A DNA stretch of 64,000 bases, taken from positions 1,184,001 to 1,248,000 of the forward strand of contig CAXXYH010000003.1 in the NCBI GenBank assembly GCA_963677925.2, written 5' to 3'. This document shows, piece by piece, positions 1 to 64,000 of the stretch. The DNA comes from Spirochaetia bacterium. GTDB lineage: Bacteria; Spirochaetota; Spirochaetia; UBA9216. The notes under the pieces were generated by a model, which saw nothing but the letters and a program-made list of their open reading frames with translations, had not been told where the DNA came from and made no database searches. Position 1 is the first letter of the stretch, and every line of letters begins with the position of its first letter. Made by a program: the position numbers and the translations under genes.

Positions 1-844
1 GGACTGTGGAAACAGATAAAACTACTATAGTAAGCATTCTTGAGGTATTCATAAGCTGTATAAGGCTGCTCTGATCCTGTCCTATTCGTATCATACCCTG
101 AATCTTCTCTCCGTCTGGATCTCTTAAAGGCAGAAAAGAGTACAGCGTCAGGCCCCGCTGTTCATCTACCCTTTCCTCACCATTCTGTATACGGCTGTAT
201 ATATCAGCCTCTGTTTCCATTGACTCCTCAATGGGCTGTGCGTGTGAATACAGGGCTATGTCACCGAGAAAGACCGAACCAAGTTCTTCAAGAATATCAC
301 TGTTAAGATTGATTCCGGCCTGAAGCGTTCCGATTATCTCGCCATTAAGCCGGAGAGGGGTAAAGGCTCTGATAGCAAGACCGCTGCTTCCGAATTCAAA
401 ACCTCCAAGCGAATTACCCTTAAGAGCCTTTGCTATTGAGTCATTACCGCTTTTATCGTCGCCGAATTTACCGGGATTATGACCCCGGAAAAATACAGTC
501 CCGTCCGCATTACCAATCTCAAATACTGTAACACCGTTATGGGCGTTCAGAGATTCAAAGACAGGTAAAACAAAACGGGCTGCAGCCTCACGGTCTTCAA
601 AATACAAAGCGTTAAGCAGTTCAGCACTATCAGTATATCCGTCAATGATATTTTCAAGGTTTGTGACCTTGCTGTCAAAGAAATACCCGACAAATTTCAG
701 GTTCTGGACCGATTTCTCGCCGGACTGAATTCTGATTACTTTGTTTGTCTGTGTGATTAAGATTAAAGATACGATAGATAGCGGAAGAAGACTGATTGCA
801 AGCATTGCTGCCAGAATCTGCAGACGTATTGATTTCTTATGCAT
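1..844 (-). CDS. Cache-domain membrane sensor, probably methyl-accepting chemotaxis protein (N-terminal part; runs off window edge)
   Basis: Not in ORF track. Manual translation from ATG at 844 gives MHKKSIRLQILAAMLAISLLPLSIVSLILI (TM) then ...GTVFFRGHNPGKFGDDKS...LAIRAFTPL...IIGTLQAG (dCache-like), open to position 1. The signalling domain is not visible. Confidence 0.7.
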   Translation of the reverse strand, partial: MHKKSIRLQILAAMLAISLLPLSIVSLILITQTNKVIRIQSGEKSVQNLKFVGYFFDSKVTNLENIIDGYTDSAELLNALYFEDREAAARFVLPVFESLNAHNGVTVFEIGNADGTVFFRGHNPGKFGDDKSGNDSIAKALKGNSLGGFEFGSSGLAIRAFTPLRLNGEIIGTLQAGINLNSDILEELGSVFLGDIALYSHAQPIEESMETEADIYSRIQNGEERVDEQRGLTLYSFLPLRDPDGEKIQGMIRIGQDQSSLIQLMNTSRMLTIVVLSVSTV

Positions 845-882
845 TTGGCTACCCTGAAACTTTCCTGATGTTTTCTAATAAA

Positions 883-910
883 AGTATATGAGCTCAAATC
901 CCAAAGTCAA
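883..910 (-). promoter_or_regulatory. Putative sigma70 promoter for the Cache sensor gene
   Basis: Minus strand TTGACT-N16-TATACT about 40 nt upstream of the ATG. Confidence 0.45.
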
Positions 911-980
911 ACAATGGTATAAACTGTCCAAACCGGTTAAAATTAAAACAAAATCTTATTTATAAAACGGGAGAAATTGC

Positions 981-1952
981 TTGAATATAATTGAAGTAGA
1001 AAATCTCAGCAAAAGCTATGATGATTTCAAGGCAGTAAAGAGCATCAGTTTCACAGTCCGCAAGGGTGAGGTTTTCGGATTTCTCGGACCTAACGGAGCC
1101 GGAAAAACCACAACTATAAATATGCTGACAGGACTGGCCCGGCCAACATCCGGAAGCATCTCTATATCAGATCAGGATGGAATAAAAAACATCAAAAAGG
1201 TTCAGAAGATAATAGGAATTGTACCGGATGAAAGCAATCTTTATGATGACATGAGCGGATTTGAGAACCTGGTGTTCTGCGCATCGCTTTACGGTCTGAA
1301 AAGAAACGACAGGGAACAGAGAGCCCGGGAACTGCTGAAGCAGTTTTCACTTGATGATACCGGTGACCGTCCCTTCAAAGCCTATTCCAAGGGAATGAAA
1401 AGAAAGCTGACCATAGCGGCCGGAATAATTCACAGACCGGAAATTCTCTTTCTTGATGAGCCGACAACCGGTATTGATGTTGAAAGCGCAAGACAGATCA
1501 GAATACTGATTAAAGAGCTTAACGCAGCCGGAACAACTATTTTTCTGACAACCCATTATATTGAAGACGCCGAAAGGCTTTGTCACCGGATTGGTTTCAT
1601 TGTCGGCGGAAAAGTCATCAAGGTAAGTGAAGTCGGACAGCTGATGTCCGAAGCCCAGCAGGAACACATCATAGAGTTCAATGCCGCATCGGAGTTTCCT
1701 GACTTAAGCGGTGAACTGGAAGAAGCCTTTTCCGGTATTTCTGTAAAGAATATAAACGGCAACAGCATACGGGTCATCAGCGGTGAAAAACAGGAACTCA
1801 TGCCTTTTATGACCTTCTTTGATAAAAAGAACATAGGGATAAACGAGGCAAAAATAATCCGGCCGTCACTTGAAGAGGTCTTTGTTAAAATAACCGGAAT
1901 CGAAATAGCAAAACTGAAAAAAGAAAAAGAGCGCGGAGGTAAAAAGAAATGA
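981..1952 (+). CDS. ABC-2 (DrrA/NodI-like) exporter ATP-binding subunit
   Basis: Walker A GPNGAGKTT, signature YSKGMKR, Walker B LFLDEPT, H-loop TTHY. Confidence 0.95.
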   Translation: MNIIEVENLSKSYDDFKAVKSISFTVRKGEVFGFLGPNGAGKTTTINMLTGLARPTSGSISISDQDGIKNIKKVQKIIGIVPDESNLYDDMSGFENLVFCASLYGLKRNDREQRARELLKQFSLDDTGDRPFKAYSKGMKRKLTIAAGIIHRPEILFLDEPTTGIDVESARQIRILIKELNAAGTTIFLTTHYIEDAERLCHRIGFIVGGKVIKVSEVGQLMSEAQQEHIIEFNAASEFPDLSGELEEAFSGISVKNINGNSIRVISGEKQELMPFMTFFDKKNIGINEAKIIRPSLEEVFVKITGIEIAKLKKEKERGGKKK

Positions 1953-2683
1953 CAGCACTTATGGCCTATCTCAGCATCATTCGTAAGGATATGAAAAACT
2001 ATTATCTCAAACCGCCTAACATCAGCTGGGGAATCATATTTCCTATTTCCTGGACCCTGATGTTCTTCATGAAATCAAATACCGATGTAAGCATCCGCGG
2101 AATTCTACCGGGCGTAATGGCTGTATCTATACTTTTCGGGACTACATCCATGCTGGCTGTGACAATTACTTTTGAAAGAAAAAGCCGCTCCTTTGAAAGG
2201 CTGCTTCTTGCCCCCATCAGCCTGAATCTTCTTATGCTTGCAAAAACAACCGGGGCAATACTCTTCGGTATCCTCAATGCATTCATTCCCGTTCTGCTGG
2301 CATCATTTCTGACTGATCTTTCGGGAACTCAGTGGCTTACTGTACTTGCCGGGGTTGCGCTGATTGCGGTAACCTCAACCTTTCTGGGCCTGTTTATTGC
2401 TGTCTCGGTAAGCGAGGTATTTGAGGCGCAGACCTTTTCCAACTTTTTCAGGTTTCCAATGATGTTTTTATGCGGACTTTTCATTCCCATTGCTAATCTG
2501 CCGTTCTTCCTGCGCCCGCTTTCATACATCCTGCCGCTGACTTACGGAGAGGATCTTCTCAAAGGCGCAATTAATTCAGCCGCTGTAATTCCATCATGGA
2601 TTAGCCTTGCAGTTCTAATTGCATTCAGTCTGGTTCTATTTGGAATAAGTACTCATAATATAAAAAAGAGGTGGATCTACTGA
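1949..2683 (+). CDS. ABC-2 type transporter permease
   Basis: About 6 hydrophobic helices, ERLLLAP and PLTY motifs; 4-bp overlap with the ATPase gene. Confidence 0.9.
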   Translation: MTALMAYLSIIRKDMKNYYLKPPNISWGIIFPISWTLMFFMKSNTDVSIRGILPGVMAVSILFGTTSMLAVTITFERKSRSFERLLLAPISLNLLMLAKTTGAILFGILNAFIPVLLASFLTDLSGTQWLTVLAGVALIAVTSTFLGLFIAVSVSEVFEAQTFSNFFRFPMMFLCGLFIPIANLPFFLRPLSYILPLTYGEDLLKGAINSAAVIPSWISLAVLIAFSLVLFGISTHNIKKRWIY

Positions 2684-2694
2684 GAGAAAACGGT

Positions 2695-4614
2695 TTAAAT
2701 CATCTCGTCTTCGGAAACTGCCAGAGCATTTAAGGTCTGCTGAAGTTCACTCAGAGCATTGAAGACATCTTCCGCAGGCAGTAAACCGGATTCATAATTA
2801 CGGATGCTCAGCCGCAGCTCTTCCTGAATCTCGGCAAGCTTCTTTTTGCTTACAAGATTGGAAAGAAGCCCCGGAGCAGGATGGCCTGAGGCAAGAGCAG
2901 CCGCCAGCCTTGCTGAGGGGATGGCCGAAACCGCCTGCTGTCCCGTCTTTTTAGGGACCTGTCCGATCAGCTCCTCCCAAGGAGTATTTGAGCTAAGAAT
3001 ATTGATTTCTGATTTAAACCGCTCATCGAGGGGCTTCTGCAGCTCATTGTACAGAATATATGAAACCTTATACGGCATCAGCAGTTTATCATCCTGAATG
3101 GCCCTGTATATTCCCTTGAGGACCTCTTCATTGCCTTTAAGCATCTGTTCAAGACTCTCGGCGGCACCGGAACAGCTGTCCCAGTCGGAATGCCTTGCCT
3201 GAGGGATATATCTTTTATAATCCTTTTTGTTAAACAGTGCATCACGTCCGATAAAAGCCTTTTCAGATCCATCCGGATAATAGCGGTAAAGAAAAAGCGA
3301 CTGAAAATCATCAAGTGAACTGCCGCCTGCCAGAAAGTAGTTCTGAACAAGCCGGGCCGCATTATTCAAATCAAGGATGGACAGCAGCATGGACAGGCTC
3401 AAGCTCTGTCTGCTGCCCTTATAAAAAGAATCAATCCTTGAACTAAAAAGACTTGAATTGACCGAAAGCAGGCCGGCAAGTCCTGAAGCATTATGATTCT
3501 GCAGGGCCTTAACCTCCCAGTCTTCAAGCAGCGATGACAGATAGCCTGCAAAAAAGAATGAGGGAACAAAGATTCGTACCGGGATTTTTCTGTTTTCCCA
3601 GTTCACAGAAGCTGCCAGAATGACAGAATCGTCCAGCTTTCCCGGAGAGGATAGAAGTTTGCCTCCGGCACTGTCAAAGGCGGCTACAGATCGTAAAAAT
3701 GATGCCGATTTCTTTACCAGAGCAGTGAACAGGCTGTTAAAAAAACCAAGAGTCTGTTTGTCACGGTTTCCGGATTCAACACTGTAGGCAATTGAATAAT
3801 TTTTTCCGCCTGAAGCCAGCTGAAACTTGTACCAGATCATGTCTGCCGTTATACGCGATGCGGGATCCCCGACGGCAATTATCCCTTCAAAAACTACCGA
3901 GACATCCTTCTTTCCTATATTTGCTTCACGCGGAAGAAAGCAGCTGCCTGCTATAAACTCGAGCGGACTTTTCACCCTGAGCTTTACCTCGGGACTGTTC
4001 AGCTCTGCGAAGGCATCTCCGGTGACCTTTCTGCCTGCTGACTTCTCCTGAAGGGTCTTTTTAAAGACCGCATCACTTTTAAGCAGTGCTTCAATTGATT
4101 TTTTCAGTTCGCTGTTCAGGCTGATATAGAAAACAGCAGACCCTGCACGGCAGCTGTATATAGAAGATTCAGAAAGATTCCATAAAAGCTGATCACAGTT
4201 TTCATTGCCTAAAGGCTTCTGCACAGCAAAAGCGTTTCGAAGCTCTCCCCCTGCCTTTACTGAGCAGATAAATGGAAGGTTTCCGGTAATAAGGTTCACA
4301 AACCTTGTAAGCGCATCCCCGGCAGTATCACCATCGCCTGGTTTATAGAACCCTGCAAAAGATTTCAGAGCCGCAGCCGGAAAAATAACAGACATTACAG
4401 CGTTATCAGTTTCAGTATAAACATAGAGTACGCGGCCCGAACCTGCGGACTTTATATCCGCCTGAAATTTTCCAAAGGGCAGCATGGAGGCTGCCGCTTT
4501 TATTTCCTGACCGGCAACGGCCGTTAGGTTTCTGGAAACTGTATATGAAAGAAATCCGTCAATAAAAGGCTGATTCATTGATTTAAGCTTAGATTCTATA
4601 TCAAATTTTGTCAA
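2695..4614 (-). CDS. Hypothetical protein with possible degenerate CheX/CheC-like N-terminus and FliG C-terminal-like domain
   Basis: 639-aa ORF; DALTRFVNLITGNL resembles the CheX helix; C-terminal LAAALA...LLSNLVSKKKLAEIQEEL...EDVFNALSELQQTL resembles FliG-C. Similarity judged by eye. Confidence 0.55.
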   Translation of the reverse strand: MTKFDIESKLKSMNQPFIDGFLSYTVSRNLTAVAGQEIKAAASMLPFGKFQADIKSAGSGRVLYVYTETDNAVMSVIFPAAALKSFAGFYKPGDGDTAGDALTRFVNLITGNLPFICSVKAGGELRNAFAVQKPLGNENCDQLLWNLSESSIYSCRAGSAVFYISLNSELKKSIEALLKSDAVFKKTLQEKSAGRKVTGDAFAELNSPEVKLRVKSPLEFIAGSCFLPREANIGKKDVSVVFEGIIAVGDPASRITADMIWYKFQLASGGKNYSIAYSVESGNRDKQTLGFFNSLFTALVKKSASFLRSVAAFDSAGGKLLSSPGKLDDSVILAASVNWENRKIPVRIFVPSFFFAGYLSSLLEDWEVKALQNHNASGLAGLLSVNSSLFSSRIDSFYKGSRQSLSLSMLLSILDLNNAARLVQNYFLAGGSSLDDFQSLFLYRYYPDGSEKAFIGRDALFNKKDYKRYIPQARHSDWDSCSGAAESLEQMLKGNEEVLKGIYRAIQDDKLLMPYKVSYILYNELQKPLDERFKSEINILSSNTPWEELIGQVPKKTGQQAVSAIPSARLAAALASGHPAPGLLSNLVSKKKLAEIQEELRLSIRNYESGLLPAEDVFNALSELQQTLNALAVSEDEMI

Positions 4615-4634
4615 ATCAGCCTTTAAAAAAACTT

Positions 4635-6371
4635 CTATTTAGCCTTCTTCTGACGCTTCAGCCTTTCCAGGATTCTAATCCCCTCACCCCAGGCAAGTTT
4701 ATCATCTGCAAGTTCATAATGCATTCCTTCAAGGATTGTAACCTCTACAATGTTGTCAGCCTTATCAATAAGCTGACGGCATTCATCGCTCAGATTAAGA
4801 AGGTGAAGTTTCTTGCCCAGCTGACCGTATTTATCTGCAACAAAATTGACTGCCTCCAGTCCCGAATGATCATGTACATGGGCATTGGCAAAATCGATTA
4901 CAACATCAAGGGGATCGCTCTGGTAGTCAAAGATATCCTTGAATGACTGAACCGAACCGAAAAACAGGGCTCCGTCCAAGCTGTATATCTTTGCGCCGAA
5001 CTGGTCTAAAGCGGATGAGGCTTCCATCTTTTTGCCCTTCTTCCAGGCAAAGACCAGGGCAGAGAGGATAATTCCGACGGCAACGGCCACCGCAAGATTC
5101 TCTACAACCGTTATTAGTGAGACAAGAATAATCACCAGTGCATCAGATTTCGGAATGCTCTTTATCACCCTGAAACTTGACCATTCAAAGGTGCCGATTA
5201 CAACCATGAACATGACGCCGACAAGGGCTGCCAGAGGAAGCTGTTCAATCAGGGCGGAACCGAAAAGAATAAACCCCAGAAGTCCGAGCGCCGCCGTAAT
5301 TCCTGATGTCCTTCCGCGTCCGCCTGCCCGGATATTTATTACGCTCTGCCCGATCATGGCACAGCCGCCCATTCCCCCGAAGAGGCTGTTAATGATGTTC
5401 GCAATTCCCTGTCCCAGGCATTCCTGATTGCCGAAGCCGCGTGTTTCAGTCAGCTCATCAACCAGCGTAAGCGTCATAAGAGATTCAATAAGCCCGACAG
5501 AAGCAGCCAGAACAGAAAACGGCAGTATTATCTTAAATGCCTGCCAGGTGAGCGGTATATTAGGCAGGCTGAACTTCGGAAGCCCAGCAGCAAGGGTGGT
5601 CCTTACCGGTCCGTCGGAGGGCGCATTATCCCTGACAAAATCAAGCACTGTCCTGACTTCAACTCCGGTTCGGTTTAATGCAAATCCTAACAGGCTTACA
5701 ACCACCAGAGCTGTGAGCGTAGCCGGAACAGCCTTTGTAAGTTTCGGCATAAAATAGCTTATTGCCATAGTCATAGCAATTAAGATACCCATAACAGTCC
5801 AGATAATAATCCTTTCGCGGCTGCTTTCAATATGTCCCAGATGAAACATCTCAAACTGTGATCGGAAAATTACGATTGCAAGTCCGTTTACAAAGCCCAG
5901 CATCACCGGATGCGGAACGAGCCTGATAAACTTACCAAGCTTGAGTACTCCGAACAGAACCTGAATGATTCCCATCAGCATGACAGCTGCAAACAGATAT
6001 CCGAGCGCTGACTGCATTGCCGCCTCACTGCTGAGCCCTGCCGACACAGCCACATCAATCTGCTGAGCAACCAGCGGTGCAAGAATAACAGCAACAGCAC
6101 CCGTAGCGCCGGAGATCATTCCCGGTCGTCCGCCTAAAAGAGCGGTAACAAGGCCCATTATAAAGGCCGCATACAGCCCTATAATAGGGTCTATCTTCAT
6201 AATAAAGGCAAAGGCAATCGCCTCGGGAACAAGTGCCAGTGCGACGGTAAGTCCTGAAAGGATATCATTTTTCAGATTACGCGGCTTTGTAACCTGTATA
6301 GGAAAAAAGAGATTGTTTGAGTTTTTCATGTGGTAAAATAAATCCTTGATATGTAATAAATAACGAATCAA
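4635..6371 (-). CDS. SulP/SLC26 family anion transporter with STAS domain (true start perhaps 6329)
   Basis: DILSGLTVALALVPEAIAFA, GGRPGMISGATG, GGCAMIGQS, STAS LFFGS...DHSG. Confidence 0.95.
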   Translation of the reverse strand: MIRYLLHIKDLFYHMKNSNNLFFPIQVTKPRNLKNDILSGLTVALALVPEAIAFAFIMKIDPIIGLYAAFIMGLVTALLGGRPGMISGATGAVAVILAPLVAQQIDVAVSAGLSSEAAMQSALGYLFAAVMLMGIIQVLFGVLKLGKFIRLVPHPVMLGFVNGLAIVIFRSQFEMFHLGHIESSRERIIIWTVMGILIAMTMAISYFMPKLTKAVPATLTALVVVSLLGFALNRTGVEVRTVLDFVRDNAPSDGPVRTTLAAGLPKFSLPNIPLTWQAFKIILPFSVLAASVGLIESLMTLTLVDELTETRGFGNQECLGQGIANIINSLFGGMGGCAMIGQSVINIRAGGRGRTSGITAALGLLGFILFGSALIEQLPLAALVGVMFMVVIGTFEWSSFRVIKSIPKSDALVIILVSLITVVENLAVAVAVGIILSALVFAWKKGKKMEASSALDQFGAKIYSLDGALFFGSVQSFKDIFDYQSDPLDVVIDFANAHVHDHSGLEAVNFVADKYGQLGKKLHLLNLSDECRQLIDKADNIVEVTILEGMHYELADDKLAWGEGIRILERLKRQKKAK

Positions 6372-6436
6372 GAACTTAACAGATCAGAGAGTTTTATGCA
6401 ATAGACAGTCTGAAAATCAGGGGGACCTGCGACACA

Positions 6437-6468
6437 CCGACAGCCTCCGGTTTTGCAGCACTTTCTTT
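6437..6468. repeat. 32-bp direct repeat, copy A (duplicate of the antiporter 3' end)
   Basis: CCGACAGCCTCCGGTTTTGCAGCACTTTCTTT, identical to 7523-7554. Confidence 0.95.
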
Positions 6469-6484
6469 ATAGACTCAACATTTT

Positions 6485-7450
6485 TTAACTTAAAAAATTA
6501 TTTATCATTGCTGTAATAAGAACTATAAACCAGATTACAAATATCAATCGGGAAATCTGAATCATTATTATTGTTGTAGGCGATTTTTTTAATATCTTAT
6601 CAAATTCATCCCGTCTCGGCAGAACAACACGGGTCCCTTTCTTCCTGAGCAGGATTCTTTCGATATCCATTACTCTTTCTTTTCTATGATTCATATACTT
6701 CACACCGCTTTGCAGCGTGATAGTAAATAACAGGGACGAGACAGCACCCAGCCCTGACACCATCAATAAGGGATAAAGCAAACTCCCGTTCGAGAGTGTT
6801 GAAATAGTACTTAATGCGACAAGTAATCCGCCGGATATATAGAATAAATTATTCAGTTTTGACCAGTTAAGTTTATCTTCATGCAGATACAGCTCAATTG
6901 CGGTATCGTACTGATGTTCGATTAATGAAATGTCATAGTCGACGGCATCTGAGAATCTATAGATGAATCTTATCATTCCATCTTCAGCTTCCACCTCCAG
7001 CACTTTTACAAACTGCAGTTTGAGATGAAAATTAACAGAGGCTTCATTATACGGTTCTTTTACTATAGAAACAAAAATCGGGACCTCAATCAGCTCCTTA
7101 AGGTATTCATAAAGCTGGGTAGCGATGCCCTTTCCTTTCATTTTCCGTGACACACATATCTGCTTTATAATAAAAAAACTGCTTTCTGAATATTCTATGA
7201 TACTTTTATTTACAATTAATGACCTGTCCAGGTCACTATCCATGTATCCAAAAGCAAACGCACAGACTTTTCCTCTTTTTTCAGTCACATAAAAATGCAC
7301 ATATTTTTTGAGCATATCAATATAGTCGTTTCGGGTAAATTCTGAAACTAAAAAACCTTCGTTATCTAAAGCATCATTCTGCAGTTTATTCTCTTCGGCA
7401 ATTGATATTATTGCATCAAGATCTGATATTTGAGCCTTTCGAATTCTCAT
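6485..7450 (-). CDS. GNAT acetyltransferase fused to a 3-TM membrane domain (RipA-like oligomeric membrane protein pattern)
   Basis: GNAT motif A QICVSRKMKGKGIATQLY and motif B NEASVNFHLKLQF; C-terminal YDTAIELYLHEDKLNWSKLNNLF + 2 TM + RVMDIER + TM. Confidence 0.7.
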   Translation of the reverse strand: MRIRKAQISDLDAIISIAEENKLQNDALDNEGFLVSEFTRNDYIDMLKKYVHFYVTEKRGKVCAFAFGYMDSDLDRSLIVNKSIIEYSESSFFIIKQICVSRKMKGKGIATQLYEYLKELIEVPIFVSIVKEPYNEASVNFHLKLQFVKVLEVEAEDGMIRFIYRFSDAVDYDISLIEHQYDTAIELYLHEDKLNWSKLNNLFYISGGLLVALSTISTLSNGSLLYPLLMVSGLGAVSSLLFTITLQSGVKYMNHRKERVMDIERILLRKKGTRVVLPRRDEFDKILKKSPTTIIMIQISRLIFVIWFIVLITAMINNFLS

Positions 7451-7515
7451 TTTAATTTCCCTAACTATACAGCTTTTATCAATTAATACGAATTCAGCCG
7501 AACCCGTTCTGATGA

Positions 7516-9726
7516 TTATACCCCGACAGCCTCCGGTTTTGCAGCACTTTCTTTTGAACCGTTTATCATAACTTCCTTTACTTCGGAAGCGGTAGTGCAG
7601 TTGAGCAGCTGACCGGCAATCCAGTCCTTGCTGAGTATTGCACCTACGGAAGACAGAAACTGCAGATGAGGACCCGATGCGCTTTTAGGAGACAGGGTCA
7701 TGATAAAAATTCTGGAAGGCTCTCCGTCAAGAGACTTGAAATCAAGACCGTTCTTCTTAAGTCCTATGGCAACAATAAGCTCATCAACTCCGTCGGACTT
7801 TCCGTGAGGAAGGGCAATGCCGTTCTGCATACCCGTACTCATTGAAGCCTCACGCTCCTTAACGGCAGCAAGGCAGTCATCATAGTCATTCACCAGACCT
7901 TCGTTATGCATCAGCCCAAGCATTTCCTCAATAAGACTGTCCTTGTCATCGCTTTCAAGCTCGAGTTTAATACAGTTCTCTCGGATGTTTTTAAAGTGAT
8001 TATCCTGAACCCTTGTCTGCTGTTCCGAGGCCAGGCTTTTCATTCCTTCAATAAGCTGTTCCGGTTTTACAAGCTCTTTGATGCGGTTTACCGTTTCGTT
8101 CATTTCAAGCAGGGCCTCGTAAACAAGACTCTTTACATAGTGAACATCAACAGGATCTGATACAATTTCAATGCGTTCATCATAATTGTGGAAGGTCAGA
8201 AAGATATCGTCACGCCGGACCTGGTTGATCTGATGGTCCTCTACACTGAACTCATGGATATAGAAATCCTCATCCCTTAGAAGCTGCATAATCCTGGCCG
8301 AGGCCATATGAGTCATCTCACGTGAAGGAAAATCAAACACCGTGCTTACAGTAGAAGAACCTTTTTCTGAAGTACGTGTACCCATCTTGCCGTTTTTAAG
8401 AAGCGACGAGAGCAGAGGCGGCGGTATCAGTGTAGTGATCAGGGTCATGAATATCGCAACACCGAAATGGCTGTGGGAAAGAATGCCCGATGATATACCG
8501 ATACCCGCAATAATCAGCGCTACCTCTCCCCGGGGAACCATCCCCACCCCTATGCGTGCAGCTCCCCGCAGATTGAAGTTGAGAAACAGTGCCGGAATAC
8601 CGCAGCCTATCAGCTTGGCAAGAATACCGAGAACCGAGAAGAGCAGGCCGTAAAGCAGGACCTCGGGCTTCAGGACTTCCTGAACATTAACAAGCATTCC
8701 CATTACACAGAAAAAGACAGGGACAAAGAACTCCTGAATGGGATGAATCTTCTCCTGAATAACAAAGCTCAAATCTGTACGTGAGAGCGAAAGACCCATT
8801 ACATAGGCCCCGATAATCATCGCAAGCCCCGCCTTCTCAAAGATGCCTGACAGAAGCAGGGCAAGGCCAAGGCTCATAACGGCGATTGAGTTCTCGGTGC
8901 GGAAGATCTTCAGGAATTTTCCGATGCGCCTGGCAAAAAGCAGACCAAGAACAGTAAAACCAAGCCACACCCCGACAGCTTTCAGCGCAATAAAACCGAT
9001 AACACTCCAGTGTACATGACCTCCGCCCGCACCGGTCATTACAGTCACAATACCCACAACAATCGCAAGGATGATAATGCCGAGAACATCATCAATAACT
9101 GCGGCGGCAAGGATGGTTACACCCTCGGGTGAGTCCATTTTACGCTGTTCAGAGAGTATACGGGCAGTAATTCCTACAGAGGTAGCCACCGATATTACGC
9201 CTAAAAACAGGTTAACCGGAGCAAGGAGTCCCTGACCTGTTAAGAATCCTCCCGCCCAGGCGCCGGCGAAAAAGGAAACAACTACCCCGCCTATTCCGAT
9301 AATAGCGCCCTTAAGCGAGTAGCGCAGAAAAAGTGATATATCGGTCTCAAGACCGGAGTGAAACAGTAATATAATTGAGGCAATAGTGGATATACCATAC
9401 AATTCAGGCGTCACAGAGAGGCTTCCGTTTACAATAGGGAAAAGGCCCTCATGAAAACCCGGCAGCGGAATCCCGCCAAGCAGATAGGGCCCGATTACTA
9501 TTCCCATCAGAAGTTCACCGAGAACGGACGGCATATTGATTTTCTTCATAAGAAAACCGCCTAGCCTGGCGGCGAAGAGGATTACTCCGATTTCGAATAC
9601 GAGTTCGGTCATTTTTTCGGTTAAAACTGATTCTTCATTTTCGGAGGCAAAGACAGGAACGGCTGAAACGAAAAGAATAATTATAAACAGAAAGATAAAT
9701 TTCTTCACACCTGACGCATTATTCAT
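7516..9726 (-). CDS. CPA2 cation:proton antiporter with C-terminal PTS EIIA(Ntr/Fru-type) domain
   Basis: AAVIDDVLG, GMVPRGEVAL, C-terminal STGMQNGIALPHG; start 9726 chosen from RBS GAGGGAG. Confidence 0.92.
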   Translation of the reverse strand: MNNASGVKKFIFLFIIILFVSAVPVFASENEESVLTEKMTELVFEIGVILFAARLGGFLMKKINMPSVLGELLMGIVIGPYLLGGIPLPGFHEGLFPIVNGSLSVTPELYGISTIASIILLFHSGLETDISLFLRYSLKGAIIGIGGVVVSFFAGAWAGGFLTGQGLLAPVNLFLGVISVATSVGITARILSEQRKMDSPEGVTILAAAVIDDVLGIIILAIVVGIVTVMTGAGGGHVHWSVIGFIALKAVGVWLGFTVLGLLFARRIGKFLKIFRTENSIAVMSLGLALLLSGIFEKAGLAMIIGAYVMGLSLSRTDLSFVIQEKIHPIQEFFVPVFFCVMGMLVNVQEVLKPEVLLYGLLFSVLGILAKLIGCGIPALFLNFNLRGAARIGVGMVPRGEVALIIAGIGISSGILSHSHFGVAIFMTLITTLIPPPLLSSLLKNGKMGTRTSEKGSSTVSTVFDFPSREMTHMASARIMQLLRDEDFYIHEFSVEDHQINQVRRDDIFLTFHNYDERIEIVSDPVDVHYVKSLVYEALLEMNETVNRIKELVKPEQLIEGMKSLASEQQTRVQDNHFKNIRENCIKLELESDDKDSLIEEMLGLMHNEGLVNDYDDCLAAVKEREASMSTGMQNGIALPHGKSDGVDELIVAIGLKKNGLDFKSLDGEPSRIFIMTLSPKSASGPHLQFLSSVGAILSKDWIAGQLLNCTTASEVKEVMINGSKESAAKPEAVGV
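7523..7554. repeat. 32-bp direct repeat, copy B (last codons of the antiporter gene)
   Basis: Identical to 6437-6468. Confidence 0.95.
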
Positions 9727-9871
9727 TGTTAATCTCCCTCTCCAGTACACCAAATAAGCTGCAATCAACATCATAACGCGCACTGCATTTCTGCATAATA
9801 ATAGAAAACATCCGCTCAGTCTATTGCCGGCATGTCCTGACGGGGAGAAACACCGAAATTATGCATCTATT

Positions 9872-11491
9872 TCAATAGCTGTTAATCCTCTTCCTAAGCG
9901 GCAGGATTTGTGGTGGAGAAACTGATAGCTCATCTATTCCAGCTTCAATAAAAAACTCAGTAAGTTCCGGATAGGAAGCCATCTCTCCGCAAATTCCAAC
10001 CTCAATTCCCTTTTTATGAGCATTTGCTACAGTTAACTTTATTAAATCAAGAACTGCCTTGTGATTTCTATCAGTGTATTTTGATAGATAAGGATTCTGC
10101 CTGTCTATGCAGAGGGTATATTGAGTAAGATCATTCGTACCAATACTGAAAAAATCGACTTCTTCTGCGAGTTCAGAACTCAAAATTGCTGCAGCAGGAG
10201 TTTCAATCATAATGCCAATAGATAAATCTTGTCTGCAGCTTTGACCTTCACTTACCAGTTCTATACAGACCTCTTTAATTATTTTTTTTATTTTAACAAT
10301 TTCTTCAACACTAATAATCATCGGAAACATAACTGCAATATTCCCATATGCAGAGGCACGATATATAGCCCTTAACTGTGTTTTAAAAATCTGCGGTTTT
10401 TCAAAGCACAGCCTTATACCACGCATACCCAATGCAGGGTTAAACTCCGGGAGCAGCCCAAGATAATCAAGCTGCTTATCAGCTCCGACATCAAGTGTCC
10501 TGATAATAACTTCGGCCCCGCTCATATTCTCTGCAGCATTTTTGTAGATTAAAAACTGCTCCTCTTCCGAAGGAAGTTCTTCACGTTCTAAAAATATAAA
10601 CTCACTTCGAAAAAGCCCGATTCCTTCCGCATCATTTTCTTTAACCGCTTCAATATCTGATAAAGCTCCGATATTTGCATACAGCTTTATTGATTGACCG
10701 CTGGAGGTTATAGATTTCTTTCCTATGAATTTTTTTAGTTCATCCTGTTTCGACCCAGCCAATTCAATCAGCTTCCGGTATTTTAAGATCATATCAGGAT
10801 CAGGATTAATGATCAGCCTGCTTTTATCGGCATCAAGTATTGCCTTCTCAACCTTAAGGCTATCCGGAAAATCAACTCCGGACAGTGTAACAGCAGGTAT
10901 TCCCATTGTTCTTGCAAGAATTGCTGTATGAGAATTTATCGAACCATTTCGCATTAGAATGCCTAGAATCTTATCTCTATCAAGATGTACTGTTTCGCTC
11001 GGGGTGAGATCATCAGTAACAAGAATAACAGGTTCTTCATAAATATTACTTCTGGTTTGTTCCGGGTTCAGGATAAGCATTATCCTTGCTGTTATGTCTT
11101 TCACATCTGACTTTCTTTCTTCTATATAAGTAACGCCTGAGTCCTTCAGATATTCTTTAAAAAAATCTTCAGCAGAAAATACAGCAAATTCAGCGTTTAC
11201 TTTTTCTGAAGTTATCAAATCAATTACATAATTCTGATAGTCATGATCTTCGATCATCATTGACTGGATTTCGAAAATCTGAGCTGCAGATTCTCCTACT
11301 AATTCTACAGAATCAGCACACAGCTCCTGCAGCTGTGCTGCAGCCTGCTCGCATGCATATAAAAATCTTTTTATTTCAGATCCATAATCCTGAACAAGCT
11401 TTCGAGTAATATTGTTATCAATCTTTTTATAATAGTATACAGGGCCCATAGCAATTCCGGAAGAAACACTTTCGCCATTAAAGATAACCAT
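9872..11491 (-). CDS. ptsI: PTS enzyme I (PEP-protein phosphotransferase)
   Basis: SHTAILAR phospho-His, GIGLFRSEF, IRTLDVGADK, FFSIGTNDLTQY, GICGE. Confidence 0.97.
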   Translation of the reverse strand: MVIFNGESVSSGIAMGPVYYYKKIDNNITRKLVQDYGSEIKRFLYACEQAAAQLQELCADSVELVGESAAQIFEIQSMMIEDHDYQNYVIDLITSEKVNAEFAVFSAEDFFKEYLKDSGVTYIEERKSDVKDITARIMLILNPEQTRSNIYEEPVILVTDDLTPSETVHLDRDKILGILMRNGSINSHTAILARTMGIPAVTLSGVDFPDSLKVEKAILDADKSRLIINPDPDMILKYRKLIELAGSKQDELKKFIGKKSITSSGQSIKLYANIGALSDIEAVKENDAEGIGLFRSEFIFLEREELPSEEEQFLIYKNAAENMSGAEVIIRTLDVGADKQLDYLGLLPEFNPALGMRGIRLCFEKPQIFKTQLRAIYRASAYGNIAVMFPMIISVEEIVKIKKIIKEVCIELVSEGQSCRQDLSIGIMIETPAAAILSSELAEEVDFFSIGTNDLTQYTLCIDRQNPYLSKYTDRNHKAVLDLIKLTVANAHKKGIEVGICGEMASYPELTEFFIEAGIDELSVSPPQILPLRKRINSY

Positions 11492-11513
11492 TTAAACACC
11501 TGTCCCGATTAAT

Positions 11514-11774
11514 TTAAAAATGCTCTTTGAGAAATTCAAGAACCGTCGCCATAGACACCTTCTCATCACCGCCGTCTACAACCACGGTTATAGTATCATC
11601 TTTTTTCACACCAAGCTTCATGAGTGCAAAAAGTCTATCTGCACCTGCAGTTTTTCCATCAGTCGTTTTTATTGACACCGATGAATCAAGCTGCTTGACA
11701 ACCTTCGCCAGCAAACCTGCCGGCCGGGCATGAATTCCGTTTTCATCTGTTATTATAAATGTTTGTTCTTTCAC
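11514..11774 (-). CDS. ptsH: Phosphocarrier protein HPr (Ser46 position not conserved)
   Basis: GIHARPA His15 motif; ADRLFALM where KSIMGVM/KSLFKL is usual. Confidence 0.95.
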   Translation of the reverse strand: MKEQTFIITDENGIHARPAGLLAKVVKQLDSSVSIKTTDGKTAGADRLFALMKLGVKKDDTITVVVDGGDEKVSMATVLEFLKEHF

Positions 11775-12277
11775 TATCTGTCTCCTGTCTGCTTATCTGA
11801 TTTTTTTACTTTTATCAGATCATCACCTGCTTCAACACTTACTGATTTAACAGACACTACCTCAAGGTAATCTTCAGTATTAACTATCGTAACCGGAGTT
11901 GTAATATCATATCCAAGTTTTTCTATTTTTTTAATATTTATCTTCAGGAGAGGATCCCCAATGTTTACTTTATCTCCTTCTTTTACATAACTTTTAAAAT
12001 GCTTACCCTTTAATTCAACTGTATTCTGTCCAACATGAATTAAAACATCAACGCCATCGTCAGATTTTAATCCAACTGCATGAAAAGTTTCACAAAGGGT
12101 ATCAACAATTCCATTAACAGGTGAAAAAACCTTGTTCCCTGTCGGAATAACTGCTGCTCCCTCACCCATAACCTTTGAAGAAAATGCAGGATCACTAATT
12201 GACTCCAGAGGAACAACCTCGCCCTTAACTGGAGAAGGTATATTTATAATCATTGTATTTTGCATTTCTTTATCCAA
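11774..12277 (-). CDS. crr: PTS glucose-family EIIA
   Basis: DPAFSSKVMGEG, HAVGL, LIHVGQNTVEL. Confidence 0.93.
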   Translation of the reverse strand: MDKEMQNTMIINIPSPVKGEVVPLESISDPAFSSKVMGEGAAVIPTGNKVFSPVNGIVDTLCETFHAVGLKSDDGVDVLIHVGQNTVELKGKHFKSYVKEGDKVNIGDPLLKINIKKIEKLGYDITTPVTIVNTEDYLEVVSVKSVSVEAGDDLIKVKKSDKQTGDR

Positions 12278-12307
12278 AAAACACTCCTATCTTCTGCTGT
12301 ACAATTT

Positions 12308-13162
12308 TCAGGAATTTGAGTTTTTAATTTTTGTATTATTCACCATCCGTTCTATTCCCAGAATCAGGTATAGGCTATCGTCCGAACAAATATTCAAACT
12401 ATATTTATTCTTTACCCAGTCGGATATTTTAATTACAGATTTATAAGCTTCAGGATATTTTTCCCGTAGAATATTCAGAAGTTCATCATCCGAACTTTCA
12501 TTTATACTGCTGCTAATAAGTCTCTGGGCAAAAATTCTTATACTATTCACAAATCGCAAATAACCTACAGAGTCTTCATCCAGTTCAATATTAAAATCAG
12601 CTTTAACCATATCAGTTATTTCACCAATCATTTTAGTCATTTTCATAACATTGGTCATATCAATATCAGTTGAAGCATTTACAAAATGAAGAGCTATAAA
12701 TCCGGCTTCATCAATTTGGAAGTCAAGTCCGGTCTCATGTTTCAAAATATCAACAGCCATAACACCAATCTCAAACTCTTCACGATAATACCTCTTTATA
12801 TCCCACACAAGAGGATTCTGCAGAGTAATACCTTTCTTATAACGTTCAATAGCCATATTTATGTGATCCGACAAGGATACATATATACCATCATTCAGCT
12901 GCTTCCTGAATACATTAACAGCGTATTCAATAATCCGTTCAGTAATAAGAATATATTTCAAAGGTATTTCTGATAAAATTGCCTGAAACTTATCCAGGGA
13001 AATACCATCGGCAATAGTAAATATTTTTTCAACTTTTTCCGGGTCAATCAAATCACCGGCACGCTGCTGAAATCCGAGACCTTTTCCAAGGACAACTACT
13101 TCCCTGTCATTATCGTTCAATGCCACAACAGCATTATTGTTAAGTACCTTTCGTATTTTCAC
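12308..13162 (-). CDS. licT: BglG/LicT family transcriptional antiterminator
   Basis: CAT domain KVLNNN...VLGKGLGF; PRD1 LSDHI and IALHF; PRD2 histidines absent. Confidence 0.95.
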   Translation of the reverse strand: MKIRKVLNNNAVVALNDNDREVVVLGKGLGFQQRAGDLIDPEKVEKIFTIADGISLDKFQAILSEIPLKYILITERIIEYAVNVFRKQLNDGIYVSLSDHINMAIERYKKGITLQNPLVWDIKRYYREEFEIGVMAVDILKHETGLDFQIDEAGFIALHFVNASTDIDMTNVMKMTKMIGEITDMVKADFNIELDEDSVGYLRFVNSIRIFAQRLISSSINESSDDELLNILREKYPEAYKSVIKISDWVKNKYSLNICSDDSLYLILGIERMVNNTKIKNSNS

Positions 13163-13178
13163 CTATTAACCCCAATAT

Positions 13179-13207
13179 GCAGGCCATACAGTTAAAGTAT
13201 GGCCTGC
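13179..13207. terminator. Intergenic stem-loop upstream of licT
   Basis: GCAGGCCATAC-7nt-GTATGGCCTGC; no clear U-tract. Confidence 0.45.
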
Positions 13208-13228
13208 CCAAATAAGTACTTTAAAATT

Positions 13229-14068
13229 CTAATACGCATCACCTAAAATATAATTAACACCCTTTTTAAGTTCACTGATCAGATCTCCTCCTTTACTGGC
13301 ATTGTCCTGATCAATCATAACTCCATACGGAAATAAATCAAGCTCCGATAGAAGTTCCATGACTGAAACATGATCAACAATTCCATCGCCGATACTGCAA
13401 AACGCTTCCTCTTTCTGAACTTCACTATAATTCGAGTTAATATCTTTAAAGTGAACGGCTATTATTCTATCCTTATATTCACGGATAAACTTTACAGGAT
13501 CACCGCCGCCGTACACAGCCCAACCTGTATCAATCTCTGCAGTTACACAGGGCCCGCTTTTTTTCATTATATATTCCATAACACTTATCCTACCATACTC
13601 GGTATCAGCACTGTGGAACTCCATATCATGATTGTGAATACTTAAAGTGATCCCCAATGGATTTAGTTTAAGATTGGCTTCGGTTATATCCAAAGCCAGG
13701 GCTGCAGCCTTATCCAGCTTTAATTCATCAAGCATGGGGCTGAAAATGAAATGCTTAATTCCTGTTTTCTTCGAGACACTCATAAGATCATCTATGCATT
13801 CAACAGCTGTCTTTTCAAGAAAACCGACATGTGCCGATGAAATTTCAAGACCAAGCTTTTTCATTCGCGGCTTCATCTCAAGTATGGTATCTGCCGACCA
13901 GATACAGAACTTCACCCTTCTTGAAGGAATTTCTTCGACTTTTTGCCAGTCGAGCAATACAAAGGGTTCAACCGCACTGAAACCGCAGCGTTTTATATTC
14001 TCCAGAGTTCCCCAGAGATCATCTTTCATTAATAATGCCGGTCCGTATAATCCACAACTTAACTGCAT
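13229..14068 (-). CDS. Sugar phosphate isomerase/epimerase (xylose-isomerase-like TIM barrel)
   Basis: HNHDMEF, EIDTGW, VHFKD, IGDGIVD. Confidence 0.88.
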   Translation of the reverse strand: MQLSCGLYGPALLMKDDLWGTLENIKRCGFSAVEPFVLLDWQKVEEIPSRRVKFCIWSADTILEMKPRMKKLGLEISSAHVGFLEKTAVECIDDLMSVSKKTGIKHFIFSPMLDELKLDKAAALALDITEANLKLNPLGITLSIHNHDMEFHSADTEYGRISVMEYIMKKSGPCVTAEIDTGWAVYGGGDPVKFIREYKDRIIAVHFKDINSNYSEVQKEEAFCSIGDGIVDHVSVMELLSELDLFPYGVMIDQDNASKGGDLISELKKGVNYILGDAY

Positions 14069-14108
14069 TCTGTATTCTCCGGTTTATAATATAACTGCTC
14101 CACCGGCA

Positions 14109-15473
14109 TTAATTACTGCTTTTTACAAGCATTTTGTCATTATAGCCGAAAATGTATGTTGCAGTAAAACTAAGAATCAGTGCAGAAAACATTCCTATAG
14201 CGCCAACACTACCATACATAGCTACAACCGCTGGTAATGTTAAAAGATTTCCAGATAAAAAAGCCGTAGCCAAAGAACCTGCTGTTGCAAGAAGAATCCC
14301 GCTAATTGCATTTGCTACGCATGCTATTACAAACGGTCTTTTATATTTCAAAACAACACCGTATATCGCAGGTTCAGTAACTCCACCCAGAAAAGCAGAA
14401 ATAACTGATGAGCCTGCTATCTGCTTAAGCTCTCGATCTTTGGTTTTAAAAAACACTGCAAGACAGGCTCCGGTTATAGCAAATCCTGTAGCAACTACAA
14501 TTGGCATAAGATTATCATATCCGTAGGCTGCATAATTATTCATCACAATTGGAATTAAACCCCAGTGAAGACCGAAAATGATCATAATCGGCCAGAAAAA
14601 ACCAAGAAGTGCACCTGCAACTGGTGGTGAAAAACCAAGAATTAAATCGATACCCTTTGCAAGATTGGAAGCAAGAATATCCGTAACAGGGCCAATCACT
14701 AAAAATGTCACTGGAAGAATAACAAGCAATGTAATGAAGGGTACCAGTATTCCCTGAATAACCTTCGGTAATACAAGCTTTAAAAGTTTTTCAAACCGGG
14801 ACTGAACATAAACAGCAATAATTACCGGAATTACCGAAGAAGTGTAGCGAATAAGTACAACCGGTATTCCAATGAAGGTTACTTCAGCGCCGCCGGAAGT
14901 AAGTGCAGTAATTGCAGGGTATACAAGGCCGGCTGCAATAGCCATTGAAATGTAGGGATTGGTTTTGAATTTTTTCCCAGCAGTATGCGCTAAAAAGAAT
15001 GGTAGAAAATAAAACACACCATCTGCCGCAGCAAAAAGAATTTTGTATGTAGTGCCCTCATTTGAAAGGATATTCGTAGTTACTAATAAAACAAGAAGAC
15101 CTTTAAGTAAACCTGCTGCCATGAATGCACCCATAAAAGGCATGAATATGCCTGATATGATATCAATTGCCTTTCCAAGAAAACTTTTATGATCGGCCTC
15201 TTCATCATCCCCCCCTAAATTTATAGAGGTTATCTTACCGATCTCTTCATATACATCGCTTACATCAGTACCAATTACTACCTGATACTGACCGCCTGCA
15301 ACAAGAACCTGTATAACTCCGTTAATCTGCTTAAGAGATTCTACGTCAACATTGTCCTTGTCTTTTACTTTAAATCTCAACCTGGTCATACAGTGATTTA
15401 AAGAAATAATATTTTGTTCTTCACCAAGTTCTCTGACAATATCTTTTGCCATTTGATTAAAATTTTTAGCCAC
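14109..15473 (-). CDS. Beta-glucoside PTS EIIBC
   Basis: EIIB HCMTRLRF and QVVIG; EIIC FGLHW and GVTEPAIYGV. Confidence 0.95.
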   Translation of the reverse strand: MAKNFNQMAKDIVRELGEEQNIISLNHCMTRLRFKVKDKDNVDVESLKQINGVIQVLVAGGQYQVVIGTDVSDVYEEIGKITSINLGGDDEEADHKSFLGKAIDIISGIFMPFMGAFMAAGLLKGLLVLLVTTNILSNEGTTYKILFAAADGVFYFLPFFLAHTAGKKFKTNPYISMAIAAGLVYPAITALTSGGAEVTFIGIPVVLIRYTSSVIPVIIAVYVQSRFEKLLKLVLPKVIQGILVPFITLLVILPVTFLVIGPVTDILASNLAKGIDLILGFSPPVAGALLGFFWPIMIIFGLHWGLIPIVMNNYAAYGYDNLMPIVVATGFAITGACLAVFFKTKDRELKQIAGSSVISAFLGGVTEPAIYGVVLKYKRPFVIACVANAISGILLATAGSLATAFLSGNLLTLPAVVAMYGSVGAIGMFSALILSFTATYIFGYNDKMLVKSSN

Positions 15474-15557
15474 AACTACTCCTCCTGTTTTTTTGGTAAT
15501 CAGCTAAATAATAAACTCCATATAAATCGATAAATGCTCCTAAACCTCCTTTTGGAC

Positions 15558-15607
15558 AAAAAAAATAGGCAAGCCGACTTATCCCTGAGGATAAGCAGAC
15601 TTGCCTA
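15558..15607 (-). terminator. LicT-controlled intrinsic terminator overlapping the RAT
   Basis: Minus strand TAGGCAAGTCTGCTTATCC-TCAG-GGATAAGTCGGCTTGCCTA followed by a T-run. Confidence 0.9.
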
Positions 15608-15625
15608 ATTTAATAGTAACAATCT
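15597..15625 (-). promoter_or_regulatory. RAT (ribonucleic antiterminator) site
   Basis: AGATTGTTACTATTAAATTAGGCAAGTCT matches the bgl/lic RAT pattern GGATTGTTACT...CAGGCAAAACC; its 3' half is the 5' arm of the terminator. Confidence 0.9.
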
Positions 15626-15690
15626 CTATTGACTAACAAGCTATCACAACAAAATGATAATGTCTATGCCAAATTATTCGAACACCGGAA

Positions 15691-17133
<1,443 letters not shown>

Positions 17134-17313
17134 TTACAGCAAGCGAGCTCTATTCATGCTCGCTCTGTGCAGAACACAATATAAACGTGAGTGATTTCAA
17201 TTACAATTATCCGTGATGCTTTCAAATAAAATATTTATTATTTTTTAATAAAAATCAGGAATAAATTGCTGCCCTGGACGTTTCCGCTGACTATTCATTC
17301 CTGATATAACAAA

Positions 17314-18204
17314 CTACAGCTTATCAAGATATGCTCTTATTGAATCAATATCATGGTTGACCTGTTGTTTAACTTCTTCAATCGAGTTAAATTTTTTAAC
17401 ACCTCTTATAAATACATGAACCTCAAGACTTATGATCTTTCCATATAAATCACCTGAAAAATCAAGTAAAAATGCTTCAATAGTCAGATAGTCATAATCA
17501 TCTACAGAAGGGCGTTTACCTATATTAGTGAGTCCTTTAACAGCCTTTCCGTCAATATCTGACAGCGTGCCGTAGACACCGTCAGAGGGAAGCTGCTTCC
17601 ATGGCTCAAAACCGATATTTGCAGTCGGCATGCCCACAGTACGCCCGAGAGCTTTTCCATGCATGACTTCACCCATTATAAGATATGGATGGCCAAGCAT
17701 TCTGTTGGCTTGCTCAAGAGAACCTTTGCACAGCACATCAAGTATTCTTTTAGAGGTAAGAGGTTTATTTTCAAACTCAACAGTATCAACTTCTATTAAC
17801 TTAAAACCATACTTTATAGAGCATGATTGAATCAGCTTAATTTGAGGATTCTGCTTCCCTGCAACAATGATTTCTGCCCCGGCAGTTTTACAAAGAAAAT
17901 CATTGATGAAATTTTCAATATCTGTTCCATCAAATTCATATTCTGCTGCAAATGAAATAATCTCATCAAGACCGGAATCTTTGAGTAAGGTATATTTTTC
18001 AAGCTTTGTAGAAAGTATTTTTTGTTTCTCCATAATTTCATCTGGATATTCAAAACAAACTATTGCAGGTTTTAATTTATTACTTTGAGCCAATTCTACA
18101 ACTTTATTTATAACACTCATGTGGCCCTGATGAATTCCATCAAAATCACCAAAAGCAATACATCTATTTTCTGTGCAAATTTCTTTATTGTTCAAAATTC
18201 TCAT
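17314..18204 (-). CDS. RibF-like riboflavin kinase/FAD synthetase paralogue (kinase domain intact, adenylyltransferase domain divergent)
   Basis: GDFDGIHQGH present; GxDFxFG and ISST motifs degenerate (AGKQNPQI, LTSKRI); kinase GRTVGMPTANI, NIGKRPSV, IEAFLLDFSGDLYG. Confidence 0.88.
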   Translation of the reverse strand: MRILNNKEICTENRCIAFGDFDGIHQGHMSVINKVVELAQSNKLKPAIVCFEYPDEIMEKQKILSTKLEKYTLLKDSGLDEIISFAAEYEFDGTDIENFINDFLCKTAGAEIIVAGKQNPQIKLIQSCSIKYGFKLIEVDTVEFENKPLTSKRILDVLCKGSLEQANRMLGHPYLIMGEVMHGKALGRTVGMPTANIGFEPWKQLPSDGVYGTLSDIDGKAVKGLTNIGKRPSVDDYDYLTIEAFLLDFSGDLYGKIISLEVHVFIRGVKKFNSIEEVKQQVNHDIDSIRAYLDKL

Positions 18205-18327
18205 ATCAACTCTTTCAGATAAGATTTCATTTCTTTGGATTATAAAAACAGGAATTAACTCTGTTTAATATTGCAGGTAAATGCAGGGATTTCGAAGAAC
18301 TCCAGCCCTTCGAAATCCGTAAAAGTA

Positions 18328-19683
18328 TTATTTAACCAGGCTTGGAGAACTTTTCCTTGTTCCAATCAGAAAAATAATCATACCAATTGCAAAATATCCG
18401 GCAGTCCAGGCCCATAGCTGCCATCCTCCGGAGACAATTCCCGGGATATATGCACAAATTATTATAACAAATGTTGCTATTGGAAGAAAATTTCCACCTG
18501 GTGCCTTGAATACATCTTTAACATCAGGATTCTTTTTTCGAGCTGCAATGATGGTCAGACATACTATAGCAACAACAATAGCGTTACAAAGCGCACCAAG
18601 ATTGACTATCAGATTCGTAAACTTCGGAAAAGCTGCAACAACACCGACAACCACCATCACAACTATAAGAGAGTTGACCGGCATATTAGTGCTATTGCTC
18701 GTTTTGGCAAAAAACTTTGGAAGGATCCCGCTTTCTGCAGAAGCCTGCAGTGCCCTGGCGGATAATGCTATAACAACAATTATTGTAGTAAGAAGCGCCA
18801 GAACTGCAGATATTGAAATCAGTGGTACAAGCCATGGAATAGATGCAAGCTTCGTAAATGCGGCTGCATAAAGGGGAATATATGCCATACCGGGATTTTC
18901 CTGCAGAAAACCGGAGTTCACCAATCCAAGTGTAGCCAGAATTGTCAGTACATATAAGATTAAAACTACAGTCATTGCAATTGACATTGCCTTTGGAACA
19001 GTTTTATTTGGATTCTTAATTTCACCAACCATAAATGAAACTGAAACTATCGAACCAAATGCAACCATTGCTACTGGAATAGCTCCCATAAATCCAAATG
19101 TTCCTTCAGCTCCCTGAGTGAAAAATGGTTTTAATAAGTTTGAATCCCAATGTCCGGAAAACAGTGCAATACAAATAAATATTACCATTGTTACTGCCAA
19201 ACCAATGGTCAGGCCGGTGTTAATCTTTCCCATAGCCGTTATTTTAACCACGTTTAATATACCGCAGAATAAAACAGCTGCAATTGCCAAAGGCACCTGA
19301 TATGCTCCCAATGCAGGAAAACTTACACCTAGATAAATACTCACGTAAATCGCGGAAAAAGCAGCCCCTGCAATACATCCGAATAGATATGCCCATGAAG
19401 AAATCCAGCCCCATAATTTCCCCTGCTTTTCTGTTTTACCGAGAGACTTGGAGGGAAAAACAAAAATACCGCCTGAGTGCGGAAAAATAGTTGATAATTC
19501 CGCAGTTTGAAGACCATAGGCAAAAAGAATAATTGCAGCGATTATCCATGATAAAATTGCAGCCGGGCCTGCGTTTAAAATTGTAACACCGGATAATGAA
19601 AAGATTGCGCTACCAATCATTCCACCGATCAAGATTGATGAACTGTCCATCAATCCCAGCTTTCCTTGTTCCTTTTTTGACAT
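18328..19683 (-). CDS. APC family permease
   Basis: 12 TM pattern, GMIGSAIF, AELSTIFPHSGG, GEIKNPNKTVPKA. Confidence 0.93.
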   Translation of the reverse strand: MSKKEQGKLGLMDSSSILIGGMIGSAIFSLSGVTILNAGPAAILSWIIAAIILFAYGLQTAELSTIFPHSGGIFVFPSKSLGKTEKQGKLWGWISSWAYLFGCIAGAAFSAIYVSIYLGVSFPALGAYQVPLAIAAVLFCGILNVVKITAMGKINTGLTIGLAVTMVIFICIALFSGHWDSNLLKPFFTQGAEGTFGFMGAIPVAMVAFGSIVSVSFMVGEIKNPNKTVPKAMSIAMTVVLILYVLTILATLGLVNSGFLQENPGMAYIPLYAAAFTKLASIPWLVPLISISAVLALLTTIIVVIALSARALQASAESGILPKFFAKTSNSTNMPVNSLIVVMVVVGVVAAFPKFTNLIVNLGALCNAIVVAIVCLTIIAARKKNPDVKDVFKAPGGNFLPIATFVIIICAYIPGIVSGGWQLWAWTAGYFAIGMIIFLIGTRKSSPSLVK

Positions 19684-19740
19684 ACTAATCTATCCTCCTA
19701 ATCATTCCTTAAAGATTCAACCTGTTTTAAAACAATGTTT

Positions 19741-20772
19741 TTATGTTTCAATTACAATCCTATAAGTAGCCGGATCTATTGCCCGCTCAAAGGCGTAATC
19801 AATATTTGATAACGGAACAACCTCGGAAACAAGTTTCGATGCATCGATTATTCCGAATGAGAGCAGTCTAACTGCTGACATAAAATCCTGTGTGTTTGAA
19901 TTAACTGCACCTGTAATAATCTTTTCTGATGAATGAACTGAATTAACATCCAGTTCTATTGGTTTGCCTTTCGGGAAAGAGGAATACATAACTACAAAGC
20001 CATTATTTCCTGTCATATTGATACTCTGTTCTGCAAGCGATGTTAATGCAGCGGTACAGAACACAACATCCGCCCCCCTTCCATCAGTATATTCCTTGAC
20101 TTTTGCTACAGCATCCTCTTCACGCGAGTTTATAAGAATATCTGCACCCATGAGCTTCGCCATCTCCAGTCGCTTGTCATCAACCTCACAGGCTATAACT
20201 CTGGCACCTTTAAGCTTTGCCAGCTGGATATGGAAAGCACCCATGATCCCGTTTCCAACAACAACTACATCATTTCCAAGCTGTATATTTGCGTTATTAA
20301 TACTGTGTACACAACAGGCTAACGGTTCAGTCAGGGCTGCATATTTTAATTCAAGGTCATCGGAGACTTTGTACAGGGCTTTAGCCTCAATCAGCATGTA
20401 CTCTGCAAATCCGCCGGGACCGCCTACCCCTTCGTGGATATTTGCAATAAAAGCAGTCTCACATTTACTCTCATGACCTGTTCGGCAGTAATAACATTCA
20501 CCACAGGTTGTCAAAATCCTGGCGGCTACCTTGTCACCGATTTTCAGATTCTTAACTTTATCGCCTACCGCTGCAACTGTTCCGGCCGCCTCATGACCTC
20601 CCGCATACGGATATCTCTGAAAAATACCGTTATAGATTCTTTGTTCCAGCGTACAGATAGCGCAGTTGGTGATTTTTACAAGAACCTGCGATCCCTGTGG
20701 TTCCCTGATTTCTTTTTCATCAAAATTGAATTTCTTCACATCTGAATGAATTGCAACTTTGTATGTCTTCAT
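19741..20772 (-). CDS. Zn-dependent MDR polyol/alcohol dehydrogenase
   Basis: AICT...GHE...EP catalytic Zn, CGECYYCRTGHESKC structural Zn, GNGIMG Rossmann motif with acidic CEVD (NAD). Confidence 0.93.
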   Translation of the reverse strand: MKTYKVAIHSDVKKFNFDEKEIREPQGSQVLVKITNCAICTLEQRIYNGIFQRYPYAGGHEAAGTVAAVGDKVKNLKIGDKVAARILTTCGECYYCRTGHESKCETAFIANIHEGVGGPGGFAEYMLIEAKALYKVSDDLELKYAALTEPLACCVHSINNANIQLGNDVVVVGNGIMGAFHIQLAKLKGARVIACEVDDKRLEMAKLMGADILINSREEDAVAKVKEYTDGRGADVVFCTAALTSLAEQSINMTGNNGFVVMYSSFPKGKPIELDVNSVHSSEKIITGAVNSNTQDFMSAVRLLSFGIIDASKLVSEVVPLSNIDYAFERAIDPATYRIVIET

Positions 20773-20780
20773 CTTTTCTC

Positions 20781-21581
20781 CTAGAATTTCTTATTCAACT
20801 CTTTGAGAGCTGCATCAACACTGCAGTTTTCATGTATCATTTTTGCTATAGCACCTGCATATCTGGCAGGATCTTCATGTCCCCAGATATTTCTTCCCAT
20901 AGCTACACCCGCTCCGCCGGCATCAATCGAATCTTTAATTTCTGCGAGAAGTTTCTCTTCCGATACTTTTTTACTGCCCCCGAGAATAACTACCGGAACA
21001 TATACACTTTCACATAACTCATGAAATGTTTCCTGTGACCCCGTATACTCGGTTTTAATGACATCGGCGCCCATCTCAGCACCCATTCTGCAGGCGAAGG
21101 TTATATTCTCCGGAGTACGTGAATCTTCACCTCCCTCGAACCCCCTGGGAAGCATCTCAGCAACAACCGGAACACCCCACTGATCGGCGTCCAGTATATT
21201 TCTTGAAAGGTCATTCAGAATCTGGTCTTCCCATTTGGATCCAGGGAACCCCATGCTGATAACCGCATCAGCCCCAAGTCTTAATGCATCTTCAACTTTA
21301 ACAACAGTCTGCAGAGGCTTTGACTTTGAACCCAAAAATGAACATGAACCATCCAGGCGAAGAATTATCCCCCTGCCGTGAAACTTATCTGCAAATTTAG
21401 CAGCAAGTCCAACGGTAGACAGAAAGGCATCTGCTCCTGCTCTGGCGACTTCACTGATTATTTTTCCAGGTTCTTTCATGGCCGGCAGAACATTGAACAT
21501 ATTGCCATGGTCCATTGCCATGATAAAAACTTTTCTGTCTTCCCTGAATAGATGATTCATACGATGTGTTTTTGTTGACAT
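20781..21581 (-). CDS. Class I DhnA/LsrF-type aldolase
   Basis: AMDHG, ALRLGADA, GADVIKT Schiff-base Lys, ILGG, AMGRNIW phosphate site. Confidence 0.92.
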   Translation of the reverse strand: MSTKTHRMNHLFREDRKVFIMAMDHGNMFNVLPAMKEPGKIISEVARAGADAFLSTVGLAAKFADKFHGRGIILRLDGSCSFLGSKSKPLQTVVKVEDALRLGADAVISMGFPGSKWEDQILNDLSRNILDADQWGVPVVAEMLPRGFEGGEDSRTPENITFACRMGAEMGADVIKTEYTGSQETFHELCESVYVPVVILGGSKKVSEEKLLAEIKDSIDAGGAGVAMGRNIWGHEDPARYAGAIAKMIHENCSVDAALKELNKKF

Positions 21582-21608
21582 ATATATGCTTCCTATTTTT
21601 ATTCAATT

Positions 21609-21659
21609 TTTTTGGGTGTTACATATGCTCACCATGCGATCATTTGTAACACCCAAAAA
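21609..21659. promoter_or_regulatory. Candidate SorC-family operator (15-bp perfect arms, 21-bp spacer)
   Basis: TTTTTGGGTGTTACA-N21-TGTAACACCCAAAAA directly downstream of a predicted -10; A-tract after the stem on both strands argues against a terminator. Confidence 0.7.
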
Positions 21660-21660
21660 C

Positions 21661-21689
21661 AGACTAACACAGCATACCTGAGAAGTAAA
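21661..21689 (-). promoter_or_regulatory. Putative sigma70 promoter of the aldolase operon
   Basis: TTTACT-N17-TAGTCT with TG extension. Confidence 0.55.
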
Positions 21690-21773
21690 GCTTTTTAAGA
21701 AAAAATTTAAAGATTTATAACCTGGTTTTTTAAAGGGAGGGTTGCTGCTAAATATCCGGACAAAGAAAAGATT

Positions 21774-22703
21774 TTATTTTTTTAAATTTCGATGGACTGC
21801 AGCAGCAGTAATGGAATCTGTAACTAGTATATTTATCAGGTTTCCGCGTATAGCACCTGTGATAGCAGAAATTTTCTTTTCACCGCCGGCGATACCAATC
21901 CTGATAGGAATGTTTTTATAACTTTCCAAATCTATCGCAAATACCCGGCCGTTAAGATCACTCTGAATAACATTACCTTTATCATCAAAAAAGTGGGTAC
22001 ACACTTCACCAACTACATTTTTATCTTTTAAAGATTTTTTTTCCTGTTCCGACAGAAAATCTTCCTGTATGAACGAAGATTCCTCGGACATATCACCAAG
22101 GCCGACTACCGCAACAGTACAATTCTTCATTTTGTCATATACCTGAGCAAAAAAACTTTCTTTCAGCATTGAATCTCTGAGCTGCTTATTTTCGACAATA
22201 ATGGGAGCATACATAAAATATGGTGTTGCATCCAGGACTTCTGAAGACTGTCGTACGATGTCATCTGAATTTACATTTGACTCCCTGGCATTCAAACCGC
22301 CTACCAGTTGTGTAACAATCAGGTTCTTTTTATCAGATTTTTCTAAATTAGCTACAGCTGAAGAAAGGGCTCTGCCCCTGGAAAAACCAATAATATCATT
22401 ATCATTAATAATCCTGTCCAGATAAGCTGCAGCAGCAAGTCCGAGTGAGTTGTTTATGTCCTCGTCACAATTTAGAATTATTGCTTCGTTTAGACCCGAG
22501 CATGTCTCGAATTCAGTTTCATATTCAATATTTCGATCTTCAATATCCTGAATTACAATTTTAACAATACCTTTATCTAAACAATATTTTAATATCCGAT
22601 TAACTCTTTGTCTGGATGTCAGCATTTTCTTGGCAATTTCATTCTGAGTCATGCCTTTCCTGTAATAATAATGAGCAACCTTGATATATTCGTTAAGATT
22701 CAT
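21774..22703 (-). CDS. SorC/DeoR(Bs)/LsrR family sugar-phosphate-binding regulator
   Basis: AHYYY...MTQNEIAKKMLTSRQRVNRIL HTH, GFSRGRAL, QLVGG, AGGEKK, LVTD; start 22703 from RBS. Confidence 0.93.
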   Translation of the reverse strand: MNLNEYIKVAHYYYRKGMTQNEIAKKMLTSRQRVNRILKYCLDKGIVKIVIQDIEDRNIEYETEFETCSGLNEAIILNCDEDINNSLGLAAAAYLDRIINDNDIIGFSRGRALSSAVANLEKSDKKNLIVTQLVGGLNARESNVNSDDIVRQSSEVLDATPYFMYAPIIVENKQLRDSMLKESFFAQVYDKMKNCTVAVVGLGDMSEESSFIQEDFLSEQEKKSLKDKNVVGEVCTHFFDDKGNVIQSDLNGRVFAIDLESYKNIPIRIGIAGGEKKISAITGAIRGNLINILVTDSITAAAVHRNLKK

Positions 22704-22819
22704 AAATGTTCCTACCAGATTATACAATATCATTAATTTATTTTGTAAACTATATAAAATTATGTACTGTTGGGGAACGGAGTTGATGACGGTTCTTAAA
22801 TTATCAGCGCTATTGAATT

Positions 22820-22846
22820 TATAGGCTGATTTCTTACAGCCGATAA
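22820..22846 (+). promoter_or_regulatory. Putative sigma28 (FliA) promoter
   Basis: TATA-N15-GCCGATAA versus consensus TAAA-N15-GCCGATAA. Confidence 0.65.
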
Positions 22847-22925
22847 GAACTTCTTCAATGTATAAATTAACTTTCTCTGTACTTTCCGACTGTCTATGGA
22901 TAAATTTAATATAAGGAGGAACATT

Positions 22926-23069
22926 ATGGAAATTGAACCTGTAGATCCTTCGACACCACCGCCGGAAAAGCCTGCCGAACAGCCGCTCCCGCCTCCGGAA
23001 GAAACAACCCCGGAAGCAGAGGTTATCGAGGACGATAAACTCGGAGAAAACGTAGATCTGCTTTCATAA
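22926..23069 (+). CDS. 47-aa acidic Pro-rich small protein with YjfB-like C-terminus
   Basis: RBS AAGGAGGA; MEIEPVDPSTPPPEKPAEQPLPPPEETTPEAEVIEDDKLGENVDLLS; below the ORF-track cutoff. Confidence 0.7.
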   Translation: MEIEPVDPSTPPPEKPAEQPLPPPEETTPEAEVIEDDKLGENVDLLS

Positions 23070-23115
23070 TATCAATCAGCATCCTGAGCAGTAATATGAG
23101 TTGGAGATTCTTGAA

Positions 23116-23152
23116 CCACGGATATAGATGGTAGAGATATGTGGCCATACGG
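23116..23152 (+). repeat. 37-bp GxxExxY-associated repeat R1
   Basis: CCACGGATATAGATGGTAGAGATATGTGGCCATACGG; 30/37 identical to the reverse complement of R2. Confidence 0.85.
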
Positions 23153-23280
23153 ATAGACACGGACTGCGTTAAACCACATAGTCTGACTCAAACTAGCAAC
23201 CGTGAAGCGATAGAAGATAGATTAGATTTATAAGACGTCCTTGCCTCCAGAGAGCTTTTTAAGAAAAAAGGAGGCAGGTT

Positions 23281-23696
23281 ATGCTGTTGTATGAAGAATT
23301 ATCAAATAAAATTGTAGGGGCTTTTTTCAGGGTTCATAATGAACTGGGTCCGGGTTTGCTTGAATCATGCTATCATTATTGTTTTGCCTAAAGCAAAACA
23401 ATTAGAAGTTTTCAAAGAAAACTTCACATGCTCTTTACATTGAACTGAAAATCACCGGATTAAATGTTGTCTATAATGCCCCACTTAATGTGCATTACCG
23501 GGGTGAAGTTGTCGGTGAGTTTTTCTCAGACCTTGTGGTTAATAACAATATCATCATTGAAATCAAATCTGTTCAGGCGCTTTCATCTGCGCATGAAGCA
23601 CAGCTAATTAATTATTTACGCATAAGTAAGCTTAAGGTCGGTTATCTTGTTAATTTTCAGGGTTCAAGGGTTGTATTTAAGCGGTTTGTGGTTTGA
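23281..23696 (+). pseudogene. GxxExxY family PD-(D/E)XK protein, copy 1, interrupted by a 50-bp insertion
   Basis: MLLYEELSNKIVGAFFRVHNELGPGLLESCYH, insertion 23377-23426 with in-frame TAA, then HALYIEL...DLVVNNNIIIEIKSV...HEAQLINYL...GYLVNF; removing 50 bp restores the frame. Confidence 0.9.
23377..23426 (+). mobile_element. 50-bp twin-hairpin mini-element E1
   Basis: ATTGTTTTGC-CTAAA-GCAAAACAAT followed by GAAGTTTTC-AAA-GAAAACTTC. Confidence 0.75.
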
Positions 23697-23745
23697 TAAA
23701 CCGAAGTCAAAGATTAATAGTAATCGTGGTATAATCACGGTATAT

Positions 23746-24396
23746 ATGAAACGTTCAATTAAACATAGTAATATTCCGGAACAAGATTCGATGACTTCAA
23801 AGTTTTATGAAGAGAGGGCATCCATGCTAGCACTTGAGTATGCTGAAGCAGCCCCCGGTTTTACTGAAATCTTTAAAATACTCTTACCTGAAAATTCCGC
23901 AATACTCGATGCAGGCTGCGGGTCCGGGCGTGATCTTGCATCCCTTTCTGAATCCGGTTTTAACGTGACAGGGGCTGACTCTTCATCTGAGATGATAACA
24001 GCAGCAGAGAAGATGTATCCGCAACTCAAAGGCAGACTTAAACAGGCAGTATTACCTCTTCTTACCGGCATAACCGGCAGGTTCGACGGGATTCTATGCT
24101 CCGGAGTTCTTCAGCACATCCAAGATAAATATATACATGAGTGCTTCAGCACATTCAGCAGATTTCTACTACCCGGCGGGATATGTCTTGTAAGTTTTCC
24201 CGTCACCTACCCGGACATCCATCCCCATACAAAGCGTGATATAAATGGAAGGTTATTTATTATCCGCACGGGGGAACATTACAAAGAGTTCGCATCCGTA
24301 TACGGATTGATACTCAAAGAGCAGATTTTCAATCAGGATTCACTCGGGCGACCGGGAACCAGCTGGGGGTTGCATGTTTATCAAAAGAAGGGATAG
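23746..24396 (+). CDS. Class I SAM-dependent methyltransferase (start 23746 or 23791)
   Basis: ILDAGCGSGRD, VTGADSS, FDGILCSGVLQH, LLPGG; no DNA-MTase DPPY/PC motif. Confidence 0.88.
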   Translation: MKRSIKHSNIPEQDSMTSKFYEERASMLALEYAEAAPGFTEIFKILLPENSAILDAGCGSGRDLASLSESGFNVTGADSSSEMITAAEKMYPQLKGRLKQAVLPLLTGITGRFDGILCSGVLQHIQDKYIHECFSTFSRFLLPGGICLVSFPVTYPDIHPHTKRDINGRLFIIRTGEHYKEFASVYGLILKEQIFNQDSLGRPGTSWGLHVYQKKG

Positions 24397-24399
24397 AAA

Positions 24400-25500
24400 A
24401 TGAAGTTTGAAGATAGAATCATACTTCCGGAATCAGATCTTTCGATTTCAAAGCTGGTTCAGGCTTTATCCCCTCAATATCTTACAGCAAGCTATAAGCT
24501 GTACTGGCTGCTTGGCATTCTCGACATCATCAAAGACTTTCCATCAGAAAGATCCATAAATATTGAATTTGATGATGTAATTAGAAGAATGATAGCACTC
24601 AGCTGGTACACAATACTTGAATACAGGCTTAATTTCGGAGCATCAGACACACTGGAAAAGGCTGTGCATTATATAGAAAGCAACACTGAACTTAACAGAA
24701 ATAGCTGTAAAAAAGAAATAGTAGAACTTCTTGAAAACTCTGCTGATTCAAAAATAATTGAAATTATACACAGCTTCAGCAAATATGTGCCCTACCGGTT
24801 TCTCACAACCTTCATCCCTAAACTGAACGGCATTCCGGATCATAAAAGAAATTCTGTAATTGAAGAAGCCTCAAAAACCACTCCTGATATTCCTTATGCA
24901 ATTTCAGGTAAAACATGTGTAATGGATCTTAAATGGCTTGAATACCTATATCTGAATAATTCAATAATTAAGGGCTGGGTCCAATACAAACTTGTTTCTT
25001 TTCTTCAGGCTAGAAATCCCAATGTTCCGGCAATAACAGAAAAGTTTGAAGCGCCTCATCAAAGAAACCTTGAAGCAGCACGGAAATACTGGACTGAGTA
25101 TATTTCCTTTAATGATTCAAGAGATATTTTCAGTCATCAGCCAATGAGGGCAACTGAAATAAGCATAGATCATTTTGTACCCTGGAGCTTTGTACTACAT
25201 GACAGAATCTGGAACCTCGCACCCACAAGCCGTGAATTAAACTCCAGTAAAAGCAATCATCTACCTATGTGGGAAAAATATTTCAAGTCATTTGCGGAAC
25301 TGCAGTTCAGGGCATTCAAATGGCATAGTAATAAAACCCCTTCCTCAAAAGTATTGGAAGATTTCATCTTAATAAAACCAGGTATAGCAGGCACTGATAT
25401 AAGCAGAGAATCATTTTTCAGTATTCTGGAAAACACTCTTCAACCGGCTTATCGTATAGCTGCCAATCAAGGTTTTAGTGTTTGGGAAAATAAAGGTTAG
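24400..25500 (+). CDS. HNH endonuclease with N-terminal putative DNA-recognition domain
   Basis: TASYKLYWLLGIL N-terminus; SIDHFVPWSFV...IWNL...LNSSKSNHLP HNH motif. Confidence 0.88.
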   Translation: MKFEDRIILPESDLSISKLVQALSPQYLTASYKLYWLLGILDIIKDFPSERSINIEFDDVIRRMIALSWYTILEYRLNFGASDTLEKAVHYIESNTELNRNSCKKEIVELLENSADSKIIEIIHSFSKYVPYRFLTTFIPKLNGIPDHKRNSVIEEASKTTPDIPYAISGKTCVMDLKWLEYLYLNNSIIKGWVQYKLVSFLQARNPNVPAITEKFEAPHQRNLEAARKYWTEYISFNDSRDIFSHQPMRATEISIDHFVPWSFVLHDRIWNLAPTSRELNSSKSNHLPMWEKYFKSFAELQFRAFKWHSNKTPSSKVLEDFILIKPGIAGTDISRESFFSILENTLQPAYRIAANQGFSVWENKG

Positions 25501-25523
25501 CATTATTAAATATATTTATCTTA

Positions 25524-28268
25524 TCATTTACAGATTTCTTTTAATTTACTAACAAGCTTTTCTCTTTCACCACTTTCATTAGTTTTAAATCTTAGTATAG
25601 GTATACCATATATATCTAAAATTCTATCTTTCATTCTATCGCGCTCAGCCTGCCTAGACCCCTTTTTATGAAACTTATACCCATCCACCTCAATAGCGAG
25701 TATAGATTTTTTGCTAATTTTATTGTAAAGCAAGAAATCAAGATGAGTTGAACTATGCATAGCATAATTTTTTTCTTCACTACTTAAGGGCATAGTATCC
25801 CGAATCAACATATTTAATTGCTGATGGCAAATAACATCACAATTTAAATAGTTATTTTCGTTTATTACATCCAAAATTAATGAATACATTAAATTTTCAG
25901 AATCATATTCTGATATTCTTTTTTTATTTTTCAAGTAACTAATACGTTTTTTAGTATATTGCTGATATAAAAGATCAAAAACTGAATAAATAGTACTTTC
26001 ATTCATGCTTAGGTTATTATATTCAATATAGCCTATCAAATCATTTATATTGCTATCTGAAGACAGTTTGTTTCCTGAAGTAACAACACATAGATTCTTT
26101 TTAGCTCTAGAGATCGCAACATTCAATAAGTATGGATTATCAGAAAAATCCGTTACCTTATCATCTACAGAACTGATTATGATAGAATCTTTTTCTCTAC
26201 CCTGGAATTTATGCACAGTCGCAATATCTATCTTAATATCTGAAAAACTTTGTTTTAATGCAGAGACTTGACTTCTGTAAGGGGCTATTATACCTATATC
26301 TTTATTCGGATAATTATTATACGGTAGAATTTCATGCTTAATAACGTCTATTTGTCGTTGATTCATTAAGCCTCTTTGGTGATTTCCAATTACAGTTTTA
26401 TAAACTGAAACCACATTCTCTTCATCATTATCTTTTGTCATTATTAATAACTTTCCATCATAAAATTTTTGATTACAAAAGTTAATTATTTTAGGATGGC
26501 ATCTGTAATGTTCTCGAAGAAGCGTCTCTGGAATATCTGTTATAATTTCACATACAGACTTCAAGAAGCTATTTTCTATAAAATTATAACCAGAGTTTAT
26601 ATTAAAACTATTAAAAATTGAAGAAAGTTTTGATTTTTCACTTTCAGATATTACATTTGGAAGCTGTTTCAAATCGCCAACAATAACAGCATTTTGTGCA
26701 CAGGATAAAGCTAAAGCACCTGTCGCAATATCAACCTGCGAAGCTTCATCCATTATTAGATAATCATATTCTGCACTTGAAGATAAACTACTCCTCGAAG
26801 AGTAGGTGGTACTTAAAACAATTGGGTATTCGTTAATAAAACTCTTTGGATATTTCCATAGGTCCTCCACAGAAAACCTTTTTCTTTGGGATTTCTTTCC
26901 ATACTTTTCAAATAAAAGAGATCTAAGATATTTCATAGACATCTCTGTTAACTCTTTTAATAGTTTTTTTTCATTCCGCATTTCAAGCGCTTTCTTATAT
27001 TTATAGATACTTAAATTAAGTTCATTAATCTTATTTGTATAGAAAAGGAACTGCAGTAGTCTCGAAATTTTATTTATACCATTCTTATAAAATTTCCAAT
27101 TCGCAATTCCATAAATGTAACAACATCTAATTTTAAAATAAAAAGATGGAGATCTACCTTTTTCTGAATACTTTTCACATTTATGTAGTAATTCAAATAA
27201 AATCTGACTATCAAGAGGTATCTTTACCTTTGTTTCATTTAAAATGGTTCCAGATTCTTTTAAAAATCTTTTAAAATGAGAAAATTCTAAATTTACGTCT
27301 GATAACTTTTGACTATCATAAGCAAGTAACTCATTGAGATGAAAAATTTCATTTAGTTCAGTTGAGCTTTTATGAATTTCCTTAATAAGTTCTCCTCCTC
27401 GAGCCGATTCCAAACCCCAGTCTTTTATCACTGTTGGATATTCACCAGTCTGCCTATTTATGAACTGTGTTTTATTATTTGAATTTCCGAGAGGAGCTAC
27501 AAGAAAATCTAAAAGATATTCAGGAGAAGACAGTTTATCTAAGATATTTTCTATAGCAGAGTTATTATTTGATACAACTTGTACTGTTTTTTCTGAAATT
27601 AGTAGGTTTGCTATTATATTTAAAATCGTTTGTGTTTTTCCAGTACCAGGTGGTCCTTGAATCACACTTATCTGAGAAGATAACGCATTTGTTACTGCTT
27701 TAAATTGACTAGCATTACACCCAAAAGGGAAAATGGGTATATTAAATTTTAGTTTTTTTATTAAAAATTTTTCCGGATTTAAATAAATATTTAATACTTT
27801 GTTTTTTTCTATTGTCTTTATTTTTTCATAATGCTTGGAAAGAATTTTTGTGCCATCTTCAGCTCTAAGACTTACTAAATCTGATATTCTAGTAAGATAA
27901 TTAAGTACACAACTTTGCTTTTCATCATTTAAAATATTTTTAATTATTGAAATATCTTCACCATGGAAATCTACAAAATGCTTATTCTTAAAATAAATAT
28001 GATAATAGGAGAACTGCTTTCCATCGTTAAAGACATACACTGCTTCAATATCTTTAAGTTCCTTACCAAAGTGTTTAAATTGGTAGTTATCTGGATTTAA
28101 AATAATAGGATTCCTAAGCCAATTCACATGTTCTGCTCTATATGTATAAGCTTTACCCTCCTTAAATTTTATTATAAATTTTGATTTTTCTGGAAGATAA
28201 TTACAAAATAAGACTTCTGGTGTAACTATTCTTCCCTTTGCTATAATCATATTTTGTCTTAAATCCAT
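25524..28268 (-). CDS. Upf1/Dna2-like SF1 helicase with C-terminal DUF2726 (Vsr-like) nuclease domain
   Basis: QGPPGTGKT, DEASQ, VGDLKQLP, HYRCHPKII, IIAPYRSQ, TVHKFQGREKD, NVAISRAK; HLDFLL...IEVDG...H...RDRMKD...GIPILRF. Confidence 0.9.
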   Translation of the reverse strand: MDLRQNMIIAKGRIVTPEVLFCNYLPEKSKFIIKFKEGKAYTYRAEHVNWLRNPIILNPDNYQFKHFGKELKDIEAVYVFNDGKQFSYYHIYFKNKHFVDFHGEDISIIKNILNDEKQSCVLNYLTRISDLVSLRAEDGTKILSKHYEKIKTIEKNKVLNIYLNPEKFLIKKLKFNIPIFPFGCNASQFKAVTNALSSQISVIQGPPGTGKTQTILNIIANLLISEKTVQVVSNNNSAIENILDKLSSPEYLLDFLVAPLGNSNNKTQFINRQTGEYPTVIKDWGLESARGGELIKEIHKSSTELNEIFHLNELLAYDSQKLSDVNLEFSHFKRFLKESGTILNETKVKIPLDSQILFELLHKCEKYSEKGRSPSFYFKIRCCYIYGIANWKFYKNGINKISRLLQFLFYTNKINELNLSIYKYKKALEMRNEKKLLKELTEMSMKYLRSLLFEKYGKKSQRKRFSVEDLWKYPKSFINEYPIVLSTTYSSRSSLSSSAEYDYLIMDEASQVDIATGALALSCAQNAVIVGDLKQLPNVISESEKSKLSSIFNSFNINSGYNFIENSFLKSVCEIITDIPETLLREHYRCHPKIINFCNQKFYDGKLLIMTKDNDEENVVSVYKTVIGNHQRGLMNQRQIDVIKHEILPYNNYPNKDIGIIAPYRSQVSALKQSFSDIKIDIATVHKFQGREKDSIIISSVDDKVTDFSDNPYLLNVAISRAKKNLCVVTSGNKLSSDSNINDLIGYIEYNNLSMNESTIYSVFDLLYQQYTKKRISYLKNKKRISEYDSENLMYSLILDVINENNYLNCDVICHQQLNMLIRDTMPLSSEEKNYAMHSSTHLDFLLYNKISKKSILAIEVDGYKFHKKGSRQAERDRMKDRILDIYGIPILRFKTNESGEREKLVSKLKEICK

Positions 28269-28278
28269 CGTACTTCTT

Positions 28279-31200
28279 CTAACCAACACCTAATTTGACA
28301 GAATCTTTCCAAAGCACAGGCGGAAGTGGATGCTCTAAGCGCCAGGTTATGCTCATCGGTTGACTACCGTAATAGGAATCGAAATTTACTAACCCTAGAT
28401 TAATAAACCCCATAGCTCGACCATATTCATCCTCAGATTGCTCTCGAACAAAAAGGACTATCTTTTTCCCATTTTTACTTTGTTCAATATATGATAAGCC
28501 CTTGCCCTTTTCAGGCCTAGCGGAGTTCTGAGTCTGCCAATGAAATAGAACATCATTGATTGCGTAATCATGGTACAGAGTTGTAGGTGAAAATTTCTTC
28601 TCTGTCTTTTGCAAAGTTACAAAAAGCAGCTCGCAATTAAGAGATTTAATTTCAACAGAACCTTCTCGACTGCTTGATTTTTTACTGAAAGAATTTTCAC
28701 CAAAAGCCGCAAGAATTTCATCTCTTGTATACCTTGAATGGAGTTTTATTGCTATTGGAAATCCCAGATCAAGAGGCATTTCATAAACTTCAAGTTTATC
28801 CAGAATATTATCTATTACATCTACACATTCGTTTCGAAGGAGCTCATCTCTTCTTATAGCTGATAGCGATTCCTTTAAATTTCTCATTCCAATAAGTGCT
28901 CCAGGTTTCTGCCAAAAATCATAATGGACCATCATAGCCATTTGATTCTCTTCTTCTGATGATGTATCTCAGTGCCCAGTCATGAAAAAATCTTTGAGAA
29001 AAAGGAGGTATGAAACCGAGGTGCTTTGTAATAACCTTTTAGACAATCCTTTAAATATGGCTTGTTCAATTTCACGATCTAAGAGATCAGAAGAAAGTCC
29101 TGCTTCAATACAAAGCCTATTCCAACCCCCTCCACCATCAATTTTGATTTTATAAATATCTTCTATGGAAACTTGAGGATTGTGTATGAGAAAATTTCGA
29201 AGTGATAATTCAACTGAAGAATGTTGATTATATACCTGTATCCAAGAAATCAGCTTGTTACGATTTACAATCGCATTTTTTATATTCCGAAGAATGATTT
29301 CTTTAGCCTGTTTTTGTAACAATATTGAACATCCCAACGGTAGATGGGGAAAATTGTCTTCAATTTCATCAGTTATTGAATAATGTGATTTCCCAACAAG
29401 TGCCCGGAATTTTTGTGAAAAATCATATTCAGCATGAGCATTCCCAACAAAATCAAGAACGGTTAATGAATCCTTTCCTTGTGATAAACGCAAACCTCTA
29501 CCTAATTGTTGAAGAAATATTGTAAGACTTTCAGTTGGTCGCAAAAACAATACGGTGTCTATCTCTGGAATATCTACTCCTTCATTAAAAATATCTACGA
29601 CACAGAGAATATTTATTTCTCCCTTTGCCAACTGATCACGAAGCCTCACCCTTTCATCAGAATTATTACTTGTTAGTACGGAAGCTCTTATACCCTTCAA
29701 CAAGAATTTTTCAGCCATATATTTTGCATGTTCTTGTGTAACACAAAAGGCTAATGCTTTGATTCGATTAATATCATCAATTAAATCAAACATTGTTCTT
29801 ATTATATGACCAACTCGTTGATCATTAGCCATATAAATCCCCGTTAACTCCGAAGGCAGATAACGTCCCTTTACCCACGCCACATTGGACAAATCCACAG
29901 TATCATCAATTCCGAAATACTGAAAAGGACATAAATACCCATGATTGATAGCTTCTGGTAAACGAAGCTCAGCAGCAATTACATTACAGAAATCTGACCT
30001 TATATCAGTGCCATCATTTCGTTCAGGCGTTGCTGTTAAACCAAGTAAAATTTTGGGCTTAAAGAAATTGATAATATTACGATAGCTATCAGCTGCAATA
30101 TGATGAACCTCATCTACAATTATATAATCATAAAAATCAGGCTCAATTTCTAAGTGATCAATTTTACTACTCAACATTTGTACGGAGACAAATAAATGAC
30201 GATAATGCTCTGGTTTAGAATTTCCGACCCAGAGCTCACCAAATTGATGTGAACGCAGTATCATCTGAAAAGTAAAAAGGGATTGTCTTAGGATTTCCTC
30301 TCTGTGCGCTATAAATAATAATTTGGTTGCTGGATTTTCTTTATATATAGATCTGAAATCGAAAGCTGAAATAACGGTTTTGCCAGTACCAGTGGCAGCA
30401 ACTACCAAATTTCTGTATCTGTTGTGAACTGTTCTTTCAACCAATAATCTCTGTAAAATTTCTTTCTGATAAGCATGTGGTTCAATATCAAAAAAATGCT
30501 GTTGGTTCTCAAAGTCATTATTAGATTTTTTTTCATTTTTAAGCGCCTTCATTAGACGCTCTTTATCATTTATATCTTTTACATTGTAAATCTCAAAATC
30601 GCTTGAAGCCCAATAAGTTTCAAAAGTGGATTTGAATTTTTCAATTATGTGAGGAATTTCCTGGGTTGTTATCTTTAAATTCCATTCTAGCCCACTTGTT
30701 AAGGCTGCATGAGAAAGATTAGACGAACCAATATAACCAGTATGATAACCTGACTTCCTTCGAAATAGATAAGCTTTTGCATGCAAACGCTCTCTTTCTG
30801 TATTATAACTTAAGCGTATTTCTGTATTAGGTAATGCTGATAAAAAATCGACAGCTTTCTGGTCAGTTGCCCCCATATACGAAGTGGTAATAATTTTTAA
30901 TTTTGTTCCTTTACTAGTTGCCTCTTTAAGAGTATCAATAAATATTCGGATTCCTGTCCATTTAATAAAAGATACCAACCACCAAATTTCATCCGAAGAT
31001 AAAATTTCCCGTCTTAGCTCTGATTCTAAAGATAATCCAACATTACTACCAGTAAATAACTCGCTTTGAACTAAACCTGTCTTGGGTGTTATCTTTTCAA
31101 GATATTTTTTAAAATCTGCTGCTATCGGATTTTTAATTTCTAATAAACCTGAAAGTATATCGCCAGTAGTCACTAAAATATTTTCTGATATTTCAACATT

Positions 31201-31449
31201 TTTCAAATAGTCAGAAAGCCATCTTATTATCGAATTTGATAATTCAAGTTGATTCAAGAGTCTGTCATCGTTATTTGGAAATAATTCAAGCGCAGTATGG
31301 ATAACTTTTGATAAAAATCTGGTTAAATATTCAGAGGCTTCCGCACGATCAAGAACTTTTTTTTCAATATAATATTGCTCATTGCTATTATTTAAACGTT
31401 CTTGAAGTAATTCCGTAATTAGCTTTTCATAGATACCTGATTTTAACAA
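28279..31449 (-). pseudogene. PLD nuclease - SF2 helicase - DUF3427 protein split by one in-frame TGA at 28969-28971
   Basis: HAKAY/GSSNLS (PLD), ATGTGKT, DEVHH, TATPER, QQLGRGLR; ORFs 28969..31449 and 28279..28941 share a frame with 9 sense codons between; DUF3427 YHDYAIN...FHWQTQN...LFVRE. Confidence 0.85.
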
Positions 31450-31550
31450 TTTTTGATCCTTTATAAATTACTTCTAAAACATTATCGATTGTTCTATTTT
31501 ATCTTTAAATTCGAGTGGAATACAGAAAAAGATATAATTTTATTATATTT

Positions 31551-31919
31551 TCACACTACAAACCGTTTCCACACAGCCTTTTCACCCATAAAATTAACCA
31601 GATAACCCAGCCTGCAGCCTGAAATATGCAGATAATTAAGCAGTTGTGCTTCATGAATTGAAGCAAGCGATTTCACTGCCTTTATTTCTATTAAAATCTT
31701 ATTTTCAACAACCAAATCTGCATAATACTCACCAACCTGATGCCCCTGTAACTGACATTAAACGGAGCATTGTAACAAACCGATAGCCCCTGGGATTTTA
31801 GTTCAAAGTACAATGCATTATGGTAACAGCTTTCAAGCAGCCCCGGCCCCAGTTCATTGGGCACACTTATACATGCACCCACAATTTTATTTGATAATTC
31901 TTTTATAGAGTTTCTTCAC
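31551..31919 (-). pseudogene. GxxExxY family protein, copy 2, with two frameshifts
   Basis: ELSNKIVGAC...ELGPGLLESCYHNAL; extra A near 31900, missing G near 31745; continues HQVGEYYADLVVENKILIEIKAV...HEAQLLNYL...WKRFVV stop. Confidence 0.88.
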
Positions 31920-31969
31920 TGACAGTTTTCACCGAAAACTGTCAAATCTTTTGTCTTTGACAAAAGATT
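31920..31969 (-). mobile_element. 50-bp twin-hairpin mini-element E2
   Basis: Minus strand AATCTTTTGTC-AAA-GACAAAAGATT followed by TGACAGTTTTC-GGT-GAAAACTGTCA; lies between a GAGG RBS-like site and the GTG of GxxExxY copy 2. Confidence 0.75.
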
Positions 31970-32191
31970 CAGCCTCACTGTTTTTGTTTAAACAGGCAGG
32001 CTCACTTTCTGGGTTCTCAAGGCCGGACCATAGGACCGCTTGCCATGGCCTTGCCTGCATGCAGAGCCGAAGGCAAAGCCTGAAATGAGCTGTACAATTA
32101 AAAAAACAGGAGGAAAGAAAAAAGCAAGGTTAATTCCCAAGCTTCTAATCTCTTAAAATCCGTGAACAGCTTCTCTGTTTTACCCCACAAA

Positions 32192-32228
32192 CCGTGTGAC
32201 CACATATCTCTACCCAATATACCCATGG
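32192..32228 (-). repeat. 37-bp GxxExxY-associated repeat R2
   Basis: Minus strand CCATGGGTATATTGGGTAGAGATATGTGGTCACACGG. Confidence 0.9.
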
Positions 32229-32279
32229 CAAAAATCTCTTCCTAAATCACCTAAGCCCGGACAAAAACACACTTTTCAA

Positions 32280-32341
32280 TGACCCGATTAGATGTTATAA
32301 TCTGGTCACATATTGACCCGTTTAATCCATTATTCAGGTCA
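32280..32341 (+). promoter_or_regulatory. fic promoter with tandem TGACC...GGTCA palindromic boxes
   Basis: TGACCCGATTA-N7-TAATCTGGTCA (contains TGnTATAAT) and TGACCCGTTTA-N6-TATTCAGGTCA. Confidence 0.65.
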
Positions 32342-32355
32342 TGGCGAGGACAAAA

Positions 32356-33474
32356 ATGAAATATATCTGGCAGAACAGCAGCTGGCCTGAATGCACATGG
32401 AATACAGACAGAATTATTGACGCTTTAGTTACAGCCCATAAAAAACAGGGGTACATACTGGGAAAGGGCGATTTACTGAATCTTAAGGACATCAGTTATT
32501 TCATATCCGAAGAAGCCATGACAACCTCAGAAATTGAAGGTGAAAAGCTGGACAGAAACTCTGTCCGCTCTTCAGTTGCCAGAAGACTCGGCCTACCGAC
32601 AGCAGGCCTGCCGGAAGTCAGGCGTGAAACAGACGGATTTGTTCAAATTTTAATTGATGCAACATCCAACTATTCCAGTCCGCTGAATAGAGAAAGACTA
32701 TGGGGATGGCATGCAGCACTTTTTCCGACTGGATACTCGGGAATTCAAAGAATAGAAACCGGGTCATGGCGTAAAAATACTGTTCCCATGCAGGTTGTTT
32801 CAGGATCAATGGGAAAGGAGCGGGTTCACTATGAAGTCCCCGGGGCTGATAAAATTGAGCAGGAAATTGAGACTTTCTTATCCTGGTGGAATAATAAGAA
32901 CAATAAAACAGACGGAATTATGCGAGCTGCTATTGCACATTTCTGGTTTGTTACAATTCACCCATTTGAAGATGGCAACGGCAGAATTGCCCGTGCATTG
33001 ACAGACATGGCCCTGGCTCAGGATGAAAAAACCGGAAAACGGCTTTACAGTTTGTCATCGCGGATAAACAGGGAAAAAACAGACTATTATGACATACTTG
33101 AAAATACACAGAAATGCACAGGCGATATAACAGAGTGGCTTTTCTGGTTTCTTCAGATGTACAGCCGAAGCATTGATGATTCTCTCATAATTATTGAAGC
33201 TTCATACTTCAGAGAATCTTTTTACAGGAACCTCAGCAATCTGATACTCAACGAACGGCAGAAAAAGGTTATTGGAAAACTTCTCGACTCTTATCCTGAA
33301 GAATTTACCGGAGGGATGACCAACAGGAAATATGTAGCAATGACAAAGGCCAGTCCTGAAACGGCTAAAAGAGACTTAAAAAAATTACTGGAAGCTGGAG
33401 TTATAGTAAAGAATGAAGCAAAAGGACGCTCTACAAACTACAGTCTTAATTATCAGTTTCCAGAACAAAGATAG
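32356..33474 (+). CDS. Fic family protein (DUF4172 - Fic - winged helix)
   Basis: YIWQNSSWP, TSEIEGE inhibitory-type motif, HPFEDGNGRIAR, C-terminal TAKRDLKKL...GRSTNY. Confidence 0.95.
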   Translation: MKYIWQNSSWPECTWNTDRIIDALVTAHKKQGYILGKGDLLNLKDISYFISEEAMTTSEIEGEKLDRNSVRSSVARRLGLPTAGLPEVRRETDGFVQILIDATSNYSSPLNRERLWGWHAALFPTGYSGIQRIETGSWRKNTVPMQVVSGSMGKERVHYEVPGADKIEQEIETFLSWWNNKNNKTDGIMRAAIAHFWFVTIHPFEDGNGRIARALTDMALAQDEKTGKRLYSLSSRINREKTDYYDILENTQKCTGDITEWLFWFLQMYSRSIDDSLIIIEASYFRESFYRNLSNLILNERQKKVIGKLLDSYPEEFTGGMTNRKYVAMTKASPETAKRDLKKLLEAGVIVKNEAKGRSTNYSLNYQFPEQR

Positions 33475-33601
33475 AAAAAGTCTCCCCATTCCATTACAAA
33501 TTATATAAAATGCTGTGCAAGCTTGTATATTTTAACCCCAAATTTAAATTTACAAGGTTAGAGACTCTTACCAAATCTTAAAAACTTTGAACTTCACCCA
33601 A

Positions 33602-33638
33602 CCGTGTGACCACATATCTTTACCCAATTTAACCGTGG
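33602..33638 (-). repeat. 37-bp repeat R3
   Basis: Minus strand CCACGGTTAAATTGGGTAAAGATATGTGGTCACACGG; 33/37 identical to R2. Confidence 0.9.
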
Positions 33639-33666
33639 CCAATACCCTCTTCTCAACAATTCAGGC

Positions 33667-33696
33667 AAAAAAAAGAGCACCTTTTCAGGTACTCTT
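33667..33696 (-). terminator. Intrinsic terminator after the duplicated tRNA 3' end
   Basis: AAGAGTACCT-GAAA-AGGTGCTCTT plus T-run. Confidence 0.8.
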
Positions 33697-33706
33697 ACAA
33701 ACGGTA

Positions 33707-33720
33707 TCGGGCTGGCCGGA
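33707..33720 (-). repeat. 14-bp duplicate of the tRNA-Pro 3' end (att-like core)
   Basis: TCGGGCTGGCCGGA, identical to 33798-33811. Confidence 0.8.
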
Positions 33721-33758
33721 AGACGGCGGAGTGCCGGCGCCCGGCGGACCAGTTGACG

Positions 33759-33788
33759 AAAAAAGCCACTCTTTTCAGAGTGGCTTTT
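33759..33788 (-). terminator. tRNA-Pro intrinsic terminator
   Basis: AAAAGCCACTCT-GAAA-AGAGTGGCTTTTTT. Confidence 0.85.
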
Positions 33789-33797
33789 GAGTAGTAG

Positions 33798-33871
33798 TCG
33801 GGCTGGCCGGATTTGAACCGGCGACCCCAAGTCCCCCAGACTTGTACGCTAAACCCCTGCGCTACAGCCCG
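33798..33871 (-). tRNA. tRNA-Pro (GGG)
   Basis: Acceptor CGGGCTG/CAGCCCG-A, anticodon arm CAAGT-CT-GGG-GG-ACTTG, T-arm GCCGG-TTCAAAT-CCGGC; CCA not encoded. Confidence 0.97.
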
Positions 33872-33905
33872 TTATGTGCTGGTAAAGATACCACTTAAAT
33901 GCTTT

Positions 33906-34709
33906 TTATGTCAATAAATCCGGATACACCTTTTCAATCCATTTCTGCGAATCCATCGGAGGCCTCTTATACCCCTCAGGCGACTGGCGCTCGGGCAGAT
34001 CTATAGGTTCAGGAGTAAGATCATGATACGGAATCTGCTTTAAAAAATGATTGATGGTATTAAGCCTGGCGCAGAACTTGTCATCAGCATCCACAACATT
34101 CCAGGGAGAATCAGGCAGATCCGAGAAGGCAAACATCTCATCCTTTGCCTTCGAATACTCCACCCACTTTGAACGGGCCGTCATATCCATCGGACTGAGC
34201 TTCCAGCGCTTTGCAGGGTCTTTAAGCCTGTCTCTGAACCGTTTTTCCTGCTCCTCATCGCTTACCGAGAACCAGTATTTAATAAGAATAATCCCGCTTC
34301 GAATCAGCATCCGCTCAAACTCGGGTAGTGAGCGCTTGAACTCATCATATTCATCAGGGGTGCAGAAGCCCATAACATGCTCGACTCCCGCCCTGTTGTA
34401 CCAGGAACGGTCAAAAAAGACCATTTCACCGGCCGATGGAAGATGAGTCACATATCGCTGAAAGTACCACTGACTCTTCTCCTTCTCTGTAGGAACAGGC
34501 AGCGCCACAACCCTTGCACCGCGCGGATTTAATCCGGCAGTAATAACCTTAATCACGCCGCCCTTCCCTGCCGCATCACGGCCCTCAAAAAGAACAACAA
34601 CCTTTAATCCCTGCTTCTTAATCCACTGCTGCTGTTTAACAAGCTCAGTAGTAAGTCTTTTCAGCTCTTTCAGATACTCTTTCTTCTTAAGCCTGGATTT
34701 TGTTCCCAT
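33906..34709 (-). CDS. ppk2: Polyphosphate kinase 2
   Basis: FEGRDAAGKGG, FFDRSWYNRAGVE, KRWKLSPMD. Confidence 0.97.
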   Translation of the reverse strand: MGTKSRLKKKEYLKELKRLTTELVKQQQWIKKQGLKVVVLFEGRDAAGKGGVIKVITAGLNPRGARVVALPVPTEKEKSQWYFQRYVTHLPSAGEMVFFDRSWYNRAGVEHVMGFCTPDEYDEFKRSLPEFERMLIRSGIILIKYWFSVSDEEQEKRFRDRLKDPAKRWKLSPMDMTARSKWVEYSKAKDEMFAFSDLPDSPWNVVDADDKFCARLNTINHFLKQIPYHDLTPEPIDLPERQSPEGYKRPPMDSQKWIEKVYPDLLT

Positions 34710-34857
34710 TCAAAAGCCTCCTGCAGATGGTATACCCGAATTTTAAACTCATCTGCAGTATGAAAGCAAATTTTATTTTTTATTGCCTGTATTGGTTTCT
34801 TACTATATACTTCTATAAAATTTCACAAATAGGCGTAAATTACCGAAAAAAAGACAA

Positions 34858-35973
34858 ATGGCTGATAACAATATACTTGAACAGTTCAATAAAATGCAGC
34901 AAACCGGCGCGCTCAGCGATCTGGCGGCATTACGGCGTGAAAACCGTGAGCTAGAAAAGATAATTACCGATGCGGCGCTTTTAATTACCAATTCCAATGT
35001 TGACGGAATGCTGCAGTTCATGATCAGCAGAATACTCGATCATTTTATTCCCCAGTTTCTCGCTTTTATCATTGAACCGCCCAGAGGCAAAAACCTGCGC
35101 GAGTATACCTACAGGAATCTCAAAGAAGTCGATGACAAAATCCCTGCGCGGTACTACGACCTTCTCAAAGAACATTTTATGCATACCCCTGCGGCAGCCA
35201 GTTTCAAAGATCTTGAAAAAGCTCTGGGTGCAGATAACTTCGGAGATGATTTCCGAGGATTCGGGCCTGAACTGATTTATCCGATGCACGGTATCGGCGG
35301 CCTCTACGGTCTTGTAATACTGGGTAAAAAGTTTACTGCCGATGAATACGGTGAACTTGAAAAACTGTACATGGACAGGATGATCCGCTTTCTTTCTGTG
35401 AGCATACAGAACGGACTTCATCATGAAAGCTCCATCACCGATCCTAAGACCGGTCTGTTCAACTATGATTACTTTATAAGCAGAGTCGATGAAGAAATTG
35501 CCCACGCAGGCAGGCATGGAGTAAGATCCGGAATGCTGATACTTGATGTGGACAAGTTTAAGAATTTCAACGATACCCACGGCCATGTAGCCGGTGATGA
35601 AGCCCTTGTAACCCTGTCAAATGTACTTAGAAAAAGCACCAGAGCCGAGGACTGTGTATCCCGCTTCGGCGGAGAAGAGTTCTCTATACTCATTGCAAAC
35701 TGCAACTCTGCCCTGCTCAAAGAAATTGCTGAAAGAATCAGGAAATCAGTCGAGGAAATGCCGATCCATTTTGAATCAAAGAAACTCAATATTACAGTCA
35801 GCATAGGCGCCAGGATGATCGAATTTACTCCGGGACGAAATGCAGTAAATTTGCTTGAGGATGCCGACAAAGCCCTGTATAATGCAAAGGAAGGCGGAAG
35901 AAACCGTGTAGTCCTTTACGCCTCCGGCTTTCTTGGAAAAGCCGAGGTTACCAGAGAGGGAATACAAAAATAG
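34858..35973 (+). CDS. Diguanylate cyclase with N-terminal GAF-like region
   Basis: TDPKTGLFN, DVDKFKNFND, RAED I-site, RFGGEEF. Confidence 0.93.
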   Translation: MADNNILEQFNKMQQTGALSDLAALRRENRELEKIITDAALLITNSNVDGMLQFMISRILDHFIPQFLAFIIEPPRGKNLREYTYRNLKEVDDKIPARYYDLLKEHFMHTPAAASFKDLEKALGADNFGDDFRGFGPELIYPMHGIGGLYGLVILGKKFTADEYGELEKLYMDRMIRFLSVSIQNGLHHESSITDPKTGLFNYDYFISRVDEEIAHAGRHGVRSGMLILDVDKFKNFNDTHGHVAGDEALVTLSNVLRKSTRAEDCVSRFGGEEFSILIANCNSALLKEIAERIRKSVEEMPIHFESKKLNITVSIGARMIEFTPGRNAVNLLEDADKALYNAKEGGRNRVVLYASGFLGKAEVTREGIQK

Positions 35974-36087
35974 TAGTACTAATTTACTAGCAGTTTTACT
36001 GAATTCATTAGAAAATTAATGAAATTAGCGTACTTCTGATGTAAAATATTCCTGATGAGACTTGCATTGGTTTCACAGGAGGATACT

Positions 36088-36300
36088 ATGCCGGGTAAAC
36101 CTAAACTTAAGATTGGGAGTTACCTTGTTTCAAGAGGCCTGATTTCAGTCGAACAGGCAAAAAAGATTAAACTGATCCAGGATAAACTTGGACCGGATAA
36201 TTCTGAAAGATTCGGCAGAATAGCCGTAGAAGTTGGCTTTATCAAAGAAAGCGAACTTAAACAGGCCATGCGTGAAAAGCATGAGCTTGAAAACAAGTGA
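36088..36300 (+). CDS. Small standalone MshEN-like (c-di-GMP-binding) protein
   Basis: RBS AGGAGG; tandem motifs KIGSYLVSRGLISVEQAKKIKLIQ and RFGRIAVEVGFIKESELKQAM. Confidence 0.7.
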   Translation: MPGKPKLKIGSYLVSRGLISVEQAKKIKLIQDKLGPDNSERFGRIAVEVGFIKESELKQAMREKHELENK

Positions 36301-36315
36301 GAAAAACAGCCGGAA

Positions 36316-36837
36316 TTGAACGAACGAATATTACTTATAATAGATATGCAGCAGGCTCTGGCTGATGAACAGCCCTACGACTATGACATCGTCTTAAATA
36401 ATATTCAGCAGCTTCTTATCAACCAGCGTATTAATCGCCAGCCCGTTATTCACGTTCAGCACTGCGCCGGACGCGGCACAGAACTTGAACCTGACACCCC
36501 GGGCTGGCAGATAGTTGAAGAGCTGAAACCTGCAGAGGGTGAGCTTGTAATAAAAAAGCGCTTCAACTGCGCCTTCAAATACACAAAACTTGAAGAAGAA
36601 ATACGAAAACACGGCGATTTTGCAGAGCTGATGATAACCGGAATGCAGACTGAATACTGCGTTGACACAACAATACGGTCTGCATTTGAAAAAAGCTTCA
36701 AAGTGATTGTCCCCGAAAAGACCCACACCACATTTGATAATGAATATCTAACTGCCGAGCAGATATATAACCATCATAACAGAATCTTCAAAAACCGCTT
36801 TGCAGAGATAATTCCGGTCGAAGATCTGCTGCAGTAA
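36316..36837 (+). CDS. Isochorismatase-family cysteine hydrolase
   Basis: LLIIDMQ, K...F, TGMQTEYCVDTT. Confidence 0.92.
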   Translation: MNERILLIIDMQQALADEQPYDYDIVLNNIQQLLINQRINRQPVIHVQHCAGRGTELEPDTPGWQIVEELKPAEGELVIKKRFNCAFKYTKLEEEIRKHGDFAELMITGMQTEYCVDTTIRSAFEKSFKVIVPEKTHTTFDNEYLTAEQIYNHHNRIFKNRFAEIIPVEDLLQ

Positions 36838-36929
36838 CTAAACCTGAACTAAACAATTGCAATTCATAAAACATAAGCCTTAGCTTCCTTCTTGAAAATT
36901 TCGCGGTATTGCGGTAGCTTCAAGATACC

Positions 36930-38522
36930 TTGAAAATAATATTTACCGTAATACATATAGAAAACACCCCTCCAGCCTTCCCCCTTGCAGCTGCCGTTCT
37001 TAAAACCGCAGTTGAACAGAACCCGCAGCTTGCCGGGTGGAGTACAGGAATCAGAGATTTCTACCTTCCCGCAGAACCTGAAGCAATTGCTGCAAAGCTG
37101 ACCGGGACAGGGTCCGAAGTTATAGCCTTTTCATGCTATACGTGGAATGCTGAGACAGTTCTGCAGACAGCTGCTGCCATCCGCACCAACAGCCCCGGAA
37201 CCATCCTTATTGCCGGAGGGCCCCAGGTAACAGCCGCGGCGGAAGATTTTACAGGCTCATCACTTTTTAATTTTCTGGTAACCGGTGAAGGTGAAAAAGC
37301 AGTTCAGCAGATTCTGTCAAATCTGCCTGCCGAGAGAGATGAGATTGAAAAACTTGCAGCAGAATCTGTAAATATTCTTATTCACAGCGATACTGCTGAT
37401 TTTTCATCATCAGTATCCCCCTACCCGTCTTTACTCTCGGCAAAATCAAGATACAAGGGTGTACTCTGGGAAATTACACGAGGATGTCCCTATAACTGCA
37501 GTTTCTGCTATGAAGCCGGAGGCGAGAAAGGAATCAGGCAGATCAGCCCCACCCGTATCAGAGAGGAGCTGGAATTTTTCCGTTCCCTTAAAGTAAAAAA
37601 GATATGGGTCCTTGACCCGACCTTCAACTTCAAAAGTTCCAAGGCTGCTGAAATCCTTAGATTGATTATTGAGACCTACCCTGACGCCGAATATACATTT
37701 GAAATAAGAGTCGAACTGATGACCCGTGAACTCTGCGAGCTTTTTTCAGATCTTGACTGTAGCCTTCAGATAGGCCTTCAAAGCACCGATGACTATGTTT
37801 TAAAACTGGCAAACAGAAAACTTGATGCTCAAAAATTTATAAACAACTGCATGATGATGAGTGATTACGGACTTCGTTTCGGAATAGATCTGATATACGG
37901 CCTGCCGGGTGACAGCATTGAAAAATTTATTAAATCACTCGATTTTGCAGTTTCCGCAATGCCGAACAACATAGATATTTTTCCACTTTCAGTTCTGCCC
38001 GGAACAAAACTTAGTACACAAGCACAGGATTTCGGCATACAGCACACAGGCTTCCCCGATTACAGAATAACCGGCTCGGATTCATTTTCACAAAAGAATC
38101 TTACAGAAGCTGATGAGCTTACTGCCGTACTGGACCGGGTTTACAACATAGAACGCTCATTTATATGGCTCGGAGCCGTCTGCAGAGAACTGAATCTGAA
38201 ACCGTCTGCTCTTCTGATGCGTATGGCAGGTACAGAAAACTTCAGCAGCCTTACAACTGCAGAGTTTCTGAAAGACACTTTCCTGAGCACCGGAAAAAAG
38301 CAAATCTGGCAGATAATCAGAAGTTTTATAGTCTGGAGTGAAGCCGCAGAGAAAGCCTTTGACTGTCCCGGAGAACAGATAAAAATCACACTTTCCTACC
38401 CCCCTGAAATACTCGATGAACTGATTACCAGCCCTGCATCAGACATCATCAAGGCTAACGGTCAAAGCCGTGAAAAAAGTTACACCCTGTTTTTTGACGG
38501 TGAAGAACTCTATATAAATTAG
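36930..38522 (+). CDS. B12-binding domain radical SAM protein
   Basis: AFSCYTWN and AGGPQV (B12 domain); TRGCPYNCSFC; DLIYGLPG. Confidence 0.92.
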   Translation: MKIIFTVIHIENTPPAFPLAAAVLKTAVEQNPQLAGWSTGIRDFYLPAEPEAIAAKLTGTGSEVIAFSCYTWNAETVLQTAAAIRTNSPGTILIAGGPQVTAAAEDFTGSSLFNFLVTGEGEKAVQQILSNLPAERDEIEKLAAESVNILIHSDTADFSSSVSPYPSLLSAKSRYKGVLWEITRGCPYNCSFCYEAGGEKGIRQISPTRIREELEFFRSLKVKKIWVLDPTFNFKSSKAAEILRLIIETYPDAEYTFEIRVELMTRELCELFSDLDCSLQIGLQSTDDYVLKLANRKLDAQKFINNCMMMSDYGLRFGIDLIYGLPGDSIEKFIKSLDFAVSAMPNNIDIFPLSVLPGTKLSTQAQDFGIQHTGFPDYRITGSDSFSQKNLTEADELTAVLDRVYNIERSFIWLGAVCRELNLKPSALLMRMAGTENFSSLTTAEFLKDTFLSTGKKQIWQIIRSFIVWSEAAEKAFDCPGEQIKITLSYPPEILDELITSPASDIIKANGQSREKSYTLFFDGEELYIN

Positions 38523-38789
38523 ACAGCTGTAAAGGACGGGGGAAAATCACTTTTTTAAATGGCCGGTAATGCTGTAAAAACCGGACTTCTGCATAAATAA
38601 TTAATAGGAGGACACCTGGATTATTCAGCATCCGGAATATCTTATACAGCATGACCGGTTCTGTCCAATTTAATGTATTTATAAAGATGATAGCTCAGGG
38701 CTATAGTTTAATCAGCGGCTCATAATTTGACGCGCATATTAGTAATCTTACTGCTTGTTCCCCTGACGGCTCAGTGATATACTTAACAT

Positions 38790-40220
38790 ATGTACAGTTA
38801 TTCTATAAAACCTGATGTACCTCAGAAACTTACAGAACTTGCAGAATCGGCCAGGTACGATGTCTGCCTTGCAACATGTTCGACAGGAAAAAGCGGACAG
38901 AGAGGCCGTACACGGGACCCTCAGAACCCGCTTACCGACTGGATCTACCCTGCATCCGTTCCCGGACAGGGAACTGTATTCATACTTAAAGTCCTGCAAT
39001 CCAACCAGTGCAGAAATAAATGTACATACTGCAAATTCGCAGCAGACAACGGCAGCCTTCGCCGTGTAACAATGTCCCCGGAAGAGCTATCAGCATCTTT
39101 TATACAGATGTACCGTGCGAGGCTTGTGGACGGTTTGTTTGTTTCATCAGGGGTTTCATGCAGTCCGGACTCATCGATGCAGAACCTGGTCAAAACCGCA
39201 GAAATTCTCCGATTCAAATACAAATTCAGGGGCTATCTGCATTTAAAGGTAATTCCCGGCTGCTCAGAGAATCTCATAGAAGCAGCAGCCCGGTATGCAG
39301 ACAGGCTGTCCATCAACCTTGAAGCCCCTGAAGCCGGCTACCTCCATCAGATAGCACCTGATAAGGATTTATACAAAGACATACTGCCTGCTGCAGAATC
39401 AGTTGCCGGACTGCTGCAGAAAAAAGCAGAAGGCGGCCCTCAATCCTATATCAGGGCTAAAAGCCAGACCACCCAGTTTGTAGTAGGCGCAGCGGATGAA
39501 AAGGATCTGGACATCATGAACACAGTTGATTACCTTTACCGTGATTTTCACATGTTCAGGGCATATTTCTCCGCCTACCAGCAGAGAGGCGGCTATGACA
39601 GACAGGCGGCATCCGAAAATAAAGCTGGTGATGAATTCAAAGGTTCCCCGCTTTTAAGGGAACACCGCCTTTACCAGTGCGATTTTCTGTTAAGGGCGTA
39701 CGGTTTCCGCCTCCCCGACCTTGTTTTTGATGAAACGGGAAATATACCTCTTGAGACCGATCCCAAGACAGCATATGCAGTAATGAACCAGGGCCTTTTT
39801 CCGGTTGATATAAACAGGGCCTCAATAGAGGAACTGCTCAGAGTGCCTGGCATAGGCCCGCAATCTGCGGAACGTATAGTCAGCACACGCTCAATTGATA
39901 AATTCAGGAGCCTCGATGAGCTTAAGGCAACAGGAGCATGGACACGGAGGGCGGCTTCATGGATTGAAATAGACGGAAGAAGACCGGATATCCCAGATAG
40001 AAAAAATACCGATCATGAGTTCGATGCTGAGCAGGGATGGCTGTTTGAAGAACTTGCACCTGAAAACTGGAAGACTTCGATGGAAAGAAAGGATCTTGAT
40101 TATAAATCCCGGAAACATATGCCGAAGTCTGATGAAAGGATCTATGAATACCCTGGCCAGAAAGGAAAATGGGTTAATTATCAGATAAAAAAGAAGGATC
40201 CGAAAATAATGTGCAGATAA
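38790..40220 (+). CDS. Putative DNA modification/repair radical SAM protein with HhH motif (TIGR03916-like)
   Basis: CRNKCTYC, GYLHLK, DRLSINLE, REHRLYQCDFLLR, ELLRVPGIG. Confidence 0.9.
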   Translation: MYSYSIKPDVPQKLTELAESARYDVCLATCSTGKSGQRGRTRDPQNPLTDWIYPASVPGQGTVFILKVLQSNQCRNKCTYCKFAADNGSLRRVTMSPEELSASFIQMYRARLVDGLFVSSGVSCSPDSSMQNLVKTAEILRFKYKFRGYLHLKVIPGCSENLIEAAARYADRLSINLEAPEAGYLHQIAPDKDLYKDILPAAESVAGLLQKKAEGGPQSYIRAKSQTTQFVVGAADEKDLDIMNTVDYLYRDFHMFRAYFSAYQQRGGYDRQAASENKAGDEFKGSPLLREHRLYQCDFLLRAYGFRLPDLVFDETGNIPLETDPKTAYAVMNQGLFPVDINRASIEELLRVPGIGPQSAERIVSTRSIDKFRSLDELKATGAWTRRAASWIEIDGRRPDIPDRKNTDHEFDAEQGWLFEELAPENWKTSMERKDLDYKSRKHMPKSDERIYEYPGQKGKWVNYQIKKKDPKIMCR

Positions 40221-40221
40221 A

Positions 40222-40953
40222 TCAGCCGTTTTCCCGGTACTGCCTCAGCCTGCCGATAATATCATTGATATGTTTAATCATTGCATCTTCAGGCTCGGTT
40301 TTTGAAGTTCCCCTGACGCTGTTTATTATGGCCATATGCTCTTCTATAGCATAATCATAGCTTTCGAATATCACATATGTAGCCTTGATTTCCTCAAACA
40401 TAAAGTCGCGAAGGACATTATAAATAGACACAAACAGATCATTACCGCTGCTCTTGATAATTACATGATGAAAGTTGTAATCACATTCAATAAGCTCTTC
40501 TATTGACTTATTGCCGATGGCAATCTTCATCTGTTCAAGAACCTCTTGAAGTTCATCGGCGACAGCCCTGCGCTTTCCGGGATTCTCATGTTCAGTGTTT
40601 TTAAGATTCTTTAGAGTCCAGACCTCCAGAGCTCCGCGCATTTCAACCATGTTGAACAGCTCATTCTTACCAAGCAGAATTGCCCAGGTCAGAGCTTCGG
40701 AAGAAATGTTTGCACTGTCGGCAACAAAAGTTCCCTTGGCGGCCTTTGATTCAAGAATTCCAAGATAGTTGAAAACTCTGACAGCCTCCCTTATGGAAGA
40801 CCTGCCTATACCGAAACGTTCCGCCAGTTCATGTTCGGTAGGTATACGATCACCTGAACTGTATTTACCCGATGCAATAAGGTCGCGGATCTGCTCCATG
40901 ACCTGTGCCACGACTGTTTTCTGCTTAATTACTACCCTGGATTCATCACTCAT
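40222..40953 (-). CDS. GntR/FadR family regulator
   Basis: PTEHELAERFGIGRSSIREA, KGTFV, FCD DYNFH. Confidence 0.95.
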   Translation of the reverse strand: MSDESRVVIKQKTVVAQVMEQIRDLIASGKYSSGDRIPTEHELAERFGIGRSSIREAVRVFNYLGILESKAAKGTFVADSANISSEALTWAILLGKNELFNMVEMRGALEVWTLKNLKNTEHENPGKRRAVADELQEVLEQMKIAIGNKSIEELIECDYNFHHVIIKSSGNDLFVSIYNVLRDFMFEEIKATYVIFESYDYAIEEHMAIINSVRGTSKTEPEDAMIKHINDIIGRLRQYRENG

Positions 40954-40991
40954 AACAAACTATTATCGGTTATATTGATAATTTTTACAAC

Positions 40992-41008
40992 AACTTCATC
41001 AGACAATT
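40992..41008. promoter_or_regulatory. Possible FadR-family operator upstream of the GntR gene
   Basis: AACTTCATCAGACAATT, imperfect palindrome similar to LutR/LldR-type boxes. Confidence 0.35.
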
Positions 41009-41016
41009 AGACATTG

Positions 41017-41051
41017 GAGCAGGCCTAAAAAGTAAGTTTTTAGACCTGCTC
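41017..41051 (-). terminator. Stem-loop after paaK
   Basis: GAGCAGGCCTAAAAA-N5-TTTTTAGACCTGCTC. Confidence 0.6.
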
Positions 41052-41054
41052 TGA

Positions 41055-42368
41055 TTAGAACTGCTGCTCCCGCTCATCAAGCACCCTTTTAGCCTTTCCC
41101 TCTGAAACAGGAAGGACTCCGTGTTCATGAAGTTCAACTACAGGACTTATAGATATGGAAGCCTTCAGGTTCTCTCCTATCTTCTTTTTGAGCGCATACA
41201 GATCTCTAGTATCGTCAGTCAGGATCTCAGGTGTGATTTCCGTTTTTACAATAAGTTTATCAAGAGGCCCGTTTTTCTGAACAACTATAAGATAGTTGGT
41301 TCCAACCTCGGGCATCCGCATAATCACCTCTTCAATCTGTGAAGGGAAGACATTTACACCGTTGATTATAAGCATGTCATCAGTCCTGCCCTTCATACGT
41401 GCAATTCGGCGATGAGTACGTCCGCACTGACAGGTTCCGGGTATGATCCGCGAAAGGTCCCTGGTCCGGTAGCGCAGCAGAGGCATTGCCTCACGGTTAA
41501 GAATTGTAAGAACAAGTTCGCCCTCTTCACCGTCGGGAACCGGCTGCAGGGTATCCGGGTCAATTATTTCAACAATATATGCGTCTTCCCAGACATGCAT
41601 GCAGTCGCGGTATACACATTCAAAGGCCAGCCCCGGGCCGTTCATCTCTGAAAGCCCGTAGGAATTGTATGCCTCGATATTCCAGAGTTTCTCGATTTTC
41701 TTACGGATATCCTCGGAATGCGGCTCGGCACCGATATATGCCTTTTTAAGGTTCAGGTCTTCGGGCTTGTACCCGAATTCTGACATTCTAGAATGCAGAT
41801 AAAGCATATAGCTTGGTGTGGCGTGAACAACCGAAGTGCTGAAGTCTTTCATCATCTTGAACTGCTTGGCAGTATTTCCAGAGCTGGCTGGAATAACCAT
41901 CATGCCGAGGTTCTCTGCACCGTAATGCAGGCCCAGACCGCCTGTAAAAAGCCCGTAGGTCATCATGTTCTGAAAAACATCCTGAGGCTGTGCACCGGTT
42001 GCCACTATTGATCGGGTTGTAATCTCGGTCGATCTTTTAAGATCAGCAGCCGAGAGATAAATTACAGTAGGGGTGCCTGTTGTACCGCTTGATGCATGCA
42101 TCCGCACAACATCATCACGGTCAACGGCAAGCATTCCATAAGGGTATGAATCTCGAAGATCATTCTTCGTTGTGAAGGGAATCTTTGAAAGATCGGCAAG
42201 TGTTCTGATATCTTCGCCGGAACTCAGTCCATGCTCCTTCAGTCTTTTTCCGTAAAAATCAGTCTTAAAAGCCTGGTCTACTGTCTTTTTCAGACCTTCA
42301 AGCTGAATCTTCTCGATGCCTTCCCTGTCAAGAGTTTCTATCTCTTTATCGTAGTATCTAATCTCCAT
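41055..42368 (-). CDS. paaK: Phenylacetate-CoA ligase
   Basis: HASSGTTG, YGLFTGGLGLHYG, YGLSEMNGPG, LRYRTRD, GRTDDMLIINGVNVFPSQIE. Confidence 0.93.
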   Translation of the reverse strand: MEIRYYDKEIETLDREGIEKIQLEGLKKTVDQAFKTDFYGKRLKEHGLSSGEDIRTLADLSKIPFTTKNDLRDSYPYGMLAVDRDDVVRMHASSGTTGTPTVIYLSAADLKRSTEITTRSIVATGAQPQDVFQNMMTYGLFTGGLGLHYGAENLGMMVIPASSGNTAKQFKMMKDFSTSVVHATPSYMLYLHSRMSEFGYKPEDLNLKKAYIGAEPHSEDIRKKIEKLWNIEAYNSYGLSEMNGPGLAFECVYRDCMHVWEDAYIVEIIDPDTLQPVPDGEEGELVLTILNREAMPLLRYRTRDLSRIIPGTCQCGRTHRRIARMKGRTDDMLIINGVNVFPSQIEEVIMRMPEVGTNYLIVVQKNGPLDKLIVKTEITPEILTDDTRDLYALKKKIGENLKASISISPVVELHEHGVLPVSEGKAKRVLDEREQQF

Positions 42369-42395
42369 TATGCTGCCCTTATGATATGTACTTTT

Positions 42396-42959
42396 TCAGC
42401 CTCTTCCTGCGCGGAATGCTGCGATGTTCTGATTTATGATATCCTCACCCTTTGATGAGAAAAGATTTTTTATAGCCGATTCAATATTTTCCTGATCGAT
42501 GGGAAGATACTTGGACGCGGCGCCGATCATTGCCATATTAGTCGATTTCATGTTTCCTGCTTCCTGGGCAATAGCCTTAGCCTGAACAATCTCCGCCTGA
42601 CCGGTCTTTTCTACGTTTTTAAGAATCTCCGCCTCTTCAGGATAATCGGGGATGTTTATTACAGGAGATGATGCGGTAATAAGTTTTCCGTCTGACTTAA
42701 GATATTCAAGGTAGCGGAGGCTTTCAAGCGGCTCCATACTCAGAATCATATCTGCAGAACCGAATCCGATTAAATCACCCGGGATCTCGCTGTCGGAGAT
42801 TCTGAGGTGAGACATTACAGCGCCTCCCCTCTGAGCCATTCCGTGGACCTCGGACTGACGGACTTTAAGCCCCTGAAGCATTGCTCCTGTTGCAATTCCA
42901 GCCGCTACCGACAGAACGCCCTGTCCGCCTACTCCGGCAAGTATGATGTCGTATTTCAT
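42396..42959 (-). CDS. iorB: Indolepyruvate:ferredoxin oxidoreductase beta subunit
   Basis: GVGGQG, SEVHGMAQRGGAV. Confidence 0.95.
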   Translation of the reverse strand: MKYDIILAGVGGQGVLSVAAGIATGAMLQGLKVRQSEVHGMAQRGGAVMSHLRISDSEIPGDLIGFGSADMILSMEPLESLRYLEYLKSDGKLITASSPVINIPDYPEEAEILKNVEKTGQAEIVQAKAIAQEAGNMKSTNMAMIGAASKYLPIDQENIESAIKNLFSSKGEDIINQNIAAFRAGRG

Positions 42960-44560
42960 TTTGCGCCTCCGGATTTTCTGTTTTTTCTTGCTGTTTCAAG
43001 GCATTCTCTCAGCGCAATAATTACTGAAAGTCCCTTGTATTCCATTTCAGCCTTTATGACAGCTGTATTTTCTTCGTGGTTCTTTTTAAGAGGTGTGATG
43101 GTTTTAATGTGTTCTGAATCAACACCTATTCCTTCAAGAACCGATTTAATCCTTGATGAAGGAATTATAGTCTCCTGCCCGCCGGTCATAGCAACTGTTT
43201 CATTGTCCAGAATTATAAGAGTCATGGGTGTTTTACATGCAACAGCGTCAACCAGCGGGGAAAGACCGGAATGCATGAAGGTACTGTCGCCTATTACCGC
43301 AACTACCGGCTCAAAACCGGCTTCAGCGGCACCCTTTGCGGTACCGACAGATGCGCCCATACAGATAATCGTTTCAATTGCGTTATACGGCGGCAGAGCA
43401 CCAAGCGAATAACAGCCGATATCGGATGTAACAATCGAATTGTCAAAAGATTTTCTGGCCTCGTTCAGTGCAGCGTAGGTATCAGCATGCGGACAGCCCT
43501 TACACAGCTGGGGCGGTCGGCCGGGAAGCGCCATTTCGGCTGCAGGCCCCTTCCTTGAGCCAAGACCGAGTGCTGGTCTGATATTATCAGGATTAAGCTC
43601 TCCGGCTGAAGGTACAGGTCCGTCAATCTTTCCGGATATTTCCACACTCTGCTTTAAAAATCCCCGGAGGTAACGTTCAACAAATGAACACCCCTCTTCA
43701 AGAATTACAATCTTATCAACTGAATCTGCAAGCTTCTGTACCAGTTCCTGAGGAACAGGATAGGCGCTGATATGCAGATGTGATGGCTTCTGTCCAAGTT
43801 CTTCAGCGGCTTCATCGTAGTAGTTGCGGCCGAGTCCGGTTGTAATTACACCGAAATCTTTGAAGCTGCTGTTAATAGTAAGAGAGTTAAAGGATGATGC
43901 AGATGTGTAGTCTGTAAAATCCTTCTGCTGATCAAGCAGTGTCGCCCAGTTCTTTCTGGCCATTGCCGGAAGCAGCATCCAGCCTCTTACATTATCTGTT
44001 TTCTCAAGGCTGTTCTGAGCCCTCTTCTCACCGGGAACAACAACTGCACGGGAATGAGCCAGCCTGGTTACAATTCTTATCATGACAGGAATATGAAACT
44101 TCTCTGAAAGGTCAAAAGCTTCCCTGGTCATCTCGTATGTTTCCTGCTGGTTTCTGGGTTCAAGACAGATAATACGGGCAAAATCGGCAAAATACCGTGA
44201 ATCCTGCTCACCCTGCGATGAATGCATCCCCGGATCATCAGCGACCGCAATAACCAGTCCGCCCTTGATATCCAGAAGAGCCGAGTTCATAAAGGGGTCT
44301 GCCGCAACATTAAGTCCTACATGCTTCATTGTTACAAGCGAACGCTTTCCTACAAAGGAGGCTCCGAGTGCCTCTTCATATGCTGTCTTTTCGTTTGAAC
44401 TCCAGGAGGCAAATATACTGCCTGTCTTCTTTGAATAATTTAAAAGGTATTCCATTATCTCGCTTGATGGAGTTCCAGGATAACCATATGCCGATGATAT
44501 ACCGGCATCTATTGCGCCCAATGCAAGCGCTTCATCGCCTAAAAGGACCATTTCGCCCAT
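42956..44560 (-). CDS. iorA: Indolepyruvate:ferredoxin oxidoreductase alpha subunit (short form, no C-terminal ferredoxin domain)
   Basis: GYPGTPSSE, MKHVGLNVAAD, RPPQLCKGCPH, DIGCY, GDSTFMHSG, AMTGGQ. Confidence 0.95.
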   Translation of the reverse strand: MGEMVLLGDEALALGAIDAGISSAYGYPGTPSSEIMEYLLNYSKKTGSIFASWSSNEKTAYEEALGASFVGKRSLVTMKHVGLNVAADPFMNSALLDIKGGLVIAVADDPGMHSSQGEQDSRYFADFARIICLEPRNQQETYEMTREAFDLSEKFHIPVMIRIVTRLAHSRAVVVPGEKRAQNSLEKTDNVRGWMLLPAMARKNWATLLDQQKDFTDYTSASSFNSLTINSSFKDFGVITTGLGRNYYDEAAEELGQKPSHLHISAYPVPQELVQKLADSVDKIVILEEGCSFVERYLRGFLKQSVEISGKIDGPVPSAGELNPDNIRPALGLGSRKGPAAEMALPGRPPQLCKGCPHADTYAALNEARKSFDNSIVTSDIGCYSLGALPPYNAIETIICMGASVGTAKGAAEAGFEPVVAVIGDSTFMHSGLSPLVDAVACKTPMTLIILDNETVAMTGGQETIIPSSRIKSVLEGIGVDSEHIKTITPLKKNHEENTAVIKAEMEYKGLSVIIALRECLETARKNRKSGGAK

Positions 44561-44632
44561 GACACTACTCCTTGATGAAAAATTAAAACCGGCACCGGAT
44601 AATCCGATGCCGCGTATGGGTCTGTTTATAGT

Positions 44633-46225
44633 TTATTTGCCTATACCGGCAAAGCACTTGTCTACTATTTCAGGATCTTCCACTTTTGTACATAGGCTGA
44701 CAGCAATTGTTACTATGATGGAAACTGGAAGACCGAATACCAGCGGATCCACGAAATCCCAGATTCCGCCCAGAAGCGTCACCTTTCCGGTAAGTGCCTC
44801 GCAAATACCGAAGACCGCAGCCTCTTTTGCATGCAGAAAAAGATAGGCAAAAATCTGTACACCAAGACCGGATACAATTCCGGCGATTGCCCCCCGGCGT
44901 GTAAGCCGCTTCCAGAAAAGCGAGGCTGTGTAAGGAGCCAGAAAGCCGGAGGCCATTATACCGAAAAAGATAGCCGTTGCACGGGCAATAATTCCAGGAC
45001 CCAGTCTCAGAGAGAGAAGGACAGTAAAAATAATTGATAAAACCATTCCGACACGGGTTATAAGCACTCCCCCTGCCTTGGTTTTTCCCTTCATGATTCC
45101 GTATTCAAGGACATCGCGGCCGACAGCTGTGCCGACGGTGTGAAACAGAGAGCTGAGTGTGGACATTGCTGCCGAGATAATCACCAGCATGAACAGGTAT
45201 GCAAACCAGGTCGGCATAACATCTGAAATAAGCAGCGGCATTACGCTGTCAGGGTTACCTCCGGCAGCCTGTATTGCCAGCTGGCCTGATGTTTTCATAA
45301 AATACACATTGGATAAAGGCCCTACAACATAGGTTGTTCCTACGCAGACCAGAATAAACAGTCCTCCAATCAGGACCGCGCGGTGAATTTCCTTATCGCT
45401 TTTTACTGTCATATACCTTACAGCAAGCTGCGGCTGTGCTAAAACTCCGATTCCGACACCGAATACCAGTGAAGAGTAGATGACCCACCACAGGGGACTG
45501 CCTGAGGCCGGAGATTTTGTCCATCCCTGATGTCCGATAGCCCTCAGATTTTCAGGTACCATATCCGCCATGGCAGTCAGGGCGGAATGAGCCTCCACAA
45601 TACCGCCGAGTTTGTAGTAGATAAATATAAGCAGGAACAGCATGCCGCCCAGCATGAGAGTTCCCTGAAAGGCATCAGCATACATGACGCTTTTTATACC
45701 GCCCATAATTACATAAGCAGCTACTACAATTGTGAGAATAGTAACCGAATAGATAAAGGGTATTCCAAGAAGACCTTCCATTATACGGGCGGCGCCGATT
45801 AGAACGGCCGCTGTGTATACAGGCATAAAAATAAAAATAACAAGCCCGCCGAACCACTGAATAAACGGAGATCCTACTCTTCTTGAAAGGAATTCGGGAA
45901 AGGTCTGAGCACCTATGTTAAGCCCCATTCTCCTTGTCCTCTTTCCGTAGACAATAAATGCCAGAAAAATACCGACTATAATATTGCAGGCGGCAAGCCA
46001 GAGAAGACTCATTCCATACATCGACGAAACCCCTCCGAATCCGACAATTGCAGATGTCGAAATAAAGGTAGCGCCGTAGGACATGGCCATTATATAGGGA
46101 TGAACCGAGCGCCCCCCGACCAGGTAGTCAGCGGAGTTTCTGGTTTGACGGTAGCCTGCCCAGCCCAGAGATGCGATGACAGCCAGATATATTATTATAA
46201 TTACAATTAAAGGAAAAATATGCAT
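44633..46225 (-). CDS. Sodium:solute symporter (SSS)
   Basis: DYLVGGR, SYGATFISTSAIVGFGG, QPQLAVRYM, SAAMSTLS. Confidence 0.95.
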   Translation of the reverse strand: MHIFPLIVIIIIYLAVIASLGWAGYRQTRNSADYLVGGRSVHPYIMAMSYGATFISTSAIVGFGGVSSMYGMSLLWLAACNIIVGIFLAFIVYGKRTRRMGLNIGAQTFPEFLSRRVGSPFIQWFGGLVIFIFMPVYTAAVLIGAARIMEGLLGIPFIYSVTILTIVVAAYVIMGGIKSVMYADAFQGTLMLGGMLFLLIFIYYKLGGIVEAHSALTAMADMVPENLRAIGHQGWTKSPASGSPLWWVIYSSLVFGVGIGVLAQPQLAVRYMTVKSDKEIHRAVLIGGLFILVCVGTTYVVGPLSNVYFMKTSGQLAIQAAGGNPDSVMPLLISDVMPTWFAYLFMLVIISAAMSTLSSLFHTVGTAVGRDVLEYGIMKGKTKAGGVLITRVGMVLSIIFTVLLSLRLGPGIIARATAIFFGIMASGFLAPYTASLFWKRLTRRGAIAGIVSGLGVQIFAYLFLHAKEAAVFGICEALTGKVTLLGGIWDFVDPLVFGLPVSIIVTIAVSLCTKVEDPEIVDKCFAGIGK

Positions 46226-46419
46226 CAGTCCATTTCTCCTGAAAGTTCTTTATCTACTTCGTATTTCTCGGCAAACCAGGCCCTTGCTTCATCCATTTCT
46301 TCAGTCGATACCTCGCCTCCCGAATTCCATTTCAGGAATCCGAAAACCGCACAGCCGGCTGCAGATAATACTGTAAGGATAAAAGCAAGGAAAACCGACA
46401 GATCAGGGATTCCAAGCAT
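46225..46419 (-). CDS. Symporter small accessory membrane protein
   Basis: MLGIPD...single TM...GCAVFGFLKWN; 1-bp overlap with the symporter start. Confidence 0.85.
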   Translation of the reverse strand: MLGIPDLSVFLAFILTVLSAAGCAVFGFLKWNSGGEVSTEEMDEARAWFAEKYEVDKELSGEMD

Positions 46420-46514
46420 TTTTGATTCTCCAGATTTCTATCTAAAATTATTTGACTGAGTTTAACACTGATTTGATTTTTTTTGAAGCAAATTATTAAT
46501 GAAAAAATAAGCGG

Positions 46515-46552
46515 AACCAATTCAAAAACCGTAACGGTTTTTTGAATTGGTT
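46515..46552. terminator. Long stem-loop between the two small symporter-associated ORFs
   Basis: AACCAATTCAAAAACCG-TAA-CGGTTTTTTGAATTGGTT. Confidence 0.65.
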
Positions 46553-46561
46553 TTTAAATAT

Positions 46562-46693
46562 TTAGAAATTGTTCTGTTCGTCTTCCCGTACTGTTACAGG
46601 CGGAACTGTGCTTTCACGGCTCCAGTTGATAAGACCGTATGCAATGCAGCCAACGATCGAAAGAAATAATAATGTGGAAGCGGCAACACCCAT
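46562..46693 (-). CDS. 43-aa paralogue of the symporter small accessory protein
   Basis: RBS AGGAG; MGVAASTLLFLSIVGCIAYGLINWSRESTVPPVTVREDEQNNF shares GCxx(Y/F)GxxxW. Confidence 0.7.
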   Translation of the reverse strand: MGVAASTLLFLSIVGCIAYGLINWSRESTVPPVTVREDEQNNF

Positions 46694-46798
46694 AATGAAA
46701 TCTCCTGTAATATTGTTATATTAATATCCTCGTCAGTATATCACATAACATTTAATTATCCAATTAATTGAATGTTAATTTTGTAAATAGCACATCAA

Positions 46799-47053
46799 TC
46801 ACCGTTCACCCGACCGTCTGCGTTCATGATCGGGCAAATTACTGTCTTCCGGGCTGTTTTTTGAGCGTTTAATAGTTTTATAAAGACCTTTCGCAATAAG
46901 AGCTTCATAAGTACCCGCAGACATCAGGATATTTATATCCTCCAGAAGCTCTGTATCTCCGGATGCATGAAGCGCATTCAGGGCATCCATCATTCTTTTG
47001 TTCGTAGCTGAGAAAACCCGTCTTGCATCAAGTGATTTATCCATCAGCCCCAT
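46799..47053 (-). CDS. Hypothetical protein
   Basis: 84-aa ORF with a purine-rich RBS, co-oriented after the aminotransferase. Confidence 0.55.
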   Translation of the reverse strand: MGLMDKSLDARRVFSATNKRMMDALNALHASGDTELLEDINILMSAGTYEALIAKGLYKTIKRSKNSPEDSNLPDHERRRSGER

Positions 47054-47098
47054 AACTACCCCCTTCTACCCATAAGGGACATGTCCTGACGGACATGA

Positions 47099-48277
47099 TC
47101 AGAACAGTTCGAAAGCCTTTCTGAATCCCGGCATTGATCCCTCTATTACCTTATCGGCAACACAGAAAGCAATCCTGAAATATCCCGGTGCAGCAAAGCC
47201 TTTACCCGGTACTACTAGTATACGCTCTTTTTGAAGAGTATCAACAAAGGCTGAATCATCTCCGCCGGGAGCTTTGGGAAAAAGATAGAATGTTCCGGCA
47301 GGCTTATGAAAGTCATAGCCTATATCGGACAGCCCGTCACAGAGCATATCCCTCTTTCTCTTGTATTCATTCATATCAACACTGTCGCCCTGCATCTCGC
47401 CTACAATACGCTGCATCAGAGCCGGGGCATTCACAAAGCCTATAATTCGGTTGCACAGCGTTACTGCATTTACAAGGTTATCATAGTCATCTGCAGCAGG
47501 ATTAATTGCGGCATAACCGATGCGTTCACCGGGAATGGAAAGATCCTTCGAATATGAAGTCACAACAACAGTGTTCCTATAGATCGGAAACATTGCAGGA
47601 ACAACAGCCCCGTCAAAAACGATCTTCCGGTACGGCTCATCACAGACAATATAGATCCGGCGTCCGGTTTTTGCTGCAGATCGTTCAAGCATGGCCGCAA
47701 ACTTCTTTAGATTTTCTTCAGAATAGATTGTACCTGTCGGATTATGGGGAGAATTAAGAATAACAGCAGCAACATCGGGTCCCATAGCCTTCTCAAAGGC
47801 ATCAATATCCAGTTCAAAACCTTCTGCAGGTTCAATTATTTCAAGCTTTCCGCCGTGGTTGTCTGCATAAAACTTGTATTCCATAAAGCAGGGAGCACTC
47901 ACAAGAACACGATCGCCATAATTGATAATTGACTTTAAAACAGCATTCATAGCACCGCCGGCGCCGCTGGTCATGATTATTCCGGAGGCATCAACTGCCG
48001 TATTCTGCTCTTTGGAAACCCAGGCTGCTATTGATTTTCTTACATCGGGGTAGCCTGCATTCGGCATATATCCGTGTTTACCGGGGATCTCTGCATCCGC
48101 GTATTTTTTCAGAATCTGTGCAAATTTAGCCGGAGGTTCAATATTGGGATTACCAATACTGAAATCATATACATTGTCCTCACCGAATTCAGCCTTAAGC
48201 TGCGCACCTGCCTCAAACATCTTCCTAACCAGTGAAGATCCTTTTAACATTTCAAGTATGTGTGCTGATACTGCCAT
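47099..48277 (-). CDS. Class I PLP-dependent aminotransferase (aspartate/aromatic)
   Basis: FSIGNP, NSPHNPTG, DEPY, SYSKDLSIPGERIG. Confidence 0.93.
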   Translation of the reverse strand: MAVSAHILEMLKGSSLVRKMFEAGAQLKAEFGEDNVYDFSIGNPNIEPPAKFAQILKKYADAEIPGKHGYMPNAGYPDVRKSIAAWVSKEQNTAVDASGIIMTSGAGGAMNAVLKSIINYGDRVLVSAPCFMEYKFYADNHGGKLEIIEPAEGFELDIDAFEKAMGPDVAAVILNSPHNPTGTIYSEENLKKFAAMLERSAAKTGRRIYIVCDEPYRKIVFDGAVVPAMFPIYRNTVVVTSYSKDLSIPGERIGYAAINPAADDYDNLVNAVTLCNRIIGFVNAPALMQRIVGEMQGDSVDMNEYKRKRDMLCDGLSDIGYDFHKPAGTFYLFPKAPGGDDSAFVDTLQKERILVVPGKGFAAPGYFRIAFCVADKVIEGSMPGFRKAFELF

Positions 48278-48350
48278 TCTTAGTTCTCCCGATTCTTTAA
48301 TAATATTGATGATAAAATACCGCAATCGGCTGGTTGTTGCAACTGGTATA

Positions 48351-48379
48351 TTGACAGACTGTCAGATTAGCCTTAAATT
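48351..48379 (+). promoter_or_regulatory. sigma70 promoter with palindrome over the -35 (candidate XRE operator)
   Basis: TTGACA-N17-TAAATT; TGACAG-A-CTGTCA at 48352-48364. Confidence 0.55.
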
Positions 48380-48399
48380 ATACTAAAGAGGTTTAAGTA

Positions 48400-48978
48400 T
48401 TGATTAAGAAGAATGCAGAATTCGGCAACAAGCTCAGGCTCGTGCGCGAAAGAAAAAACATGACTCTCAAGGACGTAGCAGGACAGGCCGGAGTAAGTGA
48501 AAGTCTTGTAAGTCAGATAGAGCGCAACAGGGTTTCCCCCTCAATCGACACGCTTATCGCCATAGCAGATGTTCTTAACCTTGATCTGGAATACCTGTTC
48601 AGGGATCTAAAGAACAACAGTGCTGTTTCAATAGTTAAACCGCAGGACAGGAATGTTATGATAATCAAGGGTGTTGAATATCAGCAGCTTTCCTTTATCC
48701 CGGACTCGGACATCAACCCCTCGGTTGAAGCCTTTCTGCTTGATATTCCGCCCGGAAAAGAAAAGGGTGATCTCGAGTTCGGACATCCGGGAAGAGAGAT
48801 GGGAACAATTACCGAAGGATGCGGTGAGCTGATATATGGAACATCAACATACCAGCTTGAAACCGGCGACACGGTATCATATTCTTCAGACATTCCTCAC
48901 ATAATAAGAAATAACGGAAACGGGCCCCTCAAGGCGATGTGGATCATCACCCCGGGCCGTATATTTACGCAAAATTAA
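48400..48978 (+). CDS. XRE-family HTH regulator with cupin sensor
   Basis: TLKDVAGQAGVSESLVSQIER HTH; HPGRE...PHIIRN cupin. Confidence 0.93.
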   Translation: MIKKNAEFGNKLRLVRERKNMTLKDVAGQAGVSESLVSQIERNRVSPSIDTLIAIADVLNLDLEYLFRDLKNNSAVSIVKPQDRNVMIIKGVEYQQLSFIPDSDINPSVEAFLLDIPPGKEKGDLEFGHPGREMGTITEGCGELIYGTSTYQLETGDTVSYSSDIPHIIRNNGNGPLKAMWIITPGRIFTQN

Positions 48979-48993
48979 TTTTAGGAGCCGGAT

Positions 48994-50274
48994 ATGGGTA
49001 AAACAACAGCTGAAAAGATTTTTGACTCCCACAGGATAGACTCTCCATCAGAAGGGATAGAGGTAATTAAGCTCGACAGGGTTTTCTGCCACGAAATAAC
49101 AACCCCTACTGCTATTGTCGATCTTATGGAAAGGGGTAAGGACAGGGTATTTGATCCTTCAAAAATCAAGGCCGTAATCGATCATGTAACACCAGCAAAG
49201 GATTCTCTTACTGCAACACAGGGAAAGGTTCTAAGGGACTGGGCAAGACGTCACGATATCAAGGATTTCTTTGATGTAGGAAGAAACGGTGTTTGCCATG
49301 CTATTTTCCCTGAAAAAGGATTTGTAAGACCGGGATTTACCATAATAATGGGCGATTCACACACTTGTACACATGGAGCCTTCGGAGCCTTCGCGGCAGG
49401 TGTCGGCACTACAGACCTTGAAGTTGGTATTCTCAAGGGTATATGCGCTTTCAAATCACCAAAGACCATGAAGATAAATGTAACAGGAAAACTGCCTGCA
49501 GGAGTTTACCCCAAGGACATAATCCTGAGTATAATCGGTAAAATCGGAACAGACGGTGCAACAAACCATGTAGTAGAGTTTGCCGGATCGGTAATCGAGG
49601 AAATGAGCATGGAAGGCAGAATGACTGTCTGCAACATGGCTGTTGAAGCCGGTGCAACTTGCGGCATCTGCTACCCCGACAGCACAACTGTTGATTACCT
49701 ATGGCCCTTCATCAGCTCAGAATATGCATCAAAAGAAGAAGCTCTCAAGGATTACTCTCAGTGGCTGCCTGATGCCGATGCCGAATATGCACAGGTAATT
49801 GAACTTGATGCAAACAGCCTTAAGCCTGTCTCAACCTTCGGGTACAAGCCCGATCAGATAAAGAATGTTGAAGATATGGGTGAGGTTAAAGTTGATCAGG
49901 TCTACATCGGCTCCTGTACCAACGGGAGAATCGAAGACCTTCGAGCAGCTGCCGCCGTGCTTAAGGGAAAGAAAATTGCAGAAAGCCTCAGAGTTATCGT
50001 GTCTCCTGCTACTCCGGATATCTACAAGCAGGCACTTTCAGAAGGCCTCATTGATGTATTCATGGATTCAGGCTGCTGTCTCACCAACCCGACCTGCGGT
50101 GCATGTCTGGGAATGAGCAACGGAGTTCTTGCCGCAGATGAGGTTTGTGTTTCAACTACAAACCGTAACTTCAACGGCAGAATGGGAAAGGGCGGAATGG
50201 TTCACCTGGTAAGCCCCGAAACAGCAGCAGCAACAGCCGTTAAAGGCTATCTGACTACAGCGGACAGACTTTAA
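48994..50274 (+). CDS. leuC: 3-isopropylmalate dehydratase large subunit (type 2, homoaconitase-like)
   Basis: GDSHTCTHGA, IGSCTNGR, CGACLG, STTNRNFNGRMG. Confidence 0.93.
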   Translation: MGKTTAEKIFDSHRIDSPSEGIEVIKLDRVFCHEITTPTAIVDLMERGKDRVFDPSKIKAVIDHVTPAKDSLTATQGKVLRDWARRHDIKDFFDVGRNGVCHAIFPEKGFVRPGFTIIMGDSHTCTHGAFGAFAAGVGTTDLEVGILKGICAFKSPKTMKINVTGKLPAGVYPKDIILSIIGKIGTDGATNHVVEFAGSVIEEMSMEGRMTVCNMAVEAGATCGICYPDSTTVDYLWPFISSEYASKEEALKDYSQWLPDADAEYAQVIELDANSLKPVSTFGYKPDQIKNVEDMGEVKVDQVYIGSCTNGRIEDLRAAAAVLKGKKIAESLRVIVSPATPDIYKQALSEGLIDVFMDSGCCLTNPTCGACLGMSNGVLAADEVCVSTTNRNFNGRMGKGGMVHLVSPETAAATAVKGYLTTADRL

Positions 50275-50284
50275 GGAGTAAGTA

Positions 50285-50809
50285 ATGAAGAATTTTTCAG
50301 GAAAAGCACTGTTCATCGACAGAAGCGATATAAATACAGACGAGATCATCCCGGCAAAATACCTGACCGAGATTGAAAAAAAGGCTATGGGCCCCCACCT
50401 GCTCGAAGATCTAAAGCTTGACGGTTTTGATCCTAATAAAGATCTTGACGGCGTAGAGGTGATAGTTACAAGAAACAACTTCGGCTGCGGCTCGTCCCGT
50501 GAGCATGCTCCCTGGGCACTTGAAGCCAGAGGAATTAATCTTGTAGCAGCAGCAGGTTTTGCAAGGATTTTCCGCCAGAACATGTACAACTGCGGAATGA
50601 TGGCTGTGGACCTTCCGGAAGCTGTAATTGATGAGCTTTTTGCAGAATTCGCAGGAAAAGCAACGGAAGTATCAACTGACTTTGAGGCCAGAAAAATGAC
50701 AGTAAAGTCCGGCAGTATTGAGAAGACGGTTGATTTCAGTATTTCAGGATATGATGAATCACTGGTTAAAGCAGGTGGCTGGGTAGAATACGCGGACAGT
50801 AATTACTGA
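50285..50809 (+). CDS. leuD: 3-isopropylmalate dehydratase small subunit
   Basis: DINTDEIIPA, NFGCGSSREHA, FARIFRQN. Confidence 0.93.
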   Translation: MKNFSGKALFIDRSDINTDEIIPAKYLTEIEKKAMGPHLLEDLKLDGFDPNKDLDGVEVIVTRNNFGCGSSREHAPWALEARGINLVAAAGFARIFRQNMYNCGMMAVDLPEAVIDELFAEFAGKATEVSTDFEARKMTVKSGSIEKTVDFSISGYDESLVKAGGWVEYADSNY

Positions 50810-50844
50810 ACCGGCATCCACCCTGCCGCAGCTTGATTTGACTG

Positions 50845-51159
50845 CTATTGGATAAGACTGAGGAGCTCGCCTACTGCGGGCTCTTTTTCTTTTACACCTG
50901 TTTTTCTGACGGCTTTCCGGATGATAGTTTCCCACTGTTTCTCAGGTATATCTTCCATCATATTTTCAAGCAGATCCGGAATTCGGTCATCAATTGCAAT
51001 ATTGTAAATTTTAGTTTCATCGAAGAAAAAGAATGAATGGAGCTCATTTATATAATCTCCAACACTCATTTCCGCTCTGTCACCTTTCTGCAGTCGCTCT
51101 TCTTTTTTAATTGCTTTCTTAATATCTCTTTCTTTTCGTGCAAGATCAGTACGTTTCAT
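50845..51159 (-). CDS. Hypothetical protein
   Basis: 104-aa ORF with RBS AGGGG and normal composition. Confidence 0.7.
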   Translation of the reverse strand: MKRTDLARKERDIKKAIKKEERLQKGDRAEMSVGDYINELHSFFFFDETKIYNIAIDDRIPDLLENMMEDIPEKQWETIIRKAVRKTGVKEKEPAVGELLSLIQ

Positions 51160-51234
51160 GACTTTCCCCTGTTCCTGAGAGATATGTGGTCATTCTGCTT
51201 TCGGTATAATATAACTGAAAAAACGATGATCGGC

Positions 51235-51282
51235 AAGTATGATAAGCTAAGATGAGATATCTCATCTTAGCTTATCATACTT
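51235..51282. repeat. Perfect 48-bp palindrome with no loop
   Basis: AAGTATGATAAGCTAAGATGAGAT|ATCTCATCTTAGCTTATCATACTT. Confidence 0.97.
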
Positions 51283-51361
51283 TTACGCCAGGATATTCTT
51301 ATTTGCGCTATTTTAACGGAGAGCTAACCTGTTTCTAATAAATGAAGCCTAAATATAAGTA

Positions 51362-52573
51362 GTGGAAAATATTGATTCTGTTTATGATTATGGAAACGCA
51401 AATCAGCAGCTGTCCCGTTTATATGATAACGCGGAACAGTATTCCATATCCAAATCATCACCGGTTATAATTTTCAGTGATCTGCATATTGGCAACGGCG
51501 GTAAAAACGACGATTTTAAAAAGAATTCAGAATTATTCACCGAGGCCTTAAAATCCTACTACAGCCCAAACCGCTATACACTGGTACTCAACGGTGACAT
51601 TGAGGAGCTGCAGAAGTTCCGCCTTGATCAGATAAGAAAACAATGGATGGAGCTTTACAATGTTTTCGACAGTTTCGCTGAAGACAAAAGGCTGATAAAG
51701 CTGACCGGTAACCACGATGATATGCTCGAGTCGGGACTTATAGAAAACCGCTACGGTTCAAAGCAGGCCGCAAAATTGAAATTAGAAGGAATCCGCAATC
51801 CTCTGTTTATCTTCCACGGCCACCAGGCTTCATGGTACTACCAGCATATGAACAAGCTGAATGAAATTCTGCTGCGCTACATTGTGAACCCGTCGGGGAT
51901 AGGTAATATTTCTAAGAAATACGATTATGCAAGAAGGATGAAGCTTGAGAAGCGGATATACGATTTCTCCAAGGAAAACAAGCTGATATCCATAATAGGA
52001 CATACTCACAGACCACTTTTTGAATCTCTTTCAAGGGTAGATTCACTTAGGTTTATGATTGAAAGCCTCCTGCGGGCCTATCGAAACGCTCCACTTGGAA
52101 AGAGAGCTGAAATAGCAGCAAGGATACACCAGCTTAAGCATAACTTTGATACATGCTCCGGAAAAAACAGACACAGCGAACCTGTAACAAGGCTGTACAG
52201 CGGTGAGATCCCTGTTCCATGCATGTTCAACAGCGGATGTGCAATCGGCAAGCGTGGAATCACAGGTATTGAAATTAATGATGGACGTATATCACTGGTT
52301 CACTGGTTTGACAGCAGGGTCAGCAACCGCTTTATTTTTTCATCTGAAATGGAACCGAAGAAGCTGTCTGCAGACTCACCGCTTTACCGCGTAGTGCTTC
52401 GTGAAGACAGCCTCCATTATATCAATGATTCCATCCAGATTCTCGGGGGGATCCCCGGAAGTGAAGATGTAATCATTGAAAAACCTGTTTCCATTTTCTC
52501 AGAAAATGAAATCTTTTCTGATATTTCAGACATTTCTGTTTATTCTAAACAAAACCTTACACTCCGCTATTAA
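51362..52573 (+). CDS. Calcineurin-like metallophosphoesterase
   Basis: SDLH, NGD, GNHD, FHGH, GHTH motifs. Confidence 0.9.
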   Translation: MENIDSVYDYGNANQQLSRLYDNAEQYSISKSSPVIIFSDLHIGNGGKNDDFKKNSELFTEALKSYYSPNRYTLVLNGDIEELQKFRLDQIRKQWMELYNVFDSFAEDKRLIKLTGNHDDMLESGLIENRYGSKQAAKLKLEGIRNPLFIFHGHQASWYYQHMNKLNEILLRYIVNPSGIGNISKKYDYARRMKLEKRIYDFSKENKLISIIGHTHRPLFESLSRVDSLRFMIESLLRAYRNAPLGKRAEIAARIHQLKHNFDTCSGKNRHSEPVTRLYSGEIPVPCMFNSGCAIGKRGITGIEINDGRISLVHWFDSRVSNRFIFSSEMEPKKLSADSPLYRVVLREDSLHYINDSIQILGGIPGSEDVIIEKPVSIFSENEIFSDISDISVYSKQNLTLRY

Positions 52574-52600
52574 CAGATGTTTCCAAAGAGAATAAAGCAT

Positions 52601-52630
52601 AAAAAAAAGAGTCTGTCATTCGACAGACTC
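52601..52630 (-). terminator. Intrinsic terminator after thioredoxin
   Basis: GAGTCTGTC-GAAT-GACAGACTC plus T8. Confidence 0.85.
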
Positions 52631-52656
52631 CCTTTACTGTGTGGTTATTCAAATGT

Positions 52657-53007
52657 TTAAAGAAGACTCTCGTCAATGATCTTCTTCAACTGGGCTTCCG
52701 GAAGGGCACCTGCAGCCATCTGAGGCTGGCCTTCCATCGGGATAAATAGAAGTGAGGGAATACTCTGAATACCGAATGCACCGGCTAGTTCAGGTTCATC
52801 TTCTGTATTAACCTTGTAGAAAGCTACCTTTCCATCATAGTCCTTTGAAAGTTTTTCAATGGTAGGGGCAAGCATTTTACAGGGCATGCACCAGTCTGCG
52901 TAGAAGTCTACTACTGCGGGAACCCCGCCCTCATATTTCCATTCTTTATTATTCTCATAATCAAAAACCTTGGTTTTGAATTCTGCGGATGTTAGATGTT
53001 CAGCCAT
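52657..53007 (-). CDS. trxA: Thioredoxin
   Basis: DFYADWCMPC, IQSIP. Confidence 0.93.
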   Translation of the reverse strand: MAEHLTSAEFKTKVFDYENNKEWKYEGGVPAVVDFYADWCMPCKMLAPTIEKLSKDYDGKVAFYKVNTEDEPELAGAFGIQSIPSLLFIPMEGQPQMAAGALPEAQLKKIIDESLL

Positions 53008-53144
53008 AATGGGCCTCCTTTATATTTTCTCTATATATAAAATAACTAATATTTAGACAGAGGTCAACACAAATCGATATTTTTTAATTCATATTAATAT
53101 CTGCCGCTATTATAAATATAGTATCTGCCGCCCTTCAAAATCCA

Positions 53145-54140
53145 CTAAAAAATCTGTATTTCAGCATTTTCTTTCAGTTCTGCAGTGAAAGTGCGTACTT
53201 TGTTATTCAGTTTCTCGTTGTTCAGATAATATTCAATGCTTTCCTGTACATCTTCATATGAAGCGGTGGTTTCTTCTGTTCGATCTGTAAGAAGAATAAT
53301 ATGGTAACCGAACTGCGTTCTGACCGGCTGACTTAGCTCTCCTACTTCAAGCTGAAGCACTGCCTGTTCAAAAGGAGGTACCATGTCGCCCTTTCTGAAA
53401 ACGCCAAGCTCCCCGCCTCTGACGTTGCTCGGACCTTCCGAATACTCTTTTGCCAGTTCAGCAAAATCTTCACCGTTAACAATTCTTTCACGTATGCCGG
53501 TAATTTTCTCTTTTACAGCCTGAATTTCTTCTTCTGAAGCATCCTCTTGAATAAGAAGAAGTATATGACTGGCCTGGAAGGTTTCCTCCTGAATAAAGTA
53601 ATCGGGGTTGTTATTGTAGAAATCCTCCTTTTCAGTTTCAGAAATCTCAATACCGGACTGAAATTCGGTAATAACAAAATCACGTACAACGTAATACCGT
53701 TTAGTATCTGTACGAAGCTGCTCCATATCTGTACCGCTTTGTGCCAGCATCGATTCAAGAGCCTCTAGGCCTCCGTAATTCATTGAAAGATCGTTTATGT
53801 ACTGTTCTACTTCTGCCTCATCGGCTGCATACCCCTTTTCCACTGCCGCCTGAAAAAGCAGCTCCCGGCTGATCAGAGTGTCCATAGCGTTCATGCTCAT
53901 CTGTTCAATCATAGCGGAATCAGGGTACTGCCCCCTGGACATCATTTCCTGGTAGGCTATCTGTATTTCCCTGTTGAGACTGTTCTCAGAAATAGCAACG
54001 CCATTGACGGAGGCCACGTTTTTTTCAGCGGCTGTTTCCTGATCTGCATCCGCAGCAGCAGTATCCTGAGCTGTAACTGTCTGAAGAGGTATTAAAAATG
54101 AAATTAAGACAAATAAATGTAGTAGATTTTTTCTATTCAA
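53145..54140 (-). CDS. SurA/PrsA-like parvulin peptidyl-prolyl isomerase
   Basis: Signal peptide, ASHIL, FAELAKEYS, GGELG, TQFGYHII. Confidence 0.93.
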   Translation of the reverse strand: MNRKNLLHLFVLISFLIPLQTVTAQDTAAADADQETAAEKNVASVNGVAISENSLNREIQIAYQEMMSRGQYPDSAMIEQMSMNAMDTLISRELLFQAAVEKGYAADEAEVEQYINDLSMNYGGLEALESMLAQSGTDMEQLRTDTKRYYVVRDFVITEFQSGIEISETEKEDFYNNNPDYFIQEETFQASHILLLIQEDASEEEIQAVKEKITGIRERIVNGEDFAELAKEYSEGPSNVRGGELGVFRKGDMVPPFEQAVLQLEVGELSQPVRTQFGYHIILLTDRTEETTASYEDVQESIEYYLNNEKLNNKVRTFTAELKENAEIQIF

Positions 54141-54259
54141 ATTATGCTCCTGTTTGTATGGCTACAGCATATCCCATCACCCTGCTGATGTCCATTAGAA
54201 TTGTGCTAATCGTGCAAAGTCTGAACAAATGTGTTTGAAATCAAATATATGTTCGTGAT

Positions 54260-55864
54260 ATGCTTCTTCGTATGAGTACAGAACATATTGATTTGGATTT
54301 GGCTAAACGGATTCTTCATAATTATAATGAAGGGCTTTATGATAATGTAAAACCGGTTGAGGTTACAGGAATACCCGGGATTGACGGGAAAAGCATAATC
54401 GATCGTGCAAACCTTGAAAACTGGTCATACCCGCTTGAAACAGTCACTGAAAACCTGAACAGAATTCATCCCGGTTTTAACGCAGAGCTTCTGGGAACAG
54501 TATTCGGTAAAAAGGAAACGGCAGACGGAAATTCCGTCATAACCTTTTCCAGGAAAGAGCTCCATGATATTGGAGTCCAGCTCTATCCCTTCGTATCATT
54601 CGGAATCTTAAACGGAGGCTCAGCAACCAGTTATGCTGATTTGAAAAAGAATTCATCACTGAGCAGGGAACTCATGAGTATATATGAGGATATCTTTGAG
54701 GATGCTTCAGAGAACGCCACAGGCAAGGCAAAGGGAATTACGCCGGCCTACATGAACCCGGATGGCAGCTATGGACCTGATTTTATTGAGATAAAAATCA
54801 GAGCACTGCTGATTGAAAACCTGAGATACAGTCTAATCGTTAATGAAAACAATTCTCTATACAGTGATTTCGAAAGCCTGAAAAAACAGGCATGCTTTCC
54901 AATGTTTCAGATGACAAGCTTCAGTACTGATTCACAAATAAAGGAAGCGCTTGAAAAATATACAAAAAGCCCCGTACTCACGGATCTTATAGAAAGAACA
55001 GGGATAGACATTACAGAGATCCTTACCGGAATTCAGCCGCTTATAGCCGCCTATACACACTCAGATGTCGGCAGGCCGAAACAGATTTTCACCTTTGCCA
55101 ACGGCAGGGACGGAGAAATGCTGCCGCTGCCGGGAGGTCACGGACAGAACTTTCTTGTACTGTCTGAAATTTACCGTTATCTGCATTCTGAACTGGGTAA
55201 AAAGTTCATCTATATAACAAATGTTGACAATCTGGGTAATATGCCCGACCCTGTATCTCTTGCAGTTACCGCCATGTCCGGCAGACAGGCAGCCTTTGAT
55301 TTCTGTTTCAGAACACCAGTTGATGTAAAGGGCGGGATACTTGTCCTGGACGGCAGAGGGCGGCTGAACTGTGCCGACATCGGTCCTGCAGTCTCAAAGG
55401 AGGAGGTTCACAGGCAGGAAGAATCGGGGAAAAAGATTCTTTACAACTGCGCAACCGGCCTTTTCAGCCTTGACTACCTTGTCCCGAACCTGGAACAGGT
55501 CATAAATAAACTCCCAATGAGATTTACCGACCAGGTGAAGGACGCCGGCTCCTACTCACAGGCGGAGCAGGTTACCTGGGAGATTATCGGCATTCTCGAT
55601 GATTTTCTGATTTTCGGAGTAGATAAATACCGGAGGTTCCTGGCTGCTAAACTGCTTCTTGAATCCTTTATCACAAGCGGTCTGCGCATAGACAGGCCGG
55701 AGTTCCCGACAGATCCCGATCCTGCTGAAGATTTCAAGGCAACAGCCGAAAATCTATACAGGGGACTGAGGGAAAACCTTGAACAGGTATACGGAATGAA
55801 TTCGGACGGTACTAAATGGCGTCCTGATTCAATAGAGAAACTAGAAGAAATTATTAGAGGTTGA
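54260..55864 (+). CDS. UTP-glucose-1-phosphate uridylyltransferase, UDPGP (eukaryote-like) family
   Basis: LNGGSATSY, MTSFST, PGGHG, NVDNLG, DVKGG, RFLAAK. Confidence 0.8.
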   Translation: MLLRMSTEHIDLDLAKRILHNYNEGLYDNVKPVEVTGIPGIDGKSIIDRANLENWSYPLETVTENLNRIHPGFNAELLGTVFGKKETADGNSVITFSRKELHDIGVQLYPFVSFGILNGGSATSYADLKKNSSLSRELMSIYEDIFEDASENATGKAKGITPAYMNPDGSYGPDFIEIKIRALLIENLRYSLIVNENNSLYSDFESLKKQACFPMFQMTSFSTDSQIKEALEKYTKSPVLTDLIERTGIDITEILTGIQPLIAAYTHSDVGRPKQIFTFANGRDGEMLPLPGGHGQNFLVLSEIYRYLHSELGKKFIYITNVDNLGNMPDPVSLAVTAMSGRQAAFDFCFRTPVDVKGGILVLDGRGRLNCADIGPAVSKEEVHRQEESGKKILYNCATGLFSLDYLVPNLEQVINKLPMRFTDQVKDAGSYSQAEQVTWEIIGILDDFLIFGVDKYRRFLAAKLLLESFITSGLRIDRPEFPTDPDPAEDFKATAENLYRGLRENLEQVYGMNSDGTKWRPDSIEKLEEIIRG

Positions 55865-55865
55865 A

Positions 55866-57044
55866 ATGAAGTTAAACAGCTTTAGAAAAATATGGCTTGT
55901 GCTGGTTTTAACAGCTGCCGCCGCCGCCATGTACGCGCAGGATATTACCGAAGAAGAAAAGGTTCTTGCGCTTATTGAGTTCAAAAACATGGAGGACAAC
56001 GGTGAACATGATTACCTGGCAAGCCTCATTTCTGCTGTACTTCGCGAAGATCTTTCACATACAGAGGGCATAACCCTGGTTGAACGCTCCAGGATTGACA
56101 GTATAATCAACGAGCAGCAGCTGCAGCTTTCCGGACTCACTGCGGAAGACGATGCTCTTAAAGCCGGACGGATGCTCGGAAGCGATTACTTAAGCGGCGG
56201 CAGTTTTATAGTCATCGGCGGTGAAGTTCTGCTGGATGTCACTCTGATAAATGTTGAAACATCAAAGGTTCTGTCATTTGCCAGCCGCGGAAGTACAGAC
56301 GACCTGATTCATATCGCAGCAGAAAAAATTGCCCGTGAACTCACAGGAAAAACAAGGGTTTTCAGAACCGCGGAATCAGGGCGACCGATAATCAAGAATG
56401 AACTGCTTCCGCCGGGAAAACTCAAACTATTTTCTCATCTTATTGATGCAAGAATATATATCGATGATGAGTTTGTCGGATACACAAGCGGCGACCGCAC
56501 AATTCCGGTTGAAATTGAGCTTCAGCCCGGCGAACACACTATTGAAACAGATCTGGGAAACAGCTTCGGCGTTATAAAGGAACCGGAAATCATATTCGAA
56601 CACTGGAAGGTACCGTTTACAGTTGAATCAAGCGGTGTGATAATACTTGAAGACGGAACACGACATTACAACAGTATTCTTTATGAGCTGCTGCGGCTGA
56701 CCCATGACGACAAAGAGTTCAGAAACGGCGACAGGGAGCCATATCAGACCGAAGAATCTTTCAGTTTTACCGACAGAGAGGGAAATCCAGTAGCCGGCAG
56801 CTTTACAATCTACATCACCCCTACTGAGGAAAGGGGGTTGAAAATGCAGATGATGCTCATCTATAACGGGAACAGGGAGGTCTTTGATTATTCCTGCGAG
56901 CCTGGTGAAGATGAAGAGTTCGAGCATGAAACGGGGCACATCAAAATGGAAGTAGAGCTCAGCTGCAGATACCCGGATAGACTCGAAGTCTCATGGAATC
57001 TCGAACGTACGGATATCTGGCAGAGCATGTTCTACAATAACTGA
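55866..57044 (+). CDS. Exported protein with FlgO/CsgG/TolB-N-like domain and PEGA-like domain
   Basis: Signal peptide; LVERSRIDSIINEQQLQLSGL...AGRMLGSDY; ARIYIDDEFVG...LQPGEH. Confidence 0.7.
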   Translation: MKLNSFRKIWLVLVLTAAAAAMYAQDITEEEKVLALIEFKNMEDNGEHDYLASLISAVLREDLSHTEGITLVERSRIDSIINEQQLQLSGLTAEDDALKAGRMLGSDYLSGGSFIVIGGEVLLDVTLINVETSKVLSFASRGSTDDLIHIAAEKIARELTGKTRVFRTAESGRPIIKNELLPPGKLKLFSHLIDARIYIDDEFVGYTSGDRTIPVEIELQPGEHTIETDLGNSFGVIKEPEIIFEHWKVPFTVESSGVIILEDGTRHYNSILYELLRLTHDDKEFRNGDREPYQTEESFSFTDREGNPVAGSFTIYITPTEERGLKMQMMLIYNGNREVFDYSCEPGEDEEFEHETGHIKMEVELSCRYPDRLEVSWNLERTDIWQSMFYNN

Positions 57045-58339
57045 TTCCCTGTTTTTCTCATATTTACAGGAATATAATCAGAAGCCTTCTTTTCAGTAAA
57101 ATTCCTTTTTAATCTGGCAAAGCGCATTCTCCCGTTCTCATACGGTACAGCGGGAGGTGCCGAACCTGTCAGAGGCATGGCATATTCAATAAATTCATCG
57201 GTTACATCAAGCCCGTCCGCAGTGATCCATGAGTACGGAAGATGTCTTACCGAGTTGGCAACAATATCAAGCCTTACTTTATCGTAATACACACTGTATC
57301 CGCTTACAGCCCGATCGCGCAGAATCGTGGCCATCCATCCCGAACCGTCTTTTACTGCAGTTTCAACCGCAAACTTTCCGACCTGAAAGGCTTCTTCAAT
57401 ATCAACTGATGAGGCATAAAGACTGGTGCTGCGCTGCAGAATCCCGGGAACCTGTCCAGTAGCCTGTCCGCGGGCTTTGAGTCCATGACTGTTAAGGTAA
57501 TTGACTATTTTCTGGGCTACAGTAGATTCGCTTGCACCGTATTCGATGTGCCCGAATCCGTCACGGGCTTCTCCAAGGCTGCCGGCATTGAACCCTTCGC
57601 TTGCAACAACTATACAGCGGCCTCGTTCTATAAGGCAGCGGTTAACATTTTCGGCCAGTGATTCAAGATTATGATCGGTTTCGGCAAGATAAAGCTGTAT
57701 AGGGGCTTCACGATCCGGGTCGGCCAGTCTTGCGGCCGCAGGGATAAATCCGCTGGTCCGGCCCATTGCCTGGAAAACGGATACAGGCTCGGATACATCA
57801 ATCGCACGGTTTTCTTCATTCGTCTGCTGAATAATGTGTTTCCAGTAGCTGGCTGCCGATCCGTACCCCGGCGTATGATCAATAATAGTAAACTCTTCAT
57901 CGCCAAGATCGTTGTCTATGGTCTTCGGTACACCTGCTACAATCAGCTCATAGCCTTCCCTTTTTGCAAGTGCAGCTACCTTGTCGGCCGTATCCATGGA
58001 GTCGTTTCCACCGATGTAGAAAAACCAGCCCACATCCTGTGCTCTGCATACATCGATAATCCGCTGAAAATCTTCGGTATTCTCCTCTTTCAGCTTATAC
58101 CGGCAGGTTCCTATTGCCCCTGAAGCAGGGGTATGGCGCAGAAGAGATAATTCATAATCATCCTCAGCATTGATATCTATCAGTTCTTCCTTAAGAACTC
58201 CTTCTATTCCATGCCATCCGGCAAAGATACGTCCGAACTTTTCCGGCATTGCTCTGCAGGCTTCGATTACACCAAGCAGAGAGGCATTGATCACCGGTGA
58301 TGGTCCGCCGGACTGTGCTACTATTACATTACTTTTCAT
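57032..58339 (-). CDS. pfp: Pyrophosphate-dependent phosphofructokinase
   Basis: QSGGPSPVIN, GGNDS (Asp at the donor site), PKTIDND, MGR. Confidence 0.88.
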   Translation of the reverse strand: MKSNVIVAQSGGPSPVINASLLGVIEACRAMPEKFGRIFAGWHGIEGVLKEELIDINAEDDYELSLLRHTPASGAIGTCRYKLKEENTEDFQRIIDVCRAQDVGWFFYIGGNDSMDTADKVAALAKREGYELIVAGVPKTIDNDLGDEEFTIIDHTPGYGSAASYWKHIIQQTNEENRAIDVSEPVSVFQAMGRTSGFIPAAARLADPDREAPIQLYLAETDHNLESLAENVNRCLIERGRCIVVASEGFNAGSLGEARDGFGHIEYGASESTVAQKIVNYLNSHGLKARGQATGQVPGILQRSTSLYASSVDIEEAFQVGKFAVETAVKDGSGWMATILRDRAVSGYSVYYDKVRLDIVANSVRHLPYSWITADGLDVTDEFIEYAMPLTGSAPPAVPYENGRMRFARLKRNFTEKKASDYIPVNMRKTGNQLL

Positions 58340-58471
58340 AGTTTTATAATATTACATCACTCATACATTCATCAATATTCATGAGGGTCTTCAATTTTTT
58401 ATTCTTAAATTTGTAAATTTTGATGTGATCTACTAATATTTTTATAGACAAGAACCGGAAGAGGAAGAAAT

Positions 58472-59707
58472 ATGCCTGAATTTTCAATTCTGATTGTTGA
58501 TGATGAAGCAAATGTACTCGCAGCACTGCACAGGCTGTTCAGGGCAAACAAAAGGCTGCAGGTTCATACAGCGACCGATGCGCGTTCAGGCGTAGAGGTT
58601 CTAAGAAAAAACGATATAGATCTCGTGATCAGTGATGAAAGAATGCCTGAGGTTGAAGGTCATAAGTTTCTAGCCTATCTTCGTAAGAACTTTCCGGATG
58701 TTGTGCGGATAATGCTCAGCGGCTATGCAGAACAGGATGCCATTCTTGATGCTATTAATAAGGGTGAGGTATACCGTTTCATTACAAAACCCTGGAACAA
58801 CCATGAATTGATGATAACAATTGAAAAAGCGCTTGAACACGGCAGGCTTGCAAAGGAAAACCGGAAACTCGCAGAGGAGCTGAAAAAGAAAAACCGGGAA
58901 CTGTCAGAAATAAATAAAACCCTTGAACTCAAGGTTAAACAGCGGACTGAAGAACTGGAGAAGGCAATGCTGCAGATCAGCAGTCAGCGCGATGCGGCTC
59001 AGAACGGACTTGCCGATACTGCAACCTTTCTTACCAGCATGGTAGGTCTTATACGCAAGGATATAAGGGATCATGTCAAAAGGATTGCCGACACCGCCCA
59101 GAAAGTGGTACGTGAACTAAAACTGCCTGCGGCCGAAGTTCAGCCTATCATTATGGCTTCATACTTTCATGAACTGGGCCGGTTCGGAGGCAGTACTGAA
59201 GACGGCGAAGACGAAGAAAAAACATCGGAACTGAGCGAACACCTGATCCGAAGTGTTCTAAAAATGACTGAACTTGCTGAGATTGTAAGACATTACCGGG
59301 AAAACTGGGATGGTTCAGGCTCCCCTGATAATCTTAAGGAAGAGAAAATCCCCATAGGAAGCAGAATTCTCCGGGTCTGTAAAGACTATGATCACATGCT
59401 CTATATACGGAACAACAATAGCGCCGAAACTGAAGACTTCCTAATCCAGCATTCCGGAATCTATTACGACCGTGATGTTGTGGCAGCTCTTTTGAGTAAA
59501 GTAAAAAATGATGATAAAGACGGTAAATGGGTAAAAGTCACTGAGCTGAAAGACAATATGGTGCTTTACGGTAATGTTTATCTGGAGAGCGGAGTTCTTT
59601 TTCTGCCGGCAAACACGGTTGTTGATGAAAATGTAACAAGGCGTATAGAGGATTTTGCCGAGCTTATCGATATGGAAAAGCAGGTATATGTAAAACTTCT
59701 GAAATAA
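58472..59707 (+). CDS. Response regulator with degenerate HD-GYP-like output domain
   Basis: REC VDDE...SDERMP...LSG...KPW; coiled coil; FHELG in place of LHDIG, HYRENWDGSGSP. Confidence 0.85.
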   Translation: MPEFSILIVDDEANVLAALHRLFRANKRLQVHTATDARSGVEVLRKNDIDLVISDERMPEVEGHKFLAYLRKNFPDVVRIMLSGYAEQDAILDAINKGEVYRFITKPWNNHELMITIEKALEHGRLAKENRKLAEELKKKNRELSEINKTLELKVKQRTEELEKAMLQISSQRDAAQNGLADTATFLTSMVGLIRKDIRDHVKRIADTAQKVVRELKLPAAEVQPIIMASYFHELGRFGGSTEDGEDEEKTSELSEHLIRSVLKMTELAEIVRHYRENWDGSGSPDNLKEEKIPIGSRILRVCKDYDHMLYIRNNNSAETEDFLIQHSGIYYDRDVVAALLSKVKNDDKDGKWVKVTELKDNMVLYGNVYLESGVLFLPANTVVDENVTRRIEDFAELIDMEKQVYVKLLK

Positions 59708-59777
59708 CCGGAGGCCTTTTTCTTAATCACCCAGGACCGTATTTTTTTAATTCTGCGGTAAATTGCAGACGGAGCAA

Positions 59778-61007
59778 TTACTCCTCAATAATATCGCAGC
59801 AGAGGATATAGGGTATGTTATTTCCATCAGAAAAAGGCAGGGCTATAGTTGTACAGAGGTGTCCCGAGTTCCTTGAGATGTATTTCTTTGTAGTATATTT
59901 ATGAAGCCCGGTGCTGAAGTGAAAGAAATAACTCTTGTAGGAATGATCGAACCCGGCAGACGAGACATGAAAGAGTCTGCTTTTCGGGGAAAAGTCATCA
60001 CTGAAGACACAGTCGCCAACCTGAATACCGTTTTCATCAAGGATATAGACACAGTCAATGACAGCCTGCCGGTTTACGGCAGTGTGCAGGTATTTGTGAA
60101 AACCATGATTCGGCATTGCTGAAAGTTCAAGAATAAACTGGGACATCACGGTATCATATCGTGTAAAATTAAGGTGTCGGTTCTTCACCATCTGGAGGGT
60201 CCTGTTCCTGAATCCCGAAGCAACCGGAACAGCATCAGCCGCCTGAAGAACGTATAGCTCCTCAGTTTCCTGAGGATGCAGGATAAGGAAGCCCTGGAGC
60301 AGGTCGGAACCGTATTCAAGCGAAGTTACGGCTTCATCTTCGGTCTCAACCCCCTCGACAATAACAACAGCCCCTACCTGATGTGAAATTGAGTTTATCG
60401 CCTGAACTATTTCTTTCTTATAGATATCATTCTCAATGTTTCTGACAAGAGCACTGTCTATTTTAATAATATCCGGCTGAAGAATTACAACCCTCTCAAG
60501 GTTTGACAGAGTTTTGCCTGTACCCGTAAGCGCTATCAGAAATCCGGATTTTTTGAAAGCATCAATCGAGCTTTTCAGAACCTCAATGCTGTTGATATCA
60601 GATTCCAGAATTTCAAGTATTATTGAAGCAGGGCTTAAACCGGCTTTGATAGCCATATCAGTAATTTCTTCTGCAGATGTATCAATACTTAATATAGTCG
60701 GCTCCAGATTTACTGCAAGCAGAAGGTCTCGGTCATCCTTTTGAATCCTGCCGAAGCGTTCAAAAGCTTTTCTTAGGCAAAGCCTGTCAAGATCAGCTGC
60801 AGTGGTAGTTCTCCGGCCCATATAAAAAAGCAGTTCCGGATTGACCAGTTCTCTGTCGGAAGTCAAGCCGCGGCTTAAAGCTTCTACTATCACGGTTCTG
60901 TTCTCTGAACCTGAGACAATAGGCTGAAAACAGGTGATGACAGATTCATTCTCTAAAATCCAGTGATAGTCTTTTTCTGTGACATTCTGTAGCACTTTAT
61001 ATTCCAT
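59778..61007 (-). CDS. EAL-domain protein (degenerate) with YkuI-like C-terminal sensor
   Basis: FQPIV, VEALSR, EILE, IKID, VEGVET, QGF; ALTGTG replaces ALDDFG. Confidence 0.85.
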   Translation of the reverse strand: MEYKVLQNVTEKDYHWILENESVITCFQPIVSGSENRTVIVEALSRGLTSDRELVNPELLFYMGRRTTTAADLDRLCLRKAFERFGRIQKDDRDLLLAVNLEPTILSIDTSAEEITDMAIKAGLSPASIILEILESDINSIEVLKSSIDAFKKSGFLIALTGTGKTLSNLERVVILQPDIIKIDSALVRNIENDIYKKEIVQAINSISHQVGAVVIVEGVETEDEAVTSLEYGSDLLQGFLILHPQETEELYVLQAADAVPVASGFRNRTLQMVKNRHLNFTRYDTVMSQFILELSAMPNHGFHKYLHTAVNRQAVIDCVYILDENGIQVGDCVFSDDFSPKSRLFHVSSAGFDHSYKSYFFHFSTGLHKYTTKKYISRNSGHLCTTIALPFSDGNNIPYILCCDIIEE

Positions 61008-61064
61008 ATCAGTTTATTCCTGCTCTATTAATCGGCCTGGGCCCATGTAAATTATAGGAAAAAA

Positions 61065-62702
61065 CTATCTCCTATTCAAATCAAGCGCATAATTTGCCGC
61101 ATGCTCAAATGTATCAATAAAATGTATTTTTTCTGTGGTTTCAGTTATACCGCTCCGGTTAAGTTCACCAAGTACAGATTCATTAACACCTGAAAAAATA
61201 ACTGTAACACCTGAGTGTCTAAGAACCCTTAAAACTCCCTTTATATTCATAAGTCCTGTCATATCAATAAATGGTACATGTCTCATCCTGATAATAAGTA
61301 TATGACAGTCACAGGCAATTGAACGTATATTCTCTGCGTAGTGTCTTGCCAGACCGAAGAACATCGGTCCGCTTATCTCATAGACACAGATATCTTCAGG
61401 AAGGTCGGAATAGCTGTCTATTATATCCCTGTCCACCTCCGGAGGAATCTTTCCGCTCATATCAGCCATTCTGCGCATAAACAGCATGGATGCCAGAACA
61501 ACACCGACTTCAATTGCCATTGTCAAATCAACCAGTACAGTCAGAATAAATGTCACCAGCAGTATCAGAATATCAGAAGCGGCTCCCCTGAAAACCGAAA
61601 CAAAGGATCTCCATTCACTCATATTATAGGCGACAACTATCAAAATACCGGCAAGCGTGGACATCGGAATTAATTTGGCAAATCGTCCGAGAAAAAGCAT
61701 TATCATCAGCAGAGTCAGAGAATGAATGATACCTGCTATCGGAGTTCGTCCGCCGTTTTTAACGTTGGCTGCTGTACGGGCAATAGCACCTGTAGCAGGG
61801 ATGCCTCCGAAAAACGGGGTTACAATATTGGCAATCCCCTGCGCTATCAGTTCAGTGTTGGAACGGTGATTACCGCTTATCATCCCATCTGAAACAACAG
61901 CCGAAAGCAGCGACTCAATACCTCCAAGCAGCGCAATTGTTATTGCAGGCTGAATATAACGGGTTAAATCACCAGGGCTGAAATGCGGGAGAATAAACGT
62001 CATGCCGGAAGGTATTTCACCGAAAAACGATTCAATAGTAGTCACCGGAAGCCCTAACAGCTGCACTGCCAGGGTTGTAACCACAAGGGCAAATATTGAA
62101 CCCGGAACCTTTGAGGTCAGCTTCTTTGACAGAAGAACAATGAGTATGGTTACAGCGGTAATTATTAACGCATAAGGATTTATTGTGTGAAGCTCTGAGA
62201 TATACAGCTTCCATTTCCCGATAAAATCAGCCGGAACAGATGCAATATCAAGGCCGAGCGCATCCTTTATCTGTGTGGAGAATATTACAAGAGCTATTCC
62301 GCTTGTGAATCCTATTATCAGCGGCTGCGGGATATATTTCAGAAGAGAACCGAATTTTATCAGTCCGAAAATAACAAGAAGAATACCGGCCATTATAGTC
62401 GAAATCATCAGTCCTTCTATTCCGTATTCCATTGCAATGCCGTTTACAATTACAATGAAAGCACCGGTCGGACCGCCTATCTGAACACGGCTGCCGCCGA
62501 GCAGTGAAATAATAAATCCTGCAATGACAGCAGTAATAATTCCTTTTTCGGGAGAAACCCCGGAAGCCACGGCAAAGGCGATCGAAAGAGGCAGTGCAAC
62601 TATTCCGACAACTATGCCGGACATTATATCAGCGCTAATCTGCTGTCTGCTTACCCCCGCCTTGAGTAGTGAAAACAATTTTGGTTTGAATATTTTTTCC
62701 AT
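61065..62702 (-). CDS. SulP family anion transporter with STAS domain (DauA-like)
   Basis: ALPLSIAFA, GGSRVQIGGPTGAF, PATGAIART, GPMFFG. Confidence 0.95.
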   Translation of the reverse strand: MEKIFKPKLFSLLKAGVSRQQISADIMSGIVVGIVALPLSIAFAVASGVSPEKGIITAVIAGFIISLLGGSRVQIGGPTGAFIVIVNGIAMEYGIEGLMISTIMAGILLVIFGLIKFGSLLKYIPQPLIIGFTSGIALVIFSTQIKDALGLDIASVPADFIGKWKLYISELHTINPYALIITAVTILIVLLSKKLTSKVPGSIFALVVTTLAVQLLGLPVTTIESFFGEIPSGMTFILPHFSPGDLTRYIQPAITIALLGGIESLLSAVVSDGMISGNHRSNTELIAQGIANIVTPFFGGIPATGAIARTAANVKNGGRTPIAGIIHSLTLLMIMLFLGRFAKLIPMSTLAGILIVVAYNMSEWRSFVSVFRGAASDILILLVTFILTVLVDLTMAIEVGVVLASMLFMRRMADMSGKIPPEVDRDIIDSYSDLPEDICVYEISGPMFFGLARHYAENIRSIACDCHILIIRMRHVPFIDMTGLMNIKGVLRVLRHSGVTVIFSGVNESVLGELNRSGITETTEKIHFIDTFEHAANYALDLNRR

Positions 62703-62769
62703 ATCTCTCAGAGGATTACCCTATCTGAGAAACAAAATCAATCAGTTTGGCTGTTTTTTCGTCAGAAAA

Positions 62770-63900
62770 TCAACCATCCTGCGAAACTACCATATTTCTG
62801 CCGTGAGTTTTTGCATAATACAGCCTGATATCGGCAGATTTCAGAATTCCCTGAATTGAACCGGTTTCCGAAAAAGCTGCAATCCCGAAGCTGGCAGTAA
62901 GCTGATATTTACCGCAGAACCGGTGTTCTGCAATTATGGTCTTTAATCTCTGAGCAAGCTGTTCAGTACTGTCCAGCGGAGTTTCGGGACAAATAATAAG
63001 AAATTCCTCACCTCCCCATCGCCCGCAGACATCCACTTCCCTGATATGTTTACTAATTATGCCGGCGAATTCCACAAGAACCTTATCACCTGTATCATGA
63101 CCGTAGCTGTCATTAACATCTTTGAATAAGTCAATATCCATCAGTATTACACTGTATTCCTTGTTATACCGTATGGTCTTTCCCGTGACTTCTTTCAGCA
63201 CCTCATCAAGTTTTCTTCTATTATACATTGCTGTAAGACTGTCCCGGATTGACTGCTCAACTAGTACAGCGTTTACTGCTTCTATCTCTTTTTTATGATG
63301 AAAGCCCCGTACAAAACTGCGGTAATTCAGACTGATAAGAATAAAAGCGATCATCCCGTTGGAGATTACATCTGCACTGTAGCTTGATAAAATGATCTCC
63401 GGATGATATACCGGAAGAAGTATCAGAGCCGCAACACTAACTGCTGCATAACATATAAAACCCTGAATGTAATCAAGATAGAAAATTACCGCTATTCCGT
63501 AAAGCGCTGCGATATATATGGTAGGAATTCGTCCAAGATCGGCTTCAATCAGAATAAACCGGTAAAGAGCTATACCCATACCGGAAATAATGAAAAGCTG
63601 GACAAATATCTGTTTGGCAAATATTTTGGCTTTAAGCCCGGTTTTCATAAAAAGAAGACTGAATATCACAAAAAAAGCCATCAATAAAGATGAATATATA
63701 TAAACTGTCTTCATCAGAGATGGAATGTTGCTGACCCTGAAAGCATAAAACAGCTGTTCAACTACCAGAAATGCAGAAATTATGAGAATTCTGAATACAT
63801 TATTTTCAGACTGGTAGGTCCTGAATTCGAGTTTTTCACCGGGCTCAATCGGCTGACCGAATACGCTGATTTTAAGTTTTACAAACGTTTCCATTAACAC
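62770..63900 (-). CDS. Membrane-bound diguanylate cyclase
   Basis: About 6 TM; DSLTAMYNRR, DIDLFKDVND, REVD I-site, RWGGEEF. Confidence 0.92.
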   Translation of the reverse strand: MLMETFVKLKISVFGQPIEPGEKLEFRTYQSENNVFRILIISAFLVVEQLFYAFRVSNIPSLMKTVYIYSSLLMAFFVIFSLLFMKTGLKAKIFAKQIFVQLFIISGMGIALYRFILIEADLGRIPTIYIAALYGIAVIFYLDYIQGFICYAAVSVAALILLPVYHPEIILSSYSADVISNGMIAFILISLNYRSFVRGFHHKKEIEAVNAVLVEQSIRDSLTAMYNRRKLDEVLKEVTGKTIRYNKEYSVILMDIDLFKDVNDSYGHDTGDKVLVEFAGIISKHIREVDVCGRWGGEEFLIICPETPLDSTEQLAQRLKTIIAEHRFCGKYQLTASFGIAAFSETGSIQGILKSADIRLYYAKTHGRNMVVSQDG

Positions 63901-64000
63901 TTCGGAACCATACTAAATCGATTAACCCAAAACTTCAATATGGACACTGTTCAGTTTCTGCTAATTATCCTGAATAATGATGTCCCCATCGGTAAAATAT

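Follow-up and report, generated by a model that had tools for sequence, protein, structure and literature searches.

The closest described system is the flavin-induced neighbourhood (fin) cluster known from Clostridium scindens and Faecalicatena fissicatena (PMC13492142, J Bacteriol 2026), summarised here from the parts of that article available to us. The cluster comprises the permeases finA/F, a RibF (finB), a class I aldolase (finC), a Zn alcohol dehydrogenase (finD), and a sugar-binding regulator (finE); genomes with homologues of finB, finC, finD, and finE are called fin+. The long variant also has finG, finH, and finI (aldehyde dehydrogenase and glycine-reductase-like genes), which are missing from the short variant. 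The latter is found in F. fissicatena, an anaerobe reported to form hydroxyethylflavin. The neighbourhood of C. scindens is induced at 17.5 µM riboflavin relative to 0.13 µM. This bacterium is a riboflavin auxotroph that consumes riboflavin, and its product is lumichrome. B. coccoides has fin homologues and shows no response to riboflavin. On transcriptomic and comparative evidence, the authors propose that finBCD act on the phosphorylated side chain and set free a triose (PMC13492142). We found no enzyme assay of any fin-cluster enzyme in the literature searched.

Aerobic riboflavin catabolism depends on the flavin monooxygenase RcaE, described in Microbacterium maritypicum and Devosia riboflavina (PMC13492142; PMC12746152). 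This route resembles the fin proposal in removing the ribityl chain, but it needs O2, yields ribose and lumichrome, and involves neither phosphorylation nor an aldolase.

The Lsr system for autoinducer-2 combines the SorC-family regulator LsrR, the kinase LsrK, and LsrF, a DhnA-family enzyme that releases dihydroxyacetone phosphate (DHAP) from a phosphorylated keto compound.

The spirochaete locus and the short fin cluster

We analysed a 64-kb stretch of a Spirochaetia genome (the window). The five co-oriented genes described in the initial annotation are present there as five intact ORFs, all on the minus strand (Table 1), and separated by 192, 8, 57, and 123 nt in the order from regulator to RibF. 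The regulator has an alternative start at Met11 (22703), which is the end coordinate of the initial annotation and likely the true start. The 192-nt spacer is probably the promoter/operator of the aldolase-dehydrogenase-permease-RibF unit. A promoter consensus scan returned 21 sites, against 26.8 expected from shuffled sequence; given this lack of excess, none was assigned. The operon is flanked on one side by a beta-glucoside operon and on the other by ORFs of 249 aa, 366 aa, and 921 aa, the last being helicase-like. The two absences claimed for the operon held: Pfam and NCBIfam place none of the five genes in a sugar-kinase family, and at Rfam gathering thresholds no FMN riboswitch was found in the window, where the sole match is a tRNA (33798-33871).

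Table 1. Genes and leading spacer of the operon, in window positions.
Feature	Position	Strand	Basis
SorC/DeoR-family regulator (finE-like)	21774-22733	-	HTH + Sugar-bind PF04198, 226 bits
Regulator-aldolase spacer, 192 nt	21582-21773	-	Gene coordinates
DeoC/LacD-family (DhnA-type) class I aldolase, finC-like	20781-21581	-	Pfam DeoC, 128 bits
Zn-dependent MDR dehydrogenase, finD-like	19741-20772	-	Pfam ADH_N 92 bits, ADH_zinc_N 83.5 bits
APC-superfamily permease, finA/F-like	18328-19683	-	Pfam AA_permease_2, 164 bits
RibF, finB subfamily	17314-18204	-	Pfam Flavokinase 124 bits, FAD_syn 77 bits

A genome of F. fissicatena encodes homologues of all five genes in one cluster, with identities of 44% (SorC), 68% (aldolase), 60% (dehydrogenase), 56% (permease), and 43% (RibF); the permease compared is the one directly upstream of the F. 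fissicatena RibF. The homologues of finB, finC, finD, and finE are adjacent in the window, and homologues of finG, finH, and finI are absent from the cluster and its flanks. By sequence comparison, the operon is thus orthologous to the short fin cluster and matches it gene for gene in all five components. It differs from the fin clusters of Lachnospiraceae in its host, a Spirochaetia genome, and in its gene order, which is co-oriented with the regulator first. The nearest relatives of its genes are in Clostridia other than Lachnospiraceae (aldolase 82-88% and RibF 53-58% identical). Unlike C. scindens, described as an auxotroph, the host is predicted to be prototrophic for riboflavin.

The initial annotation had referred to a report of a similar neighbourhood in Lachnospiraceae. 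This report exists, with the same gene set and the same proposed mechanism (PMC13492142). The APC-type carrier, put forward as a new aspect, is not one: the same permease sits in Lachnospiraceae clusters, and the available parts of the article simply call it "permease". The spirochaete host is a new aspect compared with that survey, which covered Lachnospiraceae and Bacteroidales and does not mention spirochaetes.

The locus shares with Lsr a SorC-family regulator, a kinase, and a DhnA-family enzyme, and its aldolase also matches LsrF structures. Yet, the kinase is a RibF where LsrK is of the FGGY type, a dehydrogenase stands in place of the isomerase LsrG, and the LPRGFE loop of the aldolase subfamily is absent from LsrF. 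The regulator and the aldolase score 133 and 135 bits with the LsrR and LsrF models, far below the cut-offs of 486 and 297.

Ancestry and conservation of the gene set

In the trees, the genes of the operon fall among Clostridia. The RibF belongs to a clade of 21 sequences (SH-aLRT 95) comprising 19 Bacillota, the window, and a sister genome (L007). On these sequence phylogenies, the operon is shown to be of foreign, clostridial ancestry.

We searched for RibF-anchored loci using two peptide patterns and kept the best 80 of 186, from 80 species. Aldolase, dehydrogenase, and permease accompany RibF in 50 of these best 80 loci, across two phyla, and 44 of the 50 complete clusters also encode a SorC homologue. 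Since the same genes recur together so often, their arrangement in the window is not due to chance. Full flanks are available for 55 loci, of which 40 carry the complete set, 10 lack any partner gene, and four have the permease only. In 59 of the 61 loci with a permease, this gene immediately precedes RibF in the same orientation, at a gap of 31-331 nt. Genomes retrieved by the scan include those of F. fissicatena, Muricomes intestini, Mediterraneibacter hominis, and Blautia, in all of which the same genes are clustered.

Within the class, we surveyed 151 genomes, each at least 90% complete, and six of them encode the window type of aldolase (at least 66% identity). All six have a flavokinase no more than about 3.5 kb from the aldolase gene on its contig, although three of these clusters have no permease at all; only four of the other 145 genomes have a flavokinase. 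In both surveys RibF is strongly conserved with the other four genes, so that a lack of such conservation, named initially as a ground for refuting the joint pathway, does not apply. A single clade for the six spirochaete RibFs was rejected by the AU test (p = 1.7e-13), as was one clade of the window pair with L030 and L034 (p = 7e-5), these groups having been chosen after the tree had been seen.

In a metagenome scan of 80 aldolase-anchored loci, 37 have RibF, 27 are too short to tell, and 16 have room for it and lack it (one type with a PTS, two with ABC transporters, and the locus L116). The RibF-less aldolases are 64-74% identical to that of the window, a range overlapping that of the Lachnospiraceae fin aldolases (60-70%). 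In one locus (L127), a complete mannose-type PTS with HPr and enzyme I replaces the permease and the kinase, which fits a need for a phosphorylated substrate. No kinase was seen near the aldolase-dehydrogenase pair in the ABC-transporter variants. The pair is not specific to flavins, as it is also found beside PTS or ABC transporters where RibF is missing.

Protein families and the proposed pathway

The RibF of the window has the two-domain architecture of the bifunctional RibF/FAD synthetases of C. ammoniagenes and T. maritima. Its kinase domain aligns throughout with its PDB matches (1mrz, 3op1, and 2x0k) and covers positions 1-124 of the 124 of Pfam Flavokinase. The segment GRTVGMPTAN, including the PTAN loop, is conserved, and so are the kinase motifs across the finB subfamily. 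The other domain departs from the bifunctional enzymes in lacking the complete set of what we take to be the bacterial adenylyltransferase motifs (HxGH, GxDFxFG, and SSTxIR). HxGH is present, within FGDFDGIHQGH, while the positions of the two others read AGKQNPQ and TSKRIL (AGxxDxNI and VTSERI across the subfamily). The initial description of an intact kinase thus stands, and that of eroded adenylyltransferase motifs stands for two of the three. Mean identity to the 50 cluster-linked relatives is 30% in the N-terminal domain and 62% in the kinase domain, i.e., the former evolves about twice as fast. The 13 differences between the RibFs of the window and of the sister genome are all in residues 41-159, and the kinase domains are identical. 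The protein scores below every NCBIfam RibF equivalog cut-off (207.8 vs 241 for NF004162, 182.0 vs 184.35 for TIGR00083). Unlike the genes for bifunctional enzymes, its gene lies inside a catabolic-type operon and not beside truB.

The regulator matches positions 6-255 of the 257 of PF04198, and its N-terminal HTH is matched too; its NCBIfam scores (DeoR 220 bits, LsrR 133 bits) are below the cut-offs. The aldolase also falls short of its NCBIfam models: NF005556 is the best (222.7 vs 241), followed by ADH synthase (197.6 vs 299) and archaeal FBP aldolase (165.7 vs 430). Its nearest solved structures are MJ0400 (2qjg), the T. tenax FBP aldolase (1ojx), and LsrF. K176 (in GADVIKTEYTG) and D24 (in MDHG) align with the Schiff-base Lys and Asp of MJ0400 and of the T. 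tenax enzyme, and are invariant in the 32 subfamily sequences. The loop before PRG is different. It is WSYPRG in wild-type 1ojx and MMYPRG in MJ0400, and the tyrosine of each (Tyr146 in T. tenax, that of MYPRG in MJ0400) is presumably catalytic; the subfamily has E-A/M-L-PRGFE. T. tenax W144 and Y146 correspond to E142 and L144 of the window aldolase, both invariant, so that Leu replaces throughout the subfamily the tyrosine expected of class I aldolases of the archaeal/DhnA type.

In the dehydrogenase, C40, H60, E61, and E149, then C90, C93, C96, and C104, and finally G173, G175, and G178 are invariant among 31 members; we take these to be the catalytic zinc ligands, the structural four-cysteine zinc site, and the GxGxxG dinucleotide fold. 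Its PDB neighbours are generic Zn-dependent dehydrogenases, and all its NCBIfam equivalogs are below cut-off. The same applies to the equivalogs of the permease, which matches only APC-superfamily models in Pfam and NCBIfam. Known riboflavin transporters include RibU, RibM/PnuX, RibN, RfuABCD, and other families.

We favour, with moderate confidence, the view that the operon belongs to the short type of fin cluster and is a horizontally acquired module that strips three carbons from the flavin ribityl chain under anoxic conditions. The APC permease is a predicted flavin carrier that would bring riboflavin in or let a flavin product out. The kinase domain of RibF would convert riboflavin to FMN, and the adenylyltransferase-like domain is probably inactive, so that FMN would not be drained to FAD. 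The finD-like, NAD-dependent dehydrogenase is predicted to act on FMN at the 4'-OH, whose oxidation would give a 4'-keto chain similar to a ketose 1-phosphate. The finC-like aldolase would then form a Schiff base via Lys176 and cleave C2'-C3', with the predicted release of DHAP and 10-formylmethylflavin. This dehydrogenase, or a different one, may then reduce the aldehyde to 10-hydroxyethylflavin, which would render the sequence redox-neutral. The SorC regulator would sense a phosphorylated intermediate. As there are no finG, finH, or finI homologues in the cluster, the pathway is expected to end at formylmethyl- or hydroxyethylflavin rather than at lumichrome. We infer this chemistry, 4'-oxidation followed by retro-aldol cleavage to DHAP and formylmethylflavin, as the available text of PMC13492142 also does. 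Some observations count against the proposal: the Leu at the position of the T. tenax catalytic tyrosine, the non-response of B. coccoides and the lumichrome produced by C. scindens (PMC13492142), and the possibility that the window RibF, the sole Pfam flavokinase beside a riboswitch-controlled rib operon, is a housekeeping gene.

Flavin genes of the host and alternative roles

The genome has a complete rib operon under FMN riboswitch control, and its bearer is a predicted riboflavin prototroph. A housekeeping ribF-like gene is located between truB and rpsO. Its product has canonical adenylyltransferase motifs (LGKDHKLG and SSTRIR), but its C-terminal kinase barrel is trimmed and lacks the PTAN loop. 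The RibF of the operon is the only Pfam flavokinase match in the genome. The term "paralogue" used initially therefore calls for a qualification: a second ribF-like gene exists, but with a trimmed kinase domain. For the same reason, the objection that the window gene might be the only ribF is formally half borne out. It is weakened by the absence of any flavokinase domain from 141 of the 151 genomes of the class (10 have one).

The same enzymes might serve homeostasis, disposing of surplus or reduced flavin (directed overflow) with a permease that exports the product, rather than feeding on external riboflavin. This role was put forward in PMC13492142, which notes in its available parts that finA/F are predicted permeases. 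We regard it as doubtful, if credible. With a riboswitch-controlled operon for making riboflavin itself, the host need not import any. In one genome (G008), a lumazine synthase gene lies at 2.4 kb from the cluster, which adjoins an Fe-type alcohol dehydrogenase. On the other hand, the present data fit import and export alike, and a sugar-phosphate-sensing regulator of the SorC family together with a first-step kinase is typical of catabolic operons, the layout found here.

Alternatively, two modules might travel together, with permease-RibF devoted to flavin salvage or trapping, the aldolase-dehydrogenase pair acting on an unrelated sugar or polyol phosphate, and RibF being also the only riboflavin kinase of the cell. 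Some loci do encode SorC, permease, and RibF while neither aldolase nor dehydrogenase lies within 10 kb (L045 and L054, whose flanks are full, and L038, whose contig is 9 kb long), only permease and RibF are found in L042 and L086, the pair occurs with PTS or ABC transporters where RibF is absent, and the host is a predicted prototroph with a sole flavokinase. Yet, the aldolase-dehydrogenase-permease-RibF order is tight (gaps of 8-123 nt) and recurs in 50 of the 80 species retained, in two phyla, and the kinase accompanies the aldolase in all six class genomes, including the three with permease-less clusters. Furthermore, the aldolase and dehydrogenase genes of C. scindens are inside the riboflavin-induced neighbourhood (PMC13492142, available parts), and most genomes of the class do without a flavokinase domain. 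We thus find this reading unlikely. That the same chemistry acts on another ribityl substrate phosphorylated by RibF (deazaflavin FO, roseoflavin, aminoriboflavin, or ribityl-lumazine), an option that the initial annotation also left open, is very unlikely: the RibF subfamily is distinct from housekeeping RibFs and under all NCBIfam RibF equivalog cut-offs, and several loci are, by their contig names, from bioreactor or fermentation metagenomes where methanogen deazaflavins could occur, but the kinase motifs are canonical and highly conserved, and the C. scindens neighbourhood responds to riboflavin itself, which is consumed (PMC13492142, available parts).

The preferred degradative role may coexist with a second one. 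Since the kinase barrel is trimmed in the truB-linked RibF native to the class, the horizontally acquired fin RibF may be the only working riboflavin kinase of the host. We tentatively raise, as possible rather than probable, a joint reading in which it is so, the permease-RibF pair is a new APC-based system for flavin uptake by phosphorylation, and SorC is a protein-based FMN sensor operating beside the FMN riboswitch. The permease-RibF pair also occurs without the aldolase. If this reading is true, cofactor synthesis from the rib operon of the host would depend on a gene from a degradation island. As for the fin-type degradation itself, its occurrence in this genome would extend a known yet still unproven anaerobic pathway of vitamin B2 breakdown to a new bacterial phylum.

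A candidate flavin-degradation cluster in a spirochaete

The initial annotation described five co-oriented genes with neither a sugar kinase nor an FMN riboswitch. All five are intact minus-strand ORFs with assigned Pfam families, scoring far above the gathering thresholds. None of the five is a sugar kinase, and no FMN riboswitch was matched in the window, where the sole Rfam match is one tRNA. No cluster gene reached the cut-off of an NCBIfam equivalog model, which sets all five apart from the ordinary members of named isofunctional families. The intergenic gaps, from regulator to RibF, are 192, 8, 57 and 123 nt. A promoter scan gave sites no commoner than in shuffled sequence, and we therefore left regulatory sites unassigned; no terminator was found 3' of RibF. 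A search for sequencing runs gave five, of which three cover the stretch wholly or in part and none is recorded as RNA.

Coordinates of the cluster genes, their surroundings and the loci compared with them
Feature	Location	Strand	Remarks
SorC/DeoR-type regulator	window 21774-22733	minus	intact ORF; start probably Met11, at 22703
DeoC/LacD-family (DhnA-type) class I aldolase	window 20781-21581	minus	intact ORF
Zn-dependent medium-chain dehydrogenase	window 19741-20772	minus	intact ORF
APC-superfamily permease	window 18328-19683	minus	intact ORF
RibF	window 17314-18204	minus	intact ORF
Beta-glucoside set	window 12308-17112	minus	
Xylose-isomerase-like TIM-barrel gene	window 13229-14068		inside the beta-glucoside operon
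ORFs of 249, 366 and 921 aa	window 23647-28289		G+C 0.27-0.30
FAD_syn-domain gene between truB and rpsO	G000:C1:37619-38401 (L002 1213-1998)	minus	same genome
DhnA-type aldolase paralogue	G000:C3:1783843-1784619		same genome
Aldolase locus with PTS	L127 3111-11979		without RibF
Aldolase locus with ABC sugar transporter	L144 4360-10867		without RibF
Aldolase locus with ABC transporter genes	L150 982-8358		without RibF
Truncated cluster RibF	L181 (G012:C14) about 5817-6107		match to residues 200-296 only
RibF and following genes	L004 (G008:C3) 10456-13302		other genus of the family

A beta-glucoside set (GH1 6-phospho-beta-glucosidase, PTS EIIBC, TIM-barrel protein and LicT) starts 201 nt downstream of RibF. 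Elsewhere this set is not conserved alongside the cluster, and we rejected GH1, PTS EIIBC and LicT as parts of the unit: GH1 occurred, as a weak match of 22%, at one of the best 80 of 186 RibF loci. The TIM-barrel gene inside this operon is unusual, and kinship with the TIM-barrel gene of L150 was rejected (BLASTP E = 0.19). Judging from its ORFs and composition, the segment beside the cluster may be a mobile or defence island; its 249-aa ORF has a SAM-methyltransferase-like motif by eye and its 921-aa ORF is helicase-like. The aldolase paralogue in the same genome is distant (40% identity).

The RibF had been described as an intact kinase with an eroded adenylyltransferase. Its kinase domain is canonical and two motifs of the N-terminal domain are missing, as claimed, but the HxGH motif is kept. 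Mean identity to 50 cluster-linked relatives (from the best 80 of 186 loci) is 62% in the kinase domain versus 30% in the N-terminal domain, and all 13 differences from the RibF of the sister genome fall within residues 41-159. The kinase domain is thus under strong constraint and the adenylyltransferase domain in decay, a pattern that fits selection for making FMN, not FAD. The aldolase is closest to MJ0400, the T. tenax FBP aldolase and LsrF, and retains the Schiff-base lysine (Lys176) as well as the aspartate. Before the PRG loop an invariant Leu144 stands in place of the tyrosine, with an invariant Glu142 two residues earlier, making this a distinct subfamily. In the dehydrogenase every zinc ligand is present and the fold is of the NAD type; from a general rule, we take the enzyme's cofactor preference to be for NAD.

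Gut and rumen anaerobes have long been reported to convert riboflavin to formylmethyl- and hydroxyethylflavin. To our knowledge, no genes were attached to those reports before the description of the fin cluster in 2026. According to that paper, Clostridium scindens converts riboflavin anaerobically to lumichrome and one neighbourhood, finA-K, is induced by high riboflavin (PMC13492142). There, finA and finF are permeases, finB a RibF homologue, finC a class I aldolase, finD a Zn alcohol dehydrogenase and finE a sugar-binding regulator; the long form also carries genes for an aldehyde dehydrogenase and two glycine-reductase-like proteins, and the short form is that of Faecalicatena fissicatena, an anaerobe reported in 1970 to make hydroxyethylflavin (PMC13492142). 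This is the Lachnospiraceae neighbourhood of aldolase, oxidoreductase and riboflavin kinase that the initial annotation had correctly pointed to. Its authors propose that finBCD release a triose (PMC13492142). Their mechanism is the one put forward for the window's operon, in which riboflavin would be phosphorylated to FMN, oxidised to a 4'-keto chain and cleaved to DHAP and formylmethylflavin. Full-text literature searches found no enzymology of an anaerobic flavin-degradation pathway.

Conservation of the neighbourhood and its modules

Relatives of the window's RibF number more than 100 at 48-62% identity, and those with names are nearly all Clostridia. We scanned for RibF loci with a subfamily alignment and two peptide patterns, taking one genome per species, and studied the best 80 of 186 loci; genes were called at 50% query coverage and 35% identity or above. 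Flanks were counted as full when they reached at least 6 kb upstream of RibF and 3 kb beyond it downstream, as in 55 of the 80. The co-conservation implied by the initial annotation holds: RibF, aldolase, dehydrogenase and permease were found together at 50 of these 80 loci (40 of the 55 with full flanks), and SorC completed the set at 44. RibF with aldolase and dehydrogenase but no permease occurred once (a full-flank locus). Eleven loci had the permease as the only partner (four full-flank, seven short-flank) and 18 had none of the three (ten full-flank, eight short-flank). In 59 of 61 loci from this set, the gene immediately upstream of RibF, and in the same orientation, is the permease. 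Permease and RibF form a core pair. Among the 80, truB adjoins RibF in only two loci, L082 and L085, and canonical adenylyltransferase motifs are confined to the same two. Loci L038, L045 and L054 (Oscillospiraceae), L042 and L086 have either SorC, permease and RibF or just permease and RibF, their flanks lacking aldolase and dehydrogenase; such loci may be stand-alone units of flavin uptake and phosphorylation.

The best 80 of 186 loci included F. fissicatena, Muricomes intestini, Mediterraneibacter hominis, Blautia producta and a near-identical "Spirochaetia bacterium" genome. The fin paper lists the first three species as carrying fin; the Blautia it names is B. coccoides (PMC13492142). F. 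fissicatena has clustered homologues of all five window genes, with identities of 44% (SorC), 68% (aldolase), 60% (dehydrogenase), 56% (permease) and 43% (RibF).

For the reverse test, metagenome contigs were scanned with an aldolase alignment, giving 80 loci. RibF was present at 37; the contig ended too early at 27, and 16 had room for RibF but lacked it. These 16 represent few lineages. In L127, a complete mannose-type PTS, HPr, enzyme I and a sigma-54/PRD activator surround the aldolase-dehydrogenase pair. A tight group of near-identical contigs has a divergent ABC sugar transporter; in L150 the neighbours are ABC transporter genes and a TIM-barrel gene. At L127, L144 and L150 the aldolase is 64-67% identical to the window's. 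L116, a single contig, has an aldolase identical to that of Lutispora, which has RibF. Hence aldolase and dehydrogenase make up a portable module that in most cases accompanies permease and RibF but also occurs with PTS or ABC transporters. The PTS variant fits the need for a phosphorylated substrate; the ABC variants, in which no kinase was seen, do not support it. Metagenome contigs L121-L126 have the order RibF-aldolase-dehydrogenase and lack the permease. In L123 the gene after the dehydrogenase encodes an alpha/beta hydrolase, and the opposite strand carries sulfite-reductase-like and Fe-S genes upstream.

Entry into spirochaetes and the flavokinase of the host class

Among the listed loci, the window's genes find their best matches in non-Lachnospiraceae Clostridia, at identities of 82-88% (aldolase), 74-77% (permease), 66-76% (dehydrogenase), 60-68% (SorC) and 53-58% (RibF). 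In a quick maximum-likelihood tree, its RibF falls in a supported clade of 21 sequences where it and the sister genome's copy (L007) are the only spirochaetes, the other 19 being Bacillota. The remaining spirochaete copies are placed elsewhere in this tree. With groups chosen after inspection of the tree, AU tests rejected monophyly both of the six spirochaete copies together (p = 1.7e-13) and of a group joining the window's pair to L030 and to L034, which belongs to the same family (p = 7e-5). The cluster has entered spirochaetes more than once and is found in at least four of their families. The aldolase-dehydrogenase stretch has a G+C of 0.44-0.45, versus 0.34-0.36 in one flank and 0.27-0.30 in the other, a weak sign of foreign origin.

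We then sampled 151 genomes of the class, each at least 90% complete; the host's order holds the window's own family alone, and an order-level search added nothing. A Pfam flavokinase domain of any kind occurs in only ten of the 151. The aldolase type (at least 66% identity) occurs in six, from four families (G000, G002, G008, G012, G022 and G028). In all six, the contig with the aldolase also has a flavokinase match no more than about 3.5 kb away; being kin, these genomes are not independent and represent at least four or five lineages. In a class normally without recognisable riboflavin kinase, the kinase appears mostly as part of the cluster. Three of the six clusters are aldolase-dehydrogenase-SorC-RibF without permease, with RibF truncated in one. 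In the G012 cluster an in-frame TAG was flagged in RibF, which is probably a decaying gene. In G008, the gene after RibF encodes an Fe-type alcohol dehydrogenase of 403 aa, which could be the aldehyde reductase step; beyond it lie a short ORF resembling a lipoprotein and a lone gene for lumazine synthase.

A check for a separate housekeeping ribF gave a divided answer. A second FAD_syn-domain gene does lie between truB and rpsO; its products in the host's family have 261-268 aa and canonical adenylyltransferase motifs, invariant across the family. But the window's RibF is the sole flavokinase match in this 99.6%-complete genome, which also has no match to the archaeal CTP-dependent riboflavin kinase (PF01982). 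The host needs a riboflavin kinase from somewhere, since about 800 kb from the cluster it has a complete rib operon (ribD, ribE, ribBA, ribH) preceded by an FMN riboswitch. In the truB-linked protein, the C-terminal 75-95 residues gave no flavokinase match even at E <= 10, and the PTAN loop is missing from them. The protein's AlphaFold model (pLDDT 93, pTM 0.88) matches full-length bifunctional FAD synthetases (query-normalised TM-scores 0.74-0.83), which makes its C-terminal part a trimmed kinase-type barrel. The relative G003 (97% complete) has lumazine synthase and no flavokinase match, and complete relatives without the cluster have neither. Either the trimmed domain or another enzyme may be the kinase of the class, the window's RibF being dedicated to the cluster, or the window's RibF may do double duty. 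The literature takes the spirochaete enzyme TP0888 to be bifunctional (PMC3573665).

A wider range for the candidate pathway

The finding is real and the proposed interpretation reasonable, with the chemistry inferred from sequence. By itself the cluster opens no new question. The same system and proposed mechanism were described in 2026 (PMC13492142). The fin survey covered 792 Lachnospiraceae and 1,291 Bacteroidales genomes, and the paper makes no mention of spirochaetes (PMC13492142), in line with the suggestion that a spirochaete host would be new. Lutispora saccharofermentans and Alkaliphilus peptidifermentans are examples of cultured hosts outside the Lachnospiraceae whose enzymes would allow the chemistry to be tested, and the comparative rules (core pair, portable module, constrained kinase) sharpen the choice of proteins to purify. 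The candidate pathway is no peculiarity of Lachnospiraceae: among the best 80 of 186 loci the gene set occurs in Clostridiaceae, Lutisporaceae, Christensenellaceae, Oscillospiraceae, Peptococcaceae and Vallitaleaceae. New are the phylum, the breadth over clostridial families and the repeated transfer into spirochaetes. So are the pairing of permease and RibF as a core, the modular behaviour of aldolase and dehydrogenase, and the peculiar state of the flavin kinase in the host's class.

Follow-up and report, generated by a model that had tools for sequence, protein, structure and literature searches.

Spirochaete cassettes of a CACGG-box arm, a leader hairpin and a GxxExxY gene: a decayed pair beside tRNA-Pro and a possible role in cargo exchange

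Results

Gene content of the tRNA-Pro locus

This study analysed a window of 64,000 nt from a Spirochaetia bacterium (assembly GCA_963677925.2, contig CAXXYH010000003.1; genome G000 below), in which a defence cluster lies among three copies of a 37-bp repeat (R1, R2 and R3) next to a tRNA-Pro gene (Table 1). The gene order and domains given in a preliminary description of the sequence agreed with Pfam, and the coordinates and strands of the three repeats were reproduced. R1 and R2 were said to lie each upstream of a GxxExxY gene and R3 to have none, which stands with one correction, namely that both GxxExxY genes are broken. Both copies score above the TIGR04256/PF13366 cut-off and are thus members of the GxxExxY family by HMM score (the C-terminal piece of copy 1 reaches 95.9 bits against a cut-off of 35, and 92 bits for PF13366), and intact copies are found elsewhere in the genome. 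Copies 1 and 2 are identical at 238 of 352 aligned bases (68%), share no exact stretch longer than 22 nt and do not group together in a tree that, like the flank-repeat and neighbour-orientation counts below, omits loci L061, L064 and L079 (GxxExxY of another subtype or of poor quality). The 50-nt double-hairpin insert pattern has two matches in 300 other genomes of the phylum, neither of them near GxxExxY. Translational bypass of the insert by a matched-codon hop was rejected, because a same-site insert in the relative G006 lacks a matching landing codon.

Table 1. Features of the defence cluster and the adjoining tRNA-Pro locus, with positions counted from the first letter of the window
Feature	Position	Strand	Remarks
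R1 arm: 37-mer (23116-23152) with 5' extension and a further CACGG box	23101..23163	+	G001 homology ends at 23163
Module c, a separate small repeat of ~55 nt without leader hairpin	23164..23215	+	Hairpin model: no match
GxxExxY copy 1, broken by a 50-nt insertion	23281..23696	+	G001 orthologue: 91% identity
50-nt double-hairpin insertion in copy 1	23377..23426	+	Boundary ±3 nt; z -7.5
SAM-dependent methyltransferase (cargo)	23746..24396	+
HNH_4 nuclease (cargo)	24400..25500	+
SF1 helicase with DUF2726 (cargo)	25524..28289	-	PADLOC MkoC/MkoA-like matches
PLD-SF2 helicase-DUF3427, type IV restriction-like (cargo)	28279..31449	-	Split by in-frame TGA at 28969-28971
GxxExxY copy 2, broken	31551..31919	-	Start region disrupted; frameshift near 31740
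50-nt double-hairpin insertion between ribosome-binding site and start of copy 2	31920..31969	-	z -7.6
Bulged leader hairpin, degenerate copy	31997..32100	-	23.5 bits, E 0.0056; sole match in window
R2 arm, full three-box unit (37-mer 32192-32228)	32150..32242	-
DUF4172-Fic (cargo)	32341..33474	+	Between two same-direction arms
R3, gene-less two-box arm (37-mer 33602-33638)	33597..33653	-	Right-hand breakpoint versus G001
att-like scar: 14-nt duplicate of the tRNA 3' end (33707-33720), then terminator-like hairpin	33673..33720	-
tRNA-Pro(GGG)	33797..33871	-	Followed by integrase genes in G006 and G007

The interval has the features of a tRNA hotspot or island, i.e., a tRNA gene, a duplicated 3' end, an atypical composition (GC of 27-35% at 25-32 kb versus about 43%) and variable cargo. 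The earlier statement that the window holds no integrase or transposase was borne out, as no PF00589 domain is present in the window and Pfam found no transposase or integrase family in 39 of the 49 ORFs of at least 100 aa; a recombinase acting in trans is possible. Beside tRNA-Pro, an integrase is absent in G000 and present in G006 (as a fragment) and G007. A contig from run X1 covers 23283-33827 without differences; X1 may be the source sample, and this match is therefore not independent.

The 37-mers are parts of a longer arm

The reported identities of R1 to R2 (30/37) and R2 to R3 (33/37) were confirmed, and R1 and R3 share 29/37. As a control, the window was shuffled 100 times with dinucleotides preserved, and the top ungapped score against R2 was 20-25/37. 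A genome-wide count, which had been proposed as a check, gave three copies only in 5.04 Mb, with no other match above 25/37, and a pattern for the repeat found two loci in metagenomes. A 19-nt core matched 47 GTDB loci; 34 of them held single matches without the upstream box and were discarded as chance. On neither strand did the three repeats fold beyond what shuffled sequences gave (z -1.6 to +0.8).

Each 37-mer is part of a unit of ~90 bp with three CACGG boxes, here called the arm. Matches to an arm model, which was trained on many of them, are clustered: three of four in G000 lie within 10.5 kb, 30 of 36 in G006 on one 38-kb contig, and all four in G007 within 11 kb. In G006 the arm is tandemly amplified up to eight times, and the 30 matches on the 38-kb contig lie between HEPN/MNT, Phd/ParE, GNAT and DUF4160/DUF2442 cassettes; the GxxExxY copies beside these arrays are all broken. 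Arms are found in both orientations, and inverted doublets are present in G006, G007 and metagenome locus L167.

This arrangement resembles that of REP/REPIN repeats and RAYT transposases, as described in PMC3116915, in that the gene for a small DNA-cutting enzyme is tied to short non-coding repeats that also occur gene-free, in tandem runs and sometimes as inverted doublets. It differs in that the linked enzyme is of the PD-(D/E)XK type rather than a tyrosine transposase of the RAYT kind, single arms are not palindromic and do not fold, copies are clustered in one region rather than scattered through extragenic sequence, repeats around the genes are more often direct than inverted, and cargo follows the gene.

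A covarying hairpin precedes GxxExxY genes

The layout of the cassette, which in the spirochaete clade runs from a CACGG-box arm via a covarying, bulged 23-bp hairpin to a GxxExxY gene, is conserved over several spirochaete families. By a pattern written post hoc, a first box lies at most 400 nt upstream of 25 of 37 GxxExxY genes and of 153 of 3917 control ORFs. The leader hairpin comprises 23 pairs, with 81.9% of cells paired and 16 pairs with double changes, one extrahelical base and a variable tip; its score was reached in 0 of 500 shuffles and slid controls gave 31-52%, the structure being derived from the same sequences as were scored. RNAalifold on the raw MAFFT alignment of the leaders yielded five pairs only, because the variable tip misaligned it, and the structure was then read from anchored columns. 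All nine matches outside the family (six genomes, four families) and all six in-family matches outside the training set precede a GxxExxY start. Flanks are repeated directly at 9 of 39 GxxExxY genes and inverted at one, and no downstream repeat occurs at 30, including both window copies (L209, with a short flank, is left out of this count). Leaders are mosaic in make-up: in front of the copy 1 orthologue of G001 stands a copy-2-like leader (74% identity). In G391 two GxxExxY genes with a toxin-antitoxin pair between them stand in tandem.

The 3' end of the hairpin lies 25-40 nt ahead of the start codon beside a strong ribosome-binding site, some of its positions hold G-U pairs, and most downstream neighbours are co-oriented with GxxExxY. 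These features would suit a portable expression leader: arm and hairpin together would supply promoter and RNA leader, expression or regulation of GxxExxY and the genes behind it would depend on them, and defence genes landing there would be kept. Such a role is improbable as the main explanation: the 37-mers are not overlapped by any sigma-70-like site, arms are amplified in tandem and are found in either orientation, also as inverted pairs, fic faces R3 in the window, and there is no match to an Rfam family, the search returning only the tRNA and two chance snoRNA-level matches. A promoter scan stayed at chance level (42 sites versus 41.2 expected). The case in which the repeat is simply a promoter motif, named earlier as a refutation, does not apply, given the lack of a sigma-70-like site over the three 37-mers and the tandem amplification in G006.

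A second function considered for these sequences is that of integron-type sites, with the repeat or the leader hairpin acting as an attC-like site used in trans by the integron integrase of the genome. Compared with the cassette arrays and attC sites described in PMC5027507, the spirochaete loci likewise have repeat arrays between toxin-antitoxin cassettes of one or two genes, and their leader is an imperfect, long hairpin with a variable tip and an extrahelical base. Typical cassette genes are found in the G006 array, and G000 encodes, at C3:128k, an IntI-like integrase that is accompanied by a cassette array. Against this, the integrase is about 1.08 Mb away rather than adjacent, the 37-mers do not fold and the array repeat is unstructured, RYYYAAC occurs at the 5' foot of the hairpin in 0 of 22 cases and AAC in 4 of 22 (5' arm, gene strand), and the hairpin stands 5' of a nuclease gene start, found only before GxxExxY, rather than at cassette ends. 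This reading is exceedingly unlikely.

Cargo changes at arms and stop codons

Comparison of the tRNA-Pro locus with that of G001, a genome of the same genus, which had been suggested as a check, revealed a cargo swap: homology stops at the end of R1 (23163) and again at 23698, 2 nt after the stop codon of GxxExxY copy 1, and resumes at 33600, at R3. G001 keeps gene 1 as well as R1 and R3, whose positions and orientation are unchanged, has entirely different cargo between R1 and R3, and possesses neither R2 nor a second gene. At four of four G000 loci compared with G001, cargo breaks at an arm or just past a stop codon. The break at C3:2093k falls about 12 nt past the GxxExxY stop, with HigB versus CcdB cargo; at C3:1535k a 7.75-kb block is missing, with the break inside the first box (9 nt); and C4:385k has an extra module of arm, gene and MNT/HEPN, in which the second copy begins at the box. 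As background, two other synteny breaks occur in about 34 kb of aligned flank. At C9 and C6, islands present in G001 only begin about 70 nt and about 0.9 kb, respectively, ahead of the box. At C3:2114k a gene-less arm is preserved in G001 and the cargo does not differ, and no clean pair of empty and filled sites with a duplicated target emerged. The G001 sequence neighbouring C3:1535k is full of deletions, and the difference there may be a deletion in G001.

Around GxxExxY genes, housekeeping neighbours make up 18 of 29 upstream and 5 of 31 downstream (Fisher p 0.0004), with classes assigned by hand, kin that are not independent, and 11 of 40 upstream and 6 of 37 downstream ORFs left out as short, dubious or duplicate. 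On the same footing, defence or toxin-antitoxin genes account for 14 of 31 downstream and 8 of 29 upstream neighbours by a strict count, which is not significant (p 0.19), and for 17 of 31 downstream by a broad count (p 0.04).

The preliminary description regarded repeat plus GxxExxY as a mobile or recombinogenic unit that marks, captures or inverts accessory cargo. Marking agrees with the breakpoints at GxxExxY loci and the linkage between repeat and gene, and capture of cargo by the unit may occur, while movement or inversion of the whole block as one unit found no support. In its composite or invertible form, two repeat-plus-gene units would act as a pair of ends for moving or flipping the defence cluster. 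The inward-facing layout does recur in G010 at different flanks (R, gene, methyltransferase-HNH facing PLD-helicase, gene, R, Fic, R), and G007 has a gene, cargo and an inverted R. The G010 cargo is just 42% (methyltransferase) and 32% (helicase) identical and is therefore not one block recently moved. The near-identical ends, the joint presence of ends and cargo, and the known transposase in flanking elements that mark a composite transposon are all lacking, as the two genes are broken and not sisters, G001 combines R1 and R3 with other cargo, and the flanking elements match PF13366/TIGR04256 only, with Cas4 and restriction nucleases as best folds. No PF00589 recombinase lies in the window and no recombinase was found among the 39 ORFs scanned, and no strand-switch joint occurs in the contigs of three runs, of which only X1 covers the region and in which rare variants can be hidden. 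A composite or invertible element is very unlikely.

The main rival explanation, and a quite possible one, is that the cassettes are passive anchors: selfish or neutral cassettes and arms would pile up in permissive hotspots, where ordinary RecA recombination between these repeated and partly conserved stretches swaps, stacks and deletes cargo and the nuclease has no role in cargo movement. It accords with the tRNA hotspot, its att-like scar and low GC, the integrases after the same tRNA in G006 and G007, the inheritance of R1 and R3 at the same sites, the mosaic leaders, and the arm arrays of G006, which are maintained on a contig whose GxxExxY copies are all broken. Published hotspots without mobile elements, as described in PMC5635113, turn over by homologous recombination, and those of PMC5635113 and PMC13617665 share with the present locus a tRNA-adjacent interval, defence and toxin-antitoxin genes that turn over rapidly, and a high frequency of pseudogenes. 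They differ in where the breakpoints lie: at a dedicated repeat-hairpin-nuclease cassette in the present locus, at flanking core genes in those hotspots. Passive anchoring alone leaves unexplained the covarying hairpin found only before GxxExxY, the one-sided polarity and the break inside the 9-nt box.

A predicted Cas4-like fold of the GxxExxY protein

The predicted structure of the GxxExxY protein (pLDDT 96; single-sequence prediction was unusable at pLDDT 45) has Cas4 SSO0001 as its best fold match (Foldseek E 6e-5; in VIA, Z 8.7, rmsd 3.6 and 99 aligned residues), with restriction nucleases tying. D67 and K79 are invariant and E77 is nearly so across 81 sequences, and a search of PDB sequences with the GxxExxY profile gave no match up to E 1. 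Fold and conserved residues suggest that the protein may be an active nuclease. The PD-(D/E)XK fold cuts DNA and is not that of a strand-transfer enzyme.

Discussion

It is proposed that the locus reflects module insertion at arms that is initiated by a nuclease and completed by host recombination, and that has decayed here in a tRNA-Pro hotspot; this reading is given a probability of roughly 0.45. It draws on the layout and conservation of the cassette, the breakpoints, the one-sided polarity, the tandem modules and the arm arrays; counting against it are the G001-only islands that begin ahead of a box, the preserved gene-less arm at C3:2114k, the many genes that have no downstream repeat and a fold that is not that of a strand-transfer enzyme. 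R1, R2 and R3 are copies of the upstream arm of the spirochaete arm-hairpin-GxxExxY cassette. The arm or the hairpin may be the substrate of the GxxExxY nuclease, which would likely cut there and so may start cargo exchange, and host recombination would then insert new arm-headed modules beside existing arms. The window is a decayed case, with two facing cassettes of different origin and a gene-less arm, both genes being disabled.

IS91/ISCR elements and ISEcp1 capture genes at one end by means of HUH or DDE transposases. The cassettes described here resemble them in having one conserved end, another that is variable, and cargo genes on one side, but they have no HUH or DDE transposase. A more far-reaching version of the proposal is rather doubtful. 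It envisages integrase-free gene capture by a tiny Cas4-like PD-(D/E)XK nuclease that would recognise its own bulged single-strand hairpin and CACGG boxes, in which stepwise insertion of defence and toxin-antitoxin modules at the boxes would lead to integron-like arrays and a 50-nt double-hairpin parasite would repeatedly disable the nuclease gene at fixed sites.

GxxExxY proteins form a large, widely transferred family that is listed without a known function; for TIGR04256/PF13366 the function is entered as "Unknown" in a table of PMC3424549. In the literature searched, from which subscription papers and bioRxiv supplements were mostly absent, no description of a genomic role, repeat or hairpin for GxxExxY was found. 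As candidate substrates, the locus and its relatives offer the three-box arm and the covarying bulged hairpin, the latter present only before the gene, and exchange of cargo at the box or the stop codon is an outcome that can be measured, which makes the family directly testable. If the nuclease drives exchange, arrays of defence and toxin-antitoxin genes would be built without an integrase or transposase. The genes downstream of the cassettes also provide a ready list of candidate defence genes.

Repeats and gene layout of the window

The 37-bp repeats R1, R2 and R3 lie where the preliminary description had placed them, with the identities it had given (30/37 for R1/R2 and 33/37 for R2/R3; R1/R3 share 29/37), and its gene order and domain assignments were likewise borne out. 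In a genome-wide count, which it had suggested, no site beyond these three copies exceeded 25/37 in the 5.04-Mb genome, and the best match in shuffled windows was also at most 25/37 (100 trials). Two features had been overlooked, namely, that both GxxExxY genes (gene 1 behind R1 and gene 2 behind R2) are broken, and that an in-frame TGA splits the PLD-helicase-DUF3427 gene. Since a contig of run X1, possibly the source sample, matches base for base over this region and has the same base at the TGA, the latter is likely a true nonsense change. No tyrosine recombinase was found in the window. Spirochaetia is the most likely class of the organism, this being the label both of the GTDB matches with several repeat copies and of the named close relatives of its proteins. 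Just 5' of R1 lies a proline- and acid-rich ORF of 47 codons with a strong ribosome-binding site, which is also present in the same-genus genome G001; in the G007 hotspot, an ORF that begins similarly precedes the GxxExxY gene by ~4 kb. Elsewhere in the window, two divergent genes flank a short repeat-core match (also in G001) with a perfect palindrome of 48 nt behind it.

Coordinates of the features (window positions unless a genome is named)
Feature	Position	Remark
R1	23116-23152	+
R2	32192-32228	-
R3	33602-33638	-
GxxExxY gene 1	23281..23696	+
GxxExxY gene 2	31551..31919	-
50-nt insert, gene 1	23377-23426	
50-nt insert, gene 2	31920-31969	
Other 50-nt inserts	G000:C3:1535646-1535695; G001:C5:109226; G006:C39:26630 and 26772	double hairpins
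Module c	23164-23215	separate ~55-nt repeat
Module c copies	G000: C3:1266714, C3:1535811, three near C4:1264453, 2173629, 2201616	
In-frame TGA	28969-28971	
X1 contig match	23283-33827	
47-codon ORF	22926-23069	
Core match and palindrome	51180-51282	
PTS and beta-glucosidase cluster	9853-17319	7.5 kb
Island L168	G001:C9:130270-140120	9.85 kb
Chromosomal integron	G000:C3:115000-129500	
Intergenic double hairpins	G000:C3:219080, C4:400293, 724992, 1260729, 1782570, 2346721	40-70 nt; and others

The repeat as part of a longer arm

In aligned copies, the 37-mer forms part of a unit of ~90 bp with three CACGG boxes (here referred to as the arm), of which R2 is a complete example and R1 and R3 are shortened ones; no folding was found for the arm. 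Its 23-nt core, with two mismatches allowed, occurs in 4/10 other family genomes and in 0/50 genomes outside the family. A 19-nt core was found at 47 GTDB loci, of which 13, all spirochaete-titled, have copies with an upstream CACGG box, the remaining 34 being single matches without one. A unit model, trained on many of the copies that it counts, gave 4 copies in the window's own genome, G000 (three in the window and a fourth that precedes a further GxxExxY gene), 2 in G001, and 3, 4 (within 11 kb) and 36 in the relatives G010, G007 and G006, respectively. In G006, 30 of the 36 copies are on one 38-kb contig, and HEPN/MNT, Phd/ParE, GNAT and DUF4160/DUF2442 cassettes are set apart from one another by tandem arrays with as many as eight units. 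Six of the seven G000 elements are on the G-rich strand. At many loci, arms are joined by module c, which is also arrayed in tandem at locus L167 and lies within one leader hairpin in G008; its copy at C3:1266.7k is absent from G001.

The GxxExxY cassette and its leader hairpin

GxxExxY genes are present in 10/11 family genomes, with five in G000. The first box was found at most 400 nt upstream of 25/37 of them versus 3.9% of 3917 control ORFs, using a pattern that was written after the data had been seen and that scored 13/37 in reverse orientation. Between the arm and the ribosome-binding site sits a long hairpin, in which an 18-bp stem is followed by a single base bulging out of the 3' strand, 5 further pairs and a variable tip. 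Across 22 sequences, from which the structure itself was derived, 81.9% of cells pair and double changes occur in 16/23 pairs; these values were reached by 0/500 shuffles, and slid registers gave 31-52%. Of the 28 family matches to the covariance model, 22 came from training and 6 were new, and each stands before a GxxExxY gene or a fragment of one. In a search of 121 class genomes, a further 9 matches came from 4 other families (6 genomes); every one precedes a GxxExxY start, by 25-36 nt in 8 cases and by 75 nt in the ninth. Gene 2 retains a degenerate hairpin (E 0.0056), and gene 1 has lost it. Of 39 GxxExxY genes, 9 have flanks that share sequence in direct orientation and 1 in inverted orientation; the window copies show neither. 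That the arm and hairpin are a portable expression leader is improbable.

Neither arm nor leader hairpin passes the attC core test, and an attC-like site is the most remote of the readings. G000 does have an integron, 1.08 Mb away and with its own array; its IntI-like integrase adjoins a V-ATPase operon, and the array includes a duplicated gene and a toxin-antitoxin pair.

For an intact family member, the predicted fold (pLDDT 96) is a minimal PD-(D/E)XK nuclease with the catalytic residues of its D-x9-E-x-K motif conserved, closest to Cas4 and restriction enzymes, although fold likeness by itself is no proof of function. The function of PF13366 is listed as unknown in PMC3424549, and a preprint mentions in passing a GxxExxY domain adjoining a CRISPR-type RT (10.1101/2021.01.26.428298). 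No account of the arm-hairpin-GxxExxY cassette was found in the literature searched. Some cassettes have a WYL/WCX regulator on one side and a cas1 or Cas3-like gene on the other, or directly precede a WCX gene (L063 in G008, L066 in G007, L071 in G004).

Double-hairpin inserts in GxxExxY genes

Both window genes are broken by 50-nt double hairpins. The pattern has 6 matches in 3/11 family genomes, each of them within a GxxExxY gene or at its start, and just 2 matches, both unrelated, in 300 other phylum genomes. The family inserts are confined to two fixed positions, and the paralogues that carry them are not sister genes. The insert of gene 1 is at the same codon as in a G006 gene of just 67% identity, with conserved stems and different loops; the G001 orthologue, 91% identical, lacks it. 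Three GxxExxY genes of G006 and G009 share another type of insert, located at a third site. The most parsimonious reading is that the inserts arrived independently by site-specific insertion, with gene conversion as a possible alternative. The double hairpin may be a parasite of the cassette. The intergenic double hairpins of G000, several of them beside tRNA, rRNA or gene ends, have a pattern unlike that of these inserts.

Cargo exchange at the cassette

The idea that cargo swaps at the tRNA-Pro locus end at the repeats agrees with the comparison to G001, which adds a further endpoint just after gene 1. G001 (flanks 88-96% identical) is colinear with G000 up to the end of R1 and rejoins it at R3. 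Gene 1 (91%) is common to both, with similarity ending 2 nt past the stop, and G001 then has ~2 kb of different genes where G000 has 9.9 kb. At the other three G000 loci, the difference begins ~12 nt past the stop (HigB vs CcdB), within the first box, where G001 lacks 7.75 kb, and at the box that heads an additional arm-gene-MNT/HEPN module, respectively; other breaks number only 2 in ~34 kb of aligned flanks. Several points count against exchange at the cassette: two G001-only islands begin ~70 nt and ~0.9 kb before the box, the 7.75-kb gap may be due to a deletion, the region being in decay, a gene-less arm at C3:2114k is unchanged in G001, and no target duplication was seen.

With neighbour classes assigned by hand and related, thus non-independent, genomes counted, housekeeping families make up 18/29 upstream vs 5/31 downstream neighbours (p 0.0004), and defence/toxin-antitoxin genes 8/29 upstream vs 14/31 (strict, p 0.19) or 17/31 (broad, p 0.04) downstream, the latter including HsdR, HsdM, Cas1, Cas3, HigB, CcdB and Phd. 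Gene-cargo-gene modules occur in tandem in G391, G408, G001 and G007. Island L168, absent from G000, is headed by a cassette whose GxxExxY gene is flanked on both sides by a 48-nt direct repeat, and carries type I RM genes, sce7725/sce7726 and RadC. The PTS and beta-glucosidase cluster of the window is missing from G001.

The R1-R3 interval is a tRNA-Pro hotspot, marked by low GC and by a 14-nt duplicate of the 3' end of the tRNA, with integrases behind the same tRNA-Pro in G006 and G007; it is of the kind described in PMC5635113 and PMC13617665. That the arms serve as passive homology anchors in such a hotspot is the main rival reading, somewhat less probable than the mechanism proposed below.

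The view of the window block as a composite or invertible element found no support: its GxxExxY genes, both broken, match at 68% of positions with no shared run longer than 22 bases, and the tree does not place them as sisters. A strikingly similar inward-facing layout exists in G010 with different flanks, and since its cargo is just 42% and 32% identical, this layout is a recurring architecture and not a single moved block. A composite or invertible element is thus very unlikely.

Proposed mechanism

The cassette works partly like REPIN-RAYT (PMC3116915) and integron arrays (PMC5027507), yet fails membership in either. The best explanation, held tentatively at a probability of about 0.45, is nuclease-initiated insertion of arm-headed modules beside existing arms, completed by host recombination; layout, breakpoints and polarity are observed, and the role of the nuclease is inferred. 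Cleavage at the arm or hairpin by the GxxExxY nuclease would be followed by recombination of the host, which would place arm-headed modules next to existing arms and so give rise to direct-repeat arrays and one-sided cargo.
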